In this document: one piece after another, positions 1 to 64,000 of the stretch
How positions within the stretch are numbered: position 1 is the first letter of the stretch
Layout: each line of letters begins with the position of its first letter
Assembly (NCBI GenBank): GCA_965201145.1
Contig: CBDAVT010000002.1
Coordinates: forward strand, 841,084-905,083
DNA: 64,000 nt
Source of the DNA: Dehalococcoidia bacterium
GTDB lineage: Bacteria > Chloroflexota > Dehalococcoidia > Lucifugimonadales > UBA3495
Direction: 5' to 3'
The notes under the pieces: generated by a model
Told to the model about the DNA's origin: nothing
The model's database searches: none
Seen by the model: only the letters and a program-made list of their open reading frames with translations
Translations under genes and position numbers: made by a program

Positions 1-1
1 G

Positions 2-925
2 GTGGACGGCGAGGTAAATAATCCACTCAGCCTCTCCTTTGACGAAATCCTGTCCCTGCCCCAGCGCCGTTTTCAGGTTACTTTCGAATGCTGCGGCAAC
101 AGCCCGGTGCCCGACTACTGGGCCAAAGCCACTCGCACCGGCTCGGTAATGGAAATGATTAAAGGACACGGCATTATGGGCAACGCCGAGTGGGCCGGGG
201 TGTCCCTGGCCGACGTGCTGGCTAAAGCCGGCGTCAAAGACTCGGCGGTGGAGGTAATGTTCGAGGGCGCCGACCACGGGCCCGATGAAACCGTGGGAGA
301 CCCGCCCGATGTAACCTATGAGCGCAGCCTGCCCCTGGCCAAGACGGTCCATCCCGATACCTTGCTAGCCTACGAGATGAACGGGGAACGACTACCGATG
401 AATCACGGCTTTCCGCTGCGCCTGCTGGTGCCGGGCTGGTACGGTATGACTTCGGTAAAGTGGCTGGTGGGCATCCATGTCCTGAATCACGAGTTCAAGG
501 GCTTCTACCAGACGGAACGGTATATGACGCAAAACGGGCCGGACAGCCCCGAGTATTACACCTACCATACCAAGATGAAGGTGAAGTCCATCATCACCAA
601 CCCGGCTCCCGGCGAGGTTATCCCGACCGGCGGCTATACCCTGGCCGGCGCCGCCTGGTCCGGAGAGGAAGATGTGGTGCGGGTGGAAATCAGCGCCGAC
701 GGCGGCAATACCTGGGATCTGGCGACTATCGCTCCCCGCAGCAGTTCCTATTCCTGGTATCGCTGGCAGTACCAGTGGCGACCGGCCGGGCCGGGCCGCT
801 ATACCCTGATGTCCCGCGCTACCAATAATCTAGGCGAAACCCAGCCTATGGAATTTCCTAACCAGTGGGATGGCCGGGGTTACGGCAACAATATGGTGTT
901 TCCGGTGGAGGTACAGGTACGGTAA
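2..925 (+). CDS. Sulfite oxidase-family molybdopterin oxidoreductase (5' partial)
   Basis: ORF is open to the window edge. Has a Mo-pterin binding region (TFECCGN..., GFPLRLLVPGWYGMTSVKW) followed by an Ig-like Moco dimerisation region (GYTLAGAAWSGEEDVVRVEISADGGNTW). Confidence 0.8.
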   Translation: MDGEVNNPLSLSFDEILSLPQRRFQVTFECCGNSPVPDYWAKATRTGSVMEMIKGHGIMGNAEWAGVSLADVLAKAGVKDSAVEVMFEGADHGPDETVGDPPDVTYERSLPLAKTVHPDTLLAYEMNGERLPMNHGFPLRLLVPGWYGMTSVKWLVGIHVLNHEFKGFYQTERYMTQNGPDSPEYYTYHTKMKVKSIITNPAPGEVIPTGGYTLAGAAWSGEEDVVRVEISADGGNTWDLATIAPRSSSYSWYRWQYQWRPAGPGRYTLMSRATNNLGETQPMEFPNQWDGRGYGNNMVFPVEVQVR

Positions 926-997
926 ATTCTACCTTCTCACCGGAGGGAAAATCAGGAATCAGCCGCAGCTGAAGCCCAAAAGGGCAGCGGGGGAGAA

Positions 998-1750
998 ATG
1001 CTGAAATCCCTGCGGGACAGCGTAATCAGCAGATTGGGCGATACCGACCGGCAGAGTCTTCGTCAGATTGTCGCCGCCATTAAGCAAGCCCGGGGCGGCA
1101 GCCCGGCACCGGCGTCCGGTGGCCGGATTACGGCGCGGGAACTGCTGGCCGAGTGGAGCAAAGACCTGCCGGCGGACGTCAACGCCGCTCTGGAAGCCAT
1201 CCTGACCCGGGATGAGAGTGGCCCCAGAGTTGGCGAGTTGGCTCCCGATTTTTCCCTCCGGCGGCTCGGCGCCACGGAGCGGGTTCGCCTGTCCGACTTC
1301 AAGGGCCAGCGGCCGATAGCTCTCGCTTTCGGCAGTTACACTTGACCGCCCTTCCGCGCTCAGGCTGAGCGCATGACCCAAATCTACCGGCAGTATCGAG
1401 ACCGGGTAGAATTTTTCGTCGTTTATATCCAGGAGGCTCACCCCACGGACGGATGGCAGACCGACAGCAACATCCGGGACGGCGTCCTGTTCCGCCAGCA
1501 TCAAAGCTATGACGAAAGGCAGGAAGTGGCCCGGACTTGCAGCCTGGACCTGCACATCGATATGCCGATAATCATCGAAGAGATGGACAATGTCATTGAC
1601 GAGTCCTACGGCGCCGCCCCGGAGCGCCTTTACCTGGTCGGCCGCGACGGCCGAATTGCCTACCACGGCGGGGCCGGCCCGCACTTCTTTGACCTGGATG
1701 AATGGGAAATGGCTATCGAGGCTTGCGTCGGCGTCGGGTCCCGGGGCTGA
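998..1750 (+). CDS. Iodothyronine deiodinase-like thioredoxin-fold selenoprotein (in-frame UGA = Sec at 1343..1345)
   Basis: ORFs 998..1345 and 1373..1750 share a frame and are separated only by TGA. The joined sequence reads ...RPIALAFGSYT-U-PPFRAQ...VEFFVVYIQEAHPTDGWQ...ERLYLVGRDGRIAYHGGAGP. This matches the deiodinase motifs FGSxTUP(P/S)F, YIxEAHxxDGW and ERLY. Confidence 0.8.
1356..1372 (+). promoter_or_regulatory. Candidate bacterial SECIS hairpin
   Basis: Perfect inverted repeat GCGCTCA-GGC-TGAGCGC begins 10 nt after the UGA. Its G-containing apical loop lies about 21-23 nt from the U of UGA, the geometry expected for a bacterial SECIS. Confidence 0.55.
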
Positions 1751-1782
1751 ATTCCCAACCACCGAACCGATGGAGTAGAAAC

Positions 1783-2457
1783 TTGACTGAACTTATCGAT
1801 TTGACCCTGACTTTGGGCAGCGACCGGGTGGCGCCGGTGCCGGGACTGATTGGCGTATGCACCTCTCCCCTGCACACCCACGAAACCCACGCTCGCTCCA
1901 ATACCAAATTGACGCTGGCAACTCACATCGGCACCCATGTGGATGCGCCCTATCACTTCCACGCCGACGGCGTTACTGTGGAGAATATGCCCTTGAACCG
2001 TTATATGGGGCCGGCGCTCCTGCTGGACTTGCGCCCGGTAGCCGAAAGCCTGACCCCCTTGTCGGTATCTCAACTGCAGCAAGCCGGCGGCGTTCCCGGC
2101 GCAGTCAAGGATGCGATTGTAGTTCTGTTTACCGGATGGGCGGCGGCCGAGTCCGGCGGCGCCCGCTTTTATTCCCAGGGGCCTTACCTGAGCAATGAGG
2201 GAGCGGCTTACCTGGCCGATAACGAGGTCAACGCCGTGGCGGTGGACTTTCCGATCGACAAACATCCGCCTACCCCCGAGTCTTCCATCCACGACTTCCC
2301 CGTGCACCGTTTGCTGCTGGGACGCGGGGTTCCCTTAATCGAAAATCTGGTCAACCTGGACCAATTAGTCGGTCGGGATTTCGAGCTGTGGGCCCTGCCC
2401 ATCAAGCTCAAGGACGGGGATGGCGCCGCAGCGCGAGCCGTGGCCCGGATTTTGTAG
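1783..2457 (+). CDS. Cyclase family protein (kynurenine formamidase-like)
   Basis: Has the HIGTHVDAPYHF motif (HxGTHxDxPxH). A TTG start at 1783 gives MTELIDLTL; the start is uncertain. Confidence 0.7.
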   Translation: MTELIDLTLTLGSDRVAPVPGLIGVCTSPLHTHETHARSNTKLTLATHIGTHVDAPYHFHADGVTVENMPLNRYMGPALLLDLRPVAESLTPLSVSQLQQAGGVPGAVKDAIVVLFTGWAAAESGGARFYSQGPYLSNEGAAYLADNEVNAVAVDFPIDKHPPTPESSIHDFPVHRLLLGRGVPLIENLVNLDQLVGRDFELWALPIKLKDGDGAAARAVARIL

Positions 2458-2473
2458 AGCGGGTTCCCCGGCG

Positions 2474-3130
2474 ATGACCGTTGCCGCCAATCCGCCGCCC
2501 ATCCTGCTGGCTACCGGCAATCCGGCCAAGCAGCAGACCCTGCGTGCGCTGCTGGAAGATTTGCCCCTGACCCCGGTTACTCCCGCCGACCTGGGGCTGA
2601 AGGCCGACCCGGCTGAAACCGGCCAAACCCATACCGCCATCGCCGTAGAAAAAGCGGTTGCCTGGTCGCAGCTGGCCGGGATGCCGGCTATCGCCTCTGA
2701 TGGCGGCCTGGTAGTTCCGTCGCTGGGGACTAACTGGGAAAGCCGCTATACCCATCGCTTTGCCGGGCCGGCTGCCGATGATACAGAACGCCGGCGCCGC
2801 CTGCTGGAACTGTTGGAACCCTTGCCAGCCGCCGGCCGGGCAGCTTCCTGGATCGAAGCGCTGGCCGTAGCCGACCGGGGCCGTCCGCTCCAGTCTTGGG
2901 AACTGACGGGCGGACAAGGAGTTATTGCCCGCAGTCCGGAACCCGGCCCGCACCCAGAGGGGTTCTGGGTTTTCCCTCTGTGGTACTTTCCCGACCTGGG
3001 CAAGTATTATAACCAACTGACCGAAGGGGAACGGGAAGCGCTGGGCGACCATTGGGCGCGCCTCAAAATACTGGTACAGAGTTATTTTACCGAAGAGTTC
3101 TCCGCCCGGCTGCCCGGCTCAAACGGGTGA
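2474..3130 (+). CDS. HAM1/RdgB-like non-canonical purine NTP pyrophosphatase (divergent)
   Basis: N-terminal ILLATGNPAKQ and ASDGGLVV resemble the ITPase motifs ATGNxxK and DSGL. The C-terminal half is not recognised. Confidence 0.5.
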   Translation: MTVAANPPPILLATGNPAKQQTLRALLEDLPLTPVTPADLGLKADPAETGQTHTAIAVEKAVAWSQLAGMPAIASDGGLVVPSLGTNWESRYTHRFAGPAADDTERRRRLLELLEPLPAAGRAASWIEALAVADRGRPLQSWELTGGQGVIARSPEPGPHPEGFWVFPLWYFPDLGKYYNQLTEGEREALGDHWARLKILVQSYFTEEFSARLPGSNG

Positions 3131-3226
3131 TTTAACCACCTTGATGGGATACAATAGATTCCGAAAATCGCAAACGCAGGCGCCGTACCATCGGCAAATT
3201 GTTCGCCTGTTACTGGAGCAGCTACA

Positions 3227-4162
3227 TTGACCACCGCCGCAGCTCAACCTACCTCCATTGACCAGGTTCAGAATCTGCTAAGAGACCAGGAGTACGTCGC
3301 CGACCGGGGTTTGGCCGTAGCCATTTATCTGGCTTTGACCTTGCAGCGTCCCCTGTTTCTGGAGGGTGAAGCTGGCGTCGGCAAGACCGAGATTGCCCGC
3401 TCGCTGGCCCGGGGGTTGGATACCGAGCTAATCCGGTTGCAGTGCTACGAAGGGCTGGACGTGAACCACGCCGTTTACGAGTGGAACCATACTCGCCAGA
3501 TGCTGGAAATTCGACTGCTGGAGTCCGGGGGGAACCTGGACCGGGCCGCCGCTACCGATGACCTCTTCAGCGAGCGCTTCCTGATTAAGCGGCCCCTGCT
3601 CCAGGCTATAGACGAGAGTCGGGACCAGTCGCCGGTGCTGCTGATTGACGAACTGGACCGGGCTGATGAAGAATTTGAAGGTTTTCTGCTGGAAATGCTG
3701 GCTGACTTCCAGATTACTATCCCGGAATTGGGTTCCTTTCGGGCCGCCCATCCACCCATCGTCATCATCACCTCCAACCGAACTCGAGAAATTCACGACG
3801 CCCTGAAGCGCCGCTGCCTCTACTACTGGATTGACTATCCTGACTACCAAAAGGAACTGCAAATCGTCAGTGCCAGGCTGCCCCAGGCTCCCCGGCGACT
3901 GGCCCAGCAGGTAACCGGCTTCATTCAGGAACTGCGGGAGACGGAGCTTTACAAAATACCCGGCGTTTCCGAAACTATCGACTGGACCGCCGCTCTGCTG
4001 GCCCTCAACCAGACCGAGCTGGACGCCCAGGTAATCGACGATACACTGGGCATAATGCTGAAGTACCAGGACGATATCGAGCTGGTCCGGGGCGAGCCGG
4101 TGCGCAGCATCCTGGAGCGTTCCCTGAATCGGGGACCACGTCGGGGCGGACGGCGCGGCTGA
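3227..4162 (+). CDS. MoxR-family AAA+ ATPase (CoxD-like)
   Basis: Walker A EGEAGVGKTE and Walker B LLIDELDRA. Size and layout fit the MoxR family; TTG start. Confidence 0.85.
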   Translation: MTTAAAQPTSIDQVQNLLRDQEYVADRGLAVAIYLALTLQRPLFLEGEAGVGKTEIARSLARGLDTELIRLQCYEGLDVNHAVYEWNHTRQMLEIRLLESGGNLDRAAATDDLFSERFLIKRPLLQAIDESRDQSPVLLIDELDRADEEFEGFLLEMLADFQITIPELGSFRAAHPPIVIITSNRTREIHDALKRRCLYYWIDYPDYQKELQIVSARLPQAPRRLAQQVTGFIQELRETELYKIPGVSETIDWTAALLALNQTELDAQVIDDTLGIMLKYQDDIELVRGEPVRSILERSLNRGPRRGGRRG

Positions 4163-4237
4163 CCGACTCTCGGAATAAGTCGTCGTTTTCTTAACGGCAG
4201 CAGTCCCTTGCGTCCCAGAATCACCGCAGGATGTGAT

Positions 4238-5584
4238 ATGACCCAGGCAGATACTAACGGCAGCAATACAGAACTCGACGCGAGCGAAGGCTATATTCTG
4301 CATAACCTGATGCTCTTCGGCGAGACTTTGCGCCGTCTGGGGCTGGACTTTGGTTCGGGCAATATGCTGGACCTGGTGCGGGCCACCGAGACTATTCCCA
4401 TCGGTCGCCGGCAGGATTTTCGCCATGCGGCCCGCTGTCTGCTGGTTCATCGCAAGCAGGACTTCCCTCTTTTTGATGACGCCTTCCAAATCTTCTGGCG
4501 GCGGCCCGCTCACGGCATCAGCACCCTCGACCTGCGCAGTATGGGCGAAGAACGCCGTTACCGAAATCCGCAGGTAGGCTCCCCGCCGGCTGCCGACGCG
4601 GAGACCGGAGACTTTCCGGGCGAAGCGCCGGAAGGTATGCCCGGAATAGATATGAGTCAGACCTACAGCGCCCGGGAAGTGCTGCGTCAGAAAGACTTTG
4701 CCGACTATTCGCCCCTGGAAATTGCCCAGGCCCGGACTATGATGTCCGAACTTTCCTGGGACCTGGGACGCCGCAAAACCCGAAGAACCCAAACCGGCGA
4801 CGGTGTCTTGCTGGACTGGCGGAAGACCTTTCGCGGCAATCTCCGTTACGGCGGCGAGCTGCTGGAATTGTCGCACCGGCAACCCCGGGAGAAACTGCGC
4901 CCCCTGGTCCTGATTTGCGACGTCAGCGGCTCAATGGAACGCTATACCCGACTACTGCTCCATTTCATCCATACCATTGCCGGAGACCTGGGCAAGGTTG
5001 AAGCTTTCCTGTTCGCCACCCGCATTACCCGCATTACCCGCTACCTCAACTACCGCAGCATTGACCAGGCCGTCAACGAGGTAGCCCGCGCCGTCCCGGA
5101 CTGGGCCGGCGGCACCCGTATCGGCGAGGCCGTCAAGACTTTCAACTATGACTGGGCGCGGCGCACCCTGGGCAGCGGCCCGGTGGTGCTGATAATTTCC
5201 GACGGCTGGGACCGGGGCGAGCCGGAACTGCTGGCCCGGGAAATGGCGCGATTGCAGCGCAGCTGCCACCGCCTGATTTGGCTGAATCCATTGCTGGGTT
5301 CCCCCAACTACCAGCCGTTGACGCAGGGCATCCAGGCCGCCCTGCCCTACATCGATGACTTTCTGCCGGTGCATAATCTCCATAGCCTGGAAGCTTTGGC
5401 GCGACACTTAAACCGTCTCCCGCCGCGCCAGCAGCCGGCCTCTGCCTACCGACCGCAGCGGCCGGTGGAAGGGGCCGTAGAAGCTGCGCCCCGATCGCCG
5501 GCCCGCCGTCGGGAGGAAATGAATCCGGCTCTGGCGCCTACCTTCCGCCATCCCTTGTGGGGACAGATACCGCGGGAAGAATGA
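4238..5584 (+). CDS. VWA domain protein (CoxE-like)
   Basis: MIDAS-like LICDVSGSM motif and VLIISDGWDRGEP. It lies immediately downstream of the MoxR ATPase, the typical MoxR-VWA pairing. Confidence 0.75.
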   Translation: MTQADTNGSNTELDASEGYILHNLMLFGETLRRLGLDFGSGNMLDLVRATETIPIGRRQDFRHAARCLLVHRKQDFPLFDDAFQIFWRRPAHGISTLDLRSMGEERRYRNPQVGSPPAADAETGDFPGEAPEGMPGIDMSQTYSAREVLRQKDFADYSPLEIAQARTMMSELSWDLGRRKTRRTQTGDGVLLDWRKTFRGNLRYGGELLELSHRQPREKLRPLVLICDVSGSMERYTRLLLHFIHTIAGDLGKVEAFLFATRITRITRYLNYRSIDQAVNEVARAVPDWAGGTRIGEAVKTFNYDWARRTLGSGPVVLIISDGWDRGEPELLAREMARLQRSCHRLIWLNPLLGSPNYQPLTQGIQAALPYIDDFLPVHNLHSLEALARHLNRLPPRQQPASAYRPQRPVEGAVEAAPRSPARRREEMNPALAPTFRHPLWGQIPREE

Positions 5585-5671
5585 ACCACTGATACTCCGG
5601 TTAACCGGGTACAAGGCCCTGATTACACGGCGAATCGGCATACTAATTCCCTGAAGAAAGGCTTTTCGGCA

Positions 5672-6742
5672 ATGTGGCAAGCAACGGAAGCAGACCTGCC
5701 CGCCATCGCCATCGGCGCCGGTATCCTGGGGACCGGCGGTGGCGGCAATCCCTACATTGGACAGTTGCGCGCCGGACAAGCCCTGCGCCGCTGGGGGCCG
5801 GTTACTGTCCTGACCCCGGAGGAACTGCCCGAGGCAGCCCGGGTTATCTGCGTCGGGGGCATCGGCGCACCCACCGTCGGCATAGAAAAAGTGCGGGACC
5901 TCCAGTCTTACCACGCCTTGCGAGCCATCGAAGAGTACACCGGGGAGCAGGCTACTGCCCTGATTTCCAACGAAATCGGCGGCAGCAACTCAGTGGAGGT
6001 CCTCATCGCCGCGGCCAGGGCCGGCCTGCCGGTGGTAGATGCCGACGGCATGGGACGAGCTTTCCCGGAGTTTCAGATGAAGACCTTTTTCGTTTACGGC
6101 GTATCTTGCTGCCCCATGGCTATCGCCGACGAAAAGGGAAATTCGATTATCATCCGGGAGACGGTCACTCCCCTTTGGGCCGAGCGGTTGGCCCGGGCGG
6201 TAACCATACAAATGGGCTGCGTCGCCTGTTACGCCGTTGCTCCCATGACCCCTGACCAGGTGCGCCACACCGCAGTTCCCAATACCTTGTCGCTGGCCCG
6301 CAGCCTGGGGCAGGCCGTCCAACAGGCTCGAGATAATCATCAGGACCCGCTGCCAGCGATTTTGGCTGCCTGTCCGGGCAAAGTCCTCTTTTCCGGCAAA
6401 GTAATTGACCTGGACCGGCGCACCACCGCCGGCTTTGCTCGAGGCTCCGTTACCCTGGCCGGACTGGATACCTTCGGAGGCCAACGGATGGTCATCGACT
6501 TTCAGAACGAGAACTTGATTGCCCGGGTGGATGGAGAGACGGTCTGCACCGTTCCCGACCTGATTTGCGCCGTGGACTCGGACGGGGGAGAGCCGGTAAC
6601 CACGGAACTAATGCGCTACGGCCTGCGGGTTACCATCCTGGGCTTCCCGGCGCCGGCGCTGTGGACCACTCCTGAAGGATTAGCCGCTGCCGGGCCGGCC
6701 CATTTCGGCTACGATACCGAATATACCCCACTAAAGGTTTAG
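5672..6742 (+). CDS. DUF917 family protein (hydantoinase-associated)
   Basis: N-terminal GAGILGTGGGGNPY motif typical of DUF917. Adjacent to a hydantoinase A-like gene. Confidence 0.7.
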   Translation: MWQATEADLPAIAIGAGILGTGGGGNPYIGQLRAGQALRRWGPVTVLTPEELPEAARVICVGGIGAPTVGIEKVRDLQSYHALRAIEEYTGEQATALISNEIGGSNSVEVLIAAARAGLPVVDADGMGRAFPEFQMKTFFVYGVSCCPMAIADEKGNSIIIRETVTPLWAERLARAVTIQMGCVACYAVAPMTPDQVRHTAVPNTLSLARSLGQAVQQARDNHQDPLPAILAACPGKVLFSGKVIDLDRRTTAGFARGSVTLAGLDTFGGQRMVIDFQNENLIARVDGETVCTVPDLICAVDSDGGEPVTTELMRYGLRVTILGFPAPALWTTPEGLAAAGPAHFGYDTEYTPLKV

Positions 6743-6751
6743 GGTGGCTTC

Positions 6752-8323
6752 GTGTTTATTGGCGTGGACGTAGGCGGCACTAACACCGATGCCGTTCTGC
6801 TGGACGGACAGCGACTGGCCGCCGCCGCCAAAATGCCCACAACCGGCGACGTAACTGCCGGCATCGTTAACGCTGTGGCCGAGATGCAGAAACAGTCTCC
6901 CGCCGCCGTAGATGCGGTAATGGTAGGCACCACCCACTTTACCAATGCCCTTCTGGAAGGGCGGGGGCTGGCTCGTACCGCCGTGATTCGTCTCGCTTTG
7001 CCGGCTACGCAGCTGCTCCCGCCGCTGGTGGATTGGCCTCTGGAATTGAGGGATACCATCGGCGGTCTCACCTGGATGGTCGGCGGCGGGCACGAGTTCG
7101 ATGGCCGGGAAATATCCCCTCTGGACCGGGCCGGCTTGTTGCAGGCAGTGGCGGAGCTGCGCCGGCAAGACGTAGAGGCCGTAGCTGTATGCGGGGTTTT
7201 CTCGCCCGTTGACCCTTCCCACGAGCAGGAGGCAGCCGCCTTGATTCGGGAGGCCGCCCCGGAACTGCGCGTGTGCCTTTCCCACGAAAATGGGCGCATG
7301 GGTTTGCTGGAACGGGAAAATGCCGCCGTCCTCAATGCCTGCCTGGGCCGGGTCGCCCAACGCACCTTGCAGGGAATCGCCGCCGCCCTGACCAATCTCG
7401 GCATTGACGCTCACCTGTTTATCAGTCAGAACGACGGCACCCTGATGGACGCCGACTTTGCGGCTCGCTTCCCGGTGCTGACCATCTCCTCCGGGCCAAC
7501 CAACAGTATGCGCGGCGCCGCCTACCTTTCCGGAGTCCGGGACGGTATCGTGGTGGATGTGGGCGGAACGTCCACCGACGTCGGGGAATTAGTCAAAGGA
7601 TTTCCCCGGGAATCGGCAGTGGCGGTCCACCTGGCCGGTGTGCGCACCAATTTCCGGATTCCCGACGTAGTATCCATAGCTCTGGGTGGCGGCACTGTGG
7701 TTACAGCGGAGCCCTGGCGGATGGGCCCGGAAAGCGTCGGCTACCGATTGACTGAAGAAGCTCTCGTTTTTGGCGGCCCGGTCCTGACCCTTACCGACCT
7801 GGCCGTCGCCGCCGGCCGGGCCAATGTCGGCGACCGACAAGCGGTGGACGGACTGGCTCCAGCGCTGGTTGAACGGGCTATGGCTGAAATCCGGGAACGG
7901 GTGGAAACTGCCCTGGACCGGGTGAAGCTCAGCGCCGGCGACGCGCCCGTGGTACTGGTGGGCGGCGGCAGTATCCTGCTGCCGGACCGGCTGGCCGGCG
8001 CTTCCCAGGTCTTGCGTCCCCAACACGCCGACGTAGCCAACGCCATCGGAGCTGCCATTGCCCAGGTGGGCGGGCAAGTGGAACGAGTCTATTCCCTGGA
8101 AAGCGGAGGCCGGGCGGAAGCCATCGCCGACTGTTCGGCGGCCGCCGTCAATCGGGCCGCCGCGGCCGGGGCCGACCCGGCCACCATAGAAGTAGTGGAA
8201 GTGGAAGAGGTGCCCCTGACCTATCTGCCCAGCAACGCCACCCGGGTACGGGTAAGGGCCGTGGGTAGCCTGGCGGCGGCGGAAGTGGTCAGGAATCTCG
8301 GAGCCACGGAACCCGGCAATTAA
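6752..8323 (+). CDS. Hydantoinase/oxoprolinase family protein (HyuA-like)
   Basis: FIGVDVGGTNTDAV ASKHA-fold phosphate-1 motif and VVDVGGTSTDV second motif. GTG start. Confidence 0.8.
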   Translation: MFIGVDVGGTNTDAVLLDGQRLAAAAKMPTTGDVTAGIVNAVAEMQKQSPAAVDAVMVGTTHFTNALLEGRGLARTAVIRLALPATQLLPPLVDWPLELRDTIGGLTWMVGGGHEFDGREISPLDRAGLLQAVAELRRQDVEAVAVCGVFSPVDPSHEQEAAALIREAAPELRVCLSHENGRMGLLERENAAVLNACLGRVAQRTLQGIAAALTNLGIDAHLFISQNDGTLMDADFAARFPVLTISSGPTNSMRGAAYLSGVRDGIVVDVGGTSTDVGELVKGFPRESAVAVHLAGVRTNFRIPDVVSIALGGGTVVTAEPWRMGPESVGYRLTEEALVFGGPVLTLTDLAVAAGRANVGDRQAVDGLAPALVERAMAEIRERVETALDRVKLSAGDAPVVLVGGGSILLPDRLAGASQVLRPQHADVANAIGAAIAQVGGQVERVYSLESGGRAEAIADCSAAAVNRAAAAGADPATIEVVEVEEVPLTYLPSNATRVRVRAVGSLAAAEVVRNLGATEPGN

Positions 8324-8349
8324 ACGCACTCCGCCGCAGCTTTCCGAGG

Positions 8350-10227
8350 TCAGGTAGCGGAGGTGCGCTGGTGCTGGCCGATGTAGCCGACTATCACCTT
8401 TTGCGTTGGGCGATCCCAGTCAAAGGCGATGCGGATAGTACGGCGAGGGTCAAAACTGTTGCCTTTGCCAATGTGTTCGCGGAGCCAGATACGCCGGCCG
8501 TTAACCCGGGTGCTGTAGGAGTCGGGATACTGCATCATGGTCGTTTCGTGCTGGCTGGTCTTGTACCACATCTTACAGGCCAGACGGCAGGATTCGTCCA
8601 TATCCGGAATAGGATTATTGCCCAAATGCGAGTCATAGTAGTCAGTTGCCAACCACTTGAGGGCATTCCATACCTGTTCCGGCCACTTGAAAGCGCTGGT
8701 ATCCACAGTTGAATGGGCATTGAAGAGGAACATCAACTGCTCCGAAAAGCGCTCCTCGGCTAACTGAACCGCCGCCTTCACGTCCGCCAACTCCGGCACG
8801 GCATCCGCCTCTTCCCCGTTTTCCTGATAAGTCAGGGCCAAACGCCAGCCTTCCCCTCGGTGCCGACTTTCATACAACTGCTGTTCCAGCGCTTTCACCT
8901 GCTGCTTGAGGCTTTCATTCGCGTGTTCCAGCTCTTCGTTTTCCTGTTCCAGTTCCTGAAATTCCAGACGCCGCCGCAGATAGTCTTCGATTTCGCAAGG
9001 GGGTATGGGATTATGTTGGTCGTACCAGTCGCCGGCCTCCGGGTCAGCCGGGGCGGATTGGTCAGATTCCGCAGCGGCATTGCTCCCGTCGTTAGCGGCG
9101 TCAGCGGCGGTGGCCTGGCTGCTGGCGCCGAGGGCAGCGCCGTATTCCGACCCGCCGTCAGCATCGACTTTACACACAGGCTCTGAGTCATCGTCTCCGG
9201 AGTCCTGAGGGTCGCCGGCGCCAGTCGCATCACTGCCGGCGAACATCCGCTGCAAAGCCTCGCCGGCGGCGGTGATGCGCGGGAACATTTCAGCTCGCTG
9301 GGCCATAAGCTCAATTTCCCGGGCGACCACCGGGGCTTGGGCGCGGATGGACACATATTGAGCCAGAAGCCCCTGCAATCCTTCAGCCTGTTCCCGTATT
9401 TGCTGGAAAGAAACACCGGGTGCGGTGTTCCTCAAGTCCCAAGCGGAGGCGTCGCACTGGAAAAATTCCAGCAGGTCGGCATAATCCGACTCGAATTCAG
9501 CCAGAAATTCAGCCAGCGCCGCGGCCGCTTCCCGGTCTGCCCCCTTAGTTTCAACAAGGTTGGAAACGGAGGAGATAAACTTCGGGATAAGGGATTCCCA
9601 CTCGGCGGCAGTGGGAGGCAGGTTAGTCAATGCGGACAGGGTGTCATTCAGCAGCCGGCCGACCGTCATTTCGCCGTCGAAATCCGCAATGGGGTTTTCC
9701 GTTTCCTCCGAGCCAGCCACCAAAGCCTTGCCCGTCAACAGTTGAACCATCAGGGTCACCGCATCCTTGTCCTGGTCAGCGTGGCAGTCCAGACACCGCT
9801 GCAAGGCAACGGACAAGGCCGAATCATTGCCAACCAGCTCCAGCGGTTCGACCAGAGAATCGAGATTCCGTACCGGGATATTCAGACCCTCCAGTTGGGC
9901 GGTTACCGATTGGCGCAGCTGGGATTGGGATTCACCCCAAGCTCGCAGCGCCAGCAAAGCCAATTGGGAGGAGCCGCGGACGCAATGGCACAATTGCTTC
10001 AAAATCCGCATCGTGGGCGCCTGGCTGGCATATCGGAACCCTTGCGCATTTACGTGGCGGTCAATAGCCTGGTTTAGCGTGGCGCTAACATCCGGCGGCA
10101 ACTGCTTTCGGCAATCCAATACCTGTCTGACCACCGATTCCAGGAAGTCGTCGGTCATCATCCCGAATAAAACGGAGGCCGGCGCCATATTCAGAGTATC
10201 GTCCGGGCTGCCCAATGTATCCTGCAT
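8350..10227 (-). CDS. Hypothetical 625-aa protein (helical N-terminus, acidic disordered linker, coiled coil, conserved-looking C-terminal domain)
   Basis: Long ATG-initiated ORF. No family recognised. The C-terminus ...RRIWLREHIGKGNSFDPRRTIRIAFDWDRPTQKVIVGYIGQHQRT loosely resembles RelE/ParE-type beta-strand patterns. Confidence 0.6.
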   Translation of the reverse strand: MQDTLGSPDDTLNMAPASVLFGMMTDDFLESVVRQVLDCRKQLPPDVSATLNQAIDRHVNAQGFRYASQAPTMRILKQLCHCVRGSSQLALLALRAWGESQSQLRQSVTAQLEGLNIPVRNLDSLVEPLELVGNDSALSVALQRCLDCHADQDKDAVTLMVQLLTGKALVAGSEETENPIADFDGEMTVGRLLNDTLSALTNLPPTAAEWESLIPKFISSVSNLVETKGADREAAAALAEFLAEFESDYADLLEFFQCDASAWDLRNTAPGVSFQQIREQAEGLQGLLAQYVSIRAQAPVVAREIELMAQRAEMFPRITAAGEALQRMFAGSDATGAGDPQDSGDDDSEPVCKVDADGGSEYGAALGASSQATAADAANDGSNAAAESDQSAPADPEAGDWYDQHNPIPPCEIEDYLRRRLEFQELEQENEELEHANESLKQQVKALEQQLYESRHRGEGWRLALTYQENGEEADAVPELADVKAAVQLAEERFSEQLMFLFNAHSTVDTSAFKWPEQVWNALKWLATDYYDSHLGNNPIPDMDESCRLACKMWYKTSQHETTMMQYPDSYSTRVNGRRIWLREHIGKGNSFDPRRTIRIAFDWDRPTQKVIVGYIGQHQRTSAT

Positions 10228-10580
10228 CGTAGTTCCCTGCCAATTCCATTAGTTAGTATCCCTAATGGCCGGTTCACAAATTGCCGGCCCTCGATTTTTT
10301 CCGGTGCGTCAATTCCGGGTAACACCCTGGCCGGCCTCAAGCCGCCAAACCCAAATTGCGGTAAGTAATTTAACTATACCGGACTAAAACTTGGGCCCGC
10401 AAACCCAGGGTGGACGTTGGGATAACCCAATTGATTATAGGCATTCAAAGGAAGGCGTACAATATAACCGAGGTTCCGGTATTCTTAACCTAAGGTGGAA
10501 ATAGCTATATAGCGGCATTGTCAGGGATGGCCCAAACTAAATAGCAGCACAGGTTAAGAATTCCACTGCATCCCCCCATC

Positions 10581-10609
10581 TTGCCCCCAGCACCTTCACA
10601 AGCTATAAT
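10581..10609 (+). promoter_or_regulatory. Candidate sigma70-type promoter (TTGCCC-17-TATAAT)
   Basis: -35 at 10581..10586 and -10 at 10604..10609, with a 17-nt spacer. Lies upstream of a 7-bp hairpin (10617..10647) and the GGGAGG RBS of the 10695 ORF. Confidence 0.4.
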
Positions 10610-10694
10610 TTCCTTGGCTACCTACCAGGGGCGGCGGAGCAGGTAGCTCCTCATTAAACGTAGCTCCGTCGCCAATTTTCGGGAGGCTGTACCT

Positions 10695-11162
10695 TTGGGA
10701 AACCTTGCCGCTGTTGCCCTGGAACCCCGCAACGAGGGGTTCGTTGCCTCAGTCCCGATTGCTCAACTGGAACGGTTGGGCGACAAGCCGGAAGTTTCAT
10801 TGCAAATCGCTTGCGACGCCTATACCCGGGCCGTGGAAACTATGCGCGAAGTGTTGGCCGATCTGGATTACTACAAAAGTAACCGCATCCGCATTCCGGC
10901 CCGCAAGGTGTGGGAACTGGGCGATGCCGTATTTGTCCTGGGCGCCGAAATGGGCGGCAATTTTATGGAAGTGGACGGCCTGAACGATCATCTGGTACGG
11001 GACCTGGGAATTAACGTCAAACGAATGGGAACCATCCTTACCTTCCGCCGCAACCTGCCGGACAAGGAAGTTATCCCCGAAACCCTGGGCTGGAGCCAAT
11101 GCGAGAAGCAGGCCAGAAAGGTGGCCGAAGAGCTCAAGTCCACCCAGCCCCGGTCAGAATAA
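10695..11162 (+). CDS. Hypothetical protein (155 aa)
   Basis: TTG start preceded by GGGAGG 8 nt upstream. No recognisable family. Divergent from the 625-aa orphan. Confidence 0.5.
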   Translation: MGNLAAVALEPRNEGFVASVPIAQLERLGDKPEVSLQIACDAYTRAVETMREVLADLDYYKSNRIRIPARKVWELGDAVFVLGAEMGGNFMEVDGLNDHLVRDLGINVKRMGTILTFRRNLPDKEVIPETLGWSQCEKQARKVAEELKSTQPRSE

Positions 11163-11225
11163 ACGTGGCCTCTATTGCCGGTACAACAGCCCCCACCCGT
11201 GCGCCGACCCCGTGATTTTTTCGCC

Positions 11226-12233
11226 ATGCAGCTAAGAGACTTGGGGGAATTTGGCCTTATTGAACGGCTGAATGGCATGGTAACCCGGGAGCGGCGCGGC
11301 CGGGATAACGGGGCGGCCTACGGCTTCACCTTGCTGGTAGATACCGGCGACGATACCGCCGCCTGGACTTCCGGCGCGGCCACTGAACTCTTCACCACCG
11401 ATACCGTAGTCGAAGGGATTCACTTCACCCGGGAGACCACTCCCTGGCTCGACCTGGGCTGGAAGTCCCTGGCTTCCAACATCAGCGACATCGCCGCTAT
11501 GGGCGGGCTGCCCCTCTACGCCCTGGTTACTCTGGGCCTGCCGCCGGAAACCGAGGTGGCCCAGATTGAGGAGCTTTACCGGGGTATGCTGGAGATTGGC
11601 GAAAAGTTCGGCGTAGCCATCATCGGCGGTGATATAGTGCGCTCCCCGGTAGTCTTTATCACGGTGGCTCTCACCGGGGTACGCCGCAGCGTCCCGATGC
11701 GGCGCGCCACTGCCCAACCGGGCGACCAGGTGGGCGTTACCGGCTATCTGGGTTCCTCCGGCGGAGGGCTGAAGCTGCTGCTGGAAAACCGCCCCGCCGC
11801 GGCGTCCGCCGCCCGCTACCTGCAAGAGGCCCACCGGCGCCCCCAACCGGCGGTGGCTGCCGGACAACTCCTCGCCCGGGCCGGCGTCCTGACAGCCATG
11901 GACGTGAGCGACGGGCTGGCGGACGACCTGTCAAAGCTGTGTCTGTCCAGCGAAAGGGCGGCCCGTATTTACTCGGAACACATTCCCGTGCATCCCCACC
12001 TGAAGGAGACCTTCCCCGACGAGTTTCTCGATTTGGCCCTTAACGGCGGCGAGGATTACCTGCTCTTGTTTACGGCGCCCGAATCAATTATGCGGGAAGT
12101 AATTCCGGAACTGCCCGAGGGGGCCGCCGTAGTGGGCGAGATTATTGACGGGCCGGCCGGCCAGGTTTCGCTGGTCGGAGCCGACGGCGATGAGATTGTG
12201 GTGAATCGGGCCGGCTGGGACCATTTCGGGTAA
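11226..12233 (+). CDS. thiL: Thiamine-monophosphate kinase
   Basis: MQLRDLGEFGLIERL N-terminus, DDTAAW, and AIR-synthase-like fold motifs (ALVTLGLP, GGDIV). Confidence 0.85.
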   Translation: MQLRDLGEFGLIERLNGMVTRERRGRDNGAAYGFTLLVDTGDDTAAWTSGAATELFTTDTVVEGIHFTRETTPWLDLGWKSLASNISDIAAMGGLPLYALVTLGLPPETEVAQIEELYRGMLEIGEKFGVAIIGGDIVRSPVVFITVALTGVRRSVPMRRATAQPGDQVGVTGYLGSSGGGLKLLLENRPAAASAARYLQEAHRRPQPAVAAGQLLARAGVLTAMDVSDGLADDLSKLCLSSERAARIYSEHIPVHPHLKETFPDEFLDLALNGGEDYLLLFTAPESIMREVIPELPEGAAVVGEIIDGPAGQVSLVGADGDEIVVNRAGWDHFG

Positions 12234-12248
12234 GGTAGGTCGGGGTTG

Positions 12249-12728
12249 ATGGCCGAACAGTTGCACATACGTACCGAATCGCCGGAAGAAACTCAGGCCC
12301 TTGGCCGTCTCCTGGGGGAAAGGGCGCAGCCGGGCGATGTATTCCTGCTTACCGGCCCGTTGGGGGCCGGCAAGACTTGCCTGACCCAGGGAATCGCCTG
12401 GGGACTGGGCGTTGTCGAATACGCCCGCAGCCCTACCTTTGTTATAATGACTCGCTACCGCGGGCGGCTGACGCTGTACCACTTCGACCTGTACCGGATC
12501 GACGACCCTCTGGAGACGTGGGACCTGGGCCTGGACGAGCAGCTCTTTGGCGACGGGGCCTGCGTGGTGGAGTGGGCGGACCGGGCTGAGGAAATTTTCC
12601 CCCCGGACTGCCTTTGGCTGGACCTGGATTACGCCGAAGCCGGCGACGGGCGCACCATTACCATTACCGATGCCCCGCCGCGTTACCAGTCCATGCTGAA
12701 TTCATTGGCAAGTTATTCCCGGGAATGA
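12249..12728 (+). CDS. tsaE: tRNA t6A37 biosynthesis ATPase TsaE
   Basis: P-loop GPLGAGKTCLTQGIA, then SPTFVI...HFDLYR, characteristic of TsaE/YjeE. Confidence 0.85.
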   Translation: MAEQLHIRTESPEETQALGRLLGERAQPGDVFLLTGPLGAGKTCLTQGIAWGLGVVEYARSPTFVIMTRYRGRLTLYHFDLYRIDDPLETWDLGLDEQLFGDGACVVEWADRAEEIFPPDCLWLDLDYAEAGDGRTITITDAPPRYQSMLNSLASYSRE

Positions 12729-12804
12729 CCCGGACGGCATTCTACGGCGTAAACCGATGTTGACCGCGCCCGACTTCCCGGTTCGGGAGCGGAGAAGGAA
12801 TCTA

Positions 12805-13500
12805 ATGCTGCTGGCTATCGACACCTCAACCCGCAACGCCGGGGCGGCGCTGGCCCGGGACGGCCAGGTAGTATCGGCCCACTCCTGGCGTTCGGCAGTA
12901 AACCATACTGCCGAGTTGATGCCGGCCGTGTCCCAACTGCTGACGGCAGCCGGGTTGACGGTCAATGACCTGGATGGGATCACCGTAGCTCTGGGCCCAG
13001 GCGGATTCAGCGCCCTGCGCGTCGGTATGAGCGTGGCCAAGGGGCTGGCGATGGTCTCGGGTAAGCCGCTGCTGGGAGTGAATACCCTGGAGGCTGAAGC
13101 TCAACTCTACCTGAAATCGGGCCTGACCGTCTGCCCCATGCTGGACGCCGGGCGCGGCGAAGTGGCATCGGCCTGCTTTGCCCCCGGGGGACAGCGGGTC
13201 CGGGAAGATATTATTTGCTCCCCGGAAGAGTTGCTGGAAGAGCTGTTGCCGGTCACGGCAGGAGCCATCCTCTTCTGCGGGGAAGGTTTGCCGCCCTACG
13301 CTGACCTGATTGGGCCGCGGCTGGGTTCGCGAGCGGTCATAACCGGCCATACGCCGGCGGCCCGGCTGTGGGCGCTGGCGGAACTGGGCCAGCGGCGGCT
13401 GACCGCCGGCGCCGGCGCTGACCTGGCGACCTTGCAGCCCCACTACCTTCGGATGCCCAGCATCGGCGGCCCCAAGCGCCGGGACCGGGTAAGACAATAA
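12805..13500 (+). CDS. tsaB: tRNA t6A37 biosynthesis protein TsaB
   Basis: MLLAIDTSTRNAGAAL..., GPGGFSALRVGMSVAKGLA. Follows tsaE; GGAGAAGGA RBS. Confidence 0.8.
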   Translation: MLLAIDTSTRNAGAALARDGQVVSAHSWRSAVNHTAELMPAVSQLLTAAGLTVNDLDGITVALGPGGFSALRVGMSVAKGLAMVSGKPLLGVNTLEAEAQLYLKSGLTVCPMLDAGRGEVASACFAPGGQRVREDIICSPEELLEELLPVTAGAILFCGEGLPPYADLIGPRLGSRAVITGHTPAARLWALAELGQRRLTAGAGADLATLQPHYLRMPSIGGPKRRDRVRQ

Positions 13501-13541
13501 TAATCCGGTAACTTTCGCTTCATTCGTATATAGACAGAAAG

Positions 13542-13724
13542 CAGGGCTATCGCATATGAAAAAATTTCAGGCTCAGAACGGAACTTTCCGATGTTTTGGC
13601 GGCGCTTTACTGGGTAATCAACATCAAAACCAACGGTTTAAGTCTTAAATTACCCAAATTTAGCAGTTAAAAACGGAGATTTACCCGTCAATTGGCCTCT
13701 TAAAATCCATATGCGATAGCCCTG
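13542..13724. mobile_element. MITE-like non-autonomous element, copy 1 (183 bp, 17-bp TIRs, 10-bp TSD)
   Basis: TIRs are CAGGGCTATCGCATATG...CATATGCGATAGCCCTG. Flanked by an exact direct repeat AGACAGAAAG (13532..13541 and 13725..13734). A near-identical inverted copy lies at 35129..35311. Confidence 0.85.
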
Positions 13725-13748
13725 AGACAGAAAGGAATTGAACTAGCT

Positions 13749-14201
13749 ATGGCAGAACGTACACTGGTATTGGTAAAACCCGACGGAGTGCAGCGGGGTC
13801 TGATTGGAGAAGTTATCACCCGGCTGGAACGCCGGGGGCTGCAACTGGTTGGAATGAAACTGATGCAGGTCGATACGGAATTGGCCCAGTGTCATTACGG
13901 AGAGCATGTGTCCCGTCCCTTTTTTGCGGGACTGGTCCAGTTCATCACCGCATCGCCGGTGGTGGCAATGGTTTGGGAAGCCAACAACGCAGTGAGCATT
14001 GTGCGGCAGTCCATGGGCGAAACCAACCCGGTCAGTTCGCCGGCCGGCACGATACGAGGCGATTTCGGCATCGACATCGGGCGCAACCTGGTGCACGGTT
14101 CGGACAGTCCGGAGTCGGCGGAGCGGGAAGTCAACCTCTTCTTCCGCCCGGAGGAGATTCTCAGCTACCAACGGGCTCTGGACCCCTGGCTGACTGAGTA
14201 G
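13749..14201 (+). CDS. ndk: Nucleoside diphosphate kinase
   Basis: [23 protein letters not shown]..., NLVHGSDS active-site region. Confidence 0.95.
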
Positions 14202-14522
14202 CTACAGAACCCGGACAACCTGGGGAGCGCGGGCCCAGAGGCGTTCCAGTTCGTAGAACTCCCGCTCCTCGGGCCCAAAAATGTGGACGATGATGTCGCT
14301 GAAGTCCAGCAGAATCCAGCCCGAGGCCGGCGTGCCTTCCCGATGGAACCGGCGGACTCCCGACTCCTTCATAGCTCCGGTAATATCCTCTTCCAAAGCT
14401 TCGATCTGACGGGACGAGCTGCCGGACATGATTACAAAGTAATCGGTGAAAGGGGCCAGCCCCCTCAGGTCCAACATAACGATGTCCTCGGCCAGTTTCT
14501 CCGAGGCGACTTCTACCGCCAA
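14202..14522 (-). CDS. rsfS: Ribosomal silencing factor RsfS
   Basis: Iojap-like: KLAEDIVMLDLRGLAPFTDYFVIMSGSSSRQ...GWILLDFSDIIVHIF. TTG start. Confidence 0.85.
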   Translation of the reverse strand: MAVEVASEKLAEDIVMLDLRGLAPFTDYFVIMSGSSSRQIEALEEDITGAMKESGVRRFHREGTPASGWILLDFSDIIVHIFGPEEREFYELERLWARAPQVVRVL

Positions 14523-14735
14523 TTGAGCTACTTCTGCAGAATTCAGACCGGCACCTCACTGCGCACTGCTTTATTTGTTTTCTCAATTTGGAGTATAGCC
14601 GAGTCAAGTAGGCGGGTCAATGTTGAAGTGGGTGCCCTAATGACATGCAGAGTCTGGCAGGCAGTTGGACCTTACGCTGAGGGCCCCGCGTACCCGCACC
14701 CTCAGTATAGGTGGGAATTACCAAGAGAAATGCCT

Positions 14736-15474
14736 TTACTCCCCTTCGCCGAAATAGGCTTGTAGAAACTGGAATGCTTGACGCTTTTGTTCCTCGGAGG
14801 CTGACTGTAGTATAGCCATTACGTTCAACCAGCCGGATTCGTCATCCCAATAGTTCTTCTTCATAACTTGATGCCGGCCGCAAAGCGGTTGCCATTGTTC
14901 CGGGTCTGTAGCATCGGCATTGGCATATATTGAGTGGGGCACTTTATGGTCAGGGGTCAGGCGAACCGTCCCACCTCCCACTGGGTCAATATCGCCTTGC
15001 TTTAGACCGCAGATAACGCCGCTTTCCTCCCACGCACACGCCGAATCATGAGCGGAAAGGATAACTTCCCAGACAGCGCTGGTCGGCCGCGACCGTTTGG
15101 ATGCGGCACTGCGGCGTTCTGAGTTGGGCATCATATATTCACTGACGCGGAGGTGGCCCCGGTTACGCCAGGAAAGAATTTATCTTTCGGTCATTATCGA
15201 GCCTTGCCTTGTGGTGGCCCCGGTTACGCCAAGAAAGAATGGTGTAACCGTCGTCTGTACGAAGTTCTGACAGTCGCTGATGCCAATTCTCCGGTATGCG
15301 TCCACTCTGAGGATCTGTAGCAACCTCAATAAGTTGTTCCCTTGTAGCTACCTTTCCCAAGTTTTCCAAGAAAAAAGCTTCCATCCTGGCTTTGATCGAA
15401 CGCTGCGGATAAGGACCGCGTACCGTTGCATTCCGGTCTTCTGTTTCTGTTTCAATATGGCGGTCTTCTACCAT
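14736..15474 (-). pseudogene. HNH-type restriction endonuclease candidate, split into two ORFs (15163..15474 and 14736..15134) by a 61-nt repeat-bounded segment
   Basis: The N-terminal fragment has wHTH-like ...NWHQRLSELRTDDGYTILSWRNRGH. The C-terminal fragment has DHKVPHS...LCGRHQVMKKNYW (beta-beta-alpha-Me/HNH-like). Removing one repeat copy plus the spacer fuses the two in frame. The start overlaps the stop of the upstream methyltransferase. Confidence 0.6.
15152..15240. repeat. 28-nt direct repeat pair (27/28 identical) with 33-nt spacer inside the endonuclease gene
   Basis: GGTGGCCCCGGTTACGCCAGGAAAGAAT at 15152..15179 and GGTGGCCCCGGTTACGCCAAGAAAGAAT at 15213..15240. The offset is 61 nt, not a multiple of 3. 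Confidence 0.9.
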
Positions 15475-16192
15475 AAACTACTCCCAGCCTTTCTCTCGTC
15501 ACATCCAGCCACTTGGCTGAATGGTCGCACAACAGGGCGCGTCTCTCTAACATCCGGCATACCTCACCCGTAGTGCCGGCGCCACACATAGGGTCGATTA
15601 CCAAGTCTTCTTTCTTGGTAGTCATCAGAATGAGCGGTTCAATAACTGCTAAAGGCTTTTGGGCAGGATGTCCCGTCTGTTCCTTTTTTCCGACGAAACC
15701 GATGTTAAGGGGCGCTTCTAACACCGATGGCGGTCCCGGTATAAAACGCATCTTCCCAGAATTGAGACGCTCTAACTGTCCGTCGGACAGGAAGTGTTCA
15801 GGATACATGGTGGCATTGATTGCTGATATATGCAGGCAGGTGTATTGCGCGGAACGCCAGCCTCTAACTACTGAAGGACAGTTCTTGTAATACCAGGTAA
15901 GCCACATGGCCAATTGATGAGTCTGTGGGAGAAGGGGAATTTGACGAGACACAATCTCGGGGAATCCCCACACAAATACATGCTCCGCAAGATTGCAAGC
16001 GGCCGACACAACTTCCGATAGCCAATCATCATAGTCAGCTCGCTCACCACCGATGCCCCGGTTGTACCAAGGGTCAAGGACCACAGTTTGTGCAGATGGA
16101 GCAGTTCTCAAAGTGTCAAGGACATCTGCAGGAGGTAGAACTTCAACATTTTGCATTTCTGGCGGTATATCAAATAGTCTGGCGTTTACCAT
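15452..16192 (-). CDS. Beta-class N6-adenine/N4-cytosine DNA methyltransferase
   Basis: Motif IV-like DPWY (VVLDPWYN) precedes HPAQKPLAVIEPLI and motif I DPMCGAGTTG, the beta-class order. G+C is lower than the flanks by eye. Confidence 0.85.
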   Translation of the reverse strand: MVNARLFDIPPEMQNVEVLPPADVLDTLRTAPSAQTVVLDPWYNRGIGGERADYDDWLSEVVSAACNLAEHVFVWGFPEIVSRQIPLLPQTHQLAMWLTWYYKNCPSVVRGWRSAQYTCLHISAINATMYPEHFLSDGQLERLNSGKMRFIPGPPSVLEAPLNIGFVGKKEQTGHPAQKPLAVIEPLILMTTKKEDLVIDPMCGAGTTGEVCRMLERRALLCDHSAKWLDVTRERLGVVYGRRPPY

Positions 16193-16265
16193 TAATACAC
16201 TCCGAACTGCATAGGAGTTGTCGAAATGAGTTGCATTCAGCTAACCCTTTCGGCACGCACAAATC

Positions 16266-16691
16266 CTACTCCCCTGCCGGCTTGAAGTACGGCACGGTTA
16301 TCTGGTCGTTGGCCCGGACGAAGGTTACTTCCACCGGCATACCGATAGTTACGTCCCGGGGATTGCATTCCACGATGTTGGTGAACATCTTTACCCCCTC
16401 CTCCAGTTCCACCAGGGCCAGAACGTAAGGCACCTCCTCAGCAAACCCCGGTGTGCGGTTCTGGTAGGTAACCGTAAAAGTCCACACCGTCCCCTTGCCG
16501 CTGGCCCGTACCCACCGGATACTTTCCGACCAGCAGTTAGCGCAGATGCCCCGGGGGTAGAACTGGTATTCGCCGCAACGGTCGCACTTTTGAATCAGCA
16601 GTTCCCCGCGGCGACAGGATTCCCAATAGGGCCTGGTTTCGCCCACCACGCTGGGCAAGGGCTTGTTCCATTCCGACCTGGCTGTAGTCAT
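16266..16691 (-). CDS. DUF35 Zn-ribbon/OB-fold protein (thiolase partner)
   Basis: C4 zinc ribbon CDRCGEYQFYPRGICANC followed by an OB-fold region. Sits directly downstream of the thiolase, the canonical pairing. Confidence 0.8.
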   Translation of the reverse strand: MTTARSEWNKPLPSVVGETRPYWESCRRGELLIQKCDRCGEYQFYPRGICANCWSESIRWVRASGKGTVWTFTVTYQNRTPGFAEEVPYVLALVELEEGVKMFTNIVECNPRDVTIGMPVEVTFVRANDQITVPYFKPAGE

Positions 16692-16693
16692 TT

Positions 16694-17887
16694 CTAATCC
16701 CTCCCCAATATGGCGGTGCCGCCGCTGTGTCGGGCGCCCAGAGAGCCGCCGGTACCGTGGCACAGGGCAATCCGGCAGTCAGGAACCTGGCGCGGGGTTC
16801 CGGCAAACTGTTGGCGAAGTTGGCGAGTGGCTTCCAGCAGCAGGAAAATACCCCGCATACCCGGATGGTTGGAGGACAGCCCGCCGCCGTCGGTGTTAAT
16901 CGGCAGCTTGTCCGGGTGGGCCGAGTCCACTTGCAGCCGCCCGCCGGAAACGAATTGGCCGCCTTCGCCTTTTTCGCAGAAGCCCAGGTCTTCCAGCGTC
17001 TCCACGACGGTAATGGTAAAGGAGTCGTAAATCATCGCCATGTCAATATCCTGGTGGGTAACCCCGGCCATGGCGAAGGCCGGTTCGTGGCTCTGCTTGG
17101 CGGCGATATACATCAAGTCCCGCTGGCCGGCCCCCTGGTGCGCGATGGCCTCCCCCACGCCCAGAACCCACACCGGGGTGTGGCGGCAGCTTCGGGCTAC
17201 CTCCGGCGAGGCTACTACCACCGCGCCGCCGCCGTCGGTGATGACGCAGCAGTCGGGCAGATGCAGGGGCGATGAAATCATCCGGGAGTTCACCACGTCC
17301 GCCACCGTTATCGGGTCGCGGAACAGGGCTTCGGGGTTCATCGAGGCGTGTTTGCGCATCGCTACCGCTACCTCGGCCAACTGTTCGGAAGTTGTGCCGT
17401 AAAGGTGCATATGCCGCTGGGCAATCATGGCGTAAAGACCCACGGTAGTCAGCCCGTAGAGCTCTTCAAAGCTGTCGGGGGACGGGTCCAGACGGGGGTG
17501 TCCGTAGCGACCCACGCCTCCGGTTCCCACCGAAACGCCCCCGGAACGAGCCTGGCTGCTGTAGGTGATGACGGCGCAGTTAATCCGTCCGGCGGCGATG
17601 GCGGTGAGGGCATGGGACAGGTGAAACTCAAAGGAACCGCCGCCTACAGTGGTGTTGTCCACATACTTGGGGTACATATTCAGGTAGTCGGCCAGGTTCA
17701 TTCCGCTGTTGCGGATGCTGCTGGAAGCGGTAAAGAGACCGTCCACGTCCTTTTTGGACAGGCCGGCGTCGGCCAGGGCCTGGATAACACTCTCACCTTG
17801 AATCTGCAACTCGCTTTTATCCGGCGCGTAGCGGGTAACGTGCTCGTGAATGCCCACGATGGCCGCGCCATGCTTAAGGTCAACCAT
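16694..17887 (-). CDS. Thiolase-family protein (SCP-x type)
   Basis: Thiolase fold with C-terminal CHGTGGSLG-type motif, about 397 aa, paired with DUF35. Confidence 0.85.
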   Translation of the reverse strand: MVDLKHGAAIVGIHEHVTRYAPDKSELQIQGESVIQALADAGLSKKDVDGLFTASSSIRNSGMNLADYLNMYPKYVDNTTVGGGSFEFHLSHALTAIAAGRINCAVITYSSQARSGGVSVGTGGVGRYGHPRLDPSPDSFEELYGLTTVGLYAMIAQRHMHLYGTTSEQLAEVAVAMRKHASMNPEALFRDPITVADVVNSRMISSPLHLPDCCVITDGGGAVVVASPEVARSCRHTPVWVLGVGEAIAHQGAGQRDLMYIAAKQSHEPAFAMAGVTHQDIDMAMIYDSFTITVVETLEDLGFCEKGEGGQFVSGGRLQVDSAHPDKLPINTDGGGLSSNHPGMRGIFLLLEATRQLRQQFAGTPRQVPDCRIALCHGTGGSLGARHSGGTAILGRD

Positions 17888-18061
17888 AATCGGAAAACCT
17901 CCAAAGGGGAGTTGGGTAAAGCAGGGCCATTATGCCATATTTGCGGGAATGGGGGTAGCTGAAATTGGCCGGGCAATGTTTACGGCAGTTCAATTAGGCT
18001 CGGACGGTCCCGGGCAGCTCAAAACCTGGCGCTTTTCGGTTTGGCTGGCTCTCGACCAAAC

Positions 18062-19183
18062 TCACCAAATCAGCATAGCGTCCCCGAAACTGTAAAAGCG
18101 GTAGCCCCGCTCAATAGCTTCGGCATAGGCGGACAGGATATTTTCCCGGCCGGCGAAGGCGGATACCAGCATTACCAAAGTTGAACGGGGCAGGTGAAAG
18201 TTGGTAATCATCCCGTCCACCAACCGGAATTGGTGGCCCGGCAGGATGAACAGGTCGGCTTGACCACTAACCGCCTTTAATGGTTCCCCATCGGCGATTC
18301 CGGAGTTGGCCCGGTCTCTCCCCACTTGTTCCAGAGTCCGAACCGACGTGGTTCCTACCGCAAATACGGGACGCCCTTCCCTTCGGGCCCGGGTCAAAGC
18401 AGCGGCGGTAGCGACGGGAAATTCATAGTACTCGGTGTGGATGGAATGTTCCGCCGGGTAGTCCTCGGAAACCGGCCGGAAGGTGTCCAATCCCACGTGC
18501 AGGGTAACAAAGACGGTCTCCACCCCCTTGGCGCGCAAGGCCGCCAGCAGTTCCGGCGTAAAATGCAGTCCGGCGGTAGGCGCGGCCACACTGCCCGGTG
18601 CGTTGGAATAAACCGTTTGGTACCGCTCCGGGTCTTCCAGTCGCCGGTGAATGTACGGAGGCAGAGGCATTTCGCCCAGCCGGTCAATTCCCGTCTCGAC
18701 CGATAATTTAACTCGCCGGATGCCCGCTTCCGCCACCGACAAAACCACAGCATCCACGGTTTCCGGCGCCGTCGCAATGCCGCTTCCCAGCGGCACGTCT
18801 TGACTTCCAGTTTCCCGGAGTATATCGCCGCTTCGGGAAATGTCACGCGCTTCTAGGGTCAAGACAGCCCCGGGGCGTAGCCGCCGGCCCGGTTTGCCCA
18901 AAGCCTGCCAAATGCCGGCCTCTTCCCGGCGCAGCAGTAGCAGTTCCACCCGTCCGCCCGAGTCCTTCCGCCGCCCGTAAAGGCGAGCCGGTATTACCCG
19001 ACTGCGGTTCAGCACTAGGACAGCGCCGGACGGGATCAGATTAAGGATGTCGGTAAACTGATGGTGCTCGATCCGTCCGGTATTTCGAGCCAGCGTCAGC
19101 AGGCGGGAGGAGTCCCGGGGTTCCGCCGGAGTTTGGGCGATTAAGTCCGGCGGCAGGTAGTAGTCAAAGTCATCGGTGCGCAT
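18062..19183 (-). CDS. queA: S-adenosylmethionine:tRNA ribosyltransferase-isomerase
   Basis: MRTDDFDYYLPPDLIAQTP..., GSVAAPTAGLHFT, TTSVRTLE, NFHLPRSTL. Confidence 0.95.
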   Translation of the reverse strand: MRTDDFDYYLPPDLIAQTPAEPRDSSRLLTLARNTGRIEHHQFTDILNLIPSGAVLVLNRSRVIPARLYGRRKDSGGRVELLLLRREEAGIWQALGKPGRRLRPGAVLTLEARDISRSGDILRETGSQDVPLGSGIATAPETVDAVVLSVAEAGIRRVKLSVETGIDRLGEMPLPPYIHRRLEDPERYQTVYSNAPGSVAAPTAGLHFTPELLAALRAKGVETVFVTLHVGLDTFRPVSEDYPAEHSIHTEYYEFPVATAAALTRARREGRPVFAVGTTSVRTLEQVGRDRANSGIADGEPLKAVSGQADLFILPGHQFRLVDGMITNFHLPRSTLVMLVSAFAGRENILSAYAEAIERGYRFYSFGDAMLIW

Positions 19184-19253
19184 GGAGGGCTAATATCCTG
19201 ACATTTCCGGTTGGGATAACTGCGGCGGCGAGCTTGGCGACAGCGCCAATCCG

Positions 19254-19667
19254 CTACCCGCCAATGAGGGCGGCTACGGCGCCGGCCGGGTCCTGAATTA
19301 CGCAGAAACTTTGGCCTCCCACATCCCGAGGGCCGTCCAGCACCTTCCCGCCCAGCTCCAGGCAGCGTTGGGCGCTCCGGTCAACGTCTTCCACCACGAT
19401 ATAGACCAGCCATTGCGGGGGAATATTTGCGTTTGCGCCCTTGGCGTGGCAAATTCCGGCAACGGTTTGGCTGCCGTCGGGCAATTGAATATTGTAGTCG
19501 TTATAGTCGCCCATATCGTGGTCAGTCCAGGTCCAGCCCACTACCTGACCGTAAAAGTCCCGCACCTCCGCAGCGTTGGGAACCGTCAGGTCTTGCCAGG
19601 CGATGCTGCCGGCCGGAGGAAGCTCAAATTCCTGGGGCTGTTCGTCGGTTTGCCTGAATTCGGTCAT
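19254..19667 (-). CDS. VOC/glyoxalase-family protein
   Basis: A single glyoxalase-like beta-alpha-beta-beta-beta module (WQDLTV..., WLVYIVVEDVD, GGQSFCVIQDPAGA). Start is uncertain: ATG 19667 or TTG 19697. Confidence 0.55.
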   Translation of the reverse strand: MTEFRQTDEQPQEFELPPAGSIAWQDLTVPNAAEVRDFYGQVVGWTWTDHDMGDYNDYNIQLPDGSQTVAGICHAKGANANIPPQWLVYIVVEDVDRSAQRCLELGGKVLDGPRDVGGQSFCVIQDPAGAVAALIGG

Positions 19668-19766
19668 GGCAACTGCTGCTCCACTAGCGAGTTTCAAGGA
19701 ACTGAGGACTACCGCCGGAATATAGCCGGGCCGGGCCAGCTCTGCCGGATATTGGCGCGGCGACCG

Positions 19767-20654
19767 CTAATGGCCGTGAATGCTAATTCGCGCCGCCGTC
19801 AGGGTATTAACCAGGAGCATGGCAATAGTCATCGGCCCGACGCCGCCGGGCACCGGGGTAATGGCCTCGGCTTTGGCGGATACGGGTTCAAAGTCCACAT
19901 CTCCCTCCAGCCGGTAGCCCCGGCGCCGGGTTGAGTCTTCCACCCGGTTGACTCCCACGTCAATAACCACTACCCCATCTTTAACCATATCGGCAGCTAT
20001 GGCGCGGGGCTGACCAATGGCGGCCACCAGAATATCGGCCTGGCGGGTAATCTCCGGCAAGTTGACAGTGCGGGTATGGGTAACTGTGACGGTGGCGTTG
20101 GAGCCTTCCCGGCGTTGCTGCAACAGAGTTGCCAGGGGTTTCCCTACAATATTGCTGCGGCCGCACACAACCACGTGCCGCCCAGCCGGGTCATAGCCGT
20201 AACGCAGGAGCAGCTGCTGAATCCCGGCCGGCGTGGCGGGAATGAAATCGGGGACGCCTTGCAGCAGCTTGCCCAGATTGAAGGGGTGGAGGCCATCTAC
20301 GTCCTTCGCCGGAGCCAGCGCCTCGATAATGACCGTCTCCTCAATCTGCGGCGGCAAGGGTAGCTGCACCAGAATGCCGTGGAACCGGGAGTCGGAATTG
20401 AGATTTCCGACTAATTCCAGCAGCTCTTCTACGGTGGTTTCGGCCCCCAGGTGGAAAATTTCACTGAACATCCCGGCTTCGGTACAGGCTCGGCCCTTGT
20501 TCCGCACGTAAATTGCGGAGGCCGGGTCGCCGCCCACCAACACTGCGGCCAGGCCGGGGGTTACGCCGTGCTTTTCCTGCATTTCCGCAACGCCGTCGGC
20601 CACTTCGGCGCGCACTTCCTGGGCTAAAGCGACTCCATCCAAAATCTTTGCCAT
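19767..20654 (-). CDS. folD: Bifunctional methylenetetrahydrofolate dehydrogenase/cyclohydrolase
   Basis: MAKILDGVALA..., LAAVLVGGDPAS..YVRNK, GILVQLPLP, VVVCGRSNIVGKP, PVPGGVGPMT. Confidence 0.95.
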   Translation of the reverse strand: MAKILDGVALAQEVRAEVADGVAEMQEKHGVTPGLAAVLVGGDPASAIYVRNKGRACTEAGMFSEIFHLGAETTVEELLELVGNLNSDSRFHGILVQLPLPPQIEETVIIEALAPAKDVDGLHPFNLGKLLQGVPDFIPATPAGIQQLLLRYGYDPAGRHVVVCGRSNIVGKPLATLLQQRREGSNATVTVTHTRTVNLPEITRQADILVAAIGQPRAIAADMVKDGVVVIDVGVNRVEDSTRRRGYRLEGDVDFEPVSAKAEAITPVPGGVGPMTIAMLLVNTLTAARISIHGH

Positions 20655-20754
20655 ACGACAAACTCTCCGACGTAAAGGTCAGGTTGGAATTTCGAGGAAA
20701 TTTTATCACGGCATAAGGTAGCTCTCAACGGAGCCCTTGACGGTACAGGGAAAA

Positions 20755-20805
20755 GCCCTCACCCCCGGCCCCTCTCTCTGAGAGAGAGGGGCCGGGGGTG
20801 AGGGC
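20755..20805. repeat. Perfect 51-nt GC-rich palindrome (25-nt arms)
   Basis: GCCCTCACCCCCGGCCCCTCTCTCT-g-AGAGAGAGGGGCCGGGGGTGAGGGC, in the divergent folD/21087 intergenic region. Related half-copies lie at 23548..23730. Confidence 0.9.
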
Positions 20806-21086
20806 GGTTGCTCACAATATCAGATTATACAATATCCAGCCAACCAGCAATTCATCGACTGCTTAAATTATATATCCTGTTTACCAATATTCCACATACG
20901 TAATTACGTAATATCACCCTTGCTGTAATCAATATTACACTTCAGCGCTGCCCTATCACCCCCTTACAATGATGTTATTGTATCCCTATTCCAAAGTCTG
21001 ATTATCTATTTGTGGCATAATCCTGTTGGCATACCCCACTTTACCTGATAGTATGTATCCATCATAACCCAGGAGAGAGAGAAAAT

Positions 21087-21773
21087 ATGTTGCACCTCAA
21101 CCGCAAAGGGCTCATCCCGGCCAGCATCGCCGGCGCCCTCCTCGCTTTGGCCCTCCTCTTCGGCCTGGCCTTCGCCAGCCCGGCCCGGGCCGACGCCACC
21201 CCCACGACCACCACGACCCTGGACTCCGCCATCGGCGCCGCCTCCGAATCGGACCTCACCGAAACGGTGGCCCTGCAGTGGAGCGACGGCGAGGAAGTTT
21301 CCGTGACCCTGACCCGGGTGGACGGCAAACCCACCTATGACCCGGACAGTCTGGTCCACGGGGCAGACACCACGGTCAAGATCGCCGATTACTGCTGCGA
21401 TTTCGACCAGAAGAGCATGACCTTCCGGCGGGCCGGTTTCGGCGATATGTGGATCAAGTGGTGGGCCGGCTACCCGGAACAGCGGAACTACGTGGCCTAC
21501 CGGAACCCGGACCCGCCGGCGGGCGTGAAGGGCCCCCAGGAATCGGCGGTGATTGAGCTGGACCTGGAATGGCTGGAAGGGACCAAGCTGGTGGTGCCGG
21601 TGTCCCAGCAGAACGGGAACCCGGAGATTGACGTGGACGCGGCCCGGGAGTCGATTCGGAACACCAGCGCGCGGATTCAGTGGGTGTTCTTCTCCTACAT
21701 GGAGGACTCGACCTTCGAGACCATCGTGGTGAAGAAGCAGTACGACCAGGGGAACTACGACCCATCTACCTGA
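21087..21773 (+). CDS. Secreted repeat protein, N-terminal part (signal peptide plus repeat 1; continues in another frame)
   Basis: AGGAGAG RBS. Signal peptide LLALALLFGLAFASPARA. A repeat unit (xLxWSDGEE...FRRAGFGD...) recurs in the next ORF and spans the frame break at 21761..21773. Confidence 0.75.
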   Translation: MLHLNRKGLIPASIAGALLALALLFGLAFASPARADATPTTTTTLDSAIGAASESDLTETVALQWSDGEEVSVTLTRVDGKPTYDPDSLVHGADTTVKIADYCCDFDQKSMTFRRAGFGDMWIKWWAGYPEQRNYVAYRNPDPPAGVKGPQESAVIELDLEWLEGTKLVVPVSQQNGNPEIDVDAARESIRNTSARIQWVFFSYMEDSTFETIVVKKQYDQGNYDPST

Positions 21774-23464
21774 CGGTGTACTACGACACGGAAGCGGGAC
21801 TGTACTACCAGATTCAGCGGCAGGATGCCAACAAGACGGTAACTGGCCAGTGGGGCGATGGGGAGGAGTTCTCCTTCCGGTTCTACCACGATGGGATGCG
21901 GCATTCGGAGCTGGCCTCGCAGAGCATCAGCCACGGGGAAGACACGGAAGCCACCTTCCGGTACCGGGTGCACCGCAACGGAGCGACGACCTTCAACTAC
22001 ATCCGGTTCGAGCGGCCGGGCTACGGGGACGCCCTCTTCGAGTGCACCTGGAACATCCACTGGGGCCTGTACTGCGATGAGCAGCGGAACCCGAACCCGC
22101 CCACTTCCCAGACGGACACGCCCATCACGTCCACCAGCGCCTTGCTGGAGTGGAGCGACGGGAAGCACATCAACGTGGACCTGCACCTGGACGACGACAA
22201 CAAGCTGACCTACAGCAACCTGACCCACGACAGCGCGGTAGCGGCGGAAACGACGGTAGAGTACCACGACAGCGGCTGGCTGGACCGGTACGAGAACTGG
22301 CGGTCGCTGGAGTTCCACCGGCCGGGTCAGAACGGCATGACCCTGAACTGGTACTACGATGCCGACTACGGCATCTACTACGAGATTGACTACAAGCCCA
22401 CTACCGAGACCTTGAGTTATGACTGGGCCGGTGGGGAAGTTTCGATGACCCTGACCTATGCCGATGGCAAGGTCACGGTGGACCCGGCCAGCATCAGCGC
22501 CCATTCGGACGCGGCCTACAGCACGGGCGGCAATGTCTGGGAACATCGGGCCAAAATGATGTTCTACCGGGAAGGGTACGGGATGCAGACCCTGTACGGG
22601 GTCTGGGACGACCGGCGGGGATTCTCGATCCGGCTGAACCATTACCCGGTGGGGCAGGTGTTCGGGCTGACCGAACCGACGGAGTTGATTCAGGAGTTCG
22701 CCGACCTGACCCTGGAGAATAGCGGAGAGCAGTCCCTGGACATGGCGGAGCATTTCAGCGGCGAGGGGCTGACCTACCAGGTGAAGGTAACTACTACCCA
22801 CAAGCGGACCGGGGTGGTGAAGATTGGGAACCTGAACGAGGTGGCCCGGAACAAGGTACGGGGGGAATGGGACGGCGAGGTCCTGACCCTGACCGACGGG
22901 GCTAAGGGCGACCACATCCTGCAGGTGGAAGTCATCGCCACCGATGGCGCCGGTGAATCGGCCAGCGACAGTTTCCAGTTGACCGTGGGCGGCGCGGCCG
23001 AACCGACCCCGGAGCCGACGCCCGAACCCACGCCGGAGCCGACGCCAGAGCCCACGCCGGAACCTACTCCGGAACCTACGCCGGAGCCGACGCCAGAGCC
23101 AACTCCGGAGCCGACTCCCGAGCCCACACCGGAACCTACTCCGGAACCCGCGCCGGAAAGGCCAGCGCTGAGCAACCCCTTCGGGGACATCGAACTCAGC
23201 CAGGGGGAGACCAGCGACCTGGACATGGCTAACCACTTCAGCGGCGACAACCTGACCTACGAGGTGATGGTAACCACCACCCACCAGAAGACCGGCAAGC
23301 TGGGTGAGATTGCCCGCAACAAGGTGTCGGGAAGCTGGAACGGGTCGGTGCTGACGTTGGAGGGCGGCAAGGCCGCCTCCCAGTACCTGACTATCCAGAT
23401 AATCGCCAGCAACGCGGCTGGAGAAGAAGCCAGCGGCTCCTTCACCCTGTCCCTGAAGAACTAG
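21680..23464 (+). CDS. Secreted repeat protein, C-terminal part (3 further ~110-aa repeats, 2 Ig/cadherin-like domains, EPTP linker)
   Basis: Repeats: VTGQWGDGEEFSFRFYH.., ALLEWSDGKHINVDL.., LSYDWAGGEVSMTLTY... Two homologous domains (DLTLENSGEQSLDMAEHFSGEGLTYQVKVTTTH / DIELSQGETSDLDMANHFSGDNLTYEVMVTTTH). The true continuation begins at ...PIYLTVYYDTEAGLYYQI (about 21762). Confidence 0.75.
   Translation: MGVLLLHGGLDLRDHRGEEAVRPGELRPIYLTVYYDTEAGLYYQIQRQDANKTVTGQWGDGEEFSFRFYHDGMRHSELASQSISHGEDTEATFRYRVHRNGATTFNYIRFERPGYGDALFECTWNIHWGLYCDEQRNPNPPTSQTDTPITSTSALLEWSDGKHINVDLHLDDDNKLTYSNLTHDSAVAAETTVEYHDSGWLDRYENWRSLEFHRPGQNGMTLNWYYDADYGIYYEIDYKPTTETLSYDWAGGEVSMTLTYADGKVTVDPASISAHSDAAYSTGGNVWEHRAKMMFYREGYGMQTLYGVWDDRRGFSIRLNHYPVGQVFGLTEPTELIQEFADLTLENSGEQSLDMAEHFSGEGLTYQVKVTTTHKRTGVVKIGNLNEVARNKVRGEWDGEVLTLTDGAKGDHILQVEVIATDGAGESASDSFQLTVGGAAEPTPEPTPEPTPEPTPEPTPEPTPEPTPEPTPEPTPEPTPEPTPEPTPEPAPERPALSNPFGDIELSQGETSDLDMANHFSGDNLTYEVMVTTTHQKTGKLGEIARNKVSGSWNGSVLTLEGGKAASQYLTIQIIASNAAGEEASGSFTLSLKN
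23000..23156 (+). repeat. Imperfect 12-nt tandem repeat encoding (EPTP)n linker
   Basis: About 13 units of GAR CCN ACN CCN encode EPTPEPTP...EPAP. Synonymous variation between units argues for protein-level constraint. Confidence 0.9.
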
Positions 23465-23547
23465 CCCAGCCCACGCGGCCCGGCTGGAAGGCAATGGCGA
23501 CAGACCCCAAGGCGGCCCCGCAAGACTGCGGGGCCGTTCCCTTTTCT

Positions 23548-23730
23548 GCCCTCACCCCCGGCCCCTCTCCCGCGAGGAGAGGGGAGAGTAGTTTCTTCCC
23601 CGTTGCTTGGGGGAGGGTGAGCGGCTGACTATTCCCGCTCGTCCGGGGCTGGTTCACCCTGGCCTATCCACCGTTACACCCTGAACAAGCTCACTCCTCT
23701 CCTCGCGGGAGAGGGGTCGGGGGTGAGGGC
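23548..23730. repeat. Split or related copies of the GC-rich palindromic element
   Basis: 23548..23584 (GCCCTCACCCCCGGCCCCTCTCC-cgcga-GGAGAGGGG) carries the full left arm. 23697..23730 (CTCTCC-tcgcg-GGAGAGGGGTCGGGGGTGAGGGC) carries the full right arm. The outer arms are complementary (1 mismatch) across about 110 nt. Confidence 0.75.
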
Positions 23731-23936
23731 TTGACCGAGTGGTGGGGTCATATTCCGCGTGGGGTACCGGATTAAACCGGAACTGTTTCGGGGCATTTTG
23801 CCCTCTGCCGGATGACGGGTAAAAGAATGCTTAATTTTAAGGAATTCGGTTTATTAGCGGTTTTTAGAAATTGATTGAGAGCATAGCGCCTTGCCCTAGA
23901 GTCTGAAATAGAATTTTAACGAATTGCGTAACAGTA

Positions 23937-23964
23937 TTGACTTAATCAACTTTTAAGCTAAAAT
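23937..23964 (+). promoter_or_regulatory. Candidate promoter (TTGACT-16-TAAAAT)
   Basis: Lies in an AT-rich stretch about 70 nt upstream of the GTG start of the SBP gene. Confidence 0.4.
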
Positions 23965-24033
23965 CATTTGCTAATTATCTGTACCAGATAATTGGAAATC
24001 ACAATCTTAATATATTTAGGAGGGACATACCAA

Positions 24034-25929
24034 GTGAGATTCAGGATTAGTGGCCGGCGGCGCCTGGGGCGCTGGTTGGTCGCATTAACTGCTATTACAT
24101 CCCTTTTCATTATCGCTTGCGGAGGCGCCGAGTCCCCTACCGCCGTACCACCCGCTGCATCTACCGACAGTCCGAGTTCCGCTGCTGAACCGGCGGCTCC
24201 GGCGACCACTGCCGCGGACTCCGGCTCGATGACCGATCCCGGGTCTATGACCGATTCCGGTAGTTCCGGTCAGAGCCCGGAACCGGCCATGTCGCCCACT
24301 AACACGCCGGTGCCTACGGTACAGCCCACGCCGCGTCCTACCGAGGCTATGGTAATGGCGGCCCGAGACGATGTTATCATCGTACTCAACGAGGAACCTT
24401 CCATCCCGGATCCCTGGATTAGTACCACCTTGTATCCCAATCAGGTAATCCATAACGTTGCCCAGCCAATCTCCTTCTTTGGCCCGGAGTTCACCGACAC
24501 GGCGACGGCCGGCTTTACCGGATTTGAACAGGTAGAGCCTAACGTCTGGCGGCTTTCCCTGCGGGAAGGCGTAACCTTCCATAATGGCGAGGCCTGGAAC
24601 GCCGAGGCGGCGGCCTATACCATCAACCAACTAGGCAGCAACGTCGAGTATCAGCCCTACTCCCAGGTGCGGGAAGCCCATGCTGATATCATCGACGACT
24701 ACACTGTGGACTTTGTCTGCACCAGCGCGGCCGGATGCCCGGTGCTGCCACGCTTTGGTCAGTTCCACGTTTTCGTCGCTCCCGGTTACCACCACGATGT
24801 ATCTCAGGAAGACCGGGACGCTTCAGGCGAGGTAATTGGTTGGGGGCCTTACCAGTGGAAAGAGTGGGTCCGTGGTGAATACATTGACCTGACCGCCAAT
24901 GCCGACTACGTGGAGCCTCAGCCGGTGAACTTTATCACCCAGGCGCCCTCCATCAAGGATGCCCGTTACATTTGGCGCGGGGAAGAGACCGTCCGCTCCG
25001 CTATGATCCAGACCGGCGAGGCCGACCTGTCCTGGGCGGTTTCCATCGACCAGGCCGAACCCATTAACAACAGTGAGCACGGCAAGACCGTCAAGGTGGT
25101 TTCCGGTGAGGTTTACACCATCAACGTCGATACTATCTGGCACCCGGAACTGCGGAAACTGGAAGTTCGGCAAGCCCTGACCCATGCCATCAACTGCGAA
25201 GAACTGGCTCTGGTCTTCTTTGGCCCCGAGTCCCGCTGCTCCAGCGGCCCCAACGGTATCCCCGGAACTTTGGGGGTAAACGAGGATAACTGGAAGCCTA
25301 TTTATACCTACGACCCGGATAAGGCCAGGGAACTGTTGGCTCAGGCCAATTACGATCCGGCCAACAAAATCCAGTTCTGGACCCGGGCCGGCCGGTACGC
25401 CAAGGACGTGGAGATTACCGAGTCCCTGATTACCTTCTGGCAGGAAGTGGGGTTGAACGTCGAGCCGCAAATCGTTGAAGGCAGCGTTTGGCGAGATCGC
25501 CACCTGACCGGCCCGGCCGCAACCTACGATGCGCAGATGGAAGCCGGCGCCACGTCAGAGGAAGCCGCCGCGGCCGTTCCCGAGAATGACCCGCCGCGCA
25601 CCGGAGCCTCCCCGGGACTGGTTTTCTTCGCTCCCGGCGGTGAGTACTTCGACTTCGGGCGGCAGATTAACTTCTACATGAGCTGCGCCGCCAACCGTTC
25701 CAAGAACTGCAACGCCGAGTGGCACGCCCTGGGCCAGCGGGCCTTGTCCGCCACCGGCGACGAGCGCCGCGAGCTGATGACCGAGGCTTACAATCTGTTC
25801 GCGACCAACTTGCTCCAGTTGCCCATGATGGAAATTGTCTCGGTCTGGGGCGTCAACAAGGACCTGGAGTTCGTCAATATGCCCGGCGGACGCCGCATCC
25901 TGATTAACACCATGACCTGGACGCAGTAA
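24034..25929 (+). CDS. ABC transporter substrate-binding lipoprotein, family 5 (peptide/nickel type)
   Basis: AGGAGGGA RBS plus GTG. Lipobox LFIIAC-GG. S/T/P-rich linker, then a family-5 SBP fold (about 500 aa). Confidence 0.85.
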   Translation: MRFRISGRRRLGRWLVALTAITSLFIIACGGAESPTAVPPAASTDSPSSAAEPAAPATTAADSGSMTDPGSMTDSGSSGQSPEPAMSPTNTPVPTVQPTPRPTEAMVMAARDDVIIVLNEEPSIPDPWISTTLYPNQVIHNVAQPISFFGPEFTDTATAGFTGFEQVEPNVWRLSLREGVTFHNGEAWNAEAAAYTINQLGSNVEYQPYSQVREAHADIIDDYTVDFVCTSAAGCPVLPRFGQFHVFVAPGYHHDVSQEDRDASGEVIGWGPYQWKEWVRGEYIDLTANADYVEPQPVNFITQAPSIKDARYIWRGEETVRSAMIQTGEADLSWAVSIDQAEPINNSEHGKTVKVVSGEVYTINVDTIWHPELRKLEVRQALTHAINCEELALVFFGPESRCSSGPNGIPGTLGVNEDNWKPIYTYDPDKARELLAQANYDPANKIQFWTRAGRYAKDVEITESLITFWQEVGLNVEPQIVEGSVWRDRHLTGPAATYDAQMEAGATSEEAAAAVPENDPPRTGASPGLVFFAPGGEYFDFGRQINFYMSCAANRSKNCNAEWHALGQRALSATGDERRELMTEAYNLFATNLLQLPMMEIVSVWGVNKDLEFVNMPGGRRILINTMTWTQ

Positions 25930-25962
25930 AACCTGACCTGACCTTTCAGGGTGCAACTCAAG

Positions 25963-25990
25963 GCCCCCGGACGCTTTGTCCGGGGGCTTT
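25963..25990 (+). terminator. Rho-independent terminator
   Basis: 10-bp GC stem GCCCCCGGAC-gcttt-GTCCGGGGGC followed by TTT, 34 nt after the SBP stop. Confidence 0.75.
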
Positions 25991-26049
25991 AGGTTCTAGG
26001 TATATACTCTGTGCTACAATTTACTAAAGTATCTTTTGGGAGATTCCAA

Positions 26050-26904
26050 ATGGTGGTGGTTGAAGAAGAACTGTTGGTTGAGAAAACTGAGCTCTCTGAT
26101 GATGACGAACCGCAAGATGTTCGCTATGACGTAATGCCATATCCGGCTGATTACACTGTAAAAGGATTGTACGATAAATGGCAAGCAGGACAGTTGATAA
26201 TACCGAATTTTCAGCGTAACTACGTTTGGAGTCAAATCCAGGCGAGTCGATTTATTGAGTCATTCCTATTAGGGTTGCCGATTCCCCAAGTGTTCTTGTA
26301 TCGGGACCGTTCTGATCCTAATCTAACAATTATAGACGGTCAGCAGCGAATTAGCACTATAGCTCGTTTTTACAATGGAGAATTCAGTATGAAAGGAGTT
26401 AATCCCCGGTGGGAAGGGCGGGGATATGATGATCTGATCGATTACGACCGTGCAGAGTTGGACGACGCTACTTTACGAGCGATTGTCATCAGGCAAATAC
26501 GTCCTGACGACCGTTCCAGTATTTATCATATTTTCGAGCGATTAAATACCGGAGGCGTCCGCCTTAATGAAATGGAGATTCGCCGTGCCCTTTATCAAGG
26601 TGAAGCAAATGCCTTGTTGGAGCGGTTGAATAAAAATCCTGAATGGCGTTTGCTCATTGGAATGTCTGAACCTGACCGTAGGTCTCGTGACTTGGAGCTA
26701 ATTCTTCGTGTATTGGCCCTTGCTGAAAACTGGAAAAGTTATGGCAAGCCGATGAAGAATTTCATAACCCGATACATGGAGACCCTTGACAAGGCGAACC
26801 CCGAAGAAATATATCAGATGGAACATCGATTTAATAAAGCCTGCCAATCAGTCTTGTCTCAATTGGGAGAAAACCCTTTCATCTGCGGAACAGGATTAAT
26901 TTAG
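26050..26904 (+). CDS. DUF262 (ParB/GmrSD N-terminal-like) protein, module 1; truncated by a 1-nt frameshift (remainder 26880..27089 in another frame)
   Basis: IPNFQRNYVWSQIQASRFIESFLLGLPIPQVFLY...IIDGQQRISTI...ERLNTGGVRLNEMEIRRAL. Paralogous to 44626..45723. After ...LGENPF homology continues in the frame starting at 26880 (HLRNRINLAALDSVMAC... vs RPSQNFNAAVFDSMFVAL...). Strongly AT-rich compared with the flanks. Confidence 0.8.
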   Translation: MVVVEEELLVEKTELSDDDEPQDVRYDVMPYPADYTVKGLYDKWQAGQLIIPNFQRNYVWSQIQASRFIESFLLGLPIPQVFLYRDRSDPNLTIIDGQQRISTIARFYNGEFSMKGVNPRWEGRGYDDLIDYDRAELDDATLRAIVIRQIRPDDRSSIYHIFERLNTGGVRLNEMEIRRALYQGEANALLERLNKNPEWRLLIGMSEPDRRSRDLELILRVLALAENWKSYGKPMKNFITRYMETLDKANPEEIYQMEHRFNKACQSVLSQLGENPFICGTGLI

Positions 26905-27093
26905 CGGCTTTGGACTCGGTTATGGCTTGCTCTATAGAATTGATCGATTCACTCAGGCCTGACATTGGGTTTGAGTACAAAAAGTTGTTGGATGATGAAA
27001 CTTTTATGGAGGCAGTAACTCACGATACTAGTGATCAGTCAATGCTTCGAAAAAGATTCGAAAAAGTCCATGCAGCGTTCAGCTCCTAATAAT

Positions 27094-27588
27094 ATGCCGG
27101 ACCTATTGCCTCTGACCGGATCTGCGATTATTGACTACCAAGATCATATAAGTCGGTATCCGGACACCGACCCTGTTATATTGGCTTATCTGGCAAGACA
27201 CATCAACGGACTGATGTGTGCAGAAATAGAGCGAGTGGTAACAAGGTTAGTCTGTGAAAGGTTAGAAGCGAAATATAACGATAATGAAATCTCAAATTTC
27301 TTTCTAAACTTCTTGGATTCCCGACGTATCAGCAGTATAAAGAATGTAAGAGTCGATCAAGTACGTACTACTTTAACTGCATTTGGACGTTCTTATCGAG
27401 AAAAATTTGATGATCTGATGAATAAATTCGTAACTCCTGAAGATGTTGGAAATCTGAGTGTTGCCGTAAAAAAACGAAATGATGACGCGCATAGCATTCC
27501 GCCCACTGTTTCATTTGAAGAGGTCCAGGAAACCTATAGAGTTGCAACCTCGTTAGTGGACGCAGTCAGGCAAACTTTGGAAACCTGA
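27094..27588 (+). CDS. HEPN-like protein with Rx4H motif (module 1 partner)
   Basis: The KKRNDDAHS motif (R-x4-H) sits in the C-terminal helical region of a ~164-aa alpha-helical protein. The start is 4 nt after the TAATAA that ends the frameshifted DUF262 frame. Architecture matches 45724..46203. Confidence 0.65.
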   Translation: MPDLLPLTGSAIIDYQDHISRYPDTDPVILAYLARHINGLMCAEIERVVTRLVCERLEAKYNDNEISNFFLNFLDSRRISSIKNVRVDQVRTTLTAFGRSYREKFDDLMNKFVTPEDVGNLSVAVKKRNDDAHSIPPTVSFEEVQETYRVATSLVDAVRQTLET

Positions 27589-27604
27589 TTAAACTGACCT
27601 CCCC

Positions 27605-29035
27605 CTACCGCACCGGCCCGCCCAGGGGGGAACGGGGCGAGTCGCTTTCCAGGAACCCGCCGTAGCCCGGCTGCTGTTCCAGTTCTCCCTGATTAAGCAA
27701 TACCTTCCCCCGCAGCAGGGTCATATAAGGGCGTCCCTGCACTTGCCAGCCTTCAAAGAGGGTGTAGCCGGCGTTGCTGTGATGTTCCCGGGAAGTAATG
27801 ACTCGGTCGCCCCAGGGGTCCAGGATTAGCAAGTCGGCGTCAGACCCCACCTGGATAATCCCTTTACGCGGGTAGAGTCCAAAGACACGGGCCGGATTCT
27901 CCGACATAACCCGGGCCAACCACCAGATAGGCAGCCCTCGCTTCACTACGCCCTCGCTGTACATTAACGGAACCAGGGTTTCCACCCCGGGTGAGCCGAA
28001 GGGTACTGACCGGCCCTCGGCATCCACGAAAATATTGTCCCAACCTACTTGCTTCAACTCCTGCGGATACGGCGCATGGTCGCTGGCGGTGATGGAAATA
28101 TGCCCCTGCTCCAGACCCCGCCACAGGGCGTCCTGGTCCGGGCCGTCGGCGGGACGCAGCGGTGGGCCAATCTTGGCTAAGGGGCCGTACTTGGCCATCT
28201 CGGCATCGGACAGCAGCAAATATTGAGGGCAGGACTCGGTCCAAATGCGCTGACCCAAAGCCTGGGCCTGTTTTATGCGTTCCAGCCCCAGCTGGGTACT
28301 CAGATGGACGACGTAGGTAGGGCAATTGGTGGCGGCAGCCATTTTGACGGCCCGATTTATCGCCTCTTCCTCAGCCCAATCGGGACAGGCAGCCGGAAAG
28401 TCGGTGGGGTGCGTATGCCCCTCGGCCATAAGCTTGTTCTCCAGATACTCAATGATATTGCCGCTCTCGCAGTGCAATTGCAGCACGCCACCGCCCCGGG
28501 CCACCATATCCATAGCCTGACAGATGTAGTCATCGTCGCACATACGGTAAGGGCGCTTTTTGTAGGTCATAAACATCTTGTAGGACTTTACCCCCAAGTC
28601 CAGGGCTTGCGGGAGACTGTTCAGGATGTTTGGCCGGTTCTGCAGGATGAAGTGGAAGGCGAAGTCGGTCACGGCGGTGCTTTCCACTTCCTCGCGAGAA
28701 CGGTGGATAGCCTCGGGCAGCGTTTCGTCGCCTTCCAGGTTGTAGGTGCCGAAGGAAACCAGCGTGGTCAGACCGGCATGGGCGGCGGCCAGGGACCCCA
28801 GGGCATAGTTGTCGTGGCCGTCCAGATGAACGTGGCAGTCAATTAGCCCGGGCAGCACAAACATACCCGAAGCGTCAATGTATCTATCCGCCGGGGGCAG
28901 CAGGCTTTCGGGGCCGATGTCGGCGATTTTCTCACCGTCAATGGCAATAGAAGCCCGGTAAACCTGGGATGAGGTAACAATCTGACCACCAACGACGACA
29001 GTATCTACCCGCCGGTCAGTTTGAGTTGAGGTCAT
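27605..29035 (-). CDS. Dihydropyrimidinase/D-hydantoinase-family cyclic amidohydrolase
   Basis: GLIDCHVHL metal-binding motif and the layout of a ~475-aa amidohydrolase. GGAGG RBS before ATG 29035. Confidence 0.8.
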   Translation of the reverse strand: MTSTQTDRRVDTVVVGGQIVTSSQVYRASIAIDGEKIADIGPESLLPPADRYIDASGMFVLPGLIDCHVHLDGHDNYALGSLAAAHAGLTTLVSFGTYNLEGDETLPEAIHRSREEVESTAVTDFAFHFILQNRPNILNSLPQALDLGVKSYKMFMTYKKRPYRMCDDDYICQAMDMVARGGGVLQLHCESGNIIEYLENKLMAEGHTHPTDFPAACPDWAEEEAINRAVKMAAATNCPTYVVHLSTQLGLERIKQAQALGQRIWTESCPQYLLLSDAEMAKYGPLAKIGPPLRPADGPDQDALWRGLEQGHISITASDHAPYPQELKQVGWDNIFVDAEGRSVPFGSPGVETLVPLMYSEGVVKRGLPIWWLARVMSENPARVFGLYPRKGIIQVGSDADLLILDPWGDRVITSREHHSNAGYTLFEGWQVQGRPYMTLLRGKVLLNQGELEQQPGYGGFLESDSPRSPLGGPVR

Positions 29036-29239
29036 AGGGCGCCTCCTTGTGGTCAAGTGGGTTGATTCACGATTAGCCGCAGGAAGTCAAAGAGCTGCGC
29101 ACAGCCAGGCGCGGCGTTCCGCACTTTGGTCGGGTGACGTTAGCCAACCGGCCTGGCGTATGTCCGGTCTGGTGTCAAGCGCCTTTTGACATACCGGCGG
29201 TGGCGCTGCTGTAGCGTGAGTTACTATACAAAATTCGGG

Positions 29240-30115
29240 CTAATCCTTCCACCGGGCCGGCCCTTCCCGCAGCCGGGCGAATCCCAGATCGTCGCACAGT
29301 TCCAGGTAGGATTCCCGGTTGGCGCCTTGCCATTCCAGGTCGGTCAGGTCTTCCGCGATGGGGACATCCAGACGTAATGTGGCTAGTTGCCGGTAAAGGA
29401 TAGCGTCCGCCCGGTTCTCGTTCAGGCTGGCGGCCAGGGATTTGGCCCCGCGTACCGTGAGGTCCCACTGGGCCGGGTCGTCGGGAATCTGCTCGATGTG
29501 GCCGTAGCGGGTCAAGACCTGGGCCGTGCTTCGGGCGCCCCAGCGGGGAATGCCGGGGATGCCGTCAGCGCTGTCGCCTACCAAACCCAGGTAGTCGGGG
29601 ATTGACGCCGGGGCAACGCCGAATTTTTCCCGAACCCCGGCTTCGTCAAGAACCACGTCCTTGCGCCGGTCCAGCGTTACGATGCGGTCGCGGCGCACCA
29701 CTTGGGCCAGGTCCTTGTCGGGTGAGCAGAGCACAACCTGCTCCACTCCGGGAGCCTCCCCCCAGCGGTGGGCTGCCGTACCCAGAGCGTCGTCGGCCTC
29801 GAACTCTACCATAGGCCAGACTACTACACCGAGGGCCGCTGTCGCCCGCTCCGCTAGAGGGAACTGTTCCAGCAGTTCCGGCGGTACGCCTTCCCCGGTT
29901 TTATACCCGGCAAACAATTCGTTGCGAAAGGAGAGGATTTCGCTGTCGAAGGCAACGGCCAGGTGGGTGACTTCGGGTTGGCGCAGCAGATTATTCAGGG
30001 TTTGCAGCAAACCTCGCACCGCACCCACCTCGCGTCCGTCGGGAGCGGCGATGGACGGCAGGGCAAACCAGGCCCGGAATAGTTCATAGGTCCCGTCAAC
30101 CAGGTGCAGCTTCAT
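29240..30115 (-). CDS. 5'-3' exonuclease (FEN/Pol I N-terminal-like)
   Basis: MKLHLVDGTYELFRA, AVAFD, FRNELFAGYKTGEG, EADD, and H3TH LVGDSADGIPGIPRWGARSTA. The long upstream extension of the ORF is discounted. Confidence 0.85.
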   Translation of the reverse strand: MKLHLVDGTYELFRAWFALPSIAAPDGREVGAVRGLLQTLNNLLRQPEVTHLAVAFDSEILSFRNELFAGYKTGEGVPPELLEQFPLAERATAALGVVVWPMVEFEADDALGTAAHRWGEAPGVEQVVLCSPDKDLAQVVRRDRIVTLDRRKDVVLDEAGVREKFGVAPASIPDYLGLVGDSADGIPGIPRWGARSTAQVLTRYGHIEQIPDDPAQWDLTVRGAKSLAASLNENRADAILYRQLATLRLDVPIAEDLTDLEWQGANRESYLELCDDLGFARLREGPARWKD

Positions 30116-30126
30116 ATCCTTTCCGG

Positions 30127-31302
30127 CTAAAGAGATTCCAGGACGCGGGCGATGCGCTCTACCCCTTCCAGCACCCGGTCGGCCGGGGAGCGCATCAGGG
30201 CGATGCGGAAGTGGAACTCGCCACTCTCGCCGAATCCGACCCCGGGAGTTACCACCACTCCTTCCCGTTCTACCAGCAGCTCGGCAAGTTCGGCGGAAGG
30301 TATATCTGCGGAGTAGCGGGGGAACAGGAAGGTGGCGCCCTCGGGCAAAGGACAGTGGACGCCGGCAACCTGGTACAGACGGTCGGCGGCCCGGATGCGA
30401 AGTTCGTTGCAGTCCTCGCGCCACTGCTCCAGGTGGGTTTGAGGGCCGCTCAGCGCCGCTGCCCCGGCCATCTGTACGAAGGGCGAGACGAAGCTGGCCG
30501 TCTGTTCCTGGATTTTCAGCAAGGGTTCCAGCAGCCCGGCCTCGGCCACGATACACCCCAGCCGCCAGCCGGCCATGGAGTAGGCTTTGGTAAAGGTATA
30601 GCTGGTCAGAGTCCGTTCGGCCATACCTTCCAGCGTCGCCAGGGTAAGGTGCCGGTGGGAATCGTAGGTAAAATATTCGTAAGTCTCGTCGCAGAGGGCC
30701 AGCAGGTCATATTCCCGGACGATTTGGGCCACCGCTTCCAGCTCGCCCCGGGTATAGACCCGGCCGGTAGGGTTGTTGGGATTGTTGATGATGACCATTT
30801 TGGTCTGGGGCGTAACGTATTCCTTGAGCCGGTCGTAGCTGATGTAGTATTCTTCCTCTTCGCTCAGGGGTACGGCGACGGGAACGCCTTCGGCCATTGC
30901 TACCTGCTGCCGGAAGCTGACCCAGGTAGGCTCCAGCACCAGCGCTTCGTCGCCTCGCTCAATGTAGGCGTTGATGGCGGCGTACAGACCCATCTTGCTA
31001 CCCGGAGTTACCAGAATATCCCGGTCCGGCTCCACGCTCATTCCGTTGTGGGCGGCCAGTTTTTCGGCCAGGGCCTGGCGCAATTCGGGCAGCCCGCGGG
31101 AAGAGCTGATGTTGGTCAGCCCCTGCCGGAGGGCTTCAATCCCGGCATCGATAATGTGCCGGGGAGAGACGTGGTGCGGGCTGGATTGGCCCAGGTCGAT
31201 TACGTCGTAACCTTGACGGGCCAACTGCCGGGCTTTTTCGCCGGCGGCCAGGGTAGCCGGTGGCTGCGTCCGCTGAATACGCGCTGCCGGAGTGCGGGCC
31301 AT
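30127..31302 (-). CDS. Class I/II pyridoxal-phosphate aminotransferase (aspartate aminotransferase-like)
   Basis: INNPNNPTG motif and FTKAYSMAGWRLG (PLP-lysine region). Confidence 0.85.
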   Translation of the reverse strand: MARTPAARIQRTQPPATLAAGEKARQLARQGYDVIDLGQSSPHHVSPRHIIDAGIEALRQGLTNISSSRGLPELRQALAEKLAAHNGMSVEPDRDILVTPGSKMGLYAAINAYIERGDEALVLEPTWVSFRQQVAMAEGVPVAVPLSEEEEYYISYDRLKEYVTPQTKMVIINNPNNPTGRVYTRGELEAVAQIVREYDLLALCDETYEYFTYDSHRHLTLATLEGMAERTLTSYTFTKAYSMAGWRLGCIVAEAGLLEPLLKIQEQTASFVSPFVQMAGAAALSGPQTHLEQWREDCNELRIRAADRLYQVAGVHCPLPEGATFLFPRYSADIPSAELAELLVEREGVVVTPGVGFGESGEFHFRIALMRSPADRVLEGVERIARVLESL

Positions 31303-31519
31303 TGTGCTTCACCTCACCGGGAATTTTCCGGGCAGTGCCGGAGACCGGTATTGAGCATACCATAACCTGTGGGCAGTCTGCCCGGAAACCTTAAGCGCCT
31401 AACTCTGCGCTTGCCGGCCCCGGGTCCAGGGCTAATCTGCCGGCGAAACTCCGGGCCCGGCGCTGCCCCGGAGCGGCTGACTTAACTTCCGGGCGGCGCG
31501 CCGTGGGCCGAACTTGCCT

Positions 31520-33046
31520 TTACTGAGCGTAGCCGGGCAGTTCGGCCACGTTCTCCAGCAGGTACAGCGTCAAAGCGGTTACGTTTCCTAGCAGGTTGAG
31601 GTTGATATGTTCGAGGGTATCGGCCGGTGAGTTAATTCGGGACAGGTCGTTGGCGCGGAAATAGACTATGGGAACCCAGGCGTTTCGGAAGTGAACGTGG
31701 TCGCTGCCGCCTTCGGCCCGGCTGCTGACGTTTAGCGCCATTCCCTCCTGCCGGGCCCGTTCCGCCACATAATTGACCACCCAACGTTCCCCGGAAACGC
31801 GCAGGCCGGAGCCGGAACCTACTGAATCCAGATTAATCATCAGGTATATTTCATCCAACTGGGCCGGGGATAGGCTATCTACGTAGTGATTGCTACCGTG
31901 CAGCCCGGTTTCCTCGGCGCCGAAAGCGATGAACCGCAAGGTGAAGGGGAATTCTTGCGCCGCCGCCCGCTCGGATGCCGCCAGCAGGACGCCCATCCCG
32001 GAGGCGTTGTCGGAGGCCCCCACGGAATCGGGAACTGTGTCGTAGTGCGCTCCAATCACGATGACACCCGCTCCCGTCCCGGGAAGTTCCGCAATTACGT
32101 TATGGGAAATTATTTCCTGCTCCAGGACGGAGAGCGATACCGTTACCGGCTCCTCCAGGGCAATCAGTTCCTGCAAGGCGCGACCATCGGCCTGGGAGAT
32201 GGAGACGGCCGGGATTCGGCCCGGGCGGCCCAGGGTGCCGCTGAACCGGCCGGGTACGTTGTTGAAGATTACGGCAGCCAGGGCGCCGGCTTCCCGAACC
32301 TGCGCTACCTTGCGGCCAAAGGTAATTTCGCCGCGTTCGATGAGGGCAATCTTGCCGTGCAGTCCGGCTGCGGGAATGTCCTCCGGCCGGGCCAAGCCGA
32401 CGAATACTAACGGCGCCGTGGCTTGACCCGGGTTAGCGCCGAACAGGATATTGGCGGTAACAGCCCTCGCTGTGGGTTCGTCAATGATCAGACCGGCCTG
32501 CGGAGTTGACCACGAGAACTCCTGTAGTTGTGGGTTGTAGCCAAGCCTTTCCAGCCTTTGCGCCAGGTATGCGGCAGCCACACCCTCCAGGATGGTGCCG
32601 CTGGTTCGGGGGCCTATGCCGGCTGCCAACTCCTGGAGGTAGCCAAAGGCTAAATCCTCCAAGAGAGCCACGTCCTCGAACAGGGCGGAATCGTAGCCTG
32701 AAACCGTTGCTGCCGGCGCGCCGGTCGAAGCCGGTTCCGGCGTGGCGGCCGGGGCGGGGCGGTCGAAAGTCGGCTGCGGGGTCCCCGTGGGGGACTGGGA
32801 TTGATGGGAGGCAGCGGTCGGGGCTTCCAGAGTCGGCGGGAGCGCTGCCGTTGGTCGTAGTTGTAGCGCCGTTGCGGGTGTGGCTTGACTGAATTGAGAG
32901 GCTGGAGATGGGGGGATGGATTCCGGCGGGCCAGGTGTAACCACCGGCCCGCCCGGAAAACAGGCGACGGCGGCAAGCCAAAGCAGAAGCAAGCCTGCCG
33001 CCGGAATCGCAACGGGTAATAGCAGTATAATGCACCGGCGCCTCAT
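31520..33046 (-). CDS. Secreted M28-family aminopeptidase with PA domain
   Basis: N-terminal TM/signal and P/T/A-rich linker. PA insert. M28 motifs GAHYDTVPDSVGASDNASG and FGAEETGLHGS. Confidence 0.8.
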   Translation of the reverse strand: MRRRCIILLLPVAIPAAGLLLLWLAAVACFPGGPVVTPGPPESIPPSPASQFSQATPATALQLRPTAALPPTLEAPTAASHQSQSPTGTPQPTFDRPAPAATPEPASTGAPAATVSGYDSALFEDVALLEDLAFGYLQELAAGIGPRTSGTILEGVAAAYLAQRLERLGYNPQLQEFSWSTPQAGLIIDEPTARAVTANILFGANPGQATAPLVFVGLARPEDIPAAGLHGKIALIERGEITFGRKVAQVREAGALAAVIFNNVPGRFSGTLGRPGRIPAVSISQADGRALQELIALEEPVTVSLSVLEQEIISHNVIAELPGTGAGVIVIGAHYDTVPDSVGASDNASGMGVLLAASERAAAQEFPFTLRFIAFGAEETGLHGSNHYVDSLSPAQLDEIYLMINLDSVGSGSGLRVSGERWVVNYVAERARQEGMALNVSSRAEGGSDHVHFRNAWVPIVYFRANDLSRINSPADTLEHINLNLLGNVTALTLYLLENVAELPGYAQ

Positions 33047-33097
33047 GCTGCTGCCGCTGGAAGGTAGATTCGGCCGAAGGGTATTCTGAAACTGGGC

Positions 33098-34030
33098 TTA
33101 AACGTTGCGCAACTTGGGATCCAGCCGGTCGCGGAGCCAGTCGCCCAGCAGGTTCATCGAGAGCACGGACAGCAGTATTGCAGTGCCGGGCCAGACCGTC
33201 AGCCACCAGGAAGTGACCAGCAGTTCCCGGCCGTCGGCGACCATCAGACCCCAGGCCGGCGTGGGTCGGGGCAAGCCGGCGCCCAGGAAACTCAAGGTGG
33301 ATTCCAGCAGAATCACCTGGCCGACTTCCAGGGTTGCCAGCACGATAATGGTGTTGACTACGTTGGGGAAAATATGGCGAACGATGATGCGGAAATTAGA
33401 AGCTCCGGCCACCCGGGAGCGGGCCACGAAGTCCTGGGATTTGATTCCTAAAGTCTCGCCCCGTACCAGCCGGGCGTAACGGGACCAGAAAATGGTGACG
33501 ATGACAATAAGCACCGTTTGGAAACTGGGGCCCAATACCACGGCCAGCACCAGGGCGAAGAGAATGGCCGGCATGGAGAGACAGATGTCCACCGCCCGCA
33601 TCACCACGTGGTCGATGTTGCCGCCGAAATAGCCAGCCATCAGCCCCAGGGTGGTGCCGATAAGTCCCGCCAGGAAGATGGATATAGCGGCTACGGTCAG
33701 GGAGACCCGGGCCCCGTAGATTATGCGGCTCAGGATGTCCCGGCCCTGCTTGTCGGTGCCCAGGATGTGATTCAGGGAGCCGCCGGGGGTGGCGAAAATA
33801 CCTTCGCCTTCGGCTTCGACCCAGAAGGGCGGCGCCAGCCGGCCGCTCAAGCTGCCTACCACCGGATCGTGGGGCGCGACCCACGGGGCAAGGATGGCCG
33901 GAAATACCAGCACCAGCAGCAGAATTGCCACCGGGATAATGGGGTACCGGCGTGCCGTCCCCAAAGCCCGCCAAAGGCTGCCGGCGGTTTTTGAGCCGGG
34001 CATTCCGCTGCGTACTGCCAAATTAGCCAT
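33098..34030 (-). CDS. ABC transporter permease (DppC/OppC-type)
   Basis: Multi-TM protein with a family-5 permease signature region (LESTLSFLGAGLP) and the C-terminal DPKLR motif. Confidence 0.85.
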   Translation of the reverse strand: MANLAVRSGMPGSKTAGSLWRALGTARRYPIIPVAILLLVLVFPAILAPWVAPHDPVVGSLSGRLAPPFWVEAEGEGIFATPGGSLNHILGTDKQGRDILSRIIYGARVSLTVAAISIFLAGLIGTTLGLMAGYFGGNIDHVVMRAVDICLSMPAILFALVLAVVLGPSFQTVLIVIVTIFWSRYARLVRGETLGIKSQDFVARSRVAGASNFRIIVRHIFPNVVNTIIVLATLEVGQVILLESTLSFLGAGLPRPTPAWGLMVADGRELLVTSWWLTVWPGTAILLSVLSMNLLGDWLRDRLDPKLRNV

Positions 34031-34073
34031 AGAATTCAATCTCCTCAGCCTTCGCCGATGGTTGCCGTAAAGG

Positions 34074-34997
34074 TCAGTGGGTGTAGCGTATGCGCGGGTC
34101 CAGGTAGGAGTAGGCGACATCCACCAGCAGGTTGGCGGCGATGTAGATGGCGGCAAAGAAGATTACCACCGACTGCACTACCGAGAAATCCTTGGCGCGA
34201 AGGGCGTCGATCGCCAGCAGGCCGACTCCGGGCCAGGTAAAGATGGATTCGATTACCACCGAGCCGGTCATAGCGCCGCCCAGAATCAGGCCAAAGTAGG
34301 TGATGGGAGCGATCAGGGCGTTGCGCAGGCTGTGCTTCCAGATGACCATGCTCTCCCGCAGTCCCTTGATGCGGGCCAGCTTGACGTACTCGGTGTCCAG
34401 CACTTCCAGCATGGAGGAACGGGTGAGCCGCATCAAGGCCGCCACCTGGAAATAACCCAGAGCGATACCGGGCATCAATAGGTGCTGCCAGGTGCCGCGA
34501 CCGGAGGTGGGCAGCCATTCCAGTTGAACTGCGAATACCCACATCAGCATCAGGGCAATCCAGAAATTGGGCAGGGACTGGCCTAACAGGGCGACGACCT
34601 TTCCGGCAATGTCGACGCCCGTGTCCTTTTTGACGGCCACGATAACGCCCAGGGGCACCGCAATCAGGGCGCTGACAATCAGGGCAACGGCGGCCAGTTC
34701 CAGGGTGGCGGGAAGACGCTGCCAAAGCAGTTCCCGGGCATCCTGGCCGGGGAACCGGATCGATTCACCGAATTTTCCGGTAGCGAAATTGCCGATATAG
34801 GTGAGGTACTGAATGTGGAGCGGCTGGTCCAGCCCCCAGTAGGCCCGCACTCTGGCGTAATCCTCAGCGGTGGCGTCCACGTCCAGCAGGGTATCCAGCG
34901 GGTCGCCGGACAGTCGGCCAAGTCCGAAGACAATCATGCTGACCGCAATCAGGGCGATTAGCGAGTGGAAGAGCCGGACCAAGATGAAGCGCTGCAT
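34074..34997 (-). CDS. ABC transporter permease (DppB/OppB-type)
   Basis: MQRFILVRLFHSLIALI N-terminus, EYVKLARIKGL EAA-loop region, C-terminal LDPRIRY. Confidence 0.85.
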   Translation of the reverse strand: MQRFILVRLFHSLIALIAVSMIVFGLGRLSGDPLDTLLDVDATAEDYARVRAYWGLDQPLHIQYLTYIGNFATGKFGESIRFPGQDARELLWQRLPATLELAAVALIVSALIAVPLGVIVAVKKDTGVDIAGKVVALLGQSLPNFWIALMLMWVFAVQLEWLPTSGRGTWQHLLMPGIALGYFQVAALMRLTRSSMLEVLDTEYVKLARIKGLRESMVIWKHSLRNALIAPITYFGLILGGAMTGSVVIESIFTWPGVGLLAIDALRAKDFSVVQSVVIFFAAIYIAANLLVDVAYSYLDPRIRYTH

Positions 34998-35128
34998 ATC
35001 CCGTTCCTTGCATACCTCCGGACGAGCCGACTATATATAAGTCAGCCGGAACTCCGGGGCAGTATTCCAACGTCTAGGCAATATATTCTACGTCAAATTG
35101 GATTGTCAATACTTAACAATGACGGTGT

Positions 35129-35311
35129 CAGGGCTATCGCATATGGATTTTAAGAGGCCAATTGACGGGTAAATCTCCGTTTTTAACTGCTAAATTTGGG
35201 TAATTTAAGACTTAAACCGTTGGTTTTGATGTTGATTACCCAGTAAAGCGCCGCCAAAACATCGGAAAGTTCCGTTCTCATCCTGAAAATTTTTCATATG
35301 CGATAGCCCTG
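35129..35311. mobile_element. MITE-like element, copy 2 (inverted relative to copy 1), 10-bp TSD
   Basis: Same 17-bp TIRs. Flanked by exact ATGACGGTGT at 35119..35128 and 35312..35321. The interior is near-identical to the reverse complement of 13542..13724, with a few substitutions near one end. Confidence 0.85.
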
Positions 35312-35627
35312 ATGACGGTGTCAAAGCCGCTGGCCGGCCCGGAATAGATTTCGGACACTGGTATGACCGTTGACGCCGGCCCCGGCATCGGGTAATTCGG
35401 CGCTTTCATCGCCGCCTCAGAGATAAGGTCAGCAAAGCTTTAAGTTTTAGTTGGCCCAGTACGATTTCGAGATTTGCATTCCGCTGCGCCACCGGAAATG
35501 AGGCGGTTTGTCCACTTACAATTTATTACCTTTAGATATGATATTTTCCGTTAATATCAAGTGTTTTCGTTGTAATATAATTATTTATGACAGTATTAAT
35601 GATATATCAAGGTATAATATATATGTA

Positions 35628-35656
35628 TTGACACTATTGAAATCTGCTCATATACT
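35628..35656 (+). promoter_or_regulatory. Candidate sigma70-type promoter (TTGACA-17-TATACT)
   Basis: Consensus -35 with a 17-nt spacer, in an AT-rich stretch about 95 nt upstream of the SBP start. Confidence 0.55.
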
Positions 35657-35752
35657 GCCCGCAATCCGTAGTTTCGGGATTGGATGTGTTTTGTCTGTGT
35701 CTGGATAACCCGGGCCCCGAATCCGCAGCCCTGAAATTGGGAGGTAACACCC

Positions 35753-37633
35753 ATGTCCTATCATTGGTTGACCATACCCAAGTCAGTACTCATCGGTTCC
35801 CTGGTTCTGGCCCTGACCCTGCTGGCAGCCTGCGGCTCCGCCGCCCCCGAGATTGTTGAGAAGGAGGTACTTAAAGAAGTAACTGTAGAAGTACCCAAAG
35901 TGGTGGAAGTAATCAAGGAAGTTGAAGTGCCGGTGGAGGTAGAAAAGCAGGTCCTCCAGGAAGTGGAAGTGGTCAAGGAGGTAGAGGTACTGAAGCAAAT
36001 CCCCAAGGAAACGGTGGTTGAAAAGATGGTCATTGCCACCCCCACTCCGATTCCGGCAGTGATGGATGCGGTGGAAACTAAGGTGGATCGGGTGATTTAC
36101 GCTTTGGGGGAAGTGCAGGAAACCAACCGGCACTGGACGGTCAGCCGTCCTTCCTACTATCAGTTCGACCCTTACGGTGAAACGCTGGTGGGTTTGGACC
36201 CGCACAGCAACGAACGCATTCCCCGCTTGGCCAAGAGTTGGGAATGGAGCGAGGACGGGAGAGAATGGACTTTCCACCTGGTTGAGGGAGTACCTTTCCA
36301 CTTTGGCTTTGGCGAGTTTACGGCCCACGATGCCGTGGCGGCCCACCATCGGACTCTGGGCGAAGATTCCCAGGCCAGTGCAGCTTCCTTTTTCCGGGGA
36401 GCCACCGCCGAAGCTTTGGATGACTACACGGTCAAATACACTTTCGACGGCCTGTCCCTGGACACGCCGGCAATCCTCTCCCGTGGTTTCGGCGGCGGTG
36501 AAGTTCTGATGCTGAGCCAGAAGCAGTTCGAGTCCGAGGGTCTCGAAGGCTTTGATGCCCGGCCGGCCGGCACCGGTTCTTATATGTACGGTGGCCGAGA
36601 AATTGGACAGGGGCTGTGGTTCGAAAAGGCGCCCGGTACCCATTGGCGCGGTGAGAATCCCGACTTTCAGGAAGTAGAGCTGCGCTGGGTGCGGGAAGAC
36701 CTGACGCGTCTGGCGGCTTTGCTCACCGGCGAAATCCACGTCGCTGCCCTGTCCCGGGAACTGCAGCTGGAAGCCGGACGGCGAGGGATGAAGCCGGCGG
36801 CGGCCGGTGTGCCGACCAACTACCTGTCCCTGTTCCTGGGCGGGATGTATTTCTCCGAAGGCGACCCCGATTATGACCCCTCAGTGCCCTGGGCTCATCC
36901 CGCTACGGGTAAACTGATCCGGCAGGCCATGAACCAGGCCATTGACCGGCAGGAGATGCTGCAGCACGTTCTCAAAGGCGATGGCGAGTTGATGTATAAC
37001 ACGGCCTACCACCAGGTCCTGCGGGGCTGGAATCCCCAATGGGAAACGGACTGGGAAAGTCTGTACGGGTATGACCCGGAAGCAGCGAAGAATTTGATGG
37101 CCCAGGCTGGTTACGGCCCGGATAACCCGATGCCCTTTACCTCTTACAACTACTTCTCGGCGGATGAGCCGGAAACGGCAGTGATGTTGGAGGCATTGAT
37201 TAATTTCTGGGAACCCATCGGCATCGACGTAACCCTGCTGGACAGCGAGTGGGGAACCGTCCGTAAAGAGTATCGCGCCAAGGGCGATTTCATCAAAAAG
37301 GGCGGTTGGGGCAACGTAATCACCATGCGGTCGCTGACCACCCGGCTGCGCGTCTGGAGCTTTGCCGCCACCGGAAATGGCGGAGGATACGAAACCGACC
37401 TCCAGGACCGGAACTATCTGGAATATATCGCCCTGGAAAACGTGGATGAAACTGCCATTAACCGGCTGATTCAGGAAATCGGGGACGACCGCTACTATAA
37501 TTTTGCGGATATTCCCTTTTTCTGGTTCCGCCTGACGGTAATGTTCAACCCGGAAGTGGTGGAAAGCTGGACCTTCCCGGGCACCGCTTCTTCGAAAACC
37601 AGTCACTGGGACCTGCTGCGGGCCGCGCAGTGA
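35753..37633 (+). CDS. ABC transporter substrate-binding lipoprotein, family 5, with E/V/K-repeat linker (paralog A)
   Basis: Lipobox LLAAC-GS, then EIVEKEVLKEVTVEVPKVVEVIKEVEVPVEVEKQVLQEVEVVKEVEVLKQIPKE, then a family-5 SBP fold. Highly similar to 37910..39787. Confidence 0.85.
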   Translation: MSYHWLTIPKSVLIGSLVLALTLLAACGSAAPEIVEKEVLKEVTVEVPKVVEVIKEVEVPVEVEKQVLQEVEVVKEVEVLKQIPKETVVEKMVIATPTPIPAVMDAVETKVDRVIYALGEVQETNRHWTVSRPSYYQFDPYGETLVGLDPHSNERIPRLAKSWEWSEDGREWTFHLVEGVPFHFGFGEFTAHDAVAAHHRTLGEDSQASAASFFRGATAEALDDYTVKYTFDGLSLDTPAILSRGFGGGEVLMLSQKQFESEGLEGFDARPAGTGSYMYGGREIGQGLWFEKAPGTHWRGENPDFQEVELRWVREDLTRLAALLTGEIHVAALSRELQLEAGRRGMKPAAAGVPTNYLSLFLGGMYFSEGDPDYDPSVPWAHPATGKLIRQAMNQAIDRQEMLQHVLKGDGELMYNTAYHQVLRGWNPQWETDWESLYGYDPEAAKNLMAQAGYGPDNPMPFTSYNYFSADEPETAVMLEALINFWEPIGIDVTLLDSEWGTVRKEYRAKGDFIKKGGWGNVITMRSLTTRLRVWSFAATGNGGGYETDLQDRNYLEYIALENVDETAINRLIQEIGDDRYYNFADIPFFWFRLTVMFNPEVVESWTFPGTASSKTSHWDLLRAAQ

Positions 37634-37679
37634 ATTTCCCGCGAATTTCCGAAAACCTAACCCGTTTTTGACGCCAAAA

Positions 37680-37717
37680 TAGCCGGGATTAGCGTATTAA
37701 TGCTCTAATCCTGGCTA
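37680..37717 (+). terminator. Candidate intrinsic terminator
   Basis: 13-bp stem TAGCCGGGATTAG/CTAATCCTGGCTA (one G-U pair) with a 12-nt loop, followed by a T-rich tail TTGTATAT. Confidence 0.5.
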
Positions 37718-37799
37718 TTGTATATATAATCAGTAATACTATTCTGATTTATTGCTCATTGCATACATATCTACGGATATTCTGGATATAATTGCAGCA

Positions 37800-37829
37800 T
37801 TGACACCCTCAAATTCCGGGGCATATAAT
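37800..37829 (+). promoter_or_regulatory. Candidate sigma70-type promoter (TTGACA-18-TATAAT)
   Basis: Consensus hexamers about 80 nt upstream of the second SBP. A shared TTGGGAGGTAAC RBS context occurs in both paralogs. Confidence 0.55.
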
Positions 37830-37909
37830 CTGTCAAATTTTCTGAAATCCCCAGGTAGGGGGGATAAGGGAAATGGTATCCCATTTCAAAATTTGGGAGG
37901 TAACGGTTA

Positions 37910-39787
37910 ATGACATTCCGGTTGCATAAATCTCGCGCACTTTTGATTGGATCATTGATTCTTCTGCTATCTTTTGTGGTTGCCTGTGGCAGCGCCGCTC
38001 CTGAGATCGTGGAAAGGGAGGTAGTCCGGGAAGTAGAAGTACCCGTCGAGGTAGAGAAAGAGGTAGTCCGGGAGGTAGAAGTACCCGTCGAGGTAGAGAA
38101 GGAAGTAGTCAAGGAAGTCGAGGTAATTAAGGAAGTCGAGGTACTCAAGGAAGTACCTAAGGAAACCGTCATCGAAAAGACGGTGATCGCCACCCCTACG
38201 CCGATCCCGGCGATGATGGAAGCCGTCGAGGCCAAGGTGGAGCGGGTCATTTACGCTCTGGGCGAAGTACAGGAAACCAACCGGCACTGGACGGTTGGGC
38301 GTCCTTCTTACTACCAGTTCGACCCCTACTCCGAAACGCTAATCGGCTTGGACGCAAATACCAACGAGCGGATTCCGCGCCTGGCCAAGCGTTGGGAATC
38401 CACTCCTGACGGCCGGGTTTGGACTTTCCACTTGGAAGAGGGAGTCCCCTTCCACTTTGGTCACGGAGATTTCACGTCCGCCGATGTGGTAGCCTCCTTC
38501 GACCGCATTTTGGGCGAAGATTCTCAAGTCTCTGCCGTGTCATTCTTTAATGGCGCCACCTACCAGGCGTTGGATGACCACACTGTAGAGCTGGCCTTCC
38601 CGCAGATTTCTTTGGATACCCCCTCCATAGTGTCCCGCGGCTTTGGCGGCGGCGAAATAATGATGCTGAGCAAGAATCAGTTTGACACTGAGGGACTAGA
38701 GGGCTTCGACAATCGCCCGGCCGGTACCGGTTCTTACCAGTATGGCGGCAAGACCCTGGGCCAGAGTATCTGGTTTGAGAAGGCGCCCGGCCCCCACTGG
38801 CGCGGCGAAAACCCGGACTTCCAGGAAGTAGAGTTGCGCTGGGTGCGGGAAGACCTGACCCGCCTGGCCGCCCTGCTGACTGGTGAAATCCACGTCGCCG
38901 CCCTGTCCCGGGAGTTGCAGTTGGAAGCCGGACGGCGGGGAATGCAGCCAGCCGCGGCTGGTGTGCCGACCAACTACCTGACCATGTTCCTGGGCGGACA
39001 GTATTACGGCGCTTATCAGGATGATTATGACCCCAATGTTCCCTGGGCCAGCCCGGAACATGGTAAGAATATCCGTCAGGCGATGAACAAGGCTATCAAC
39101 CGCCAGGAAATGCTGGATCACGTCCTGAAGGGCGACGGCGAGTTGATGTTGCTGACTCAGTATCACCCGGTACTGGGAACCTGGAATGACCAGTGGGAAG
39201 AGGACTGGGAAGAGCTTTATGGCTACGACCAGGAAGCGGCCAAGAACTTGATGGCCCAGGCCGGCTTCACTCCTGACAATCCCATGGCCTTCACCTCCTA
39301 CAACTACTTCTCGGCGGATGAACCGGAAACGGCAGTTATGCTGGAAGCTCTGATTAACTATTGGGAGCCGATCGGCATCGACGTAACCCTGCTGGACAGC
39401 GAATGGGGTACCGTCCGCAAGAACTACCGGGAACGGACCGACTTCATCAAGAAAGGCGGTTGGGGCAACGTAATCACCATGCGCTCCCTGACCAACCGAT
39501 TGCGGAGCTGGAGCTCGGCGCAGGGAGTAGGTGGAGCCGGATACTATTCCGACATCATCGAGCGCAACTATAAGGCTTATCAGGCGCTGGATACGGTGGA
39601 CTACGACCGAATCAACGAGCTGTTGCTGGAAGTAGGTAACGACAAGTATTACAACTTTGCCGACATCCCCTTCTTCTGGTTCAGTCTGACGGTGATGTAC
39701 AACCCCGAAGTAGTAGAGAGCTGGACTTTCCCCGGAACCGCCGGCTCCAAGACCAGCCATTGGAACTTGCTGCGGGCCGCGCAGTAA
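37910..39787 (+). CDS. ABC transporter substrate-binding lipoprotein, family 5, with E/V/K-repeat linker (paralog B)
   Basis: Lipobox VVAC-GS. The linker contains a duplicated VREVEVPVEVEKEV. Collinear with paralog A over the whole length. Confidence 0.85.
   Translation: MTFRLHKSRALLIGSLILLLSFVVACGSAAPEIVEREVVREVEVPVEVEKEVVREVEVPVEVEKEVVKEVEVIKEVEVLKEVPKETVIEKTVIATPTPIPAMMEAVEAKVERVIYALGEVQETNRHWTVGRPSYYQFDPYSETLIGLDANTNERIPRLAKRWESTPDGRVWTFHLEEGVPFHFGHGDFTSADVVASFDRILGEDSQVSAVSFFNGATYQALDDHTVELAFPQISLDTPSIVSRGFGGGEIMMLSKNQFDTEGLEGFDNRPAGTGSYQYGGKTLGQSIWFEKAPGPHWRGENPDFQEVELRWVREDLTRLAALLTGEIHVAALSRELQLEAGRRGMQPAAAGVPTNYLTMFLGGQYYGAYQDDYDPNVPWASPEHGKNIRQAMNKAINRQEMLDHVLKGDGELMLLTQYHPVLGTWNDQWEEDWEELYGYDQEAAKNLMAQAGFTPDNPMAFTSYNYFSADEPETAVMLEALINYWEPIGIDVTLLDSEWGTVRKNYRERTDFIKKGGWGNVITMRSLTNRLRSWSSAQGVGGAGYYSDIIERNYKAYQALDTVDYDRINELLLEVGNDKYYNFADIPFFWFSLTVMYNPEVVESWTFPGTAGSKTSHWNLLRAAQ
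38033..38116 (+). repeat. 2 x 42-bp tandem duplication in the SBP linker
   Basis: GTCCGGGAAGTAGAAGTACCCGTCGAGGTAGAGAAAGAGGTA is repeated immediately with 2 substitutions. Each unit encodes VREVEVPVEVEKEV. Confidence 0.85.
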
Positions 39788-39838
39788 TCGGAATCTAATC
39801 GGCAGTTCCGGCTAACCGTCCTCTGCCAAAGAAAAATC

Positions 39839-39868
39839 GGCCTCCCGGGGTAACTGCCTCGGGAGGCC
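39839..39868 (+). terminator. Candidate intrinsic terminator
   Basis: 9-bp GC stem GGCCTCCCG...CGGGAGGCC followed by AATTGTTTGG. Confidence 0.5.
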
Positions 39869-40046
39869 AATTGTTTGGCCGGATGTACAGCGCAAGCCGC
39901 TGGACTGGATACTCCATTGCATCTGGGAAAGCCTACCGGAGGCTGATACAATAAAGGCAGTAAGAATAATAATTTATTTCCTGGCCTTTTCCACCGTAAT
40001 CGGGATTGCGGCTGCTATTGCCTGGCTAAGTGTTGTAGTCGCCCCA

Positions 40047-40388
40047 GTGGAATCTCGGCAAAGAGGATTAACTATCCTGGCTATTGCCTTGAGCGGACTG
40101 GGGGTAGCCGGTGGCATCGTATATTTGGCGGAAAAGCTGATTAATCTGGCGAAAGGAGTATCGGTAATGCTGGCAGAAATAATTGTAGAAAAATACAAGA
40201 AGCGCCAACTGGAAAAGGGGATAAAAATCGGGGAGAAAAGAGGCCGGGAACAAGGCTTGGAACGGGGTTTGGAGCAAGGTTTGGAACAGGGCCGCGAACA
40301 AGAACGACAGGCTTGGCGGGACTGGTACACAAGACAGCAGGCTGCCTACCGTGCCGGGCGGCTTTTTGATGAACCACCGCCGGGGTAA
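40047..40388 (+). CDS. Small membrane-anchored protein with (E/R)QGLE repeats
   Basis: GTG start. One TM (LTILAIALSGLGVAGGIVYLA), then KRGREQGLERGLEQGLEQGREQERQAW. Coding status is plausible but unproven. Confidence 0.4.
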   Translation: MESRQRGLTILAIALSGLGVAGGIVYLAEKLINLAKGVSVMLAEIIVEKYKKRQLEKGIKIGEKRGREQGLERGLEQGLEQGREQERQAWRDWYTRQQAAYRAGRLFDEPPPG

Positions 40389-40547
40389 TCTGCTGGAAGT
40401 GCTGACCGGGATTAGTTACCGGTCTTGGCTGCCTGGTTTATCCCGACCATTTGCGCGGCGGTTCCGGTTGCCGCAATGCCAGGTAGAGCCGAAAACTTCG
40501 TTCGCCTGTTTGAGTTTAATCTAGTATAAATACAATACGGAGGGAAG

Positions 40548-41762
40548 ATGGCAACGCAGTCGCAGGAAATTCGAAATATGCGGCTAATTTCGCACCATGA
40601 CCTGAACGGTTACGGCAACATCGGCGAGGGTGTCCATTTGCACCGAACCAGGGACGGTCGCCGGGTTCTCTACATGGCCCATGAAAGCGCCCCCAAGGAC
40701 ATCACCAGCGTCGATGTGACCGACATTGCCAACCCCAGACTGCTGGCCCAGACAGAGCTGGCCTACGGGCACCTGCGCTCTAATTCTCTGTCCATTGTGG
40801 ATGACACCATGCTGGTGGCTTACCAGTCCCTGAACCCCGGCCAGCCGGGTACCGGCATGGGAGTGTACGATATTGGCAATCCTGAGGAGCCGCGGCAGAT
40901 CAGCTTTATGGACCTGGGCGGCGAGTATTCCCGGGGCTGCCACTGCCTGTGGTGGGTGGATGGTGAATATGCGCACCTGTCCACCGGCGCTGCTGACTTC
41001 CAGCCCCGCAATCAGAAAGACGACCAGTTTTATATGATTGTAGATGTGAAGGACCCCACCAGGCCCCAAGAGGTTGGGCGTTGGTGGCTTCCCGGGACCC
41101 GGGAAGGCGACGCCGAGCCGATGCCGGCCCGCCATCCCCAGTTTGACGCCGGTCACCGCTTGCATAACGGCAACGTCTATCCGGAGCGTCCCGATCGGGC
41201 CTACTGCGCCTATATGGACTCGGGGGTAGCCATCCTGAATATCGAGGACAAGGCTAATCCCCAGGTGGTCAGCCAGATTAACTATGCGCCACCCTTTCCC
41301 GGGTTCACCCACACGGTCTTGCCCCTCTTTAATCGGGACTTGATGGTGGTAACTCAGGAGGCGGTTCGGCTGAATGGCGAAGACTACCCCAAGCTGATGT
41401 GGATGATGGATATACGGGATGAAACCAATCCCATTATCATCAGTACTTTCCCGATGCCGGATACGGAAGACTTTTTCAACCGGCCCGGCCGCTTTGGCGC
41501 GCACAACGTGTATGAAAACCAGCCCGGCCCCACCTGCTTCTTCTCCGATACTTTGGTGTTCGCCACCCTGTTCAACGCCGGAATTCGGGTGTACGACACC
41601 AGCGACCCCTTCCGGCCCGAAGAGGTGGCCTACTTTGTGCCGGAAATTCCCGAGGGAGCTCCCTCCAACGGAATTAATGACGTTTACGTGGACGAAAACG
41701 GCATTATGTACGTGGTGGACCGATTGAAGGGCGGCCTCTATATCCTCGAACTTACCCTTTAG
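40548..41762 (+). CDS. Beta-propeller-like protein (LVIVD-repeat-like)
   Basis: Recurrent hydrophobic strand motifs (SLSIVDDTMLVAY, YMIVDVKD, GVAILNIED, GIMYVVDRLKGGLYILE). GGAGGGAAG RBS. Family assignment is tentative. Confidence 0.45.
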   Translation: MATQSQEIRNMRLISHHDLNGYGNIGEGVHLHRTRDGRRVLYMAHESAPKDITSVDVTDIANPRLLAQTELAYGHLRSNSLSIVDDTMLVAYQSLNPGQPGTGMGVYDIGNPEEPRQISFMDLGGEYSRGCHCLWWVDGEYAHLSTGAADFQPRNQKDDQFYMIVDVKDPTRPQEVGRWWLPGTREGDAEPMPARHPQFDAGHRLHNGNVYPERPDRAYCAYMDSGVAILNIEDKANPQVVSQINYAPPFPGFTHTVLPLFNRDLMVVTQEAVRLNGEDYPKLMWMMDIRDETNPIIISTFPMPDTEDFFNRPGRFGAHNVYENQPGPTCFFSDTLVFATLFNAGIRVYDTSDPFRPEEVAYFVPEIPEGAPSNGINDVYVDENGIMYVVDRLKGGLYILELTL

Positions 41763-41955
41763 CCCGGCCGGCTAGTTCAGGACGGAGTTCCGGGGCGGGC
41801 CTTCAAACCCGCCCCTTTGCGTAGCTCGACCACCCGGCGGCCGGCAACGAAAGGACCTCATCCCAGGTCGCAGCCTGCTTGACGCCCGGTTTTGCTGCCG
41901 TGCTAATATGAGGCATCGGCCCGAAGGTTTCCCCAAGGCAGGAGATTCCTTACTT

Positions 41956-42507
41956 TTGGTTTCTAAAGTCACGCGCAGAATTTTGGTAACTATAGCTGAG
42001 GGCTTCCGGCAAGACCTTTCGGAGCCCTGGCTGGAAAGTGTGCTGTCAGTTGCGTTGAACTATGCCTTGCCTCCGGATGAAACCGCTCAGGTGAGCCTGT
42101 TGATAGCTGACGATGCAACGGTTCAGGAACTAAACCGGAGGTTCCGGGGACTGGATGAGGTAACTGATGTTCTCTCCTTCTCCACCGCTCACCAGGGCCA
42201 CTGGGAGGGCGAAGCAGAGGCATCCGTCGAACCGGGTATTGAGGAAGGGGAAGGCTGGCCCGATTTTGTTCTGCCGCCGGACGAGCTGCCGCCCTTAGGC
42301 GAAATCATAGTTTCCTATCCGCAGACTTGCCGTCAGGCCAAGACCACGGCCCACCCGGTAGAACGGGAGCTGGCCTTGCTGATTGTGCACGGGGCATTGC
42401 ATTTGGTAGGCCACGACCATTTGGAATCGGAAGAAACAGCCCGAATGCAGGCTTTGGAACGGGCCGCGCTGGCCGAGATATTTGCCGACCCGGAGGATAT
42501 GCCATGA
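41956..42507 (+). CDS. ybeY: rRNA maturation endoribonuclease YbeY
   Basis: HGALHLVGHDH zinc motif and TDVLSF. Start is uncertain (TTG 41956, 10 nt after AGGAGA). The stop overlaps the dnaX ATG (ATGA). Confidence 0.8.
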   Translation: MVSKVTRRILVTIAEGFRQDLSEPWLESVLSVALNYALPPDETAQVSLLIADDATVQELNRRFRGLDEVTDVLSFSTAHQGHWEGEAEASVEPGIEEGEGWPDFVLPPDELPPLGEIIVSYPQTCRQAKTTAHPVERELALLIVHGALHLVGHDHLESEETARMQALERAALAEIFADPEDMP

Positions 42508-44183
42508 CCTCCCAGGTCTATTACCGCAAATGGCGCCCCGGTTGCTTTGCTGACTTGGTGGGGCAGGAGCACGTGGCTACCACCTTGCGTCAAGCCATTA
42601 AGCAGGGGCGGGAATCTCATTCGTATCTGTTTTGCGGTCCGCGGGGTACCGGCAAGACTACCACTGCCCGCATCGTAGCCAAGGCGGTTAACTGCCTGGA
42701 ACCTTTGGATGGCGACCCTTGCAACCGCTGCGCTGTCTGCGTCTCCTTTAACGAAGAGCGGTTCCTGGATACCATTGAAATGGACGCCGCCAGCAATCGA
42801 GGTATCGAGGACATTCGAGACATCCGGGACAAGGTGAACTTTGCGCCGGTTGAGGGCCGCCGCAAGGTATATATCATCGACGAGGCCCATATGCTTACCG
42901 ATCAGGCCTCTAATGCCTTCCTCAAAACCTTGGAAGAGCCGCCGGCCCACGTCATTTTTATTCTGTGCACTACGGAAGCCAACCGGATTTTACCCACCAT
43001 AGTCTCCCGTTGCCAGCGTTTTGACTTTAGACGGCTGCCCGCCGAGCGAATCTACCAGAGACTGGCGGAGATTACCGAGGGAGAGGGCGTTTCGGTGGCG
43101 CCGGAAGCCCTGCGACTGGTAGCCCGCTACGCTGCCGGCAGTCTGCGGGATGCGGAGAATCTACTGGAGCAGTTGGTAGTATCTTTCGGCGACGGCGTAA
43201 CGCTGGTCCAGGTTGAGGAACTGCTGGGGCTTGGGCACGGCGACCGCTGGCTGGATTTAGTCAAATATCTGCTGACCGGCAACACTACGGCCTGCCTGGA
43301 GGTCGTTAATCAGGCAGCCTGGGATGGGGCGGACCTGCGTCAGATGCACCGGCAGGCCCTGGAACTGCTGCGGGGGGCAATGCTTCTGGAATGGAGCGCT
43401 GCCGATACCCTGGAATTTCCCGAGCACGTGACCGGCCAATTGCGGGAACTGGTAGGCAACTTGCCTAATACACGCATAGTAAAGGCCCTGCGTATCTGGG
43501 GCGAGGTCAATATGCGCTATGACGCTCCCTCGACGCTGCCCCTGGAATTGGCGATAGTGGAAATCTGTAACGAAGACCTGGCGCCGCCGGCGGAAGCCGC
43601 TCCGGCTCCAGCCACTCCCCGGACAGCTCCCGCCCCGCAGAATCACCGCACGGGAGGAAGTCCGTCCCCGGCCTCCGGGCCGCCCCATTCCAACGGCGCC
43701 CCGGCCCAACCTGAAGTCGCCTCGCGTCCGGCAGAACGTCCCCGCACCGCTCCAGCGCGCCCCCAGCCAGCAGGCCAGGTAGCCGAAACTTCCGGGAGTT
43801 CCAGCGACGGCGAGGGTATATCCGACAAGTGGCTTGCCGCCGTGAAAGCGTTAAGTCGCTGTACGGGAAAGAAATACAATCTCGGCGCGCTGCTGCGGGA
43901 CTGCAAGGCCAACACCATAACCCTGGAAAGTGATACACTGTTGATACCCTTCGTGCATCGCCCCAATTTGGAACGGATGCAGGAAGAAATGGAAGACTCC
44001 GGCTCACGGCAAATGATTGCCGAGGCGGTAACCCGGCACTTCGGTACGCAGTACGATTTCAAGATATTTCTTGCGGGACAAGATGAGGAAGGCTCTCAAC
44101 CCGGTCGGCCCTTCCAGCACAGTCCGTTGGTGCGTACCGCGATGAACATGGGAGCCCGGATCGTGGAGGATACAATCGAATGA
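42504..44183 (+). CDS. dnaX: DNA polymerase III subunit gamma/tau
   Basis: YRKWRP..., GPRGTGKTTTARI, zinc module CNRCAVC, IIDEAHML, SRCQRFDF. The C-terminus is P/A-rich. Confidence 0.95.
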   Translation: MTSQVYYRKWRPGCFADLVGQEHVATTLRQAIKQGRESHSYLFCGPRGTGKTTTARIVAKAVNCLEPLDGDPCNRCAVCVSFNEERFLDTIEMDAASNRGIEDIRDIRDKVNFAPVEGRRKVYIIDEAHMLTDQASNAFLKTLEEPPAHVIFILCTTEANRILPTIVSRCQRFDFRRLPAERIYQRLAEITEGEGVSVAPEALRLVARYAAGSLRDAENLLEQLVVSFGDGVTLVQVEELLGLGHGDRWLDLVKYLLTGNTTACLEVVNQAAWDGADLRQMHRQALELLRGAMLLEWSAADTLEFPEHVTGQLRELVGNLPNTRIVKALRIWGEVNMRYDAPSTLPLELAIVEICNEDLAPPAEAAPAPATPRTAPAPQNHRTGGSPSPASGPPHSNGAPAQPEVASRPAERPRTAPARPQPAGQVAETSGSSSDGEGISDKWLAAVKALSRCTGKKYNLGALLRDCKANTITLESDTLLIPFVHRPNLERMQEEMEDSGSRQMIAEAVTRHFGTQYDFKIFLAGQDEEGSQPGRPFQHSPLVRTAMNMGARIVEDTIE

Positions 44184-44479
44184 ACCGGAACATGATGCGT
44201 CAGGCCCAGCGAATGCAGGCGCAGTTGCAAAAAATTCAGGAAGAATTGGAGACCATGACCGTTGAAGGCAGCGCCGGCGGCGGTGTGGTCAAAGTCGTGA
44301 TGACGGGTAAACAAGTGGTGGAGTCGGTTATTATTGAACCGGAAGCGATGGAGGATGTGGAACTGCTGCAGGACCTGGTGGCGGCCGCCTTCAACGATGC
44401 CTCGGACAAGACCCAGCAGCTGGCCGCCAGCAAAATGGGCGCCATCACCGGCGGCATGAATATCCCCGGTCTGACTTAA
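44180..44479 (+). CDS. ybaB: YbaB/EbfC nucleoid-associated protein
   Basis: MNRNMMRQAQRMQAQLQKIQEELE...GGGVVKVVMTGKQ. ATGA overlap with dnaX. Confidence 0.9.
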   Translation: MNRNMMRQAQRMQAQLQKIQEELETMTVEGSAGGGVVKVVMTGKQVVESVIIEPEAMEDVELLQDLVAAAFNDASDKTQQLAASKMGAITGGMNIPGLT

Positions 44480-44625
44480 TCGTCCCAGCGCAGCCGCGCC
44501 GGGCAGCTAACTGAGTTGGGGCATTTCTCCGGTTTAAGGTACTGCTTTGATTGTTGTGGCCCTGCGGTCAAGGACTGCCTTCCGTACTTCTATGTTGGGA
44601 GTCCGGACTGTTTCACAGAGGGACT

Positions 44626-45723
44626 ATGGTAGATCGCTATCAACAACTGCAACTGGATATTGAAATTGAGGATAGCGCTGCGGATGATGCGGCGGTTGCC
44701 CTGGTCAAGTACGATATTTCCAGCTATGGAATAGACTTCGACGTGGAAGGCTTGTACCGGCGGCTCAAGCGGGCAGAGATTTTTGTACCATCGTTCCAGC
44801 GCAGCTACGTTTGGAGCCTGGAGGAAGCCTCTCGATTTATTGAAAGTCTGTTGTTGGGTTTGCCAGTTCCTGGCATATTTCTGGCGAGAGATGAAGTATC
44901 GGGCAAGCTGCTGGTAATCGACGGCCAGCAGCGCCTTAAATCCTTGATGTTCTTTCTTGACGGTGACTTCAACTCTGACAACAGCGGCAAAGCCCGGCAA
45001 TTTAAGCTGAAGGATGTCCAGGGAGAATTTGCGGGCAAAACTTACGCTACCCTGCCGGAAAAGAACCGAATCGACCTGGACAACGCCATTATCCACGCCA
45101 CCGTTGTCAAGCAGGATCACCCGCAGGGCGATGACACCAGTATTTACCATATCTCTGAGCGGTTGAATTCCGGAGGAAGGCAGCTGTACCCTCAGGAAAT
45201 GCGGAGCGCCTTGTATCACGGGACGCTGATTGACACTATCCAGGACTTGAACCGGCACGAAAGCTGGCGCAGTATATACGGCCAATCCAGCGCCAGGTTA
45301 AGGGATCAAGAGCTTATTCTCAGATTCCTGGGGTTGTATTACTCTGAGGCAAGGTATTCCCGTCCTCTTAAAGAGTTTCTTACCAAATTTCTTATCCGAC
45401 ACCGCAATCCTGCACCGGAGGTGTTGGACTCGTACAGCAATACCTTTTGCCGGGTCGCCGACTTGTGGTGGGAAGCGTTGGGTAACAAAGCTTTCCGCCC
45501 CTCGCAAAATTTTAACGCCGCCGTTTTCGATTCAATGTTTGTAGCGCTGGCTAGAAGAGTCAACCAGGCTGATGTTCCGGCTCCGGAAAAATTAGCTCGA
45601 GCCTATCGGGAAGTTTGGGATGATGCAGACTACCGGAGCGCTATAGTAACCCGATCGACATCTGAAGAATCTTCGGTGCAAACCCGTCTGGACAAGGCGA
45701 CGAGTCGTATTGCAGAACTGTAA
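44626..45723 (+). CDS. DUF262 (ParB/GmrSD N-terminal-like) protein, module 2 (intact)
   Basis: FVPSFQRSYVWSLEEASRFIESLLLGLPVPGIFLA...LVIDGQQRLKSL...ERLNSGGRQLYPQEMRSAL. The C-terminal ~200 aa is helical with no His-Me/HNH (DUF1524-type) motif visible. Confidence 0.85.
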   Translation: MVDRYQQLQLDIEIEDSAADDAAVALVKYDISSYGIDFDVEGLYRRLKRAEIFVPSFQRSYVWSLEEASRFIESLLLGLPVPGIFLARDEVSGKLLVIDGQQRLKSLMFFLDGDFNSDNSGKARQFKLKDVQGEFAGKTYATLPEKNRIDLDNAIIHATVVKQDHPQGDDTSIYHISERLNSGGRQLYPQEMRSALYHGTLIDTIQDLNRHESWRSIYGQSSARLRDQELILRFLGLYYSEARYSRPLKEFLTKFLIRHRNPAPEVLDSYSNTFCRVADLWWEALGNKAFRPSQNFNAAVFDSMFVALARRVNQADVPAPEKLARAYREVWDDADYRSAIVTRSTSEESSVQTRLDKATSRIAEL

Positions 45724-46203
45724 ATGAGGAACGTTCGCCTGGTCGGTCAATATAATACCATCCAGTCCCTTATTGAGCGAACCGGAACAGCCACCGGAGA
45801 AAATATAGAATTACAGGGGCATTGGGGACGTTATCTTTGCATATTGGCCGCGGGACTGCTGGAAAATTCAATCCGGGAAATTTACCAGGAATTCGTCCAA
45901 AACTCCGCCAGTCCTCCGGTAGCCAGCTTTGCATCATCCCGGTTGCGCGGTATCAATAACCCGAAGTCAGAGAGATTTGTTCAAGTCGCTTCCTCCTTTA
46001 GCCAGGAATGGGGACAGTCTCTGGCAGAGTTCCTGAATGCCAGCAACGGGGAGCGCAAGGACGCCATCGACTCAATAATAAATAACCGCAACCAAATTGC
46101 CCACGGCAGAAACACCAATATTTTCGTAGTTCGAGTGAAAGGCTATCTGGACCGAGTGGTGGAAGTCATTGACTTTATTGAATCCCAGTGCAGCGAGCGC
46201 TGA
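45724..46203 (+). CDS. HEPN-like protein with Rx4H motif (module 2 partner)
   Basis: The ATG directly abuts the DUF262 TAA. NNRNQIAHG motif (R-x4-H). 159-aa helical protein with the same layout as 27094..27588. Confidence 0.7.
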   Translation: MRNVRLVGQYNTIQSLIERTGTATGENIELQGHWGRYLCILAAGLLENSIREIYQEFVQNSASPPVASFASSRLRGINNPKSERFVQVASSFSQEWGQSLAEFLNASNGERKDAIDSIINNRNQIAHGRNTNIFVVRVKGYLDRVVEVIDFIESQCSER

Positions 46204-46233
46204 CTACCCGTCGGCCCAGCCCGAGAAGGTGCC

Positions 46234-46851
46234 ATGACCCTGGAACATTTGCCATCGGCCGCCCCTTCCCTGGCGCGGCTAATTCAGGAACTTAACAAGC
46301 TGCCCGGCATCGGCCCCAAGAGCGCCCAGCGGTTGGCTTACTTCATTATCCGCTTGCCCGATGCCGAGGCTTACGACCTGGCCGACGCCATCAGCGCCGT
46401 GAAGCGGAGCATTATGTTTTGCGGCCAATGCCAGAACTTGACCGACTCCAACCCGTGCGCCGTCTGCGCCAATAGCCAGCGCAACCGGGAGCAAATTTGC
46501 GTGGTTGAAGAGCCGTTGGACGTACTGGCCCTGGAGCGTACCCATTGCTACCGGGGCTTGTACCACGTCCTGCACGGCGTTCTGTCGCCCCTCAACGGGG
46601 TGGGGCCGGAGCAAATCAAGCTGCGCGAGCTTTTCGCTCGGGTGTCCGGCGGCGAGGTCAAGGAATTGGTCATCGCCACTAATCCGACGCTGGAGGGCGA
46701 GGCTACGGCGATGTACATTTCCCGCCACTTGGCCGGAAGCGATGTAAAGGTAACTCACCTGGCCCGGGGGCTGCCGGTGGGCGGTTCCCTGGAATACACC
46801 GACGAACTGACCTTGAGCCGCGCTTTTCAGGGTCGGCAGGAAATGGAGTAA
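46234..46851 (+). CDS. recR: Recombination protein RecR
   Basis: LIQELNKLPGIGPKSAQRLA (HhH), C4 finger CGQCQNLTDSNPCAVC, Toprim region. Confidence 0.95.
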   Translation: MTLEHLPSAAPSLARLIQELNKLPGIGPKSAQRLAYFIIRLPDAEAYDLADAISAVKRSIMFCGQCQNLTDSNPCAVCANSQRNREQICVVEEPLDVLALERTHCYRGLYHVLHGVLSPLNGVGPEQIKLRELFARVSGGEVKELVIATNPTLEGEATAMYISRHLAGSDVKVTHLARGLPVGGSLEYTDELTLSRAFQGRQEME

Positions 46852-46952
46852 GGCCGGTATCGGCTCTCCGGCCCGTCCCCCACCTTGCCGGAGCGTCGAG
46901 GAAATCCTGATACTCTGGCGAATCTTCCGTGTTCCGAGGACTTTAGCCGGTA

Positions 46953-47732
46953 ATGTCTGCACCCAGAATGTATCGCGCCGAGGCGCTGACGCTGAAGAAC
47001 TCTCCCTATGGTGAGGCCGACCTGCTGGTTACCGCCTACAGCCGGGAGTGGGGCAAGATACGCGCCCTGGCCAAGGGCGCCCGCCGCTCCACCGCCAAGC
47101 TGGTAGGCCACCTGGAGCCTTTGACCGTAACCCGTCTGGCCCTGACCCGGGGGCGCAGCCTGGATTTGATCAGTCAGGCCGAAACTCTGGAAAACTTTAC
47201 TGCGCTCAAGACCAACCTGACCGCCTTGACCCGAGGACTCCAGGTCGCCGAGCTGGTGGACGGGTTCGGTTCCGAAGCCAGCCCCAATGAACCCCTTTAC
47301 GTCCTGGCCCTGACCACCCTGGATGCCATTGGACGATCCCCGGATGACGAACTCCCGGCCTGGCATTTCCTCCTGCATTTGCTGTCCGTTTCGGGATTGA
47401 TGCCCGAACTGCAAAACTGCGTCGAGTGCCGCCGGCCGATCGTGCCGGGACAGCACCGCTACAGCGCAGCCGGGGGCGGGGTTTTCTGCCTGGGCTGTAC
47501 CCCAGACCAGGTAGGGCTGCGTCCATTGTCGCTGGGGGCAATCAAAGTGCTGCGGCTGCTGGCCCGCAGTCAGGCAGCGGAGCTGCCGGTCTTGAACCTG
47601 ACGCCAGCCCTTGCCCTGGAACTCAAGACCATCCTTACCGGAACGGTTCAATACTGGCTGGACCGGGAAATCCGCACCACCTCTTTCCTGAATCAACTGT
47701 CCCGCGCTACAGCGCCGGGGCGAAAAGGGTAG
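46953..47732 (+). CDS. recO: DNA repair protein RecO
   Basis: OB-fold N-terminus (AEALTLKNSPYGEADLLVTAYSREWGKIRALAKGARR) and C-terminal zinc motif CVECRRP...FCLGC. Confidence 0.9.
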   Translation: MSAPRMYRAEALTLKNSPYGEADLLVTAYSREWGKIRALAKGARRSTAKLVGHLEPLTVTRLALTRGRSLDLISQAETLENFTALKTNLTALTRGLQVAELVDGFGSEASPNEPLYVLALTTLDAIGRSPDDELPAWHFLLHLLSVSGLMPELQNCVECRRPIVPGQHRYSAAGGGVFCLGCTPDQVGLRPLSLGAIKVLRLLARSQAAELPVLNLTPALALELKTILTGTVQYWLDREIRTTSFLNQLSRATAPGRKG

Positions 47733-47884
47733 CTGCTAACGAGCCCGTATACTGAAGTTCGGCGCCCGGAGTGTCTGGCAGCTTTTGCAAAGCCGACCGG
47801 GTTGCGCTACACTAGATTGATACCGGTCAATAGGGAAATTTCCCAGAAATGAGCCACTTAGCGGACGGGAAGTAAGGTAAACAA

Positions 47885-48331
47885 GTGTCCACCTATCGCT
47901 TGAGAGTTGGCGAACAGTGGTACACCGTGGACGTGGGGGACGTCAGTCGTTCTCCGGTGGAGGTAAACGTCGACGGGCAGACTTACTACGTGGAAGTCGA
48001 CGCGGCTGAGGCAGCTCCGGCGCAGCCCCGGACCCGGCGCGGCCGTCGCCCACCCAGCCGGGTTGCGCCGCCGACCTTGCCCCGGGTCGGTGGAGCGGTG
48101 CCGGCCTTTGACCCGTCAGACAAGGTGCTGCGCGCTCCTATGCCGGGGCGGGTGATAGCCATCCGCGTCCGGCCCGGCGACCGGGTAGCTGCCGGCGATG
48201 AAGTCTGCGTGGTGGAAGCTATGAAGATGGAACAGAGCATCCGCGCCGCCCGGGATGGTTTGGTCAAGGAAATCTACGTGCGGCCCATGGATTCGGTAGG
48301 AGCTAATGACGCCCTGATCGAATTGGAATGA
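47885..48331 (+). CDS. Biotinyl/lipoyl-domain carrier protein
   Basis: C-terminal biotinyl domain with VVEAMKMEQSI (EAMKM biotinylation motif). GTG start. Confidence 0.8.
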   Translation: MSTYRLRVGEQWYTVDVGDVSRSPVEVNVDGQTYYVEVDAAEAAPAQPRTRRGRRPPSRVAPPTLPRVGGAVPAFDPSDKVLRAPMPGRVIAIRVRPGDRVAAGDEVCVVEAMKMEQSIRAARDGLVKEIYVRPMDSVGANDALIELE

Positions 48332-49149
48332 TGGCTATGTCCATAGAGTTGCAGCTGATTATCCTGTCCCTGACCCTGACTATCGGCTCGGCCATAGCCC
48401 AGGTAGTAGCCAAGCTGTGGGCCCACAAGGTTCTCAACGAGCTCAGGTCCCAACTGGAGGAAGCCCGCCGGCGCCATCGGAACCTCCTGACCGAATACTA
48501 TCTGCGCCAGCATTTTCTCTGCCGGGAACTGAGTCTGCCGCTGCCGGCCCGGCCGGCTTCCACCATTCCTCCTCAACCCGGCGACGCGGATGAAGCGTCC
48601 CGACCCCTTTGGCGAAGGCTGCTCCGCCGCAAGCCCAAAACCACCCTGACCCAAGGTTCCACCGGCTCCGCCCGGTTGATAGTTGGGCGGCACGCTTCCA
48701 GTGTAGCCTTCAGTATCATTTGGAAGCTCACTTCGGCCAGCATTTTGCGGCTGGTCCGGCCTTTGGGGATGCGTGCGGTCCAGTCGCTGGCGCCCCGGAT
48801 ACTGCAGCCCCTGGCGGCCCGGTCCGTACACATTGCGCCCCGGCTGTTCGCCCTGGGCGGCGGCGCCGGTTCTGCCGGCGGCTCCCTGGCGGCCTCCACG
48901 GCGGCGCGGGCTGCCGTCAGCACCATCTCCATAGTTGGCATTATCATCGGGCCGGCTCTGGCTGCCTGGACCGTAATCAGCGAACTCCGCAAGATTAAGA
49001 AGGCTCGCCGGAATTTGAAGGTTATGCTGGAAGAACAGAATCTGGAACTGGCCGCTTTCCAGTCCCGTAATCGAGAGCTGGAAGGCGAGTATGCCCGGGC
49101 CGCGAAATCCTGCACCGGGGCCAGAGAATTGGTGATCAGCGGCGTTTAG
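48328..49149 (+). CDS. Hypothetical membrane/coiled-coil protein
   Basis: ATGA overlap with the biotinyl-domain gene. Has an N-terminal TM, a second hydrophobic segment and a C-terminal coiled coil. No family recognised. Confidence 0.5.
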   Translation: MMAMSIELQLIILSLTLTIGSAIAQVVAKLWAHKVLNELRSQLEEARRRHRNLLTEYYLRQHFLCRELSLPLPARPASTIPPQPGDADEASRPLWRRLLRRKPKTTLTQGSTGSARLIVGRHASSVAFSIIWKLTSASILRLVRPLGMRAVQSLAPRILQPLAARSVHIAPRLFALGGGAGSAGGSLAASTAARAAVSTISIVGIIIGPALAAWTVISELRKIKKARRNLKVMLEEQNLELAAFQSRNRELEGEYARAAKSCTGARELVISGV

Positions 49150-49398
49150 CCTCAGCTACGGTTAAGTTGCTTCCCTCTATATATTTGATTTATCCACCAG
49201 TGGGCAGGTGTTCTTCCCATTGGGACGAGTCTTGATGTTTCCCGATAGCAAAGCCAGCTCTCGGCTGGACTGCTCACTGTAAATATTGGCGAGTATCCGG
49301 TATCAATCCCCGTATTAACCTTCCCTTGCCGGCGTGGATAATGGAAGCATACAGGTGTTAAAATCAGCCGTGCATATTTCTACCGAAGGTGTTGGCCT

Positions 49399-52300
49399 AT
49401 GCCTCAAGATTTTATCCACGTTAAGGGCGCGCGGGAGCACAATTTAAGGAACGTAGAAGTAACTATTCCCCGGGACAAGCTGGTAGTAATTACCGGCGTT
49501 TCCGGTTCCGGCAAAAGCTCCCTCGCCTTCGACACCATCTACGCCGAGGGGCAGCGCCGGTACGTGGAATCTCTTTCCGCCTACGCCCGGCAGTTCCTGG
49601 GCCGCATGGACAAACCGGACGTGGATTACATTGAGGGACTGTCCCCGGCCATTTCCATCGACCAAAAAGGCGTTTCGCACAACCCCCGTTCCACCGTAGG
49701 CACCGTAACTGAAATCTACGACTACCTGCGGCTGCTGTTTGCCCGGGTAGGCAAGCCCCACTGTTCCAGGTGCGGCCGTCCGGTGGAGCGGCAGACCGTC
49801 CAGCAAATAGTAGATGCCATCCTGTCCCTGCCCGAGGGAAGCCGAATCACCCTGCTGGCGCCCAAGGTGCGCCGCAAAAAGGGGGAACACAAGGACGTTT
49901 TTGAGGCGGCCCGCCGCGCCGGTTTTGTCCGCATCCGGGTCAACAACGAAATCCTGATGCTGGAAGAGACCGACAACCTTAACCTGGACAAGCAGAAGTG
50001 GCACTATATCGAGCTGGTGGTGGACCGACTCATTGTTCGCCCGGACACTGAATTGAGCCGGGTCTCGGAGTCGGTAGAGACGGCCCTGCGCGAAGGGGAA
50101 GGCGTATTGCAGGTCCTGCGGCTCCCCCAAGAGGAGGGCGCCAAAGAAGAGGAACTGGTCTTCTCCGAGCAGTTCGCCTGCGTCCGCTGCGGCATCAGCC
50201 TGCCGGAAATTGAGCCCCGAACCTTCAGCTTCAACAGTCCCCACGGCGCTTGTCCCCAATGCACCGGCCTGGGCTTCAAGCTGGAGGTGGACCCCAACCT
50301 GGTTATACCCAACCGGAACTTGTCCTTGCTAGAAGGTGCGGTGGTTGCCTGGAACCGCTCCGGCGCCTCGTCAAGCTGGTACTTGAGCATGATGGAGTCG
50401 GTGGCCCGCGCGCACGACTTCTCGCCCCGAGTTCCGGTGAAAGACTTGACCGAAGAACAATTGAAGGTAGTCCTGTACGGGGTCAAAGGCCGCAAGGTTA
50501 CTATCCGGCACCGCACCCAGAACGGCCGTACTTACAGTTGGGATACCAGGTTCGAGGGGGTCATTCCCAACCTGGAGCGGCGCTACCGGGAGACTGACTC
50601 CGACCACATGCGCCAGGAAATTGAGCGGTACATGACCGCCCGTCCCTGTCAAGCCTGCCAGGGTCAGCGTCTGAAGCCCGAAGCCTTGGGCGTCAAGGTG
50701 TGCGGGCTGAGTATCATGGACGTTACCGCAATGAACATTGCCCAGGGCGTGGAATGGGTACGAGCCATTGACCCGGATGTGCCGGGCGAGGGAGAAGGTG
50801 AAGTGCTGTCCCGCCGGGACAAGTCCATCGCCAACCAGATTCTCAAGGAAATCGAGGGCCGTTTACAGTTCCTGGACGGTATCGGTCTGGACTATGTCAC
50901 TATGAACCGGACGGCCCGCACCCTGTCCGGGGGCGAGGCGCAGCGGGTGCGCCTGGCTACCCAGATCGGCTCCGGTCTTACCGGCGTCCTTTATGTATGC
51001 GACGAGCCTACGGTAGGGCTGCATCCCCACGACGACCACCGCCTGATTAGCACCCTCACCCGGCTGCGGGATATGGGCAACACGGTCCTGGTGGTGGAAC
51101 ACGATGAGGCCATGATGCGGGCCGCCGACTACATCGTTGACCTGGGTCCCGGGGCCGGCGAACACGGCGGTTACGTGGTGGCTACCGGCAATATTGACCA
51201 GGTGATGGCGAATGGCGATTCCCTGACCGGTCAGTATCTCAGCGGGGACAAGGAAATACCCTTGCCGTCAGGCCGGCGGGCCGGCAACGGCCTGCAGATT
51301 ACAATAATCGGCGCTCGGGAAAACAACCTGAAGGGTGTGGATGTGTCCATTCCTCTGGGCCTGCTAACCTGCGTTACCGGGGTATCCGGTTCCGGCAAGA
51401 GTACCCTCATATACGACATCCTTTACAAGCGGCTGGCCCAGCAAATCAGCCGAGCCCGCGACTATCCCGGCGACCATGACGACGTTACCGGCATTGAGCA
51501 CATCGACAAGGTGGTCAGCATCGACCAGTCCCCCATCGGCCGTACTCCCCGCAGTAATCCGGCCACCTACACCGGGGCCTTCACGCCGATTCGGGAGTTG
51601 TTCGCCTCCCTGCCCGAAGCCAGAGTGCGCGGTTACAAACCCGGGCGTTTTTCCTTTAACGTCAAGGGCGGCCGCTGCGAGGCCTGTCAGGGCGAAGGCT
51701 ACAATCAGATTGAGATGCAGTTCCTGCCCGACGTAACGGTGCCTTGCGAGATTTGCCACGGTCGTCGCTACAACCGGGAAGCTCTGGAGGTCACCCTGCG
51801 GGACCAGAGCATTGCCGACGTGCTGGATATGACGGTGGATCAGGCTCTGGAGTTCTTCTGGAACTTTCCGCGTATTCGGCCCAAACTGGAGACCTTGCGC
51901 GACGTTGGATTGGGCTATATCCGCCTGGGGCAGCCGGCAACCACCCTGTCCGGGGGCGAGGCCCAGCGAGTCAAGCTGGCGACCGAACTGGCCAAGCGGG
52001 CTACGGGCAAGACCCTTTATCTGATGGATGAACCTACTACCGGGCTGTCCTTTGAAGATTGCGCCGCCCTGCTGCGGGTGCTGCATCGGCTGGTGGACAA
52101 CCGCAATACCGTAGTGCTGATTGAGCACAATCTGGACCTGATTAAGAACTCGGACTGGATTATTGATCTGGGCCCCGGCGCCGGCGACCGGGGCGGCCGG
52201 CTGATTGCCACCGGCACCCCGGAACAGTTGGCTCAAATCACCGAGTCCCACACCGGACGCTATCTGCGGCCGCTGCTGGAAAAGGACGGCCGGGAACCTT

Positions 52301-52443
52301 TAACGGTGGTGGAGCCGCCACCCGAATACGCCGTTCCGGGAACAATCAAAGAAAAGAAGTCGGCCGGCAAGGGCAAGCGAAAGACGGCCAGCAAACGAAC
52401 CAAAGAACCGGATAAGGAACCGGCAGTGGTGGGGGATGATTAG
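49399..52443 (+). CDS. uvrA: Excinuclease ABC subunit A
   Basis: [36 protein letters not shown], two ABC modules, zinc fingers. K/E-rich C-terminal tail. Confidence 0.97.
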
Positions 52444-52669
52444 GCAGCGTTTCTTTTGAGGTGGTCTGAGTATAGGGGCAATCATAAAGATTGCTCCGGA
52501 TATACCGAAACTAATCTTATGGTCTGACTTAAACCACCTAAATTGCAACTCTACCAGCCCTGCAGTAAGTGGACATTGCCTGTATTGAAGGGGATAATCT
52601 TTCAGCGCGGTTGTTTCTACTGACCGTTACATTATGCTGATTGGCGCAAAACCGGAGGACATAAACCGT

Positions 52670-54181
52670 ATGACCCAAACCGCAACGCTTCAATACGACC
52701 TGCTGATTGACGGCCAGTGGCAGCCGGCCACTTCCGGCGATTACTTTGACGTGGAAAATCCGGCTACCGGGGAGACGGTGGCCCGAATGGCCAACGCCGG
52801 CCCGGAGGATGTGGCTCAAGCTGTCGCCAGCGCCCGGCGCGCCTTCAAGCATGGCCCTTGGTCTGACCTACCCGATGCCGAGCGAGGCAAAATCCTGTGG
52901 CGCATGGCGGATATTGTGGAGGAGCGGCGGATGGAGCTGGGCCGGATGGAGTCCATCTCCAACGGGCGGCCCATATCCGAGACTTCTTCCCAAATGCTGG
53001 TGGTAGCCAGCTACTTCCGCTATTTTGCCGGTTTCTGCGACAAGATTCAGGGTTCCACCGTTCCCACCGACCGGGGGCATCTCAACTACACGGTGCGCGT
53101 TCCCCTGGGCGTGGTGGGGCAGCTTACTCCGTGGAACCATCCCTTGATGATCGCCGCCAAGAAGCTGGCGCCGGCATTGGCCGCCGGCTGCGTCGTAGTA
53201 TTGAAGCCTTCGGAGTGGGCGCCGCTGACTCCTACGGAAATCGGCAATATCGCCCTGGAAGCCGGGCTGCCCCCGGGCGTGCTCAACATTGTCAACGGCT
53301 TTGGCCCTACCGCCGGCAAATCGCTGGCGGGAGACCCCCGGTTGGGCAAACTGGACCTGACCGGCGGCACGGAAACGGGTCGCGCCGTCGGCGAGGTGGC
53401 CGGCCGCAATCTCACCCAGCTGCAAGCCGAACTGGGCGGCAAGGCGCCCGTAATAGTTTTCCCGGACGCCAACCTGGAAGATGCGGTCAATGGCTGCGCC
53501 TTCGCCTCCTTCGTCGCCTCGGGGCAGACCTGTATCCAGGGTTCCAGGGCGGTGGTGCACCGCTCGATCTACGACCAATTTGTGGCCCAACTGTCGGCAA
53601 AGGCGGCGGACATCCGCCTGGGCAGTCCCACTGACTTTGCGACCCAGATGGGGCCGGTGGTCTCCAAGCCGGCTTACGATCGCATTCTCAACTACGTGGA
53701 TATTGCCCGGCAGGAGGGAGCCGCAGTAGCCCATGGCGGCAAACATCCGGCGGGAGCGGAATTTGCCAATGGATACTTTATCGAGCCGACGGTACTGGCT
53801 GACGTGAACCAGCGAATGACGGTGGCCCGGGAAGAAATATTTGGCCCGGTGGTCTGTGTCATACCCTTCGATACCGAGGAAGAGGCCATAGCCATTGCCA
53901 ACGATATACCCTACGGGCTGGGCTGTTCAATCTGGACCCGCGACGTGGCCCGGGCGCATCGGGCAGCGTCGGCAGTAGAAGCTGGGATAGTGTGGATTAA
54001 TGACCACCACCGACTGCACCCCGGGATACCCTGGGGCGGGTTCAAGGACAGTGGCTACGGCCGGGAGGGCAGCTTCGACTTTATCCACGAATACACGGCG
54101 CCCAAGTACGTCTGTGTGCGGGTCGAACCCCAGGGATTTGACTGGTACGCAGTCAGCGGGCCGAGGCAGCGGCTGAACTAG
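52670..54181 (+). CDS. NAD(P)-dependent aldehyde dehydrogenase
   Basis: ELGGKAP and catalytic-Cys region SGQTCIQGSR, EEIFGPV. GGAGGA RBS. Confidence 0.9.
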   Translation: MTQTATLQYDLLIDGQWQPATSGDYFDVENPATGETVARMANAGPEDVAQAVASARRAFKHGPWSDLPDAERGKILWRMADIVEERRMELGRMESISNGRPISETSSQMLVVASYFRYFAGFCDKIQGSTVPTDRGHLNYTVRVPLGVVGQLTPWNHPLMIAAKKLAPALAAGCVVVLKPSEWAPLTPTEIGNIALEAGLPPGVLNIVNGFGPTAGKSLAGDPRLGKLDLTGGTETGRAVGEVAGRNLTQLQAELGGKAPVIVFPDANLEDAVNGCAFASFVASGQTCIQGSRAVVHRSIYDQFVAQLSAKAADIRLGSPTDFATQMGPVVSKPAYDRILNYVDIARQEGAAVAHGGKHPAGAEFANGYFIEPTVLADVNQRMTVAREEIFGPVVCVIPFDTEEEAIAIANDIPYGLGCSIWTRDVARAHRAASAVEAGIVWINDHHRLHPGIPWGGFKDSGYGREGSFDFIHEYTAPKYVCVRVEPQGFDWYAVSGPRQRLN

Positions 54182-54336
54182 GGCGCTAACCCGGTTCCGG
54201 TGCTTCCCCATAGTTATCAACCGTTCTTGCGCATTGTTTCTGCCAGTATCGCGATGCCTTTGGCCCCGGTAGCCACTGCTTCCCCTATTTGGTAGAATAG
54301 CTGCGGCCAACCCCTAATTTTCCGGGAGGAACTGTG

Positions 54337-54981
54337 ATGGATTTGCACTATGACGGCGAAGTAAAAATCGCCAAGATTAACATGGGCCCCTACGATAATA
54401 ATGGCTATATAGTCGTATGTCCGGAGACCAATGAAGGGATAATTATCGATACCCCGGCCGAACCGGAAAAGCTGATTAATGCCGTCGGCGACGTCCAGAT
54501 TAAAGCCATCCTGATTACCCATAAACATCAAGACCATCTTAACGGTTTCCATGAAATCACCGGAGCTTTCGACGCGCCGGTGGCGGTGCACGCCAACGAC
54601 GTGGACGGCCTGCCGCGCTCGCCGGAAAGGGTGTTGAATGACGGCGACACCATCAGCTTTGGCAACCGGCAAGCGCAGGTCCTTTACACCCCCGGGCATA
54701 CCGAAGGCGCTGCCTGTTACCTGGTGGGCAAGCATCTTTTCTCCGGCGATACCCTGTTCCCCGGCGGGCCGGGCAAGTCCCGCAGCCCCGAGGCCCTGAG
54801 TCAAATTCTGGAAAGCATTAGCGGCCAACTGCTCACTTTGACTGACGACATAGCGGTTTATCCCGGCCACGGAGCGGTGGACACCAGCATCGGCGAGGCC
54901 CGCAGCCGCTATCAGGTGTTTACTTCCAAGACCCACGCTCCCGACCTGTTTGGCGACATTGACTGGCTCGAAACCGAGTAA
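54337..54981 (+). CDS. MBL-fold metallo-hydrolase (glyoxalase II-like)
   Basis: THKHQDHLNG (HxHxDH), TPGHTEGA, and GDTLF. Confidence 0.85.
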   Translation: MDLHYDGEVKIAKINMGPYDNNGYIVVCPETNEGIIIDTPAEPEKLINAVGDVQIKAILITHKHQDHLNGFHEITGAFDAPVAVHANDVDGLPRSPERVLNDGDTISFGNRQAQVLYTPGHTEGAACYLVGKHLFSGDTLFPGGPGKSRSPEALSQILESISGQLLTLTDDIAVYPGHGAVDTSIGEARSRYQVFTSKTHAPDLFGDIDWLETE

Positions 54982-55149
54982 ACGTATCGGCTCCGGGAAC
55001 AATCGCGCACGTCGCCGACTCCCGGTTCAATCTGCCCTTTCCGAGTCTGTCGATGGTCATAGCCGCCGGGCAGCCCCGGCTCGACAAGCTCGGGAAGGGT
55101 GGTTTTATTAACTTCAGAGCTGCCGGGCGGCAGCCTCTTTGAGGTAGAG

Positions 55150-56424
55150 ATGTTCCAACGTTCCGTCCTGGACAACCGGCTGCGGGTTTTAACTGCGGCT
55201 ATGCCCCACTCTACGTCGGTCTCGGTTACCGTCACTGTGGGCGCCGGCTCCCGGTATGAGCCGGATGAATTGGCCGGCCTATCCCACTTTCTCGAGCACC
55301 TGCCCTTCAAGGGAACCGAAAACTGGCCCACGGCGCGCCAGGTCAGCGAGGCTATTGAGGGCGTGGGTGGCGTGATGAATGCCAGCACCGACCGGGAGTT
55401 CACCGTATTCTGGTGCAAGGTGGCCCGGCTGCACTTCCAACAGGCTTTCTCGGTGCTGCTGGATATGGTGCTGCACCCGCTGCTGGTTCCCGCGGAAATG
55501 GAGAAGGAACGGGAAGTCATCCAGGAAGAACTGCGGATGACCAACGATTACCCCGGGCAGCGGGTGGACCTGCTGATTGATGAGCTGCTCTGGCCCGAGC
55601 AGGCAATGGGGCGGGACGTGGGCGGAACCCCGGAGTCGGTCAACAACATTACCGTCAATGATGTCCGGGAGTATATGGAGCAGCAGTACAACCCGGCCAA
55701 TACCGTCATCGCCGTAGCCGGCAACGTGGCCCATGACGAGGTGGTGCAGCTGGTTGATAGCGCTGCCCGAGGCTGGCACCCACGGGAGTCGCTGGGCTGG
55801 CAGCCCATGACCGACTACTATTCCGCTAATGGTATCGGTTCGGTGGCGCGGGTAGAACAGCGGAAAGCGGACCAGGCCCACATCTGCCTGGGACTGCCCG
55901 GCATTTCCCTGACCGACCCCGACCGATATGCTCTGGGCATCCTTAACGGAGTGTTGGGCGATGGGATGAGTAGCCGCCTGTTCCTGAACCTGCGGGAAGA
56001 GCAGGGTTTGGTCTATGACGTAGCCAGCTCGCCAAATTACTTCCGGGATTGCGGCTCCCTGGTGGTTTACTGCGGTGTTGAACCTAGAAAGACCCGCGAG
56101 GTGGTGCGGGCGGTGGTGCAGGAACTGTCCGGGATGCGCCAGGAAGTACCCGTCGGCGAACTGAACAAGGCTAAAGAATTCGCCAAGGGCCGGTTAATGC
56201 TGCGGATGGAGGACACCCGGTCGGTGGCCGCCTGGCTGGGCGCCCAGGAATTGCTGCTGGGTCAGGTGGTCACGGTAGATGAAACCGTGCAAAGGCTGGA
56301 TGAGGTTTCCGGCGCAGACGTAGCCCGGGTAGCGGAGCGGCTGTTAGACCCGGACAAACTTCGCCTGGCAGTGGTTGGCCCCCACCGGGGCGAGAAAACG
56401 CTGCAAAAAATGCTACAGTTCTGA
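55150..56424 (+). CDS. M16-family zinc peptidase (pitrilysin-like)
   Basis: Inverted zinc motif HFLEH in GLSHFLEHLPFKGT, downstream E in REVIQEE. Confidence 0.85.
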   Translation: MFQRSVLDNRLRVLTAAMPHSTSVSVTVTVGAGSRYEPDELAGLSHFLEHLPFKGTENWPTARQVSEAIEGVGGVMNASTDREFTVFWCKVARLHFQQAFSVLLDMVLHPLLVPAEMEKEREVIQEELRMTNDYPGQRVDLLIDELLWPEQAMGRDVGGTPESVNNITVNDVREYMEQQYNPANTVIAVAGNVAHDEVVQLVDSAARGWHPRESLGWQPMTDYYSANGIGSVARVEQRKADQAHICLGLPGISLTDPDRYALGILNGVLGDGMSSRLFLNLREEQGLVYDVASSPNYFRDCGSLVVYCGVEPRKTREVVRAVVQELSGMRQEVPVGELNKAKEFAKGRLMLRMEDTRSVAAWLGAQELLLGQVVTVDETVQRLDEVSGADVARVAERLLDPDKLRLAVVGPHRGEKTLQKMLQF

Positions 56425-56572
56425 GGGCGGATGGTCGCGCCGGAACTGCGGCCTAAAACGCCGGGACTTTGATTGTCTTACCCCTTCTATTCGCCGGCTT
56501 GTTCAGGAAAAAGCCACCCCCGGTAAACCGGGGGTGGCTTTTGGGTTCAACGCTTTGCCCCGCGGGAGCGGC

Positions 56573-57613
56573 TTACTTGAACACTGCCAGGCACTTGGGG
56601 GCGTTGAAGCTCCAGCACTCAGCCCATTCCAGGAAGTCGGCGTGCCGGTTCAACTCAGCCATAGCGCCCACCAGGCACTGCCAGTTCAAGGTTTCCTGCT
56701 GCCCCGATTCCTCTACCTGGTGCAGCGTCCAGTTCTTCCAGGTGTCGTACTCTCCCTTGCGCAGGGCTTCCAGCAGCACCCGGTCCGCCTCCAGGTCGGG
56801 ATAGACCCAGTGGTTCTTCTCGGTCAGGAAGGCGTGGGACCAACTGGAAGAAGCCATCAGTACCACCCGGTAGGGGCTGTCAATCAGGGCGCGGGCGGTA
56901 GCCTGTCCCACCTCGAAGCAGCGGCGCGGGGTAGGCGAAGGCGGGTCCGGTTCATCCTCGAACACGTCGGCGCCGCCGCGCATCCGCACCACATTGCTGC
57001 CGTAGCAGTTTACGGCCACGGGCAGCACCGGGTAATTGAAACCTTTGCGGTCCAGGTCCAGGAAAAGGAGGGTGTTGGCGAAGGCGTGCCCCAGCCCGGC
57101 CTTCTCGTGCAAGGGCTTGTAGGCGTAGGCCATATCCACGCCCGATTCAATCAGCCGGCGGGTCAGGTAGCGGCCGGCTTCCCGGTGTCCGGGGACGCTG
57201 AAAACCTTGTCCTTTGGTTCGTCCCAGACATTGGGGCGGTCGCCGATGCGGTGGTAGGGCTGAAAATCAATCTGGTCATAGGCCAGGACGCAGAAAGGCG
57301 GGATAATATCTTCCCGGAAATTTTCGTACTGGTCGTCGCCCCAAAGCAGGATAAAATCCGGATTAAAGGCATCAATCTCTTCCCTGATTTTACGGAAAGC
57401 GTCGAATACCTTGGCCCGGTGGGCCTTGTGCGAGGTAATCCCCTCGTCGTCGCCCCACTCGGCCTGCATTTCTGCCGGCCAGTTGGCCGGATTCTTCATA
57501 TGCTCCGGAATCCGGTTGGTCTTGAGCATACGGGTCAGAGGCCAGGGCTTGTATTCATCGGGAACCAGGCCCGGGGGATAGTGAGTGGCGCCAACGCCAA
57601 GTATTTCTCCCAT
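56573..57613 (-). CDS. Class III extradiol dioxygenase-like (LigB/DODA-family) protein
   Basis: N-terminal MGEILGVGATHYPP, internal LLWGDDQYENF, and the overall length resemble LigB-type subunit B proteins. Recognised from memory only. Confidence 0.45.
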   Translation of the reverse strand: MGEILGVGATHYPPGLVPDEYKPWPLTRMLKTNRIPEHMKNPANWPAEMQAEWGDDEGITSHKAHRAKVFDAFRKIREEIDAFNPDFILLWGDDQYENFREDIIPPFCVLAYDQIDFQPYHRIGDRPNVWDEPKDKVFSVPGHREAGRYLTRRLIESGVDMAYAYKPLHEKAGLGHAFANTLLFLDLDRKGFNYPVLPVAVNCYGSNVVRMRGGADVFEDEPDPPSPTPRRCFEVGQATARALIDSPYRVVLMASSSWSHAFLTEKNHWVYPDLEADRVLLEALRKGEYDTWKNWTLHQVEESGQQETLNWQCLVGAMAELNRHADFLEWAECWSFNAPKCLAVFK

Positions 57614-57910
57614 AGAACCTCCTTATCTAACTTACACTTCGATTAAGTGTAAGCGCTGGTATTGATTGGACTGTTTGCCGAATTATAGGAGTTAGCGCCG
57701 GGGATAGTCAACAAATCGACCGGCGTCGTACCCTCATCTTCGTTTACGCTCCGCCGGTGAATGGCATCCGGCCGGCAGCGTCCCGGCGCTGCGGGAAAAC
57801 CGGAATGTGCAACGTCGCTCCGGGGGCGCCTTGCCCCGCTTTTGGGTATTACCGAATGTGCCGGAGCCGGTCTCCAGTTTGCCGGGAATCAGGGAACCGA
57901 AGGCTTCGGG

Positions 57911-58309
57911 TCAAACCCGGTCTTCCGGTTCGATCAAGCTTTCCGCCAACTCCCGGTCATCCGGGGACGTGGAGAGGGCGACGGTGGTAAAACCGTCCTT
58001 TCGGTCCAGGATGTGCAGGCTTTGGATGTTTACGCCGGCTTCACCGAAACGCTGCGCCACCCGGGCCAGGGCCCCGGGTTCGTCTTTCAGCCGAATCAGC
58101 ATAGCCCGGTCGGTAACGGCGGTATAGCCGGCGTCAGCCAGGACGATCAGGGCCTGGTCCGTCGCGTCGGTGCTGATGATGATGGTTCCCTGATCGCCGT
58201 TAATCTGGGTATTAACGCTCTCCAGGTTGATATTGGCCTGGGCAAGAACATTGGTGATGGATGACAGCACCCCAACTTCATCCCGGGCCATTATGACGAT
58301 ACGTTCCAA
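57911..58309 (-). CDS. Tandem ACT-domain protein
   Basis: Two ACT-like units (ARDEVGVLSSITNVLAQANINLES; LKDEPGALARVAQRFGEAGVNIQS). The TTG start at 58309 lies 7 nt after GAGGAG; an alternative ATG is at 58291. Confidence 0.65.
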   Translation of the reverse strand: MERIVIMARDEVGVLSSITNVLAQANINLESVNTQINGDQGTIIISTDATDQALIVLADAGYTAVTDRAMLIRLKDEPGALARVAQRFGEAGVNIQSLHILDRKDGFTTVALSTSPDDRELAESLIEPEDRV

Positions 58310-58352
58310 AACAATTGCTCCTCGATAAGAATAATCATTTATAGTGGGTTGG

Positions 58353-59468
58353 TTAAGTCGCGACCGGCGCCAGGCAGTCGTCCACCAATTCGTCAATCAT
58401 CTGCGTCGTAACGTGGGGCATAGTAATCAGGTGAGCTATGTCGCCATAGGGGGCCAACTGCCATTTACCGATTACTTCCTGGGACGGTTTCGGGAAAATT
58501 ACCGTTACCGAATTGTCATTGCGCCAGGCGGCGATGCCGCTGTCGTTGAATCGCCGCTCGGCATACTCCGCCAGGGCCAGCATCTCGGATACTACCTGCT
58601 TCAGGCCGGCTTCGCCGTAGCGTTCCAGGGCGTACCACAGCAGGAGCGGCGTCCAGGCGCTGCGGGAGCCGGGGATGGTAGTGTCCATGACTCCGACGTA
58701 CTCAACGGAGCGGGCGATGCGGGCTACGTACTCCTTGCGGGTCAGTACCACGCCACAGGGCAGGGGGGAGCCAATCAGCTTGTGGCCGATGACGGCCAGG
58801 CTGTCGGCGCCGGCGTCGAATCCGTAGGGTTGCGGCTCCGGCACGAAGGGCAATATCATCCCGCTTAGCGCGGCATCGGAGTGGATGTAGGAGCGGCTGA
58901 TTACCAGGTCATCCAGGATGTCGCGTACTTTCCGCAAGTCATCCACGGCGCCCTTCATAGTGGTGCCGATGTTAGCCATAAATATTACCGGCACATCCCG
59001 ATTGATCCGTATGGTCTCGTACAGGTCATCGTAGTCTATTTCCCCGTTAGGCAGGCTCTTAATCATAATGTTGCGCATATTCAGCACCCGCAGAATTTTA
59101 AGGATGCTGTAGTGAGTGTCTTGCGAGAAATAGACTACCCCCTGGGGATGCAGCTCCCGGGCCATGTAGAGGCCGTACATATTTCCTTCGGTACCGCCGT
59201 TGGTCACGTAACCCCAGGCGTCTTCAGGGTCAAGGCGCATCAGGCCGGCGAAGCGGGCGATGACTTCCCGTTCGATTTCGTGGCAGTTGACCCGGTAATT
59301 GGTGCCGTGAAAAGGGTCGCCTACGTTGTTGGCGTTGTAATTGAGGAAGGGCAGAATTTCCCGGTAGTCAAAGTTCATATTCACCGGGTAGCCCAGCATA
59401 TGGGCCGACGCTTCCTCAAAAACTTCCTGCAAAGCGGAAAGACGTTCTCTGGATTGCTGGCTCAACAT
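58353..59468 (-). CDS. hdc: Pyridoxal-dependent histidine decarboxylase
   Basis: Near-collinear with Gram-negative HDC as remembered: WGYVTNGGTEGNM, SQDTHYS, PNGEIDYDDL, ANIGTT, HSDAALSGMILPF, GHKLIGSPLPCG, AWRN.NS.TV.FP, GD.AHLIT. Confidence 0.9.
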   Translation of the reverse strand: MLSQQSRERLSALQEVFEEASAHMLGYPVNMNFDYREILPFLNYNANNVGDPFHGTNYRVNCHEIEREVIARFAGLMRLDPEDAWGYVTNGGTEGNMYGLYMARELHPQGVVYFSQDTHYSILKILRVLNMRNIMIKSLPNGEIDYDDLYETIRINRDVPVIFMANIGTTMKGAVDDLRKVRDILDDLVISRSYIHSDAALSGMILPFVPEPQPYGFDAGADSLAVIGHKLIGSPLPCGVVLTRKEYVARIARSVEYVGVMDTTIPGSRSAWTPLLLWYALERYGEAGLKQVVSEMLALAEYAERRFNDSGIAAWRNDNSVTVIFPKPSQEVIGKWQLAPYGDIAHLITMPHVTTQMIDELVDDCLAPVAT

Positions 59469-59640
59469 ACTCAACTTGACTGTCCTCAAAATTTGTCGGC
59501 GGGGATAAGCTATCGGGGAAAGCCCCCTGCCAATCCAATTATAACATTGGAACGAGAGATTCATTGAGCGGCCAAGCCCCGGGTATTCCGACGTGCTACA
59601 ATTGACCCTGGAATCCGGTTAACCAGGAGCGACAGACCCT

Positions 59641-60081
59641 ATGGCCAATGATTACGGCGTTAATGACGAAGGTGATGCGATTGAGGGTCTGGTGCTGCCG
59701 GCCGAGGGTGTAGAAGACCTTACGGACCAACTGACCCAATATATGACCGAGATCGAGCTGGGCGGCTTGACGGATATTATGGGGCAGGTGCTGGATGACT
59801 TTCTGGACCAGTGCGGCGGAATGCCCGAGGACTTGTCGGACTCCGGGGCCTTTGAGCAGATTACCCGCGGCCAGTTGGCGGTAACCCTGGCCTATCAGAT
59901 AGGGCGGCTGGAAGGGCGGGCGCCCCAGATTGTCAGCCAACTGGTACGTCAGGCGGTAGATAAGTGGCAGGCCCGCTCGCTGGTTACGTCGCCGAAGATT
60001 TCGGACCGCGACTTGCTGGACCCGAAAGAAATGGTTTATCCCCGGTTACGCCGGCTCCAGGTCAGGGAACCGGAGGAATAA
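59641..60081 (+). CDS. Hypothetical acidic protein (146 aa)
   Basis: ATG-initiated ORF with coding-like composition. No family recognised. Confidence 0.45.
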   Translation: MANDYGVNDEGDAIEGLVLPAEGVEDLTDQLTQYMTEIELGGLTDIMGQVLDDFLDQCGGMPEDLSDSGAFEQITRGQLAVTLAYQIGRLEGRAPQIVSQLVRQAVDKWQARSLVTSPKISDRDLLDPKEMVYPRLRRLQVREPEE

Positions 60082-60212
60082 TTGCGATACCGGCCGGCGA
60101 TACCGGGCTTACCGGAAAGCCGGCAGCGTCGGTCCGATAATGATACCGGCCAAGGACCTATTCGACTCATCCCTCGTTCCGGCGCAGCCGGCTTGCAGTT
60201 CAGGAGGATGTT

Positions 60213-61394
60213 ATGACTATGGAATCGGCCAGTTACGACCTGCTGCTGAAGGGGGGCACTCTGCTGGACCCGGGCCAGGGAATCCACGACCGCCGGGATA
60301 TTGCTTTCCGGGATGGCGCGGTAGCCGCCGTCGCCGAGAACATCCCTCCGGAGCCGGCGGCCCAGGTAGTAGATATAGCCGGCAAGTTGGCCACACCGGG
60401 CCTGATTGACCTGCACGGCCACTTTTATCACGGCGGTACGGGCAGCGCCGTCCACGCCGACCAGAATTGTCTATCCGCCGGAGTGACTACCGGCATTGAC
60501 GCCGGCAGCTCCGGCTTCCTGAACCTGGGAGCGATGCGAGACTACGTTTTCCCGGCCCACCGCACCCGGCTGCTCGCCTTTCTCCACATCGGCAGTGTAG
60601 GTCTGGCCGCCAACCGGGTACTGGGCGGCGGCTTGCAGGACCTGCGCATCATCGACGTGGACCGCACCGCCGCTGCCGTTAAAGACAATCCCGGCTTTCT
60701 CTTTGGAATCAAGGTGCGGATGGAGCTTAATGCCGTGGCCTACTGGAATGCCGCCGAAGCTATGCGCCTGGCCCGGGCCGCCGCCGACCAGTCGGGCAGT
60801 CGGCTGATGGTGCACGTTAGCGGTACGCCGATACCCCTGCCCCAGGTTCTGGACTTTATGGGCCCCGGGGACATTTGCACCCACGCCTTCAACGGCAACC
60901 ATGAAGGCATCCTCGACCGGCAAGACCGAATCCGACCGGAGGTGCAGGCCGCCGCGGAACGGGGCGTCATAATGGACCTGGGCCACGCCGGGGTCCACTG
61001 TGATGTGGAAGTAGCCCGGGCCGCCATCGCCCAGGGTATGCCGCCGGACACCATCAGCACCGATATTCACCTGCCCCCGCCCGGGCGTCGGGTCTATTTG
61101 ATGAACGACCTGGTCAGCAAGTTCCACGCCCTGGGAATGCCTTTGGCCGATGCCGTGGCCGCCAGCACCTGCCGACCAGCCCAGGTTCTGGGCCTGCAAG
61201 ACAATTTGGGTTCCCTGGCGCCGGGGATGTGCGGCGATGCGGCGGTCTATGACCTGCGTGAAGGCCGGTTTGTGTGGCACGATATGGCGCGCAACAAGGT
61301 GGAGGGCAAAGTTCGGCTGGATACTTTCCTGACGGTGCGAAATGGCGGCATTGTCTGGCGGGAGGGCAAGCTGACCGAGATGGGGCCGTGCTGA
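60213..61394 (+). CDS. Amidohydrolase-family metallohydrolase (dihydroorotase/deacetylase-like)
   Basis: PGLIDLHGHFYHGG metal-binding motif, MVHVSG, DLGHAG, STDIH. Confidence 0.75.
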   Translation: MTMESASYDLLLKGGTLLDPGQGIHDRRDIAFRDGAVAAVAENIPPEPAAQVVDIAGKLATPGLIDLHGHFYHGGTGSAVHADQNCLSAGVTTGIDAGSSGFLNLGAMRDYVFPAHRTRLLAFLHIGSVGLAANRVLGGGLQDLRIIDVDRTAAAVKDNPGFLFGIKVRMELNAVAYWNAAEAMRLARAAADQSGSRLMVHVSGTPIPLPQVLDFMGPGDICTHAFNGNHEGILDRQDRIRPEVQAAAERGVIMDLGHAGVHCDVEVARAAIAQGMPPDTISTDIHLPPPGRRVYLMNDLVSKFHALGMPLADAVAASTCRPAQVLGLQDNLGSLAPGMCGDAAVYDLREGRFVWHDMARNKVEGKVRLDTFLTVRNGGIVWREGKLTEMGPC

Positions 61395-63544
61395 ACTTCC
61401 GAACCTGGGCAATCACACTTGTCGTTGCCCTTCTGCTGACTGCGTTGGCAGCGTGCCGCCAGGCCGATGCGCCGGAGCCAGCAGCGCCGACGAACGCTGC
61501 GACCGGCTCCGGCTCAACCGCAGCTGCCGCTGACCCAATGGTCGCGCCGGAAACGGAAGCCCTGTCCCCGGTCTCTTCCGGCGTGGCGGCCATCGCTATT
61601 GCCGAGGCGACTGCCGCCGCGCCCCGGTCTGCCCCCGACCCGTCGGTTTCTGCGCCATCAACCACCTCCGCGGCGCCGGGCACGACAAATACGCCAGCTG
61701 CCCCGGAATTTCCGACCGCCGGCGCCGTATCCGGGGATACCCTGATTCAGCTAATCGACCCTCTGGATGAGCCTGAATTTTACTGCGTGGATATTCGCGG
61801 CTTCGGCAGCAGCTTGGAAACCGGGAGTTCTCTTCAGGCGCATACTTGCAAACCGGGAGCGGCCGACAAGTTGTTCCGGTTCAACTATCCCGGCCCCGGT
61901 CAGTTTCAAATGCCGGCCTATGAACTTTGTCTGGAAGCCGAAGCCGGATTGGCCTATACCCGGGACTGCACCGGCGAATTAGTCCAGCAGTTTAAGCATG
62001 GCGCTGACGGAACGATTCGTACCGCCGCCGGTAATAGCTGCCTGTCGGTGGATCCGAGCGAAGGCGAACCGACCGGGGGACGGTCGCACCTGCGCCGGGA
62101 CTTGCAGTTCCTACCCTGCGCCGCGGCGGAACGCCAACTGTCTCGTTGGTCGCTGCCGGGGGAAAATCCCGATTCCGCCCCGGGGCCGGCAACCCGGCTG
62201 ATGCACGAGGCCCTGGATTCGGCGCTGACCGGCAACCCCTGGAAAATAGAAAGTATGGGAGCCAACGGCGACCCGGCCTATATCCCCGTGCTGGTTGAGA
62301 TGATGCGCTTCCCCTGGGCGCGAATTAACCGGGGAGTAGAGGAAGCGATTTTTGAGGCCCTGGACCGGATTGTCGAACAAAACCCGGGCCTCGCCAAAGC
62401 CGATTTCGGGACTTTGCATGATGAATGGTTCCAGTGGGTTATCTGGATAAACCGGAATCCGGAAGTTTGGCCGCCCCCCGGATTTGCCGCCTGGAAGGGG
62501 CGGCTGTATGCCGAGCTGGTGGACCCGGAAATGGGGTCCTTCCTATATGACGGAATCAGGAGCGCCATCCGCATTGAAGAGATAGTCTGGGGCGGAGTCA
62601 GGAAGGACGGTATCCCGGACTTGACCGATGCCCCGGTAATCGCTGCTGCCGAGGCCGACTACCTGGAGCCGGGGGGCCGGGTATTTGGCGTCTCTTTCAA
62701 CGGCGAACACCGCGCTTACCCCCACCGTATCGTCAATGCCCACGAAATGGCTAATGACGTAGTGGGTGGGGTGCCTTTTGCTTTGGCCTATTGAACTCTC
62801 TGCGGCGCGGGAATCGTGTATTCCACCGACATTGACGGGGAACGGGTCGAGTTCGGCACTTCGGGAATGCTGTACCGCAGCAACAAGCTGATGTACGACC
62901 GAAAGACCAATACCCTCTGGAATCAGTTTACCGGCGTGCCGGCGGCGGGGCCTTTGGCGGGAACTGACTTCCGGCTGGAATTGCTGCCGGTAGTTACCAC
63001 AACCTGGGGCCAATGGGTCAAGGCCCACCCGGATACCACGGTGTTGGCCCGGGAGACAGGTATTTATCCGGGCCGCTTCTATAGTTCCGAGTGGGACTCC
63101 CGCTCGATATACTTCCACTACCGGGAGAGCGCGGCCACTATGTTTCCAGTGGGGGAAACCAGCGATGTCCTGTCCCTCAAAGGGCAGGTAATCGGCCTGC
63201 GCATTAACGGCGAGGCGAAGGCTTACCCGCTGGAAGAGTTAAGCGGGCAGCCGGTGGTCAATGATGAGCTGGGCGGCCAGCCGCTGGTAGTGGTTACCGC
63301 CGGGCCGCTGGGCAGCCGCGCCTATGAACGGGGTGAAGAAACGTTCCTTTTGGAGGAAGGCGGCGCATCCGACACTACCCTCCTTACCGACAGCGCGGGC
63401 AAGCTGTGGCGAGTGGAAGAAGCCGCCCTGGTTCAGGAAGACGACCCGGCGCTGCGCTTTCCCCGCATACCCAGCCACAACGCCTACTGGTTCGGCTGGC
63501 ACTCCTTCTACCCGGAAACCGGGGTTTACCGGGCTGGGGAATGA
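61388..63544 (+). CDS. Lipoprotein with beta-trefoil-like region and DUF3179 domain; candidate selenoprotein (in-frame UGA at 62792..62794)
   Basis: ORFs 61274..62794 and 62816..63544 share one frame, separated by TGA. The read-through gives VPFALAY-U-TLCGAGIVY...FGTSGMLYRSNKLMYDRKTNTLWNQ, matching the DUF3179 YCPLC...FG.SG.L...NL.MYDR.T.S.W motif with Sec at the first Cys. N-terminal lipobox LLLTALAAC. Start GTG 61388 overlaps the upstream stop. Confidence 0.65.
62810..62824 (+). promoter_or_regulatory. Weak candidate SECIS-like hairpin
   Basis: 5-bp stem GGAAT/ATTCC with loop CGUGU, located 23-27 nt from the U of UGA. Much weaker than the hairpin at 1356..1372. Confidence 0.25.
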
Positions 63545-63665
63545 TGGATACCAGCCTGTTTTCTATAACCCGGTAGCGTTCCAATTTAGGTGGTCGTGAT
63601 GTGGGGCGACCTCGGTAGCTGATGGAGCTCTGAGCCAAGGTCAATTCGGGTTGTCCTGTAGGTAT

Positions 63666-64000
63666 TCAACCGGAGTTGTCCAGTTGACCCCGCAATCGAG
63701 CCAATTCAGCCTCGGCGGTCAGCCGGGCCTGCCGTTCTTCCCTCAAGGTCCGCAATCGTTCCCCGGTTTCACTGTCGCTAATCTGAAACTCTCCCGACGG
63801 GGTCCACTTGAAGTCCAAGTTCAGGATCGGACTGTGGACCCAGGGGTTGCCCTCCTGGTCTCGGTTAACCGGCAAGGGTTGATATTGTCCATCGGTCAAA
63901 ACCTCGCCGGTTACGGGCTGGCCGTAGAGCTGGCCGCCGGTGGGGTCAAGGCGCCAGTATTCGGGAATGCCCAGCCGGGCGTAGAGGTCCCGCTTTTCGG
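63666..64000 (-). pseudogene. Uma2-family (DUF820) endonuclease, 5' partial and apparently frameshifted
   Basis: The upstream frame reads EKRDLYARLGIPEYWRLDPTGGQLYGQPVTGEV then TGA (63896..63898). The adjacent frame continues LTDGQYQPLPVN...LARLRGQL. The junction is a TTT run (plus strand AAA 63898..63900). Confidence 0.6.

Follow-up and report, generated by a model that had tools for sequence, protein, structure and literature searches.

The 64,000-nt stretch of DNA analysed here (hereafter the window, C2:841084-905083) is part of a 3.09-Mb genome, and contains two open reading frames (998-1345 and 1373-1750) which lie in the same frame and are separated by a single TGA codon (Table 1). Translation with TGA read as U gives one product of 250 residues with the sequences FGSYT-U-PPF, VVYIQEAHPTDGW and ERLYLVGRDGRIAYHGGAGP, and a perfect 7-bp hairpin, in which GCGCTCA (1356-1362) pairs with TGAGCGC (1366-1372) around a GGC loop, starts 10 nt past the TGA. 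The interrupted frame, the three sequences in the fused product and the hairpin had all been described in a first-pass annotation of this DNA, and each was confirmed at the same positions. The tblastn matches of relatives begin at residue 1 of the 250-residue product, and the gene is present as a single copy in the host genome. The TGA that terminates the frame (1748-1750) was also inspected, and no SECIS-type hairpin was found after it. An antisense ORF of 267 codons (959-1762, minus strand) covers the whole gene and displayed apparent tblastn conservation in 47 loci, but was rejected as a gene, as it mirrors the conserved, GC-rich sense frame.

Table 1. Features of the locus, of loci from relatives and of the selenocysteine machinery. 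Positions are those of the window, unless preceded by a contig (C) or locus (L) identifier.
Feature	Position	Strand	Details or basis
Sulfite-oxidase-type Mo-oxidoreductase gene	2-925		upstream neighbour
Shine-Dalgarno-like run GGGGAG	990-995	+	ahead of ATG 998
Complete CDS, predicted deiodinase-like selenoprotein	998-1750	+	250 codons plus TGA terminator, ATG start 998
N-terminal extension, residues 1-72	998-1213	+	model helices 2-11, 15-33, 46-56, 59-72
Catalytic thioredoxin-fold/deiodinase domain, residues 73-241	1214-1720	+	Pfam, phmmer, Foldseek
Ser113-Tyr114-Thr115	1334-1342	+	align to FGS-x-T of Dio2/Dio3
UGA codon, putative Sec116 in FGSYT-U-PPF	1343-1345	+	TGA column in relatives, Cys in distant homologues
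Spacer UGA to hairpin, 10 nt	1346-1355	+	sequence
Putative bacterial SECIS hairpin	1356-1372	+	stem 1356-1362/1366-1372, apical loop GGC 1363-1365
Edge of Dio-specific insertion, YIQEAHPTDGW (Tyr143, Glu146, His148, Trp153)	1424-1456	+	Dio3 alignment
His168, distal relay histidine	1499-1501	+	alignment; equals Dio3 His219 / Dio2 His182
Cys181, candidate resolving cysteine	1538-1540	+	Cys in 76/78 Sec forms
Terminating TGA	1748-1750	+	frame translation
Cyclase-family gene	1783-2457	+	33 nt past the stop codon
DLH-family neighbours	L021 4859-5620; L022 4957-5880; L030/31/33/34/36/37 about 3040-3830
DLH-family neighbours, further	L099 3213-3695; L047 661-1467
selA	C2:380934-382286		537 bits, above curated cut-off
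selB	C2:945000-946856		343 bits, above curated cut-off
selD (locus L009)	C3:43097-44020		392 bits, above curated cut-off
tRNA-Sec, anticodon TCA	C2:351617-351713		Aragorn; Rfam 66 bits

The genes flanking this frame encode the Mo-oxidoreductase, a cupin, a rhodanese-repeat protein, the cyclase-family protein, a Ham1-family protein (located downstream) and MoxR/VWA proteins. A functional operon was considered from the synteny of the flanking genes and rejected, since this gene order is common only to five very close relatives and thus reflects genome collinearity; the neighbours give no consistent functional clue. For the cyclase-family gene, the most likely start is TTG 1783, preceded by GGAG (1772-1775), and not ATG 1702, which would overlap the upstream frame; the homologues of this gene align from TTG 1783 onward only. 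Across the 80 best genome-assembly loci of relatives, just one type of neighbour recurs in different clades, a gene of the dienelactone hydrolase family (Pfam DLH, with matches down to 3.5e-52). It adjoins the Sec gene in 10/80 loci: on the downstream side in one sub-clade of Dehalococcoidia, on the upstream side in a second one, and in two Pseudomonadota as well. A gene of the DLH family is absent from the 64-kb window, and a functional link between the DLH-family and deiodinase-like proteins is possible, as a lead only from gene adjacency. In a single further case, likewise a lead only, a Cys-form gene (P0030; L104, 3001-3723) is found upstream of a PAP2/VCPO_2nd gene of the vanadium haloperoxidase type (L104, 4856-6394), at a distance of 1.1 kb.

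The fused product matches the Pfam family PF00837 (T4_deiodinase) over residues 69-241, extending across the TGA, at 1.5e-36 (126.4 bits versus a gathering cut-off of 27), with weaker matches to AhpC-TSA and Redoxin. Mouse Dio3 (4TR3, 1.1e-25) and mouse Dio2 (9H48, 9.8e-22) were the sole sequence matches when the PDB was searched with phmmer. An AlphaFold model based on 98 homologues (pLDDT 90.8, pTM 0.86) has a thioredoxin/peroxiredoxin-type fold, and the same two structures are its best Foldseek matches (4TR3 with E 3e-14 and a TM-score on target of 0.79, 9H48 with 0.81; 30-34% identity), followed by ResA/TlpA-type thiol-disulfide oxidoreductases and the 1-Cys peroxiredoxin AhpE. The catalytic domain also matches the NCBIfam model NF038285 (deiodinase_rel) at profile positions 173-340 of 347 (3.6e-57), with a score of 194.4 bits that lies below the curated cut-off of 250 and with the first ~170 profile positions unmatched; as only the C-terminal half is matched, the N-terminal architecture differs from that of the NF038285 model. 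In the N-terminal extension (residues 1-72), searches for a Pfam match, a hydrophobic anchor or a signal peptide gave none, and its helices are polar. The extension is common only to the nearest clade, consisting of 21 rows (20 Sec forms and one Cys form) with the Sec forms originating from Dehalococcoidia/SAR202 MAGs and Entotheonella, and residues 1-24x of the query were matched in loci L021-L038 and L079 only.

Within the catalytic domain, the deiodinase motifs FGSxTUP(P/S)F and YIxEAHxxDGW, to which the product had initially been assigned, are present, and their residues align to those of Dio2 and Dio3. Ser113 and Thr115 are invariant in the 78 Sec forms, as are Tyr143, Glu146, His148 and Arg210 (each 78/78), with Trp153 kept in 76/78, and in the alignment of 98 rows Tyr143 and Glu146 are found in 98/98 and His148 in 96/98. 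The distal His168 is a histidine in 19/20 members of its own clade and a proline in most other bacterial forms. The peroxiredoxin motif PxxxTxxC is absent from the protein sequence.

Among 5.8 billion proteins searched, 255 relatives were identified; the nearest of them comprise C-terminal halves of 138 aa, which start just past the TGA, an N-terminal half (P0071) with ...ALAFGSYT as its last residues, and products with a W called at the TGA. Twelve database relatives have a W at the TGA column, all of which are gene-caller products; none of the homologues has a genuine TGG/Trp at column 116, the W rows representing TGA misread by the gene caller. The expectation that standard annotation would split or truncate the gene is therefore borne out by the databases themselves. 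These halves in public gene calls, together with the presence of an ATG 27 nt past the TGA and with the fact that ORF calling using table 11 yields precisely this outcome, could be taken to indicate two genes, one for a 115-aa protein terminated by the TGA and one for a protein of 125 aa initiated at ATG 1373. However, one Pfam domain and one fold run across the junction, each product would be left with only half a thioredoxin fold, the conserved segment PPFRAQ is encoded in frame by the 27-nt gap between the ORFs, and Cys-form homologues are uninterrupted, which makes two separate genes hardly conceivable.

At column 116, 72 more distant database homologues have a Cys, and all of these are continuous through the motif; they include P0002 (245 aa, 60% identity), the nearest Cys form. 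In the best 80 genome-assembly loci, TGA is located at exactly the same codon in 79/80, and TGC in the remaining one. These loci are derived from about ten phyla in all, with sources including Chloroflexota, Acidobacteriota, Planctomycetota, Pseudomonadota, Actinomycetota, Armatimonadota, Myxococcota, Thermodesulfobacteriota, Poribacteria and Entotheonella. The family was matched in 22 of the 41 genomes covered from the same order, comprising 15/17 genomes of the genus (host included) and 5/8 other genera of the host's family, and it is rare outside that family; all 19 full matches contain exactly one TGA. A maximum-likelihood tree requires at least seven switches between Sec and Cys, and 13-14 most parsimoniously. 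A comparison with T4_deiodinase relatives at this column had been proposed at the outset, with a natural gene boundary in the homologues as the outcome that would speak against recoding; the column is TGA or Cys, and a boundary is absent, as the Cys forms are continuous and the Pfam domain spans the TGA. This pattern effectively excludes a natural gene boundary, and likewise an interruption caused by a nonsense lesion or by an error of assembly. A pseudogene interrupted by a chance TGA is also at odds with the occurrence of the codon in independent relatives from many phyla and in the same-order genomes, with the protein-level conservation of both halves, and with the co-varying hairpin that follows the TGA (see below), and we consider it extremely improbable.

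The hairpin following the UGA is of a kind that occurs by chance at a low rate, as a perfect 7-bp hairpin with a loop of 3-8 nt starting 8-20 nt downstream was found at 0.8% of window positions and after 6/869 TGA trinucleotides. For such a GC-rich stretch, the 58 nt following the UGA have an unremarkable folding energy (z = -0.15, with 68/200 shuffled sequences folding equally well), which hence is no evidence by itself. The single sequence is suggestive only, and the decisive evidence is comparative. We aligned, without gaps, the 42 nt from the UGA of the 24 sequences that were nearest by protein identity, and which were thus selected independently of structure. The stem cells were paired in 93.5% of cases, versus 18-55% when the 3′ arm was slid by 1-3 columns, and three of the seven stem pairs showed changes on both sides: pair 15-29 (CG in 16 sequences, UA in 7), pair 18-26 (UA in 13, CG in 5) and pair 16-28 (GC in 23, UA in one). 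This covariation score was matched by 0/500 shuffles, and the first G of the apical loop is invariant in the alignment. The pairing of the hairpin is thus maintained via compensatory changes in the nearest clade.

Using simple criteria, a bSECIS-like hairpin was detected in 65/79 Sec loci versus 11.6% of control codons of the same genes, with the criteria being failed by 14/79 Sec loci. Counted from the T of the TGA, the stem of the 65 passing relatives begins at 11-19 nt, most commonly at 13 as in the gene described here, and in other clades the hairpin is found in another register, moved by a few nucleotides. In four Cys-form genes, which are more distant than P0002, just 2-3 of the 7 pairs are left in register. 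An Rfam scan of positions 900-1900 with E-values up to 10 gave no SECIS family, and two chance miRNA matches only. The minimal SECIS of E. coli fdhF was reportedly reduced by Liu et al. in 1998 (reference 14 of PMC1088965) to a 17-nt upper stem-loop, located 11 nt after the UGA. The hairpin predicted here is likewise 17 nt long, follows the UGA after a spacer of 10 nt, has G residues in its apical loop and would, like the fdhF element, be read by SelB. It differs from the fdhF element in having a perfect stem with no bulged U, an unrelated sequence, and a loop of 3 nt (5 nt if the closing A-U pair opens).

All of the components for selenocysteine insertion that the first-pass annotation had proposed to look for (selA, selB, selD and tRNA-Sec) were found in the genome (Table 1). 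The selD gene has an in-frame UGA of its own at the canonical position SHCAG-U-AAK (SHCAG-U-AAKIS), with a GGACCUGG/CAGGUCC hairpin 22 nt on. A second gene in the window (approximately 61300-63540, plus strand) has an in-frame TGA (62792-62794) that joins frames of 497 and 249 codons and lies within ...FALAY-U-TLCG, a UxxC motif, with a GGAAU/AUUCC hairpin beginning 18 nt downstream. From its sequence, this probable second UGA-containing gene supports active use of Sec in the host genome.

In the host genome, 1011 frames stay open for 400 codons or more, and TGA is the terminator of 258 of them (26%); an alternative genetic code with TGA as Trp was rejected for this reason. The W called at the column in 12 database relatives might still suggest that the UGA is read as Trp or Cys, by near-cognate suppression or an altered code, instead of Sec. 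Such a reading is in conflict with the use of TGA as terminator, which includes the stop codon of the gene itself, with homologues that have Cys but never a genuine Trp, and with the full Sec machinery accompanied by a SECIS-type hairpin, and is in our opinion highly improbable.

Taken together, we propose with a probability of roughly 93% that positions 998-1750 form one gene, of which the UGA is decoded as Sec via SelB and the hairpin to give a soluble cytoplasmic, deiodinase-like protein with putative Sec116/Cys181 chemistry. The claim of a genuine Sec-decoding gene is thereby upheld by the conserved TGA column, the covarying hairpin and the full Sec machinery, and the actual insertion of Sec at codon 116, as deduced from these genomic data, is strongly supported. 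In the proposed mechanism, SelB carrying Sec-tRNA(Sec) would bind the 17-nt hairpin and deliver Sec to the ribosome, and the resulting soluble cytoplasmic protein of 250 residues would combine the thioredoxin/peroxiredoxin-type fold with the deiodinase-specific insertion and the helical N-terminal extension. The Ser113/Thr115/Tyr143/Glu146/His148/His168 relay may then activate the Sec116 selenolate for attack on an electrophilic atom of the substrate, giving an Se-X or Se-OH intermediate which Cys181 could resolve to a selenenylsulfide, with a thiol system such as thioredoxin as the putative reductant.

Bacterial selenoproteins of this type were known from metagenome surveys, as had been correctly stated in the first-pass annotation. 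A Sec-containing 'deiodinase-like protein' family (PF00837) was described from the Sargasso Sea in 2005 by Zhang, Fomenko and Gladyshev, comprising Sec as well as Cys forms and having SECIS elements of the bacterial type (PMC1088965), and the family is also included in prokaryotic selenoproteome reviews of 2022 and 2026 (PMC9312934, PMC13188914). The gene described here is a further member of this deiodinase-like selenoprotein family, and the find is therefore not new in kind. It shares with the 2005 family the PF00837 domain, the active-site Sec, the existence of Cys homologues, and a SECIS element right after the UGA with a G in a small apical loop. It differs in belonging to a soluble clade centred on Dehalococcoidia/SAR202, in which the proteins have the helical N-terminal extension of 72 residues and His168 as the distal relay residue. 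Both review tables (PMC9312934, PMC13188914) give UxxC as the redox motif of the family, whereas the gene described here and all 78 Sec forms have U-P-P-F/Y without a Cys at +3, the second conserved cysteine being Cys181, 65 residues downstream.

The animal deiodinases Dio1-3 (4TR3/4TR4 for Dio3, 9H48 for Dio2) have in common with the bacterial protein the FGSxTUPPF motif, the YIxEAHPxDGW insertion, the Ser/Thr/Tyr/Glu/His/His relay and the fold (TM-score ~0.8). Ser113, Thr115, Sec116 and Tyr143 correspond to Ser167, Thr169, Sec170 and Tyr197 of Dio3, and Glu146, His148, Trp153 and His168 to Glu200, His202, Trp207 and His219, so that the whole proposed proton relay is present; the role of Ser, Thr and the other residues in this relay was taken from the literature on Dio (PMC11592359), in which the residue names agree with our alignment numbering. 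There are also clear differences, as the animal enzymes have an N-terminal membrane anchor which the bacterial protein lacks, and their SECIS is a 3′-UTR element instead of a bacterial in-frame hairpin. Arg275 of Dio3, the proposed clamp of the hormone carboxylate, is replaced by Ala226 in a column that is variable across the bacterial family, Cys239 of Dio3 corresponds to Met189, and Cys181 aligns to Leu232 of Dio3. A special closeness of the His168-bearing clade to animal deiodinases was considered and rejected by the tree, in which the mouse Dio2/3 fragments are placed on a long branch outside all bacterial rows sampled.

The resolving role of Cys181 and the reductant are putative, as is any assignment of the substrate. 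The conservation of the deiodinase-specific insertion and relay argues for abstraction of a halogen from a phenolic compound, while the peroxiredoxin-like fold, Arg210 and the reasoning of the 2005 authors, who proposed a redox function since thyroid hormones are unexpected in bacteria (PMC1088965), point to a peroxide or to some other redox substrate. Judged on these features, a halogen on a phenolic compound, removed by reductive dehalogenation as in animal deiodinases and as suggested in the first-pass annotation, and a hydroperoxide would be equally plausible substrates, neither of them the probable one, with something else altogether nearly as plausible. A plain Se-dependent thiol peroxidase or thiol-disulfide oxidoreductase without dehalogenase activity is a realistic possibility, although less likely than not: it fits the AhpC-TSA and Redoxin matches in Pfam, the ResA/TlpA-type proteins and AhpE as next fold matches after Dio2 and Dio3, an arginine conserved as in peroxiredoxins, the candidate resolving cysteine and the redox function favoured in 2005 (PMC1088965), but leaves unaccounted for why the insertion is conserved together with every residue of the proton relay known from the animal dehalogenases, and the PxxxTxxC motif of peroxiredoxins is missing. 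In the literature searched, we found no functional test of any bacterial deiodinase-like member, and nothing relevant on a connection of these proteins with either sponge symbionts or dehalogenation.

A more specific and speculative proposal, which we consider rather unlikely, is that the soluble clade with the U-P-P-F motif, from marine and sponge-associated Dehalococcoidia/SAR202 as well as Entotheonella, functions as a cobalamin-independent, Se-dependent reductive dehalogenase, which would remove bromine or iodine from natural halophenolics and be recycled via Cys181 and thioredoxin. In some lineages, such an enzyme may act in partnership with the product of the adjoining dienelactone-hydrolase-family gene (10/80 loci).

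The gene provides a clear case of a selenoprotein that is split or truncated by standard gene calling, and as the nearest database entries are either halves or have a W at the UGA, the annotation of the host genome and of its relatives needs correcting. Knowledge of Sec decoding, and of the existence of the family, is unchanged by this find. What it adds to the family is a well-defined soluble clade with a helical N-terminal extension, a Dio relay of which no residue is missing, the distal histidine included, and Cys181. Being both soluble and small, this clade offers a convenient entry point for biochemistry. If the dehalogenase proposal were true, deiodinase chemistry would reach from animal endocrinology to bacterial organohalogen turnover.

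Follow-up and report, generated by a model that had tools for sequence, protein, structure and literature searches.

The described system closest to the locus reported here is PD-T4-2, known from E. coli ECOR65 (Vassallo et al. 2022), labelled 'DUF262, HEPN' and the member of its class that has been validated by experiment. Its two ORFs span 1,540 bp, and protection from T4 was seen in the native strain as well as in K12 (PMC9519451). The Pfam family PF18735 is listed for PD-T4-2 (PMC10952713), and the family description 'Ribo L-PSP-HEPN: operon with ParB' is given by Anantharaman et al. 2013 (PMC3710099). Searches of the literature yielded neither a solved structure of PD-T4-2 nor a study of its mechanism.

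The window, i.e. the whole stretch of 64,000 nucleotides analysed, contains two pairs of this kind, module A (genes DUF262-A and HEPN-A) and module B (DUF262-B and HEPN-B). By analogy, module A quite probably belongs to the DUF262 + RiboL-PSP-HEPN (PD-T4-2) class of two-gene phage-defence modules. The likeness to PD-T4-2 lies in a DUF262 protein of about 365 aa without DUF1524/HNH followed by a small PF18735 HEPN protein, in the span of the two ORFs (1,539 bp in module A) and in the PADLOC model PD-T4-2_A, which matched DUF262-A and DUF262-B over almost their whole length, as did the NsnA model. The PADLOC PD-T4-2_B profile, however, gave no match at E<=1 for HEPN-A or HEPN-B. This model appears narrow, because a HEPN partner on E. 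coli IncX1 with a clear Pfam match (PF18735, 2.9e-13) was likewise missed. DUF262-A shares only about 35% identity with the relative examined from an enterobacterial plasmid, and module A further differs from PD-T4-2 in its host, which is assigned to Chloroflexota, in occupying a fixed core-genome slot and no prophage or mobile island, and in the frameshift in its sensor gene. The same tight pair was found on IncX1 plasmids of E. coli/Salmonella. Of 36 viral-contig loci that could be assessed, 33 have it too, the two genes being -23 to +14 nt apart and the R-x4-H ORF 154-259 aa long, and a DUF262-HEPN fusion of 503 aa exists. The module class is already known and holds nothing surprising for a phage-defence specialist; modules A and B are further members, filed under the class and not as strict PADLOC PD-T4-2, and both pairs should be annotated as PD-T4-2-class (DUF262 sensor + RiboL-PSP HEPN) defence modules.

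Other described systems share parts of this design. With the Ribo L-PSP-HEPN family (PMC3710099), of which the known description is purely comparative, module A has in common a PF18735 HEPN with R-x4-H adjoining a ParB-like DUF262 gene, but it is without an L-PSP fusion. DUF262-A also has the architecture of NsnA (ParB-DUF262 + ParBDB) in the Menshen system NsnABC (Millman 2022; PMC12065111); its putative sensor role follows by the same logic, and recombinational diversity of the C-terminal domain is seen in module A too. Unlike in Menshen, neither an NsnB ABC-ATPase nor an NsnC inPIN-nuclease gene adjoins module A or B, and the HEPN partner is directly coupled; the gene neighbours are a solute-binding protein (SBP) gene, HEPN and an amidohydrolase gene in module A and ybaB, HEPN and recR in module B. 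The type IV restriction-like enzymes GmrSD, BrxU and SspE have the N-terminal DUF262 NTP-binding domain in common with DUF262-A, which carries DGQQR and FQRxxVW, but module A lacks DUF1524/HNH and its predicted effector is a separate RNase-type protein instead of a fused DNase. R-x4-H, and probably the helical HEPN fold, link HEPN-A to HepT/MntA and further HEPN toxins. HepT structures (7bxo, 5yep, 6m6w) are among the top Foldseek matches of HEPN-A, although structurally they resemble it only weakly (TM 0.4-0.5) and no MNT nucleotidyltransferase partner is present. Lesions in the sensor gene of module A are apparently tolerated, which speaks against an antitoxin role.

The AT-rich islet and its flanks

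Module A constitutes the gene content of an AT-rich islet of about 1.6 kb (25991-27604) with a GC of 0.427, compared to 0.59 in the whole window and 0.595 in both flanking genes. The initial annotation had placed this islet between the SBP terminator and the 3' end of a convergent dihydropyrimidinase gene, and composition and coordinates both agree with it. The features of the islet and its flanks are:

23992..25929, + strand, left flank, SBP_bac_5 solute-binding protein gene (ORF; GC3 0.72, host-type composition)
25955..25995, + strand, SBP terminator hairpin forming the left edge of the islet, a GC-rich inverted repeat with arms 25955-25972 and 25978-25995
26012..26020, + strand, extended -10-like element TGcTACAAT, probable module promoter (read by eye, putative function)
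26038..26043, + strand, Shine-Dalgarno GGGAGA, 6 nt upstream of the DUF262 ATG (orthologues have GAGGAGG, GAGGAGA or GGAG there)
26050..26904, + strand, DUF262-A 5' part in frame 0, from ATG 26050 to TAG 26902-26904, with a 284-aa product
26874..26880, + strand, frameshift site CCCTTTC, located by codon alignment with six orthologues
26880..27089, + strand, 3' part of DUF262-A, read in the -1 frame (69 codons and TAA 27087-27089), which codes for the four final helices of the C-terminal domain
27094..27588, + strand, HEPN-A, intact, 164 aa, RiboL-PSP-type, ATG 4 nt past the DUF262 TAA
27475..27492, + strand, codons of HEPN-A R128-N-D-D-A-H133, the predicted catalytic R-x4-H, in the sequence KKRNDDAHS
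27605..29056, - strand, right flank, convergent amidohydrolase (dihydropyrimidinase-like) gene (ORF), stop codon 16 nt from the HEPN-A stop

The promoter/terminator scan remained at chance level, and the promoter was assigned from the conserved extended -10 seen by eye; a TGnTAnnnT element occurred at a similar upstream position in all five orthologues examined. The window had no Rfam or tRNA matches, there were no integrase or transposase genes between 25930 and 27604, and searches around the islet for a target-site duplication, terminal repeats and flanking direct or inverted repeats gave only short repeats at chance level. Boundaries of a mobile genomic island or integrative element, considered as a candidate, were rejected for want of an integrase, a tRNA target and repeats.

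The frame break in DUF262-A

The 284-aa product of the 5' part was identical to the database protein P0001 and has the ParB-like DUF262/GmrSD_N domain in full but of the C-terminal helical (ParBDB-like) domain only the first half. It contains the motifs FQRNYVW, IDGQQRIST and ERLNTGGVRL, ends in ...LGENPF-ICGTGLI and the stop codon, and was matched by Pfam GmrSD_N (PF03235) at 1e-28, which exceeds the gathering score, and by the PADLOC profiles NsnA, the best match, at 9.6e-63 and PD-T4-2_A at 2.5e-44. The Pfam scan of both DUF262-A halves and of DUF262-B returned PF03235 only, a DUF1524/HNH domain being absent. The DUF262 structure model (pLDDT 88) had BrxU (7p9k) as its top match at 3.8e-6, followed by SspE 6jiv, and ParB-family NTP-binding (CTPase) domains were weaker structural matches than BrxU.

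The reading frame had initially been described as breaking after ...LGENPF with homology resuming in the frame from 26880, and codon alignment and translation confirmed this. From 26880 the frame translates HLRNRINLAALDSVMAC... up to the TAA at 27087-27089 and matches positions 311-379 of the PADLOC NsnA profile (E 5.8e-4). Six orthologous DUF262 genes run in a single frame at the site (6/6) and read CCT/CCA TTY CAY (Pro-Phe-His) where the window is one base short; what is missing is a base of TTTT or else one at the C-C junction (26877-26880). At 26871-26881, either CCCTTTTC or CCTTTCC would mean an intact gene, and CCCTTTC the frameshift. The nearest database relatives are uninterrupted (346-354 aa). 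The 3' part is still open and has kept all four residues past the break that are invariant in the family (N, D, T, R); in the AF2 model of the orthologue P0002 the region past the break forms helices 285-301, 306-315, 317-322 and 330-344 (pLDDT 88-96).

Pairwise dS in the islet was saturated (pS above 0.75), and for the DUF262 gene of the window dN/dS was replaced by a dN comparison and counts of unique substitutions. Upstream as well as downstream of the break, dN was equal whether the window was compared to the others or the others among themselves, and changes unique to the window numbered 11 over the first 277 residues and 2 over the 69 past the break. As no excess of non-synonymous change was detected either before or after the frameshift, it is a young mutation or an assembly error. 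Phase variation was rejected, since runs of 3-4 nt as found here are too short for it.

HEPN-A and its apparent coupling to the DUF262 gene

The small ORF, initially annotated as a HEPN protein, passed the profile search for that family, with Pfam HEPN_RiboL-PSP (PF18735) matching at 1.9e-10 and 41.4 bits against a gathering cut-off of 28.4. Of 25 family members compared, at least 90% have kept R128 and H133. The AF2 model of HEPN-A (pLDDT 87) is all-helical with seven helices, the motif lying at the end of helix 115-131 and in the next loop. HEPN domains led its Foldseek matches (2hsb with prob 0.95, HepT, sacsin and Csm6), which were weak, the best E being 0.12 and TM 0.4-0.5, and a PDB sequence search with the HEPN-A profile gave chance matches only. 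Compared to its orthologue in the related genome L001, HEPN-A had a dN/dS of about 0.18. The exact HEPN-A sequence had no other record in public assemblies, and the exact P0005 sequence was likewise absent from public assembly records.

The HEPN-A start is located 4 nt past the DUF262 stop in 7/7 loci. A Shine-Dalgarno upstream of HEPN-A is absent from all seven, and the DUF262 gene has a strong one, an arrangement which suggests that HEPN-A translation is coupled to the DUF262 gene. Because of the missing Shine-Dalgarno and the constant 4-nt spacing, the premature stop in the window, 190 nt upstream of the HEPN start, probably lowers HEPN translation too. The earlier proposal that this copy may retain only its HEPN partner is therefore doubtful, HEPN-A being intact but without a Shine-Dalgarno and apparently coupled to DUF262.

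Comparison with module B

The second pair in the window consists of:

44626..45723, + strand, DUF262-B, 365 aa, intact (PF03235 5.1e-27; PADLOC NsnA 2.3e-62, PD-T4-2_A 2.8e-51)
45724..46203, + strand, HEPN-B, 159 aa, with RNQIAH (PF18735 4e-18)

Module A had been given the same architecture as 44626..46203. This holds for the two Pfam families, which are the same, but not for the 4-nt gap, as the DUF262-B stop and the HEPN-B ATG abut (TAAATG, gap 0 nt). In the pairwise check the repaired DUF262-A aligned with DUF262-B through the break over 334 residues (36% identity, E 1e-67), and the two HEPN proteins were 22% identical. The direct comparison of HEPN-A and HEPN-B gave an E of 0.013 and their profile-profile hhalign comparison a probability of 5%, neither significant alone; their homology is drawn from the shared Pfam family and from bridging viral-contig partners matching both HMMs. 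The C-terminal domains of the two sensors differ. In the NJ tree A and B fell in separate clades with 95% and 100% support, the A+B sister grouping received 19%, and the B family takes in Acidobacteriota proteins at 54-57% identity. These identities and the separate clades are in keeping with the reading of the modules as divergent paralogues without a recent intragenomic duplication; a recent A/B duplication was rejected on the same grounds.

History of the slot

Six related genomes (L001-L006) likewise have module A in this slot behind the SBP terminator, and these syntenic copies (identity to the window 64-75% for DUF262 and 52-65% for HEPN) are the closest of all database relatives. The SBP gene preceding the module in L001, L002, L003 and L005 was 76-86% identical to that of the window, L006 had fragments of it, and the amidohydrolase was 88-94% identical to its counterpart in L002, L003 and L005; divergence of the flanking genes between the window and the six relatives was at a dS of about 0.8-1.3. 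With the amidohydrolase gene as anchor for 79 metagenome loci, the slot was found to be empty in the close relative L015, and in L016 to contain a different low-GC cargo with no Pfam match and only a weak PADLOC HEC-04 match. The SBP terminator hairpin is retained in the empty-slot allele of L015 as well as in L003 and L005. The slot is accordingly old and polymorphic (occupied, empty or with other cargo), in a lineage assigned to Chloroflexota.

The islet pS of 0.74-0.86 (HEPN against L001, 0.61) exceeded the 0.48-0.62 of the flanks. L004 and L006 are mosaic, and the C-terminal (ParBDB-like) domain of the sensor was swapped between otherwise near-identical loci. From these sequence patterns, module alleles appear to be exchanged at the slot by recombination. 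A scan of genome contigs with the repaired DUF262-A protein returned a single locus only.

The foreign composition reported for both modules was reproduced in the composition check, GC3 being below that of host genes in A and B alike. As a sign of recent or genome-specific acquisition this composition was not borne out, since module A has its slot in six relatives and module B lies between ybaB and recR, a position which it also has in six other contigs. Low GC3 lasts in a long-resident module with flanks at a dS of about 1, and deviant composition alone is therefore no proof of recent transfer. GC3 of module A in the window was 0.37-0.44, compared to about 0.71 in the flanks and 0.50-0.61 in the orthologous modules.

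It may be added that the account proposed below does not by itself explain the unusually low GC3 of module A in the window.

Proposed working and alternative explanations

The following scheme rests on domain homology and on analogy with GmrSD/BrxU/SspE and the Menshen model (PMC12065111). The DUF262 protein would consist of a ParB/Srx-fold NTP-binding domain and a helical ParBDB-like DNA-binding domain and would sense phage DNA or infection; it would then license the HEPN R-x4-H RNase, and the resulting RNA cleavage would stop phage growth. Transcription of the pair may be driven by its own promoter right after the SBP terminator, with HEPN translated through coupling to the upstream DUF262 gene. 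The module would have resided long-term in the intergenic slot between the convergent SBP and dihydropyrimidinase genes, and allele exchange by recombination may have kept its composition foreign. In the window, a one-base deletion in CCT-TTY-CAY would cut the sensor after residue 277 with the loss of four C-terminal helices, and translation would end 190 nt short of the HEPN start. As the C-terminal helices are lost and translation ends upstream of HEPN, the whole of module A is most likely freshly inactivated, rather than reduced to a working HEPN. DUF262-A, as the first gene of the pair, is a probable recent pseudogene, with a lesion seemingly too young for relaxed selection to show.

It is possible, though somewhat unlikely, that the assembly or consensus is wrong at a short homopolymer, so that the gene would be intact and module A a fully functional second PD-T4-2-like system. 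The site is a T3/C3 run, one extra base gives exactly 346 aa as in the four closest intact orthologues (71-75% identity), and the lack of relaxed selection on either side of the break, with the open frame and the four invariant residues preserved beyond it, would fit an intact gene. Against this, the run is only 3-4 nt long, the approximately 20 kb of probed neighbouring coding sequence had no true frame break besides that of DUF262-A, so that the assembly is not indel-prone, and a separate substitution-type lesion in the same gene of L001 (TGG->TGA) demonstrates that genuine inactivation of this gene does occur. A bypass of the frameshift by -1 ribosomal slippage on C_CCU_UUC, yielding full-length sensor and, by coupling, HEPN at a low, tuned level, is highly improbable. 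C_CCT_TTC at 26874-26880 is a perfect X_XXY_YYZ in frame 0 from which -1 reading gives exactly ...NPFHLRN..., its first C arose by a window-specific AAG->AAC change (Lys->Asn) at an otherwise invariant Lys, and in E. coli both U_UU.Y tetramers and heptamers made of pyrimidines only are prone to shifting (PMC4066793). The frameshift, however, occurs in 0/6 orthologues, the 100 nt downstream have no significant 3' structure (z = -1.67; 10/200 shuffles fold equally well), the GGGAG, at a distance of only 4 nt upstream, codes for a conserved Leu-Gly-Glu, and the best motifs without stimulators reach about 0.3% (PMC4066793). If slippage did take place, the deletion and the Lys->Asn change together would make an attenuated low-dose module kept by selection, and not a decaying one.

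With respect to origin, it is improbable that module A came into this genome as a foreign cassette, recently and independently, and that its AT-richness is the footprint of that transfer. The contrast in GC (0.43 against 0.59) and in GC3 with the flanks, an islet lower in GC and more diverged synonymously than every sampled orthologous module, the empty slot of L015 and the relatives on plasmids and in phages would all be expected of such a cassette, but the same pair in the same slot of six relatives, the syntenic copies as closest database relatives and the lack of integrase, tRNA, target-site duplication and terminal repeats at the islet argue against a new insertion, which is unsupported; at most an allele was replaced in an old slot. 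There is little to recommend a toxin-antitoxin arrangement, in which DUF262 would neutralise a constitutively toxic HEPN RNase, or an orphan HEPN-A effector perhaps served by DUF262-B in trans. HepT/MntA and related systems, whose toxins are HEPN RNases, are neighbours of the HEPN-A model in structure, HEPN-A is intact and conserved, and a second sensor gene is located 18 kb away. Two independent DUF262 lesions (the frameshift of the window and the L001 nonsense change) are nevertheless tolerated beside an intact HEPN, which is unexpected for an essential antitoxin; truncated DUF262 products might still bind HEPN, and this tempers the argument. HEPN-A also lacks a Shine-Dalgarno of its own, and cross-talk with DUF262-B is unlikely given the 22% identity of the HEPN proteins and the different C-terminal domains of the sensors.

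For a PD-T4-2-class module inactivated by a young lesion, as preferred here, the locus also provides constraints on the class as such: the C-terminal domain is swapped, the sensor gene was hit twice independently with HEPN intact, and HEPN is always coupled. Taken together, these sequence-level observations favour a model in which the sensor activates the effector over a toxin-antitoxin model.

Coding content of the AT-rich islet

The AT-rich islet between the SBP gene (23992-25929, +) and the convergent amidohydrolase gene (27605-29056, −) is real: positions 25991-27604 have a GC content of 0.427, whereas the window as a whole has 0.59 and the two flanking genes have 0.595 each. It holds the gene pair here called module A.

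Features of the islet and its borders
25955-25972 and 25978-25995: arms of the SBP terminator hairpin, 3′ of the SBP_bac_5 gene; left islet border
26050-26904: DUF262-A 5′ ORF, 284 aa, with motifs FQRNYVW, IDGQQRIST and ERLNTGGVRL, ending ...LGENPF-ICGTGLI*
26880 to TAA 27087-27089: DUF262-A 3′ part, open in another frame, reading HLRNRINLAALDSVMAC...
27094-27588: HEPN-A ORF, 164 aa, with KKRNDDAHS, starting 4 nt past TAA 27087-27089
27605: stop codon of the convergent amidohydrolase (dihydropyrimidinase-like) gene; right islet border

Pfam assigned the DUF262-A 5′ ORF to GmrSD_N/DUF262 (PF03235, 1e-28) and HEPN-A to HEPN_RiboL-PSP (PF18735, 1.9e-10, above the gathering score), and placed the pair at 44626-46203 (module B, DUF262-B and HEPN-B) in the same two families. 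The islet, ORFs, motifs, frame switch and coordinates of the initial annotation were all found correct by sequence, ORFs, GC and Pfam; its HEPN assignment of the small ORF and the architecture it had seen shared with 44626-46203 are borne out by the family matches.

Class of the system

Module A, in a lineage assigned to Chloroflexota, adds a member to an already known class of defence modules. In PADLOC, NsnA (Menshen) and PD-T4-2_A were the models matched by the DUF262 proteins. Menshen has an NsnA-like DUF262 in common with modules A and B, but was excluded because neither module is adjoined by an NsnB ATPase or NsnC effector gene. PD-T4-2 of E. coli is recorded as 'DUF262, HEPN' with two ORFs spanning 1,540 bp, and was validated against T4 in the native strain and in K12 (PMC9519451). 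It shares with both modules the PD-T4-2_A match and a HEPN of PF18735, the family given for PD-T4-2 (PMC10952713), whereas the PADLOC PD-T4-2_B profile matched neither HEPN-A nor HEPN-B. Since this profile also missed the HEPN partner on E. coli IncX1 plasmids, assigned to PF18735 by Pfam, we file module A under the DUF262 + RiboL-PSP-HEPN class, of which PD-T4-2 is the validated exemplar, and not under PD-T4-2 as PADLOC strictly defines it. A 2013 paper (PMC3710099) had noted the association as 'Ribo L-PSP-HEPN, operon with ParB'.

The pairing is very tight across the diversity sampled: of the 36 DUF262 relatives on viral contigs that could be assessed (loci not de-replicated), 33 were followed by an R-x4-H ORF of 154-259 aa at a gap of −23 to +14 nt. 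The same kind of DUF262-HEPN pair adjoins the replication initiation gene on conjugative IncX1 plasmids carried by E. coli and Salmonella (E. coli plasmid NZ_CP102858.1 28361-30001), and in the P2-like phage Peduovirus P24B2 a DUF262 gene is followed by a MAE_28990-type HEPN gene; no PADLOC 2.0 model recognises either HEPN partner.

The literature searched contained no study of the PD-T4-2 mechanism. By analogy with the DUF262 roles in GmrSD, BrxU and SspE and with the Menshen model, the DUF262 sensor would activate the HEPN RNase. In structure comparison the N-terminal DUF262 domain displayed strong likeness to BrxU and weaker likeness to SspE and ParB-family NTP-binding domains.

The lesion in DUF262-A

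The DUF262-A sensor gene is either freshly broken or mis-assembled. Inserting a single base into the T-run makes DUF262-A 346 aa long, and it then aligns over 334 residues with DUF262-B (36% identical, E 1e-67); the alignment spans the break, as the initial annotation had claimed for this homology. Among intact relatives in the database, the closest four (71-75% identity) were unbroken and each exactly 346 aa. In the codon alignment all six orthologous genes read CCT/CCA TTY CAY (Pro-Phe-His) and the window AAC CCT TT- CAT; relative to the orthologues the lesion is a deletion of one base. The lost residues 285-344 form four confident helices when the closest intact orthologue is modelled with AlphaFold (pLDDT 88.4), and the lost part includes the family-invariant residues N284, D289, T327 and R336. 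This C-terminal helical domain is the counterpart of the DNA-binding 'ParBDB' domain of NsnA (PMC12065111).

The dN values between the window and the six orthologues (0.15-0.22 before the break, 0.20-0.42 after) were the same as those among the orthologues themselves (0.12-0.26 and 0.11-0.40), and of the window-unique changes at otherwise invariant columns, 11 fall in the 277 residues preceding the break and 2 in the 69 that follow it. Because dN is not raised, the reading frame past the break remains open and the four invariant residues are retained there, the frameshift is either evolutionarily very recent or a consensus error. Probing with long ORFs taken from thirteen related loci revealed no other true frame break in ~20 kb of window coding sequence, which counts against an error-prone assembly, and we consider the frameshift probably real. 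This gene does undergo real inactivation. In the 2.64-Mb genome carrying locus L001, the conserved Trp44 codon of the DUF262 gene is changed from TGG to TGA (LYEK*, L001:5986-5988), TGA being also the gene's normal stop; this lesion is independent of the one in the window and again leaves HEPN intact.

Ribosomal slippage could in principle bypass the frameshift, as the deletion site in frame 0 reads C_CCT_TTC, a formal X_XXY_YYZ heptamer on which a −1 slip gives exactly the conserved ...NPFHLRN..., and in E. coli ribosomes are prone to shift on U_UU.Y tetramers and on heptamers made up of pyrimidines alone (PMC4066793). We regard this as very improbable: none of the six orthologues is frameshifted at the site, the region 3′ of the heptamer has no significant structure (z = −1.67), and without stimulators the best slippery motifs reach only ~0.3% (PMC4066793). 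The first C of the heptamer derives from a substitution specific to the window, Lys to Asn at a position where Lys is otherwise invariant.

HEPN-A and its probable coupling to DUF262-A

HEPN-A is intact; among 25 homologues at least 90% share its R128 and H133, and it has a dN/dS of 0.18 against the single orthologue with unsaturated dS. Its model (pLDDT 87) has seven helices, and its first structural matches were HEPN domains, namely AF_0298 (probability 0.95), HepT toxins, sacsin and Csm6, all weak (best E 0.12). An exhaustive profile search returned 371 cluster representatives, mostly stand-alone proteins of ~160 aa. One family member, P0297 (503 aa), joins a DUF262-like N-terminal part (residues 70-124, sub-threshold PF03235 match) to a HEPN-A-like C-terminal part (residues 338-496, E 1.1e-17) and is thus a natural fusion of the two partners. 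In another, P0130, the scrambled segment KKRTTMPTAFPQPSPFRKSKK replaces KRNDDAHSIPP... (alignment A1 columns ~150-170), which looks like a local double frameshift destroying R-x4-H; several other members are short at the N- or C-terminus (110-146 aa).

In all seven module A loci the HEPN ATG lies 4 nt past the DUF262 stop without a Shine-Dalgarno sequence, from which we infer that HEPN is translationally coupled to the DUF262 gene. The DUF262 start is preceded by a Shine-Dalgarno GAGGAGG or GGGAGA, with an extended −10-like TGnTAnnnT further 5′ in the six loci examined upstream. Ribosomes would stop at TAG 26902-26904, 190 nt before the HEPN-A start, so that, given this putative coupling, the frameshift probably lowers HEPN-A output too. 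As a statement about function, the suggestion that this copy retains only the HEPN partner is thus doubtful.

History of the module A slot

The pair lies directly 3′ of the SBP terminator in L001, L002, L003 and L005, and directly after an MGMT gene in L004. The amidohydrolase gene follows it in L002, L003 and L005, and is split into fragments in L001 (7400-8464). In L006 (3.4-Mb genome) the SBP gene 5′ of the pair is split into several short ORFs (3165-5850), so gene decay near the slot is not confined to the window. Loci anchored on the amidohydrolase gene came mostly from marine metagenomes. As the same pair and slot occur in relatives, a private, recent acquisition was rejected.

Flanking genes were 76-94% identical to those of the window (pS 0.48-0.62), and module genes 52-75% identical (pS 0.74-0.86, saturated), with HEPN against L001 (0.61) the sole exception. 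The nearest relative of the window varied by gene, the flanks being closest to L003/L005, DUF262 to L002/L004 and HEPN to L001/L003. Between L004:2700-5000 and L006:5700-8000, the first half of DUF262 is 93-96% identical, the C-terminal half 52-78% and HEPN 100%, a mosaic that clearly points to a recombinational swap of the ParBDB-like domain. In L015, from a close relative (amidohydrolase 92%, SBP 82% identical), the slot is empty of DUF262 and HEPN (6443-6603), the convergent genes being separated only by a terminator hairpin and ~100 nt. In L016, from another close relative (amidohydrolase 91% identical), it holds a different low-GC gene (5948-6632, GC 0.45 vs 0.65), cut by the contig end, with a weak PADLOC HEC-04 match (8.9e-5) and no Pfam match. 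No integrase, tRNA or boundary repeats were found at the slot. The recurrent synteny, the empty and other-cargo alleles, the module pS exceeding that of the flanks and the L004/L006 mosaic together argue for an old, polymorphic slot with exchange of alleles, through which composition would stay foreign.

GC3 was 0.50-0.61 in the orthologous modules vs ~0.71 in host genes. In the window module (26050-27588) it was 0.44 and 0.37, lower than in L001-L006 in the same slot, with no extra amino-acid divergence; import of an allele from a lower-GC donor or codon-level selection could be the cause.

Relation of modules A and B

In the NJ tree the A (95% bootstrap) and B (100%) families were separate, their sister grouping reaching 19%, and in 65% of replicates module B grouped with the protein encoded on the E. 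coli IncX1 plasmid; proteins from Acidobacteriota (54-57% identity) also belong to the B family. HEPN-A and HEPN-B are 22% identical with no direct match (hhalign probability 5%), and viral-contig partners of DUF262 genes match both HEPN family HMMs, bridging the two. Pairwise alignment (DUF262 36%, HEPN 22%) thus agrees with the divergence first noted, and the separate clades and low identity led us to reject a recent duplication. Module B lies between ybaB and recR (window 44180-46851), and the order dnaX-ybaB-[DUF262-HEPN]-recR-recO recurs in L007-L012 (six other contigs, DUF262 66-71% identical to DUF262-B), so that the position of module B is fixed as well. Long-term retention of a defence pair within a replication/repair gene cluster is unusual. 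Of the initial reading of foreign composition as independent horizontal acquisition, the independent origin of A and B is supported, but it is ancient for both; the rest is better put as an old, polymorphic defence slot whose alleles are exchanged. Useful by-products are the allele with an empty slot, the exchange of the sensor's C-terminal domain, sensor lesions that recur while HEPN is kept, and the conserved place of module B inside dnaX-ybaB-recR.

Other AT-rich regions of the window

Two dips in GC, one at 35-36 kb and one at 37.5-38 kb, were rejected as islands: they are AT-rich stretches encoding Glu/Val/Lys-repeat linkers (EVxVPVEVEK...), located at the 5′ ends of two tandem paralogous solute-binding-protein genes (35753-37633 and 37910-39787). 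A second low-GC patch (~0.51-0.52) at 14736-16192 (−) contains an N6/N4 DNA methylase (15452-16192, PF01555, 4.1e-17) beside two small ORFs without Pfam match, one with an HNH-like 'DHKVPH...CGRH' stretch, and is possibly a small restriction-modification unit.

Follow-up and report, generated by a model that had tools for sequence, protein, structure and literature searches.

PD-T4-2, annotated as "DUF262, HEPN", is an E. coli system whose activity against phage T4 has been validated (Vassallo 2022, PMC9519451), and its deletion in the native ECOR65 host restored T4 plaquing (PMC9519451). In the archetype locus (ECOR65 QOYX01000002:338334-339873; RCO39066.1), the published HHpred tables assign the A component to PF03235 and the B component to PF18735, then PF18737. 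T4, the phage on which this system was selected, has glucosyl-hmC DNA (Vassallo 2022), and no account of the PD-T4-2 mechanism was found in the literature that we searched. For the DUF262 domain itself, the role of the DGQQR motif comes from the GmrSD, BrxU, SspE and HEC-06 studies cited in PMC10952713 and bioRxiv 10.1101/2024.01.29.577857, and a DNA-binding or sensor role of DUF262 and the adjoining helical domain from the SspE, GmrSD and Menshen literature (PMC12065111). A 2013 survey of HEPN families already lists "Ribo L-PSP-HEPN … operon with ParB" in its Table 1 (PMC3710099), in agreement with the linkage of some HEPN families to ParB/DUF262 genes mentioned in a preliminary description of the locus studied here.

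A gene pair between ybaB and recR

The window, a stretch of 64,000 nucleotides from an uncultured Dehalococcoidia bacterium (Chloroflexota), contains two intact same-strand genes inside the core dnaX–ybaB–recR–recO operon, between the end of ybaB at 44479 and the start of recR at 46234. The upstream edge of this slot is formed by ybaB (44180..44479, + strand; PF02575, 4.5e-31), which encodes the YbaB/EbfC nucleoid-associated protein and follows dnaX, ending at 44183; the downstream edge is recR (46234..46851, + strand), with the Toprim_4, RecR_HhH, RecR_ZnF and RecR_C domains. The YbaB of the window is 88-95% identical to those of the related genomes L001-L009, and its RecR 92% identical to that of L007, a genome with an empty site.

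Gene 1 is separated from ybaB by 146 bp (44480..44625, + strand), with a Shine-Dalgarno-like GAGGG at 44618-44622, 3 nt ahead of the gene 1 ATG, and gene 2 from recR by 30 bp (46204..46233, + strand) without a terminator-like site. As no terminator precedes recR, co-transcription of the module with recR is likely. The first spacer is not conserved among the carrier genomes (82-146 bp), and the second measures 4-32 bp in the other carriers. A promoter and terminator scan of the module spacers, based on a σ70 consensus that may not suit Chloroflexota, gave nothing above the shuffle background. No repeats or insertion scars were seen in the spacer between ybaB and gene 1, and no integrase, transposase or other defence gene in the ~9 kb around the module. 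The G+C content is 0.49-0.53 over 44500-46150 and 0.58-0.64 on either side; by gene, G+C and GC3 are 0.51/0.58 and 0.50/0.56 for the module, compared to 0.57-0.63/0.67-0.78 for dnaX, ybaB, recR and recO. All the coordinates and motifs of the preliminary description hold, as does its view of two same-strand genes of lower G+C between ybaB and recR.

Gene 1 encodes a DUF262 protein without a DNase domain

Gene 1 (44626..45723, + strand) encodes a DUF262/ParB-like protein of 365 aa, whose sole Pfam match is PF03235 (GmrSD_N, residues 47-197; 5.1e-27, 95.7 bits, cutoff 33.2). The ATG at 44626 was preferred to an upstream TTG at 44551 because the close homologues, all of ~365 aa, share this length and N-terminus. 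Two domains make up the protein: residues ~28-200 form a DUF262 NTP-binding domain of the ParB/Srx fold, and residues ~200-365 an all-helical C-terminal domain of the NsnA-C/SspE-M "ParBDB" type. Three motifs mark the DUF262 domain. In motif I, FQRSYVW (a QRxxxW motif; 44794..44814, + strand), F57, Q58, R59 and W63 are invariant among 36 homologues, as is D99-G-Q-Q-R103 of motif II, DGQQR (44920..44934, + strand), the predicted NTP phosphate-binding centre; R179, N181 and G184 are invariant in motif III, RLNSGG (an FxxxN-type motif; 45160..45177, + strand).

The C-terminal half has no Pfam match, and the family alignment reveals no conserved His-Me/HNH motif in it. There is neither a PF07510-type match nor a conserved D/E-H-x-x-P motif in gene 1, and hence no DUF1524 nuclease fusion; more generally, no PD-(D/E)xK or other DNase domain or motif was found in gene 1 or gene 2. 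The initial reading of gene 1 as a DUF262 protein devoid of a His-Me/HNH nuclease is therefore correct.

The AlphaFold2 model of gene 1 (pLDDT 85, pTM 0.78) retrieved SspE (6jiv) and BrxU (7p9k) first with Foldseek, then the ParB, Noc and KorB CTPases. Among the PADLOC models, NsnA scored best (2.3e-62), ahead of PD-T4-2_A (2.8e-51); both matches are full-length, gene 1 covering profile positions 39-359 of 363 for PD-T4-2_A.

Gene 2 encodes a stand-alone HEPN protein

Gene 2 (45724..46203, + strand) starts with an ATG placed immediately after the TAA of gene 1 (TAAATG; ...ctgTAAATGagg...), and since the genes abut, their expression may be coupled. Its product, of 159 aa, is a stand-alone RiboL-PSP-type HEPN protein and a predicted RNase effector. 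The best Pfam match is PF18735, HEPN_RiboL-PSP (4e-18, 66.4 bits, cutoff 28.4), followed by PF18737, HEPN_MAE_28990. The domain matches of both genes are not due to chance, as their Pfam scores lie well over the cutoffs, and the profile HMM search that had been proposed as a check thus recovered the DUF262 and the HEPN domain alike.

The sequence NNRNQIAHG, present in gene 2, contains an R-x4-H motif, RNQIAHG (46087..46107, + strand), predicted to be catalytic and in register with the RNxFAHG of the E. coli partners. R122, H127 and G128 are invariant among 43 gene 2 homologues, with identities down to 31%, and this invariance implies that R-x4-H is the catalytic element of the protein. From a Pfam score above the gathering threshold and an invariant motif, two sequence-based arguments, gene 2 is assigned to the HEPN superfamily, and the identification of the small second gene as HEPN in the preliminary description was right.

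The AlphaFold2 model of gene 2 is all-helical, with six helices (pLDDT 94, pTM 0.87). HEPN proteins lead its Foldseek matches by TM-score (0.42-0.63), all with E > 0.5, so that none of the HEPN matches is significant (best E 0.55 in PDB and 0.62 in BFVD); in PDB, the highest TM-scores are those of 7bxo and 7ae8, two HepT-type toxins. A profile sequence search of PDB with gene 2 returned nothing relevant, and PADLOC and NCBIfam gave no meaningful match, PD-T4-2_B giving none at E <= 1.

The two genes form a widespread, conserved pair

A gene 1-type gene is followed by an abutting RiboL-PSP HEPN gene in 111 of the 125 assessable loci (89%), and in 55 of 58 where the identity to gene 1 is at least 35%. 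The typical junction in the family runs A→B with a distance of −4 to +12 nt; on an IncX1 plasmid, the A protein also has 365 aa and is followed by an abutting start. Conservation of the neighbourhood, which the preliminary description had asked to see checked, is thus pronounced, the two genes co-occurring almost obligately.

In all, 111 plasmids, spanning several phyla, carry the pair, as do 79 IMG/VR viral contigs and a P2-like prophage; in the locus L255, it adjoins Cas3. Near-identical pairs occur at unrelated sites, and also on plasmids, prophages and viral contigs. In one copy, L251, a stop codon interrupts the HEPN gene. The HEPN partner alone represents ~1,900 clusters at 50% identity.

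Relatives differ in the content of the ybaB–recR slot

To situate the module, the ybaB–recR junctions of related genomes were compared. The slot is empty in the sister genomes L007 and L009, with flanks 95% and 89% identical, which identifies the module as an insertion. Three of the seven genomes in this clade lack the module, among them the closest GTDB representative (RecR 92% identical). The pair also fills the slot in at least five other related Dehalococcoidia contigs, corresponding to four distinct module lineages; in total, the slot carriers amount to at least six contigs and five distinct module lineages, with a flank dS of 0.7-1.5. The filled slots of these relatives refute a recent insertion, not an accessory defence module. 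Hence, of the insertion proposed from the letters of the window, the event itself stands and its being recent or private to this genome does not. Relatives carrying the same genes in the same slot, which the preliminary description had named as evidence against its reading, do exist; simple vertical descent does not fit the data given below.

Other cargo was seen in the slot as well, a PIN/VapC-like gene in L011, and CHAD and DUF3795 proteins, the last two ruling out a defence-specific hotspot. A DUF4258/DUF2283 toxin–antitoxin (TA)-like pair lies two genes downstream in relatives. For defence cargo, it is atypical that the module lies within a housekeeping operon, as it does in several species.

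The ORFs are intact in the slot carriers examined (the window, L001, L004 and L005). In the module, dN is 0.16-0.28, well below dS, and silent sites are near saturation: NG86 dS was saturated in nearly all module pairs, ω could be computed in two comparisons only (~0.08), and differences at 4-fold sites were used instead of the saturated module dS. Silent sites have diverged further in the module than in its flanks. In the A-protein tree (bootstrap run with 16 taxa), copies from other sites interleave with the slot copies. Congruent 4-taxon trees initially favoured one ancient gain followed by three losses; this scenario was downgraded given the non-monophyly of the slot copies, the low GC3 and the excess silent divergence. 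Base composition and silent-site divergence do not fit simple vertical descent. When filled and empty junctions were aligned, neither scars nor direct repeats nor att-like sites came to light, the sequence between the genes having diverged too far.

A speculative reading, which we consider rather doubtful, is that, in this Dehalococcoidia clade, the ybaB–recR junction is a small exchangeable slot where defence or TA cassettes would be swapped among related genomes by homologous recombination through the conserved flanks, without an integrase, and where read-through with recR and recO would couple the expression and retention of the PD-T4-2-type module to replication and repair genes. This reading would explain why some sister genomes have the module in the slot while others have nothing or another cargo there, why the GC3 of the module has not converged on that of the host, why silent sites have diverged more in the module than in the flanking genes, and why off-slot copies interleave with slot copies in the tree.

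Homology to PD-T4-2-type pairs of E. coli

Homology to PD-T4-2 was judged through other E. coli loci that match the PADLOC PD-T4-2 models, not through the ECOR65 archetype. The pair of an E. coli P2 prophage, L250, matches PD-T4-2_A at 1.8e-55 and PD-T4-2_B at 1.4e-8. Over 348 aa, its A protein shares 33% identity with gene 1 (E 2e-58), and the gene 2 family profile aligns with its B protein in hhalign with a probability of 98.2% (E 3e-14, 151 columns). With the B protein of pLR-27_3, the same profile gave 97.6% (E 4e-12), and BLASTP with gene 2 an E-value of 7e-12. The HEPN partner of the IncX1 plasmid gave no BLASTP alignment with gene 2 and an hhalign probability of only 79%.

The PADLOC PD-T4-2_B model has a narrow range, with no match to the IncX1 partner of E. 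coli and scores of only 4.4e-4 and 1.4e-8 for other E. coli partners. As it is weak on E. coli partners too, its failure to match gene 2 reflects model sensitivity and does not speak against membership. Likewise, all the E. coli PD-T4-2-type A proteins tested score higher with NsnA than with PD-T4-2_A, and the NsnA match of gene 1 is for this reason a cross-family one.

We estimate at roughly two in three the probability that the pair of the window is a distant anti-phage module of the PD-T4-2 family, held as accessory cargo between ybaB and recR. The defence module suggested in the preliminary description is backed by E. coli PD-T4-2-type pairs, to which both proteins are homologous over their full length. 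Its statement that no experimental characterisation is known needs correction, as PD-T4-2 had been validated against T4 (PMC9519451).

Proposed mechanism

The mechanism that we infer for the pair is an NTP-dependent sensing of DNA that unleashes an RNase, where the sensing, the RNase activity and the A–B complex are all putative. The A protein would bind DNA through its DUF262 and helical domains, and in the uninfected cell it would hold its HEPN partner inactive in a complex. By analogy with GmrSD, BrxU and SspE, NTP binding or hydrolysis by A could act as the conformational switch by which invading, possibly modified, phage DNA is recognised. Once phage DNA is sensed, A would release or activate a HEPN dimer, whose composite R-x4-H site may cut RNA (tRNA, mRNA or rRNA). 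Translation would then stop, and phage replication would abort as the infected cell stops growing or dies.

Alternative explanations

The pair could instead be a selfish TA-like addiction cassette, with the HEPN protein as toxin and the DUF262 protein as antitoxin, kept as its loss is costly and bringing no meaningful anti-phage benefit. A tight operon whose stop abuts the next start would suit such a cassette, HEPN toxins are classic TA parts (HepT–MntA) and provide the best-TM neighbours of gene 2, the slot holds a PIN/VapC-like gene in L011 with the DUF4258/DUF2283 pair close by in relatives, and the stop codon of L251 is what is expected of a toxin gene decaying first. We nevertheless find this explanation unlikely. 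The clean loss, or lack of gain, in L007 and L009 would be unexpected under strong addiction, the homologous E. coli system protects its native host against T4, and the NTP-binding and putative DNA-binding motifs of the A protein have stayed invariant, far beyond the needs of a simple antitoxin. Besides, TA behaviour and abortive-infection defence can coexist. Domestication is a further possibility, the ParB-like protein and HEPN serving replication or recombination housekeeping alongside DnaX, YbaB, RecR and RecO. It could draw on the at least six filled contigs (five module lineages) at a flank dS of 0.7-1.5, on the four intact slot carriers with dN well below dS, on the likely co-transcription with recR, and on the nucleoid association of both YbaB and ParB-fold proteins. 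It is nonetheless most improbable, given the absence of the module from three of seven clade genomes including the closest GTDB representative, the near-identical pairs found at unrelated loci as well as in plasmids, prophages and viral contigs, the G+C and GC3 that have not converged on those of the host, and the interleaving of off-slot with slot copies in the tree.

The third alternative is a type IV restriction-like system, where the DUF262 protein or an atypical HEPN would directly cut or nick modified phage DNA, with no RNA cleavage or abortive infection. DUF262 is indeed the sensor of the GmrSD, BrxU and SspE DNA nucleases, the last two being the top structural matches of gene 1; ParB was called a DNase domain of restriction–modification-like systems in the 2013 HEPN survey (PMC3710099), and PD-T4-2 was selected on a phage with glucosyl-hmC DNA. 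This alternative is nevertheless quite improbable, since no domain or motif of a DNase, whether DUF1524/His-Me, PD-(D/E)xK or of another type, was found in either protein, the characterised HEPN enzymes with R-x4-H that the consulted literature names are RNases, and the R-x4-H of gene 2 is invariant, implying a catalytic element.

A distant PD-T4-2-family defence module, the reading that we prefer, would extend to Chloroflexota a family that is validated and mechanistically unexplored. The DUF262→HEPN pairing is a widespread and strongly conserved unit. With PD-T4-2_B too narrow and NsnA out-scoring PD-T4-2_A, distant members are likely to be missed or mislabelled by PADLOC. The locus further suggests that a defence cassette can sit in a core replication and repair operon without a mobile-element signature, and such operons are places that defence-island searches do not cover. 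The pair itself opens no new mechanism.

Comparison with known systems

Compared to toxins of the HepT–MntA, AbiD/AbiF, DARNA/PD-T7-3 and ApeA systems, the gene 2 product is a HEPN protein of the same kind, small, helical and equipped with an R-x4-H motif, and HepT-type toxins are its best-TM PDB neighbours, though not at a significant E-value; by analogy, the expected outcome would be RNA cleavage and growth arrest. However, this HEPN belongs to the RiboL-PSP family and is unfused to a sensor domain, and its partner is a DUF262 ParB-like protein, not the MNT nucleotidyltransferase of HepT–MntA; no such NTase (MNT antitoxin) gene is present at the locus.

GmrSD, BrxU and SspE share with gene 1 an N-terminal DUF262 with DGQQR and a helical middle domain, and SspE and BrxU are its top structural neighbours, but gene 1 lacks their DUF1524 His-Me nuclease, and the effector here is a separate gene whose product is a predicted RNase, not a DNase. 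From the split GmrSD-like sensor with a HEPN effector put forward in the preliminary description, the absence of a DNase can be retained; the GmrSD framing is looser than that of PD-T4-2.

Menshen NsnA gives gene 1 its best PADLOC score (2.3e-62, full length), and gene 1 has the same ParB-DUF262 and ParBDB build, without an extra N-terminal sensor domain, like the "type I" NsnA. The partner of gene 1 is, in contrast, a stand-alone HEPN. The NsnB ABC ATPase (AAA_15/DUF3696) is absent downstream of gene 1, where the HEPN gene and then recR are found, dnaX encoding the sole ATPase of the operon, and so is an NsnC with an inactive-PIN N-terminal domain (inPIN-effector), gene 2 being an all-helical HEPN. 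Membership in Menshen (NsnABC) is ruled out by the missing NsnB and NsnC.

With PD-T4-2, the pair shares a nuclease-free DUF262 protein and, encoded next in A→B order on one strand, a small RiboL-PSP HEPN, the same Pfam families in the same ranking (PF03235; PF18735 then PF18737), a full-length PD-T4-2_A match for gene 1, and a comparable size, 1,578 bp for the module here and 1,540 bp in PD-T4-2. It differs by its identity to the E. coli versions (~33% for A and ~22% for B), by the blindness of the PADLOC PD-T4-2_B model to gene 2, by its Chloroflexota host, and by its position in a dnaX–ybaB–recR operon instead of a prophage, plasmid or defence island. By A-protein sequence, the nearest relative of gene 1 is Menshen NsnA, and the closest framing of the pair as a whole is PD-T4-2: the system itself is not new, and its one unusual feature is its location.

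A DUF262–HEPN gene pair in the dnaX–ybaB–recR–recO operon

The window carries dnaX (ending at 44183), ybaB (44180–44479), recR (46234–46851) and recO (46953–47732) on the forward strand, each recognized in the ORF map and by its Pfam match (DnaX, YbaB, RecR and RecO). Between ybaB and recR lie two genes of the same strand: gene 1, encoding a DUF262 protein (A), runs from an ATG at 44626 to a stop codon ending at 45723, and gene 2, encoding a HEPN protein of 159 aa (B), occupies 45724–46203. The raw sequence at 45718–45729 reads ctgTAAATGagg, which puts the gene 2 start codon immediately behind the gene 1 stop. A TTG at 44551 is a possible alternative start for gene 1, but ATG 44626, with GAGGG 3 nt 5′ of it in the raw sequence, is favoured because the close homologues are all ~365 aa long. 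The coordinates of ybaB, both genes and recR in the preliminary description all match this map, as does its claim of a lower G+C content (0.49–0.53 in the module vs 0.58–0.64 in either flank). No defence or mobile-element genes were found within ~9 kb of the module.

Elsewhere in the window, two forward-strand ORFs had no Pfam match at 1e-5: one of 404 aa (40548–41762), where relatives have an opposite-strand amidohydrolase gene upstream of ybeY, and one of 273 aa (48328–49149), in whose position relatives have an unannotated 262-aa gene. Tandem paralogous genes for family-5 solute-binding proteins (SBP_bac_5, 626 and 625 aa) were seen at 35753–37633 and 37910–39787.

Domains and conserved motifs of the two proteins

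Gene 1 matches Pfam GmrSD_N/DUF262 (5e-27, residues 47–197), as had been read from its motifs. This is its sole Pfam match, and hence it contains no DUF1524. In a 36-sequence alignment of the family, FQR…W, DGQQR and R…N…G are invariant, as are E229, R233, N297 and F301-D-S303 in the C-terminal part; a His-Me motif is absent, in agreement with the earlier observation that the C-terminal half shows no His-Me/HNH motif. In the AlphaFold2 model (pLDDT 85, pTM 0.78), an α/β N-domain leads into a C-domain made up entirely of helices, and Foldseek placed SspE and BrxU on top, then CTP-binding ParB, Noc and KorB.

Gene 2 matches Pfam HEPN_RiboL-PSP (4e-18; 66 bits, cutoff 28), with HEPN_MAE_28990 second, and R122, H127 and G128 are invariant across 43 homologues, down to 31% identity. 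The R-x4-H HEPN call of the preliminary description is thereby supported, and all the motifs that it quoted for the two genes occur at invariant positions in the family alignments. The structure model of gene 2 (pLDDT 94) has six helices. Foldseek gave no significant match with it: the neighbours with the best TM scores were HEPN toxins or domains (7bxo, 7ae8, 7ae9, 4nqf and 2hsb; TM 0.42–0.54, not significant), and a phage "MAE_28990-like HEPN" protein reached a TM of 0.63, also not significant. The predicted HEPN membership of gene 2 therefore rests mainly on the profile match and the invariant motif.

Pairing across genomes

An alignment scan with gene 1 recovered 159 loci at 22–63% identity from metagenome and IMG/VR contigs, of which 125 were assessable (250 or more aligned residues and a downstream stretch of 600 nt or more). 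An abutting downstream ORF matching the iterated RiboL-PSP HEPN model was present in 111 of these 125 loci (89%), and in 55/58 where gene 1 identity was at least 35%. Among 39 downstream ORFs scored weakly or not at all by the first-pass model, Pfam independently called PF18735 in 23. The co-occurrence of the pair, proposed earlier as a check, is thus borne out, and both the DUF262→HEPN pairing and the gene order are near-obligate. Some gene 1 relatives have a different partner, for example an AAA_15/AAA_21 ATPase (Menshen-like), a methylase or a PLD nuclease. At E ≤ 1e-3, the HEPN family itself accounts for 1,909 of 1.84 billion clusters at 50% identity; nearly all of these representatives are stand-alone proteins of about 150–165 aa.

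In public gene calls, the HEPN gene is cut to 143 or 120 aa or left out (L001:6099–6578, L004:6099–6578, L254:4114–4620 and the HEPN gene of L256). Inspection of L001, L004 and L254 showed a full-length HEPN ORF at each, with its ATG right after the DUF262 stop; the shortened database calls are start-codon artefacts.

The ybaB–recR slot in relatives

By RecR, the host belongs to an uncultured lineage of Dehalococcoidia (best GTDB representative OZ244136.1, 92% RecR identity). Concatenated DnaX, YbaB, RecR and RecO (902 columns) placed seven genomes, including the window, in one clade with 100% bootstrap. The module is carried by the window, L001/L002, L004 and L005, and also by L256. It is absent from sister genomes: the ybaB–recR junction measures 98 bp in L007, the sister of L001 (95% flank identity, 100% bootstrap), and 143 bp in L009, the sister of L004 (99% bootstrap). 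In L008, also of this clade, the slot holds an unrelated 129-aa ORF without Pfam match (3573–3962). In more distant Dehalococcoidia it holds other cargo, namely a TPR protein and a PIN/VapC-like protein (L011:2811–4004), fragments resembling a decayed PIN gene (L016:3280–4001), a CHAD+HTH protein (L065:2648–3847) and a DUF3795 protein (L021:1073–1396). These gaps have a G+C content below their surroundings, except that of L065. Because sister slots are empty and other genomes carry other cargo, the module is a true insertion and the intergenic slot a permissive one; the preliminary description had claimed the insertion when asking for this comparison. What the slot accepts is not specific to defence, as cargo such as the CHAD and DUF3795 proteins shows. 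Comparison of filled and empty junctions showed no visible integrase, repeats or scars.

Another variable slot is found two genes further downstream, where a DUF4258 + DUF2283 (TA-like) pair stands between recO and a biotin-lipoyl gene (L001:8144–8673, L002:8144–8673 and L004:8074–8603). L256 has the DUF2283 gene only (6424–6669), and the pair is missing in L005 and in the window (equivalent place 47733–47884).

History of the module

Whether relatives carry the genes as a vertically inherited operon component, a possibility raised in the preliminary description, receives a divided answer. Vertical descent is favoured by the topology of the module, (((L001,L005),window),L004), which has 96–100% bootstrap and is the same as that of the flank tree. 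It is also favoured by the HEPN ORFs of the four slot carriers examined, all of them intact with an ATG directly after the A stop, and by a dN of 0.16–0.28 with silent sites near saturation, which indicates purifying selection. Against simple co-divergence, copies of 59–66% identity at other chromosomal sites interleave with the slot copies in the tree, where monophyly of the slot copies has 2% bootstrap. Moreover, GC3 is 0.51–0.59 for the module in every carrier (window, L001, L004, L005 and L256) vs 0.67–0.84 for the flanks, and differences at 4-fold degenerate sites, taken over the same genome pairs, are 0.52–0.76 in the module vs 0.30–0.55 in the flanks. A rooted four-taxon tree would also be congruent by chance with a probability of 1 in 15. 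The GC3 gap and the excess silent divergence do not fit simple ancient vertical residence. Relatives may have exchanged the module by homologous recombination via the conserved flanks, or may have gained it more than once; retention with repeated loss is also possible.

The copies at other sites lie after an Asn/Asp-tRNA synthetase gene (L251, 66% identical), after a Lactamase_B gene (L252 and L253), between an Lhr-like helicase gene and RNase_T/Cas3 genes (L255:1–7098, 64% identical) and between aminotransferase and LplA genes (L006 and L254). L255 adjoins a type I CRISPR-Cas locus, the sole defence-island-like context among the close relatives. L251 (4102–4600) has an in-frame stop at codon 11 of the HEPN gene and an intact DUF262 gene; decay that began with the toxin gene and an error in the long-read assembly are both possible explanations.

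Proposed mechanism

The analysis established which domains the two proteins have, the invariance of their catalytic and NTP-binding motifs, the near-obligate pairing and gene order, the homology to a validated defence system, the accessory distribution and the purifying selection. By analogy with the literature on GmrSD, BrxU, SspE and Menshen and with HEPN enzymology, the A protein would bind DNA and recognize phage DNA by means of a switch driven by NTP binding or hydrolysis, while keeping its HEPN partner in check in uninfected cells. Activation would free the HEPN dimer, which would cleave RNA and halt translation.

Relation to Menshen and PD-T4-2

Against the PADLOC defence models, gene 1 matched NsnA (PDLC03877, 2.3e-62) and PD-T4-2_A (PDLC04027, 2.8e-51), both end to end. 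NsnA is component A of Menshen, which also needs the ABC ATPase NsnB and the inPIN-effector NsnC (PMC12065111). Neither is encoded at the window locus, and Menshen membership is ruled out despite the NsnA match. NsnA scores above PD-T4-2_A for every HEPN-partnered DUF262 protein examined (window, L087, L088, L089, L090 and the E. coli locus L250).

L250 is a chromosomal E. coli pair in a P2-like prophage, where it is located between the genes for the CI repressor and the integrase; its proteins match PD-T4-2_A (1.8e-55) and PD-T4-2_B (1.4e-8). Over 348 aa, gene 1 and the L250 A protein share 33% identity (E 2e-58). When the gene 2 family profile was aligned with the L250 B protein by hhalign, the match covered 151 columns at a probability of 98.2% (E 3e-14), and the R-x4-H motifs lined up. 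For the B protein of another E. coli pair, pLR-27_3, the profile gave a probability of 97.6% and BLASTP an E of 7e-12. By tblastn, gene 1 relatives occur on 111 plasmids, including those of Escherichia, Salmonella, Enterococcus, Acinetobacter and Rhodococcus. In four annotated examples (an E. coli IncX1 plasmid, a 3.9-kb E. coli plasmid, a Kocuria plasmid and a Hymenobacter plasmid), an annotated HEPN gene directly follows the DUF262 gene; in the IncX1 copy, the A protein has 365 aa and B starts on the base after the A stop, exactly as in the window. The PADLOC PD-T4-2_B model (PDLC04028) did not match gene 2. As it also fails to match the IncX1 partner and gives the other partners only marginal scores, this reflects a narrow model of a fast-evolving small protein and is not counter-evidence. 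With these models, distant PD-T4-2-type systems will be overlooked or half-labelled as Menshen. This annotation blind spot is noteworthy, as are the position inside a core operon and the slot polymorphism.

The preliminary description knew of no experimental characterization, but PD-T4-2 was discovered through functional selection in E. coli, is entered as "DUF262, HEPN" and validated in Table S1, and its deletion in the native host ECOR65 restored T4 plaquing (PMC9519451). Our literature search found no publication on its mechanism. The HEPN–ParB linkage mentioned in the preliminary description is found in the 2013 HEPN survey as "Ribo L-PSP-HEPN … operon with ParB" (PMC3710099). The two ORFs span 1,540 bp in PD-T4-2 and 1,578 bp in the window, and the HHpred tables assign PD-T4-2A to PF03235 and PD-T4-2B to PF18735, then PF18737 (PMC9519451), the identical families in the identical order as for gene 2. 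Given this homology, we judge the earlier inference of a defence function correct and assign the module to the already named and validated PD-T4-2 family, of which it is a remote representative in a new phylum.

Follow-up and report, generated by a model that had tools for sequence, protein, structure and literature searches.

A DUF3179 lipoprotein gene of Dehalococcoidia with an in-frame UGA codon probably decoded as selenocysteine

Selenoprotein catalogues already include the DUF3179 family. It is listed as DUF3179 (UxxC/T) among the prokaryotic selenoproteins in two reviews (PMC9312934, 2022; PMC13188914, 2026), both of which cite Zhang & Gladyshev 2007 (PMC1976440); the family was originally described from deltaproteobacterial worm symbionts. 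Catalogued examples include MBW1804167.1 and MDJ0986319.1. The published model of the bacterial SECIS element has a loop of 3-9 nt and a stem of 4-16 bp, with a G among the first two loop nucleotides and a spacing of 16-37 nt (PMC13188914), and bacterial SECIS models miss about 13% of the catalogued selenoprotein genes. The class Dehalococcoidia is documented as selenoprotein-rich, with 46-49 selenoprotein genes in metagenome-assembled genomes, and Mukai et al. 2017 (PMC5424206) contains nothing on Cys-recoding in Dehalococcoidia that is relevant to the gene described here.

The locus analysed here shares with the catalogued DUF3179 selenoproteins the PF11376 domain, a UGA at the first position of the CxxC motif, the existence of Cys homologs and a stem-loop after the UGA. 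By contrast, it comes from a Dehalococcoidia (SAR202 or sponge-type) lineage and adds an N-terminal lipobox, a linker, a ricin-like module and helical repeats. We consider it very probable (about 0.9) that the gene encodes one exported lipoprotein of 718 residues in which UGA codon 469 is read as selenocysteine (Sec) by means of a SECIS hairpin. Given the existing catalogue, the gene is a correct and fairly ordinary find.

Gene, reading frame and protein layout

The features of the locus are collected in Table 1; the window is the whole stretch of DNA analysed, 64 kb of a contig of about 2.4 Mb. Two open reading frames, 61274..62794 and 62816..63544, share one frame, and the TGA codon is the sole stop that intervenes between them. 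The junction reads ...VPFALAY-TGA-TLCGAGIVYSTD...FGTSGMLYRSNKLMYDRKTNTLWNQ, exactly as given in an earlier sequence-only reading of this locus, whose statement that a single TGA interrupts the frame was borne out by translation. When Cys was substituted for the stop, Pfam PF11376 gave one match that runs unbroken across the TGA (residues 406-711, profile positions 1-292 of 292, E 2.5e-75, 254.1 bits, cutoff 27). The GTG start codon of the frame is also where the database gene call P0009 begins.

The N-terminal stretch ...LLLTALAAC (residues 15-23) agrees with the lipobox pattern [LVI][ASTVI][GAS]C, and an AAC lipobox is common to the homologs in the alignment consensus. The earlier designation of the product as a lipoprotein therefore stands by pattern, and the protein would be exported and lipidated. 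The same reading had proposed a beta-trefoil or lectin-like N-terminal half. For the window protein itself this proposal is carried only by a sub-threshold Ricin_B_lectin match (Table 1), and it gains from the stronger precomputed matches on record for the orthologs L001 and L002; the module is confined to about 20 closest species. The helical repeat region that follows gave no match to a Pfam family.

The selenoprotein start codon overlaps the stop codon of the upstream metallohydrolase gene (GTGCTGA), an arrangement from which co-transcription of the two genes is probable. The metallohydrolase gene occupies the same position in the 21 closest loci, with 74-89% identity, and no family match was obtained for the 146-aa gene that precedes it. 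A scan for promoters and terminators gave nothing above background.

Table 1. Coordinates and basis of the features described at the locus
Feature	Coordinates	Strand	Details and basis
Hypothetical gene, 146 aa, first of a syntenic trio	59641..60081	+	Kept in the same 21 loci
Upstream amidohydrolase/deacetylase-family metallohydrolase gene	60213..61394	+	NCBIfam NF006689, E 3.4e-107
Complete CDS, predicted selenoprotein	61388..63544	+	718 codons plus TGA stop; GTG start; one internal predicted Sec-UGA; translation
Lipoprotein-type signal peptide, MLNFRTWAITLVVALLLTALAA followed by C	61388..61456	+	Lipobox L-A-A-C at residues 20-23; Cys23 at 61454..61456; read from sequence
Low-complexity linker, Ala/Pro/Thr/Ser-rich	61457..61762	+	Translation; counterpart in the modelled Cys homolog has low pLDDT
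Cys-containing module, ricin-B (beta-trefoil) lectin-like	61784..62065	+	Pfam PF00652, E 5.3e-5, 23.8 bits, below cutoff 29
Alpha-helical repeats, HEAT-like, GDP..IP.L.E.LRF	62195..62590	+	Before DUF3179; aligned to helices 60-172 in the AlphaFold model of P0001, a Cys homolog
DUF3179 domain (PF11376), mostly beta	62603..63520	+	Pfam; homolog AlphaFold model pLDDT 89.4
Predicted Sec-encoding UGA, residue 469	62792..62794	+	First position of U-T-L-C; TGA in 83 distinct sequences
U-x-x-C motif, TGA ACT CTC TGC, residues 469-472	62792..62803	+	T, L, C and the next G are invariant amino acids with synonymous variation
Possible lower stem around the hairpin	62797..62841	+	62797..62807 pairs with 62827..62841; 55-nt fold -12.8 kcal/mol
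Putative SECIS apical hairpin, GGAAU / CGUGU / AUUCC	62810..62824	+	5-bp stem, 5-nt loop; starts 15 nt after TGA

Conservation of the UGA codon and of the downstream hairpin

Across about 80 Dehalococcoidia species, 83 distinct sequences, orthologs or paralogs with 45-77% protein identity, carry a TGA at the same position as the window gene. The set is made up of sequences from 79 of the 80 species-representative genomes of highest similarity, L001, L002 and two paralogs. Cys occupies the position in loci L048 and L086-L089, as it does in database homologs of full length. Wherever these homologs show the motif, they read Y-C-(T/S)-L-C-G at the TGA site, with one Trp exception, followed by FGTSG.LY.SNKLMYDR.T.TLW, in agreement with the family motif given in the sequence-only reading. 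The Trp codon (TGG) occurs once, in L003, where the hairpin is intact. In a six-frame screen for Sec/Cys pairs, the TGA column contained U 82 times, C nine times and W once. The same screen, applied to the window regions with homologs in the fetched loci, yielded no second selenoprotein gene.

Both sides of the codon are under purifying selection. Compared with the closest relatives (66-77% identity, dS >1), dN/dS was 0.07-0.15 upstream of the TGA and 0.09-0.14 downstream. The stretch T-L-C-G-x-G-I, which separates the TGA from the next potential start codon, is invariant in protein and yet uses two to four codons per residue, which indicates that the segment from the TGA to GTG 62816 is translated.

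The hairpin that begins within this coding segment is present as the exact 15-nt sequence in 72 of the 83 genes, the others carrying a G.U wobble (six), a C-to-A change in the loop (four) or one mismatch (one). Its codons are nearly frozen (GGA in 77/83, ATC in 79/83, GTG and TAT each in 83/83, TCC in 82/82), whereas synonymous codons alternate freely at other invariant Gly, Tyr and Ser residues in the vicinity. RNAalifold returned exactly this helix and no other. A sixth closing pair covaries, being C-G in 35 sequences, U-A in 27 and G-C in one, so that 63 of 83 are paired against 43.7 expected, and the observed covariation score was reached by none of 500 shuffles; in the window gene this pair is G.A and unpaired. 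Four Cys-form homologs encode the same I-V-Y residues with TAC and other stem-disrupting codons.

By itself the hairpin is worth only -2.0 to -4.4 kcal/mol. When it was enforced in its 55-nt context, 81 of the 83 sequences reached the -7.5 kcal/mol of the bacterial criterion and the window gene gave -12.8 kcal/mol, in each case only through a lower stem that is 72% paired across species with zero covariation and that is best regarded as a possible element on the sequence data. The 91-nt region 62780..62870 folded no more stably than its shuffles (z +1.16), and an Rfam search of the window returned no SECIS family match. Thermodynamics alone would thus miss the element, and the comparative data are decisive. 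The hairpin corresponds to the bacterial SECIS model outlined above: its loop measures 5 nt and its stem 5-6 bp, the second loop nucleotide is G, and the loop lies 20 nt from the UGA. Like the E. coli fdhF-type SECIS and the bSECISearch consensus, it is a hairpin within coding sequence, immediately 3' of the UGA, with a small loop and G-U at positions 2-3; unlike them, its conserved core is only 5-6 bp and shows no evident bulged U. The loop G and U are positions 25 and 26 counted from the U of the UGA, and we take G23 and U24 of the E. coli fdhF SECIS to be their counterparts.

On this comparative evidence the hairpin is the core of a SECIS element. The sequence-only reading had located the hairpin correctly but had underrated it, since the alignment shows a conserved core and no mere coincidence; it had also been unaware that DUF3179 is a listed selenoprotein family. 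Its central proposal, a Sec in place of the first Cys of a U-x-x-C motif, is strengthened by the Cys alignment, the TGA of about 80 species, the selection on both sides, the translated gap and the SECIS-type hairpin. The homolog alignment that it had called for retrieved the 83 TGA sequences, so that the orthologs are not all Cys forms, and the SECIS check downstream of the TGA gave the helix, the near-frozen codons and the sixth-pair covariation.

Decoding of the UGA codon

We propose that translation of the mRNA proceeds to the UGA, that the hairpin 15 nt beyond it would act as a bacterial SECIS to which SelB binds, that SelB would deliver Sec when the UGA enters the A site, and that the C-terminal 249 residues would then be made. 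The product would comprise, in order, the signal peptide with its lipobox, the linker, the lectin-like module, the helical repeats and DUF3179.

Two readings in which the UGA is not a Sec codon were weighed against this proposal. Gene callers divide the gene in the window genome and in relatives (P0009 and a 242-aa ORF here; P0017, P0019 and P0112 start with MYS...), and a GTG follows the TGA at a distance of 24 nt, so that a lipoprotein of 468 residues ending at the TGA might be followed by a separate protein of 242 residues starting at GTG 62816. This arrangement is highly improbable. The seven codons from the TGA to the GTG are invariant in protein yet synonymously variable and hence translated, while the GTG is itself a fixed part of the hairpin and encodes a Val conserved in the family. 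In addition, the second piece would lack a signal peptide despite containing an exported domain, the break would fall exactly at a Cys conserved in full-length homologs, and the Cys forms are single proteins. Readthrough with a standard amino acid (a near-cognate Trp, or Cys), stimulated by the hairpin, is very unlikely as well. In its favour is the TGG (Trp) codon that accompanies an intact hairpin in L003. The contig behind L003, however, is covered only 2x, and TGA stands at this codon in L030, the closest relative of L003; the TGG is thus likely an error or a very recent change. All other non-TGA homologs have Cys, the size, loop G-U and spacing of the hairpin are of the SelB type, and the class is documented as selenoprotein-rich, with published support for its Sec machinery. 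Also in favour of such readthrough, and against Sec decoding, is that no Sec machinery was seen in the sequence covered. The window and every locus were searched by tblastn with SelA, SelB and SelD of E. coli, and the window and the loci of 60 relatives were scanned with ARAGORN; neither the 64 kb of the window nor about 1.7 Mb of sequence flanking the gene in relatives yielded selA, selB, selD or tRNA-Sec. In these searches a weak SelD match at 11340..12008 was rejected as a ThiL-like gene of the AIR-synthase family, and weak SelA matches in L058 and L061 were rejected as a 378-aa SelA-like PLP protein distinct from canonical SelA.

Two further explanations can be ruled out. A TGA is one base from TGC or TGT, and both a nonsense mutation of a Cys codon and a read error had been entertained when only the sequence was at hand. 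Both are refuted: the identical 2157-nt gene with its TGA recurs without a single mismatch in two independent Logan assemblies, of which one occurs in six samples, the TGA is kept in the 83 sequences despite their divergence, and the half downstream of it is under equal purifying selection, with no further stops or frameshifts. A genome-wide reassignment of UGA to a sense codon (a code such as 4 or 25) has nothing in its favour beyond the in-frame TGA. TGA is the commonest stop in the window, ending 17 of the 41 long ORFs, among them the neighbouring metallohydrolase gene and the target gene itself; the genome has about 60% G+C; and in the six-frame screen the TGA of the target was the only conserved one to lie in frame within plausible coding sequence. 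Apart from the target, the TGA-interrupted long ORFs of the window were adjacent genes or off-frame ORFs only. A generic scan for a TGA with a GU-loop hairpin and a redox-like context was far too noisy at 60% G+C.

Chemistry of the U-x-x-C motif and significance

With Sec decoded, U-T-L-C would replace the C-x-x-C of the family on a beta-hairpin turn of DUF3179, outside the cytoplasmic membrane. Our best guess is that it forms a selenol/thiol redox centre at the cell surface in which Sec would be the attacking residue towards an extracellular substrate, and it is reasonable to regard Sec decoding as support for a redox role of DUF3179. A metal or metalloid site (Cu, Hg, Zn or Fe, for instance) on a knuckle- or Rieske-like beta-hairpin is possible, if less probable. 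A C-x-x-C-G motif at a beta-turn is reminiscent of metal knuckles, at least 90% of the homologs keep a His-Glu pair 17 residues upstream, several catalogued UxxC selenoproteins handle metals, and the sole faint structural likeness of the domain is to Rieske-type proteins (NirD, PetC3, Rieske oxygenases; probability 0.4-0.66 over about 100 residues). However, these structural matches are insignificant (E 0.5-1.7), the CxH...CxxH ligand pattern of Rieske-type and NirD-like domains is absent from DUF3179 even though both place a Cys motif at the tip of a beta-hairpin, the domain has only two conserved Cys, and the UxxT variants given in the reviews are easier to reconcile with one catalytic Sec than with a chelating pair.

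The redox centre that we favour has counterparts in the thioredoxin-fold CxxC/CxxU/UxxC oxidoreductases (DsbA-like, thiol:disulfide interchange and Prx-like proteins), which also exchange Sec with Cys in a dithiol spaced by two residues, are in some cases extracytoplasmic, and have a presumed redox role. Unlike them, the DUF3179 model is mostly beta around the motif, and Foldseek gave no thioredoxin-fold match for the P0001 model; membership in the thioredoxin-fold thiol:disulfide oxidoreductases was rejected. The best Foldseek hit of this model in the PDB had an E of 0.12, none being significant, and a PDB sequence search gave no relative, so that no function is transferable from known structures and the redox role gains nothing from them.

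We tentatively suggest that a cell-surface DUF3179 selenoenzyme with an unusually small SECIS may be near-universal in marine and sponge Dehalococcoidia, given the TGA form in 79 of the 80 closest species genomes, and that it was fused to a lectin-like module in the lineage of the window. As the invariant core of 15-17 nt falls short of the canonical stability rule, SelB of this class would recognise a minimal hairpin, and the lectin-like fusion suggests selenol chemistry on extracellular glycans or particles.

The find does not overturn current knowledge. Automatic gene callers split the gene in two, here and in dozens of related genomes, and its recognition as a selenoprotein corrects the annotation. 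The near-invariant 15-nt hairpin, together with its decay in Cys forms, makes a clean natural example of an RNA element within coding sequence, and the hairpin set could help to refine bacterial SECIS models. For this widespread domain family, Sec singles out the first Cys of the motif as the residue critical to function and points to redox or metal chemistry; for the organisms, the gene is a further sign of the heavy investment in selenium by marine Dehalococcoidia.

Reading frame and domain organisation of the DUF3179 gene

The two ORFs that make up the gene lie in one frame whose sole interruption is a TGA codon, exactly as described in the sequence-only reading, with the junction ...VPFALAY-TGA-TLCGAGIVYSTD... 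and a predicted read-through segment around residue 469 of ...FALAY-U-TLCGAGIVYSTDIDGER. When Cys was substituted for the stop, a single Pfam DUF3179 match spanning the TGA was obtained over the complete profile, together with a sub-threshold Ricin_B_lectin match. The start codon is likely the GTG at 61388, which the database gene call on this gene (P0009) also uses; the upstream amidohydrolase gene ends in a TGA that this start overlaps, an arrangement that suggests translational coupling. The N-terminus, MLNFRTWAITLVVALLLTALAAC, contains the lipobox L-A-A-C. The domain order is a lipoprotein signal peptide, an Ala/Pro/Thr-rich linker, a ricin-B-like module, helical repeats and the DUF3179 domain with U-T-L-C.

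Coordinates of the features described (window positions unless a residue range or a relative's locus, L, is named; codon counts are among distinct TGA forms)
Feature	Location	Detail
DUF3179 gene	61388..63544 (+)	
ORF up to the TGA	61274..62794	
ORF after the TGA	62816..63544	
In-frame TGA	62792..62794	residue 469
Start/stop overlap	61388-61394	GTGCTGA
Ricin_B_lectin match	residues 133-226	sub-threshold
DUF3179 match	residues 406-711	PF11376; E 2.5e-75, 254 bits; profile 1-292 of 292
Hairpin GGAATCGTGTATTCC, 15 nt	62810..62824	begins 15 nt past the TGA; encodes G-I-V-Y-S
Hairpin codon GGA		77/83
Hairpin codon ATC		79/83
Hairpin codon GTG		83/83
Hairpin codon TAT		83/83
Hairpin codon TCC		82/82
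ThiL-like gene	11175-12233 (+)	SelD tblastn 26% identity, E 4e-9
Restriction-modification-like methyltransferase ORF	15452-16192 (-)	
Low-G+C segment	24001-28000	G+C 0.53, about 0.60 elsewhere
TGG at the Sec codon	L003:10571-10573	ena:ERZ25766727 ctg350188, 2x coverage
SelA-like PLP-dependent protein	L061:6012-7148; L058:3520-4284	378 aa; 26% identity to the E. coli SelA core
Paired DUF3179 paralogs	L063 (10505, 16862); L076 (10520, 16736)	~6.3 kb apart
Identical DUF3179 Sec genes	CBDEFY010000001.1: L036 (587936-609204); L037 (599455-620723)	opposite orientation, roughly 11-12 kb apart

Conservation of the TGA codon among relatives

An alignment with homologs and a search for other UGA-containing members, both proposed in the sequence-only reading, were carried out. 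Full-length homologs recovered by protein search (~50% identity) that show the motif read Y-C-(T/S)-L-C-G at the TGA site, with one exception carrying Trp. In the database, the nearest three relatives (68-77% identity) are fragments of 247-252 aa that all begin at the same GTG just past the TGA, the pattern that arises when gene callers split a selenoprotein gene; the contigs of such relatives (L001 and L002) show synteny with the window and have a TGA at the corresponding codon. Taking one genome per GTDB species, the scan of relatives yielded 80 loci of 45-77% identity, nearly all from Dehalococcoidia, SAR202 or sponge-associated Chloroflexota MAGs. TGA occupied the Sec codon in 79 of them and TGC in L048 only, a proportion that holds for the clade and not for the whole family, as these loci rank highest in similarity among 497 relatives. 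A second TGA-bearing paralog was present in each of L063 and L076.

A sequencing error or a pseudogene can be rejected on several grounds. Two independent Logan assemblies of sequencing runs contain the identical 2157-nt gene, TGA included, without a single mismatch; one of the two contigs was seen in six samples. The TGA is, in addition, conserved among the relatives described above. In comparisons with the closest relatives (66-77% identity), dN/dS was 0.07-0.15 in the 200-codon segment preceding the TGA and 0.09-0.14 in the 249-codon segment following it, at dS > 1; in more distant pairs it was ~0.2-0.3 and similar on either side. Moreover, the stretch T-L-C-G-x-G-I between the TGA and the restart GTG is invariant as protein while using two to four codons per residue, and therefore the ribosome reads through the TGA. 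Reassignment of UGA is likewise rejected, as TGA is the commonest stop in the window, where it ends 17 of 41 long ORFs, including the selenoprotein gene and its upstream neighbour.

One relative, L003, carries TGG (Trp) at the Sec codon with the SECIS hairpin intact. Its contig has low coverage and TGA is found in L030, the sequence nearest to it, so that a sequencing error or a mutation of very recent date is the probable cause.

A rough neighbour-joining tree was built from 83 Sec forms, 55 Cys forms and the one TGG form. Several lineages of Cys forms branched within the Sec forms, parsimony required about seven state changes, and the same hairpin was common to all Sec forms. The simplest reading of these sequences is a single origin of Sec, after which some lineages returned to Cys and their hairpin decayed. 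The paired paralogs of L063 and L076 all carry the TGA and the same hairpin. The identical genes of L036 and L037 stem either from an inverted duplication or from a fault in the assembly. It should also be noted that L068 (JAPOVR010000002.1), labelled 'Actinomycetes bacterium', contains a DUF3179 Sec gene whose SECIS region is near-identical to those of Dehalococcoidia, the label probably being a binning or classification error.

A nearly invariant hairpin downstream of the TGA

The hairpin codons listed in the table are nearly fixed among the distinct TGA forms; nearby invariant residues vary synonymously, Tyr -1 being TAT in 65 and TAC in 18, Ser +23 being TCG in 36, TCC in 35, TCA in 7 and TCT in 2, and nearby Gly residues using all four codons. 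The few hairpin variants (six G.U wobbles, four C-to-A changes in the loop and one mismatch) keep the pairing or alter the loop. RNAalifold predicted the hairpin helix and no other. A sixth pair flanking the stem, which is G.A in the window itself, covaries (C-G 35, U-A 27, G-C 1, unpaired 20): it is paired in 63 of 83 sequences compared with 43.7 expected under independence, its covariation score was reached by none of 500 shuffles, and pairing collapsed when the partner was slid.

The Cys-form homologs L086-L089 (n=4) provide the decisive control for a constraint at the RNA level. Although they have the same I-V-Y residues, TAC and other codons break the stem, and therefore the constraint acts on the RNA and is tied to the TGA. 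The Cys form L048 has different residues altogether at this site. Outside the hairpin, which is unaffected in each case, 9 nt are inserted just 3' of it in L049 and L051, and L040 (10553 onward) departs from all other sequences directly after codon +13.

The published bacterial SECIS model specifies a spacing of 16-37 nt, a loop size, a stem length and a G in the first two loop positions (PMC13188914), and the hairpin fits it in loop size, stem length, loop G and 20-nt spacing. Its stability is borderline: alone it reaches -2.0 to -4.4 kcal/mol. Folding with 55 nt of context brings the window sequence to -12.8 kcal/mol, and the -7.5 threshold is then passed by 81 of 83 sequences. The putative lower stem shows 72% pairing and no covariation, and the local region around the hairpin folds no better than shuffled sequence. 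It is comparative evidence, not thermodynamics, that carries the case for a SECIS element. Taken together, we consider it about 90% probable that the TGA is a genuine selenocysteine codon with a SECIS element, in an additional member of an established selenoprotein family.

Sec machinery, gene neighbourhood and function

No tRNA or Rfam matches were found within the 64-kb window, which is part of a contig of roughly 2.4 Mb. When E. coli SelA, SelB and SelD were compared by tblastn with the window and the relatives' loci, the sole hits were a ThiL-like gene and a SelA-like PLP protein from two of the relatives. The former was rejected as selD, being of the thiamine-monophosphate kinase type, and the latter, devoid of the N-terminal domain and followed by an integral membrane protein gene, was rejected as a canonical selenocysteine synthase. 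The top ten of BSepDB include two MAGs of Dehalococcoidia, which have 46 and 49 selenoprotein genes (PMC13326102), and bins of sponge symbionts show an enrichment of SelA and SelB (PMC5649159); this literature supports a Sec trait in the Dehalococcoidia/sponge-symbiont group.

The DUF3179 gene is the last of a trio, preceded by a gene for a 146-aa hypothetical protein and then one for an amidohydrolase/deacetylase; this order is kept in the 21 closest species, the same set of roughly 20 to which the ricin-like module is confined. In these species the amidohydrolase shows the higher conservation (74-89% identity, against 57-77% for the selenoprotein). An Amidohydro_2 (PF04909) gene adjoins the DUF3179 gene in L001, L002, L086 and L089, which include Sec-form and Cys-form loci; the corresponding position lies beyond the end of the window. 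Elsewhere in the window lie the methyltransferase ORF and the low-G+C segment, which may be a foreign island.

The AlphaFold model of P0001, a full-length Cys-form homolog, is confident (pLDDT 89.4, pTM 0.85), with the CxxC located in a turn that joins two beta strands. Foldseek searches of the PDB with this model gave nothing significant (best match E 0.12), with faint resemblances to Rieske/NirD-like domains over ~100 residues, and neither a sequence relative in the PDB nor an NCBIfam model for the protein was found. We somewhat favour an extracytoplasmic selenol/thiol redox centre in which Sec would be the attacking residue, because Sec replaces the first Cys, because reviews list UxxT variants and because there would be little reason to keep Sec in a structural metal site. 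The main rival, a metal or metalloid binding site, seems less likely.

The proposal that the UGA encodes Sec at the first Cys was right, though not new: two reviews already count DUF3179, with the motif UxxC/T, among the prokaryotic selenoprotein families (PMC9312934, PMC13188914), both citing the 2007 analysis of Olavius symbionts (PMC1976440), and the window protein shares this domain, with U-T-L-C. The new elements are the present member, wrongly annotated as two ORFs, the view of DUF3179 Sec forms across the Dehalococcoidia lineage, the extra N-terminal modules on a DUF3179 selenoprotein, and the description of the nearly invariant mini-hairpin.
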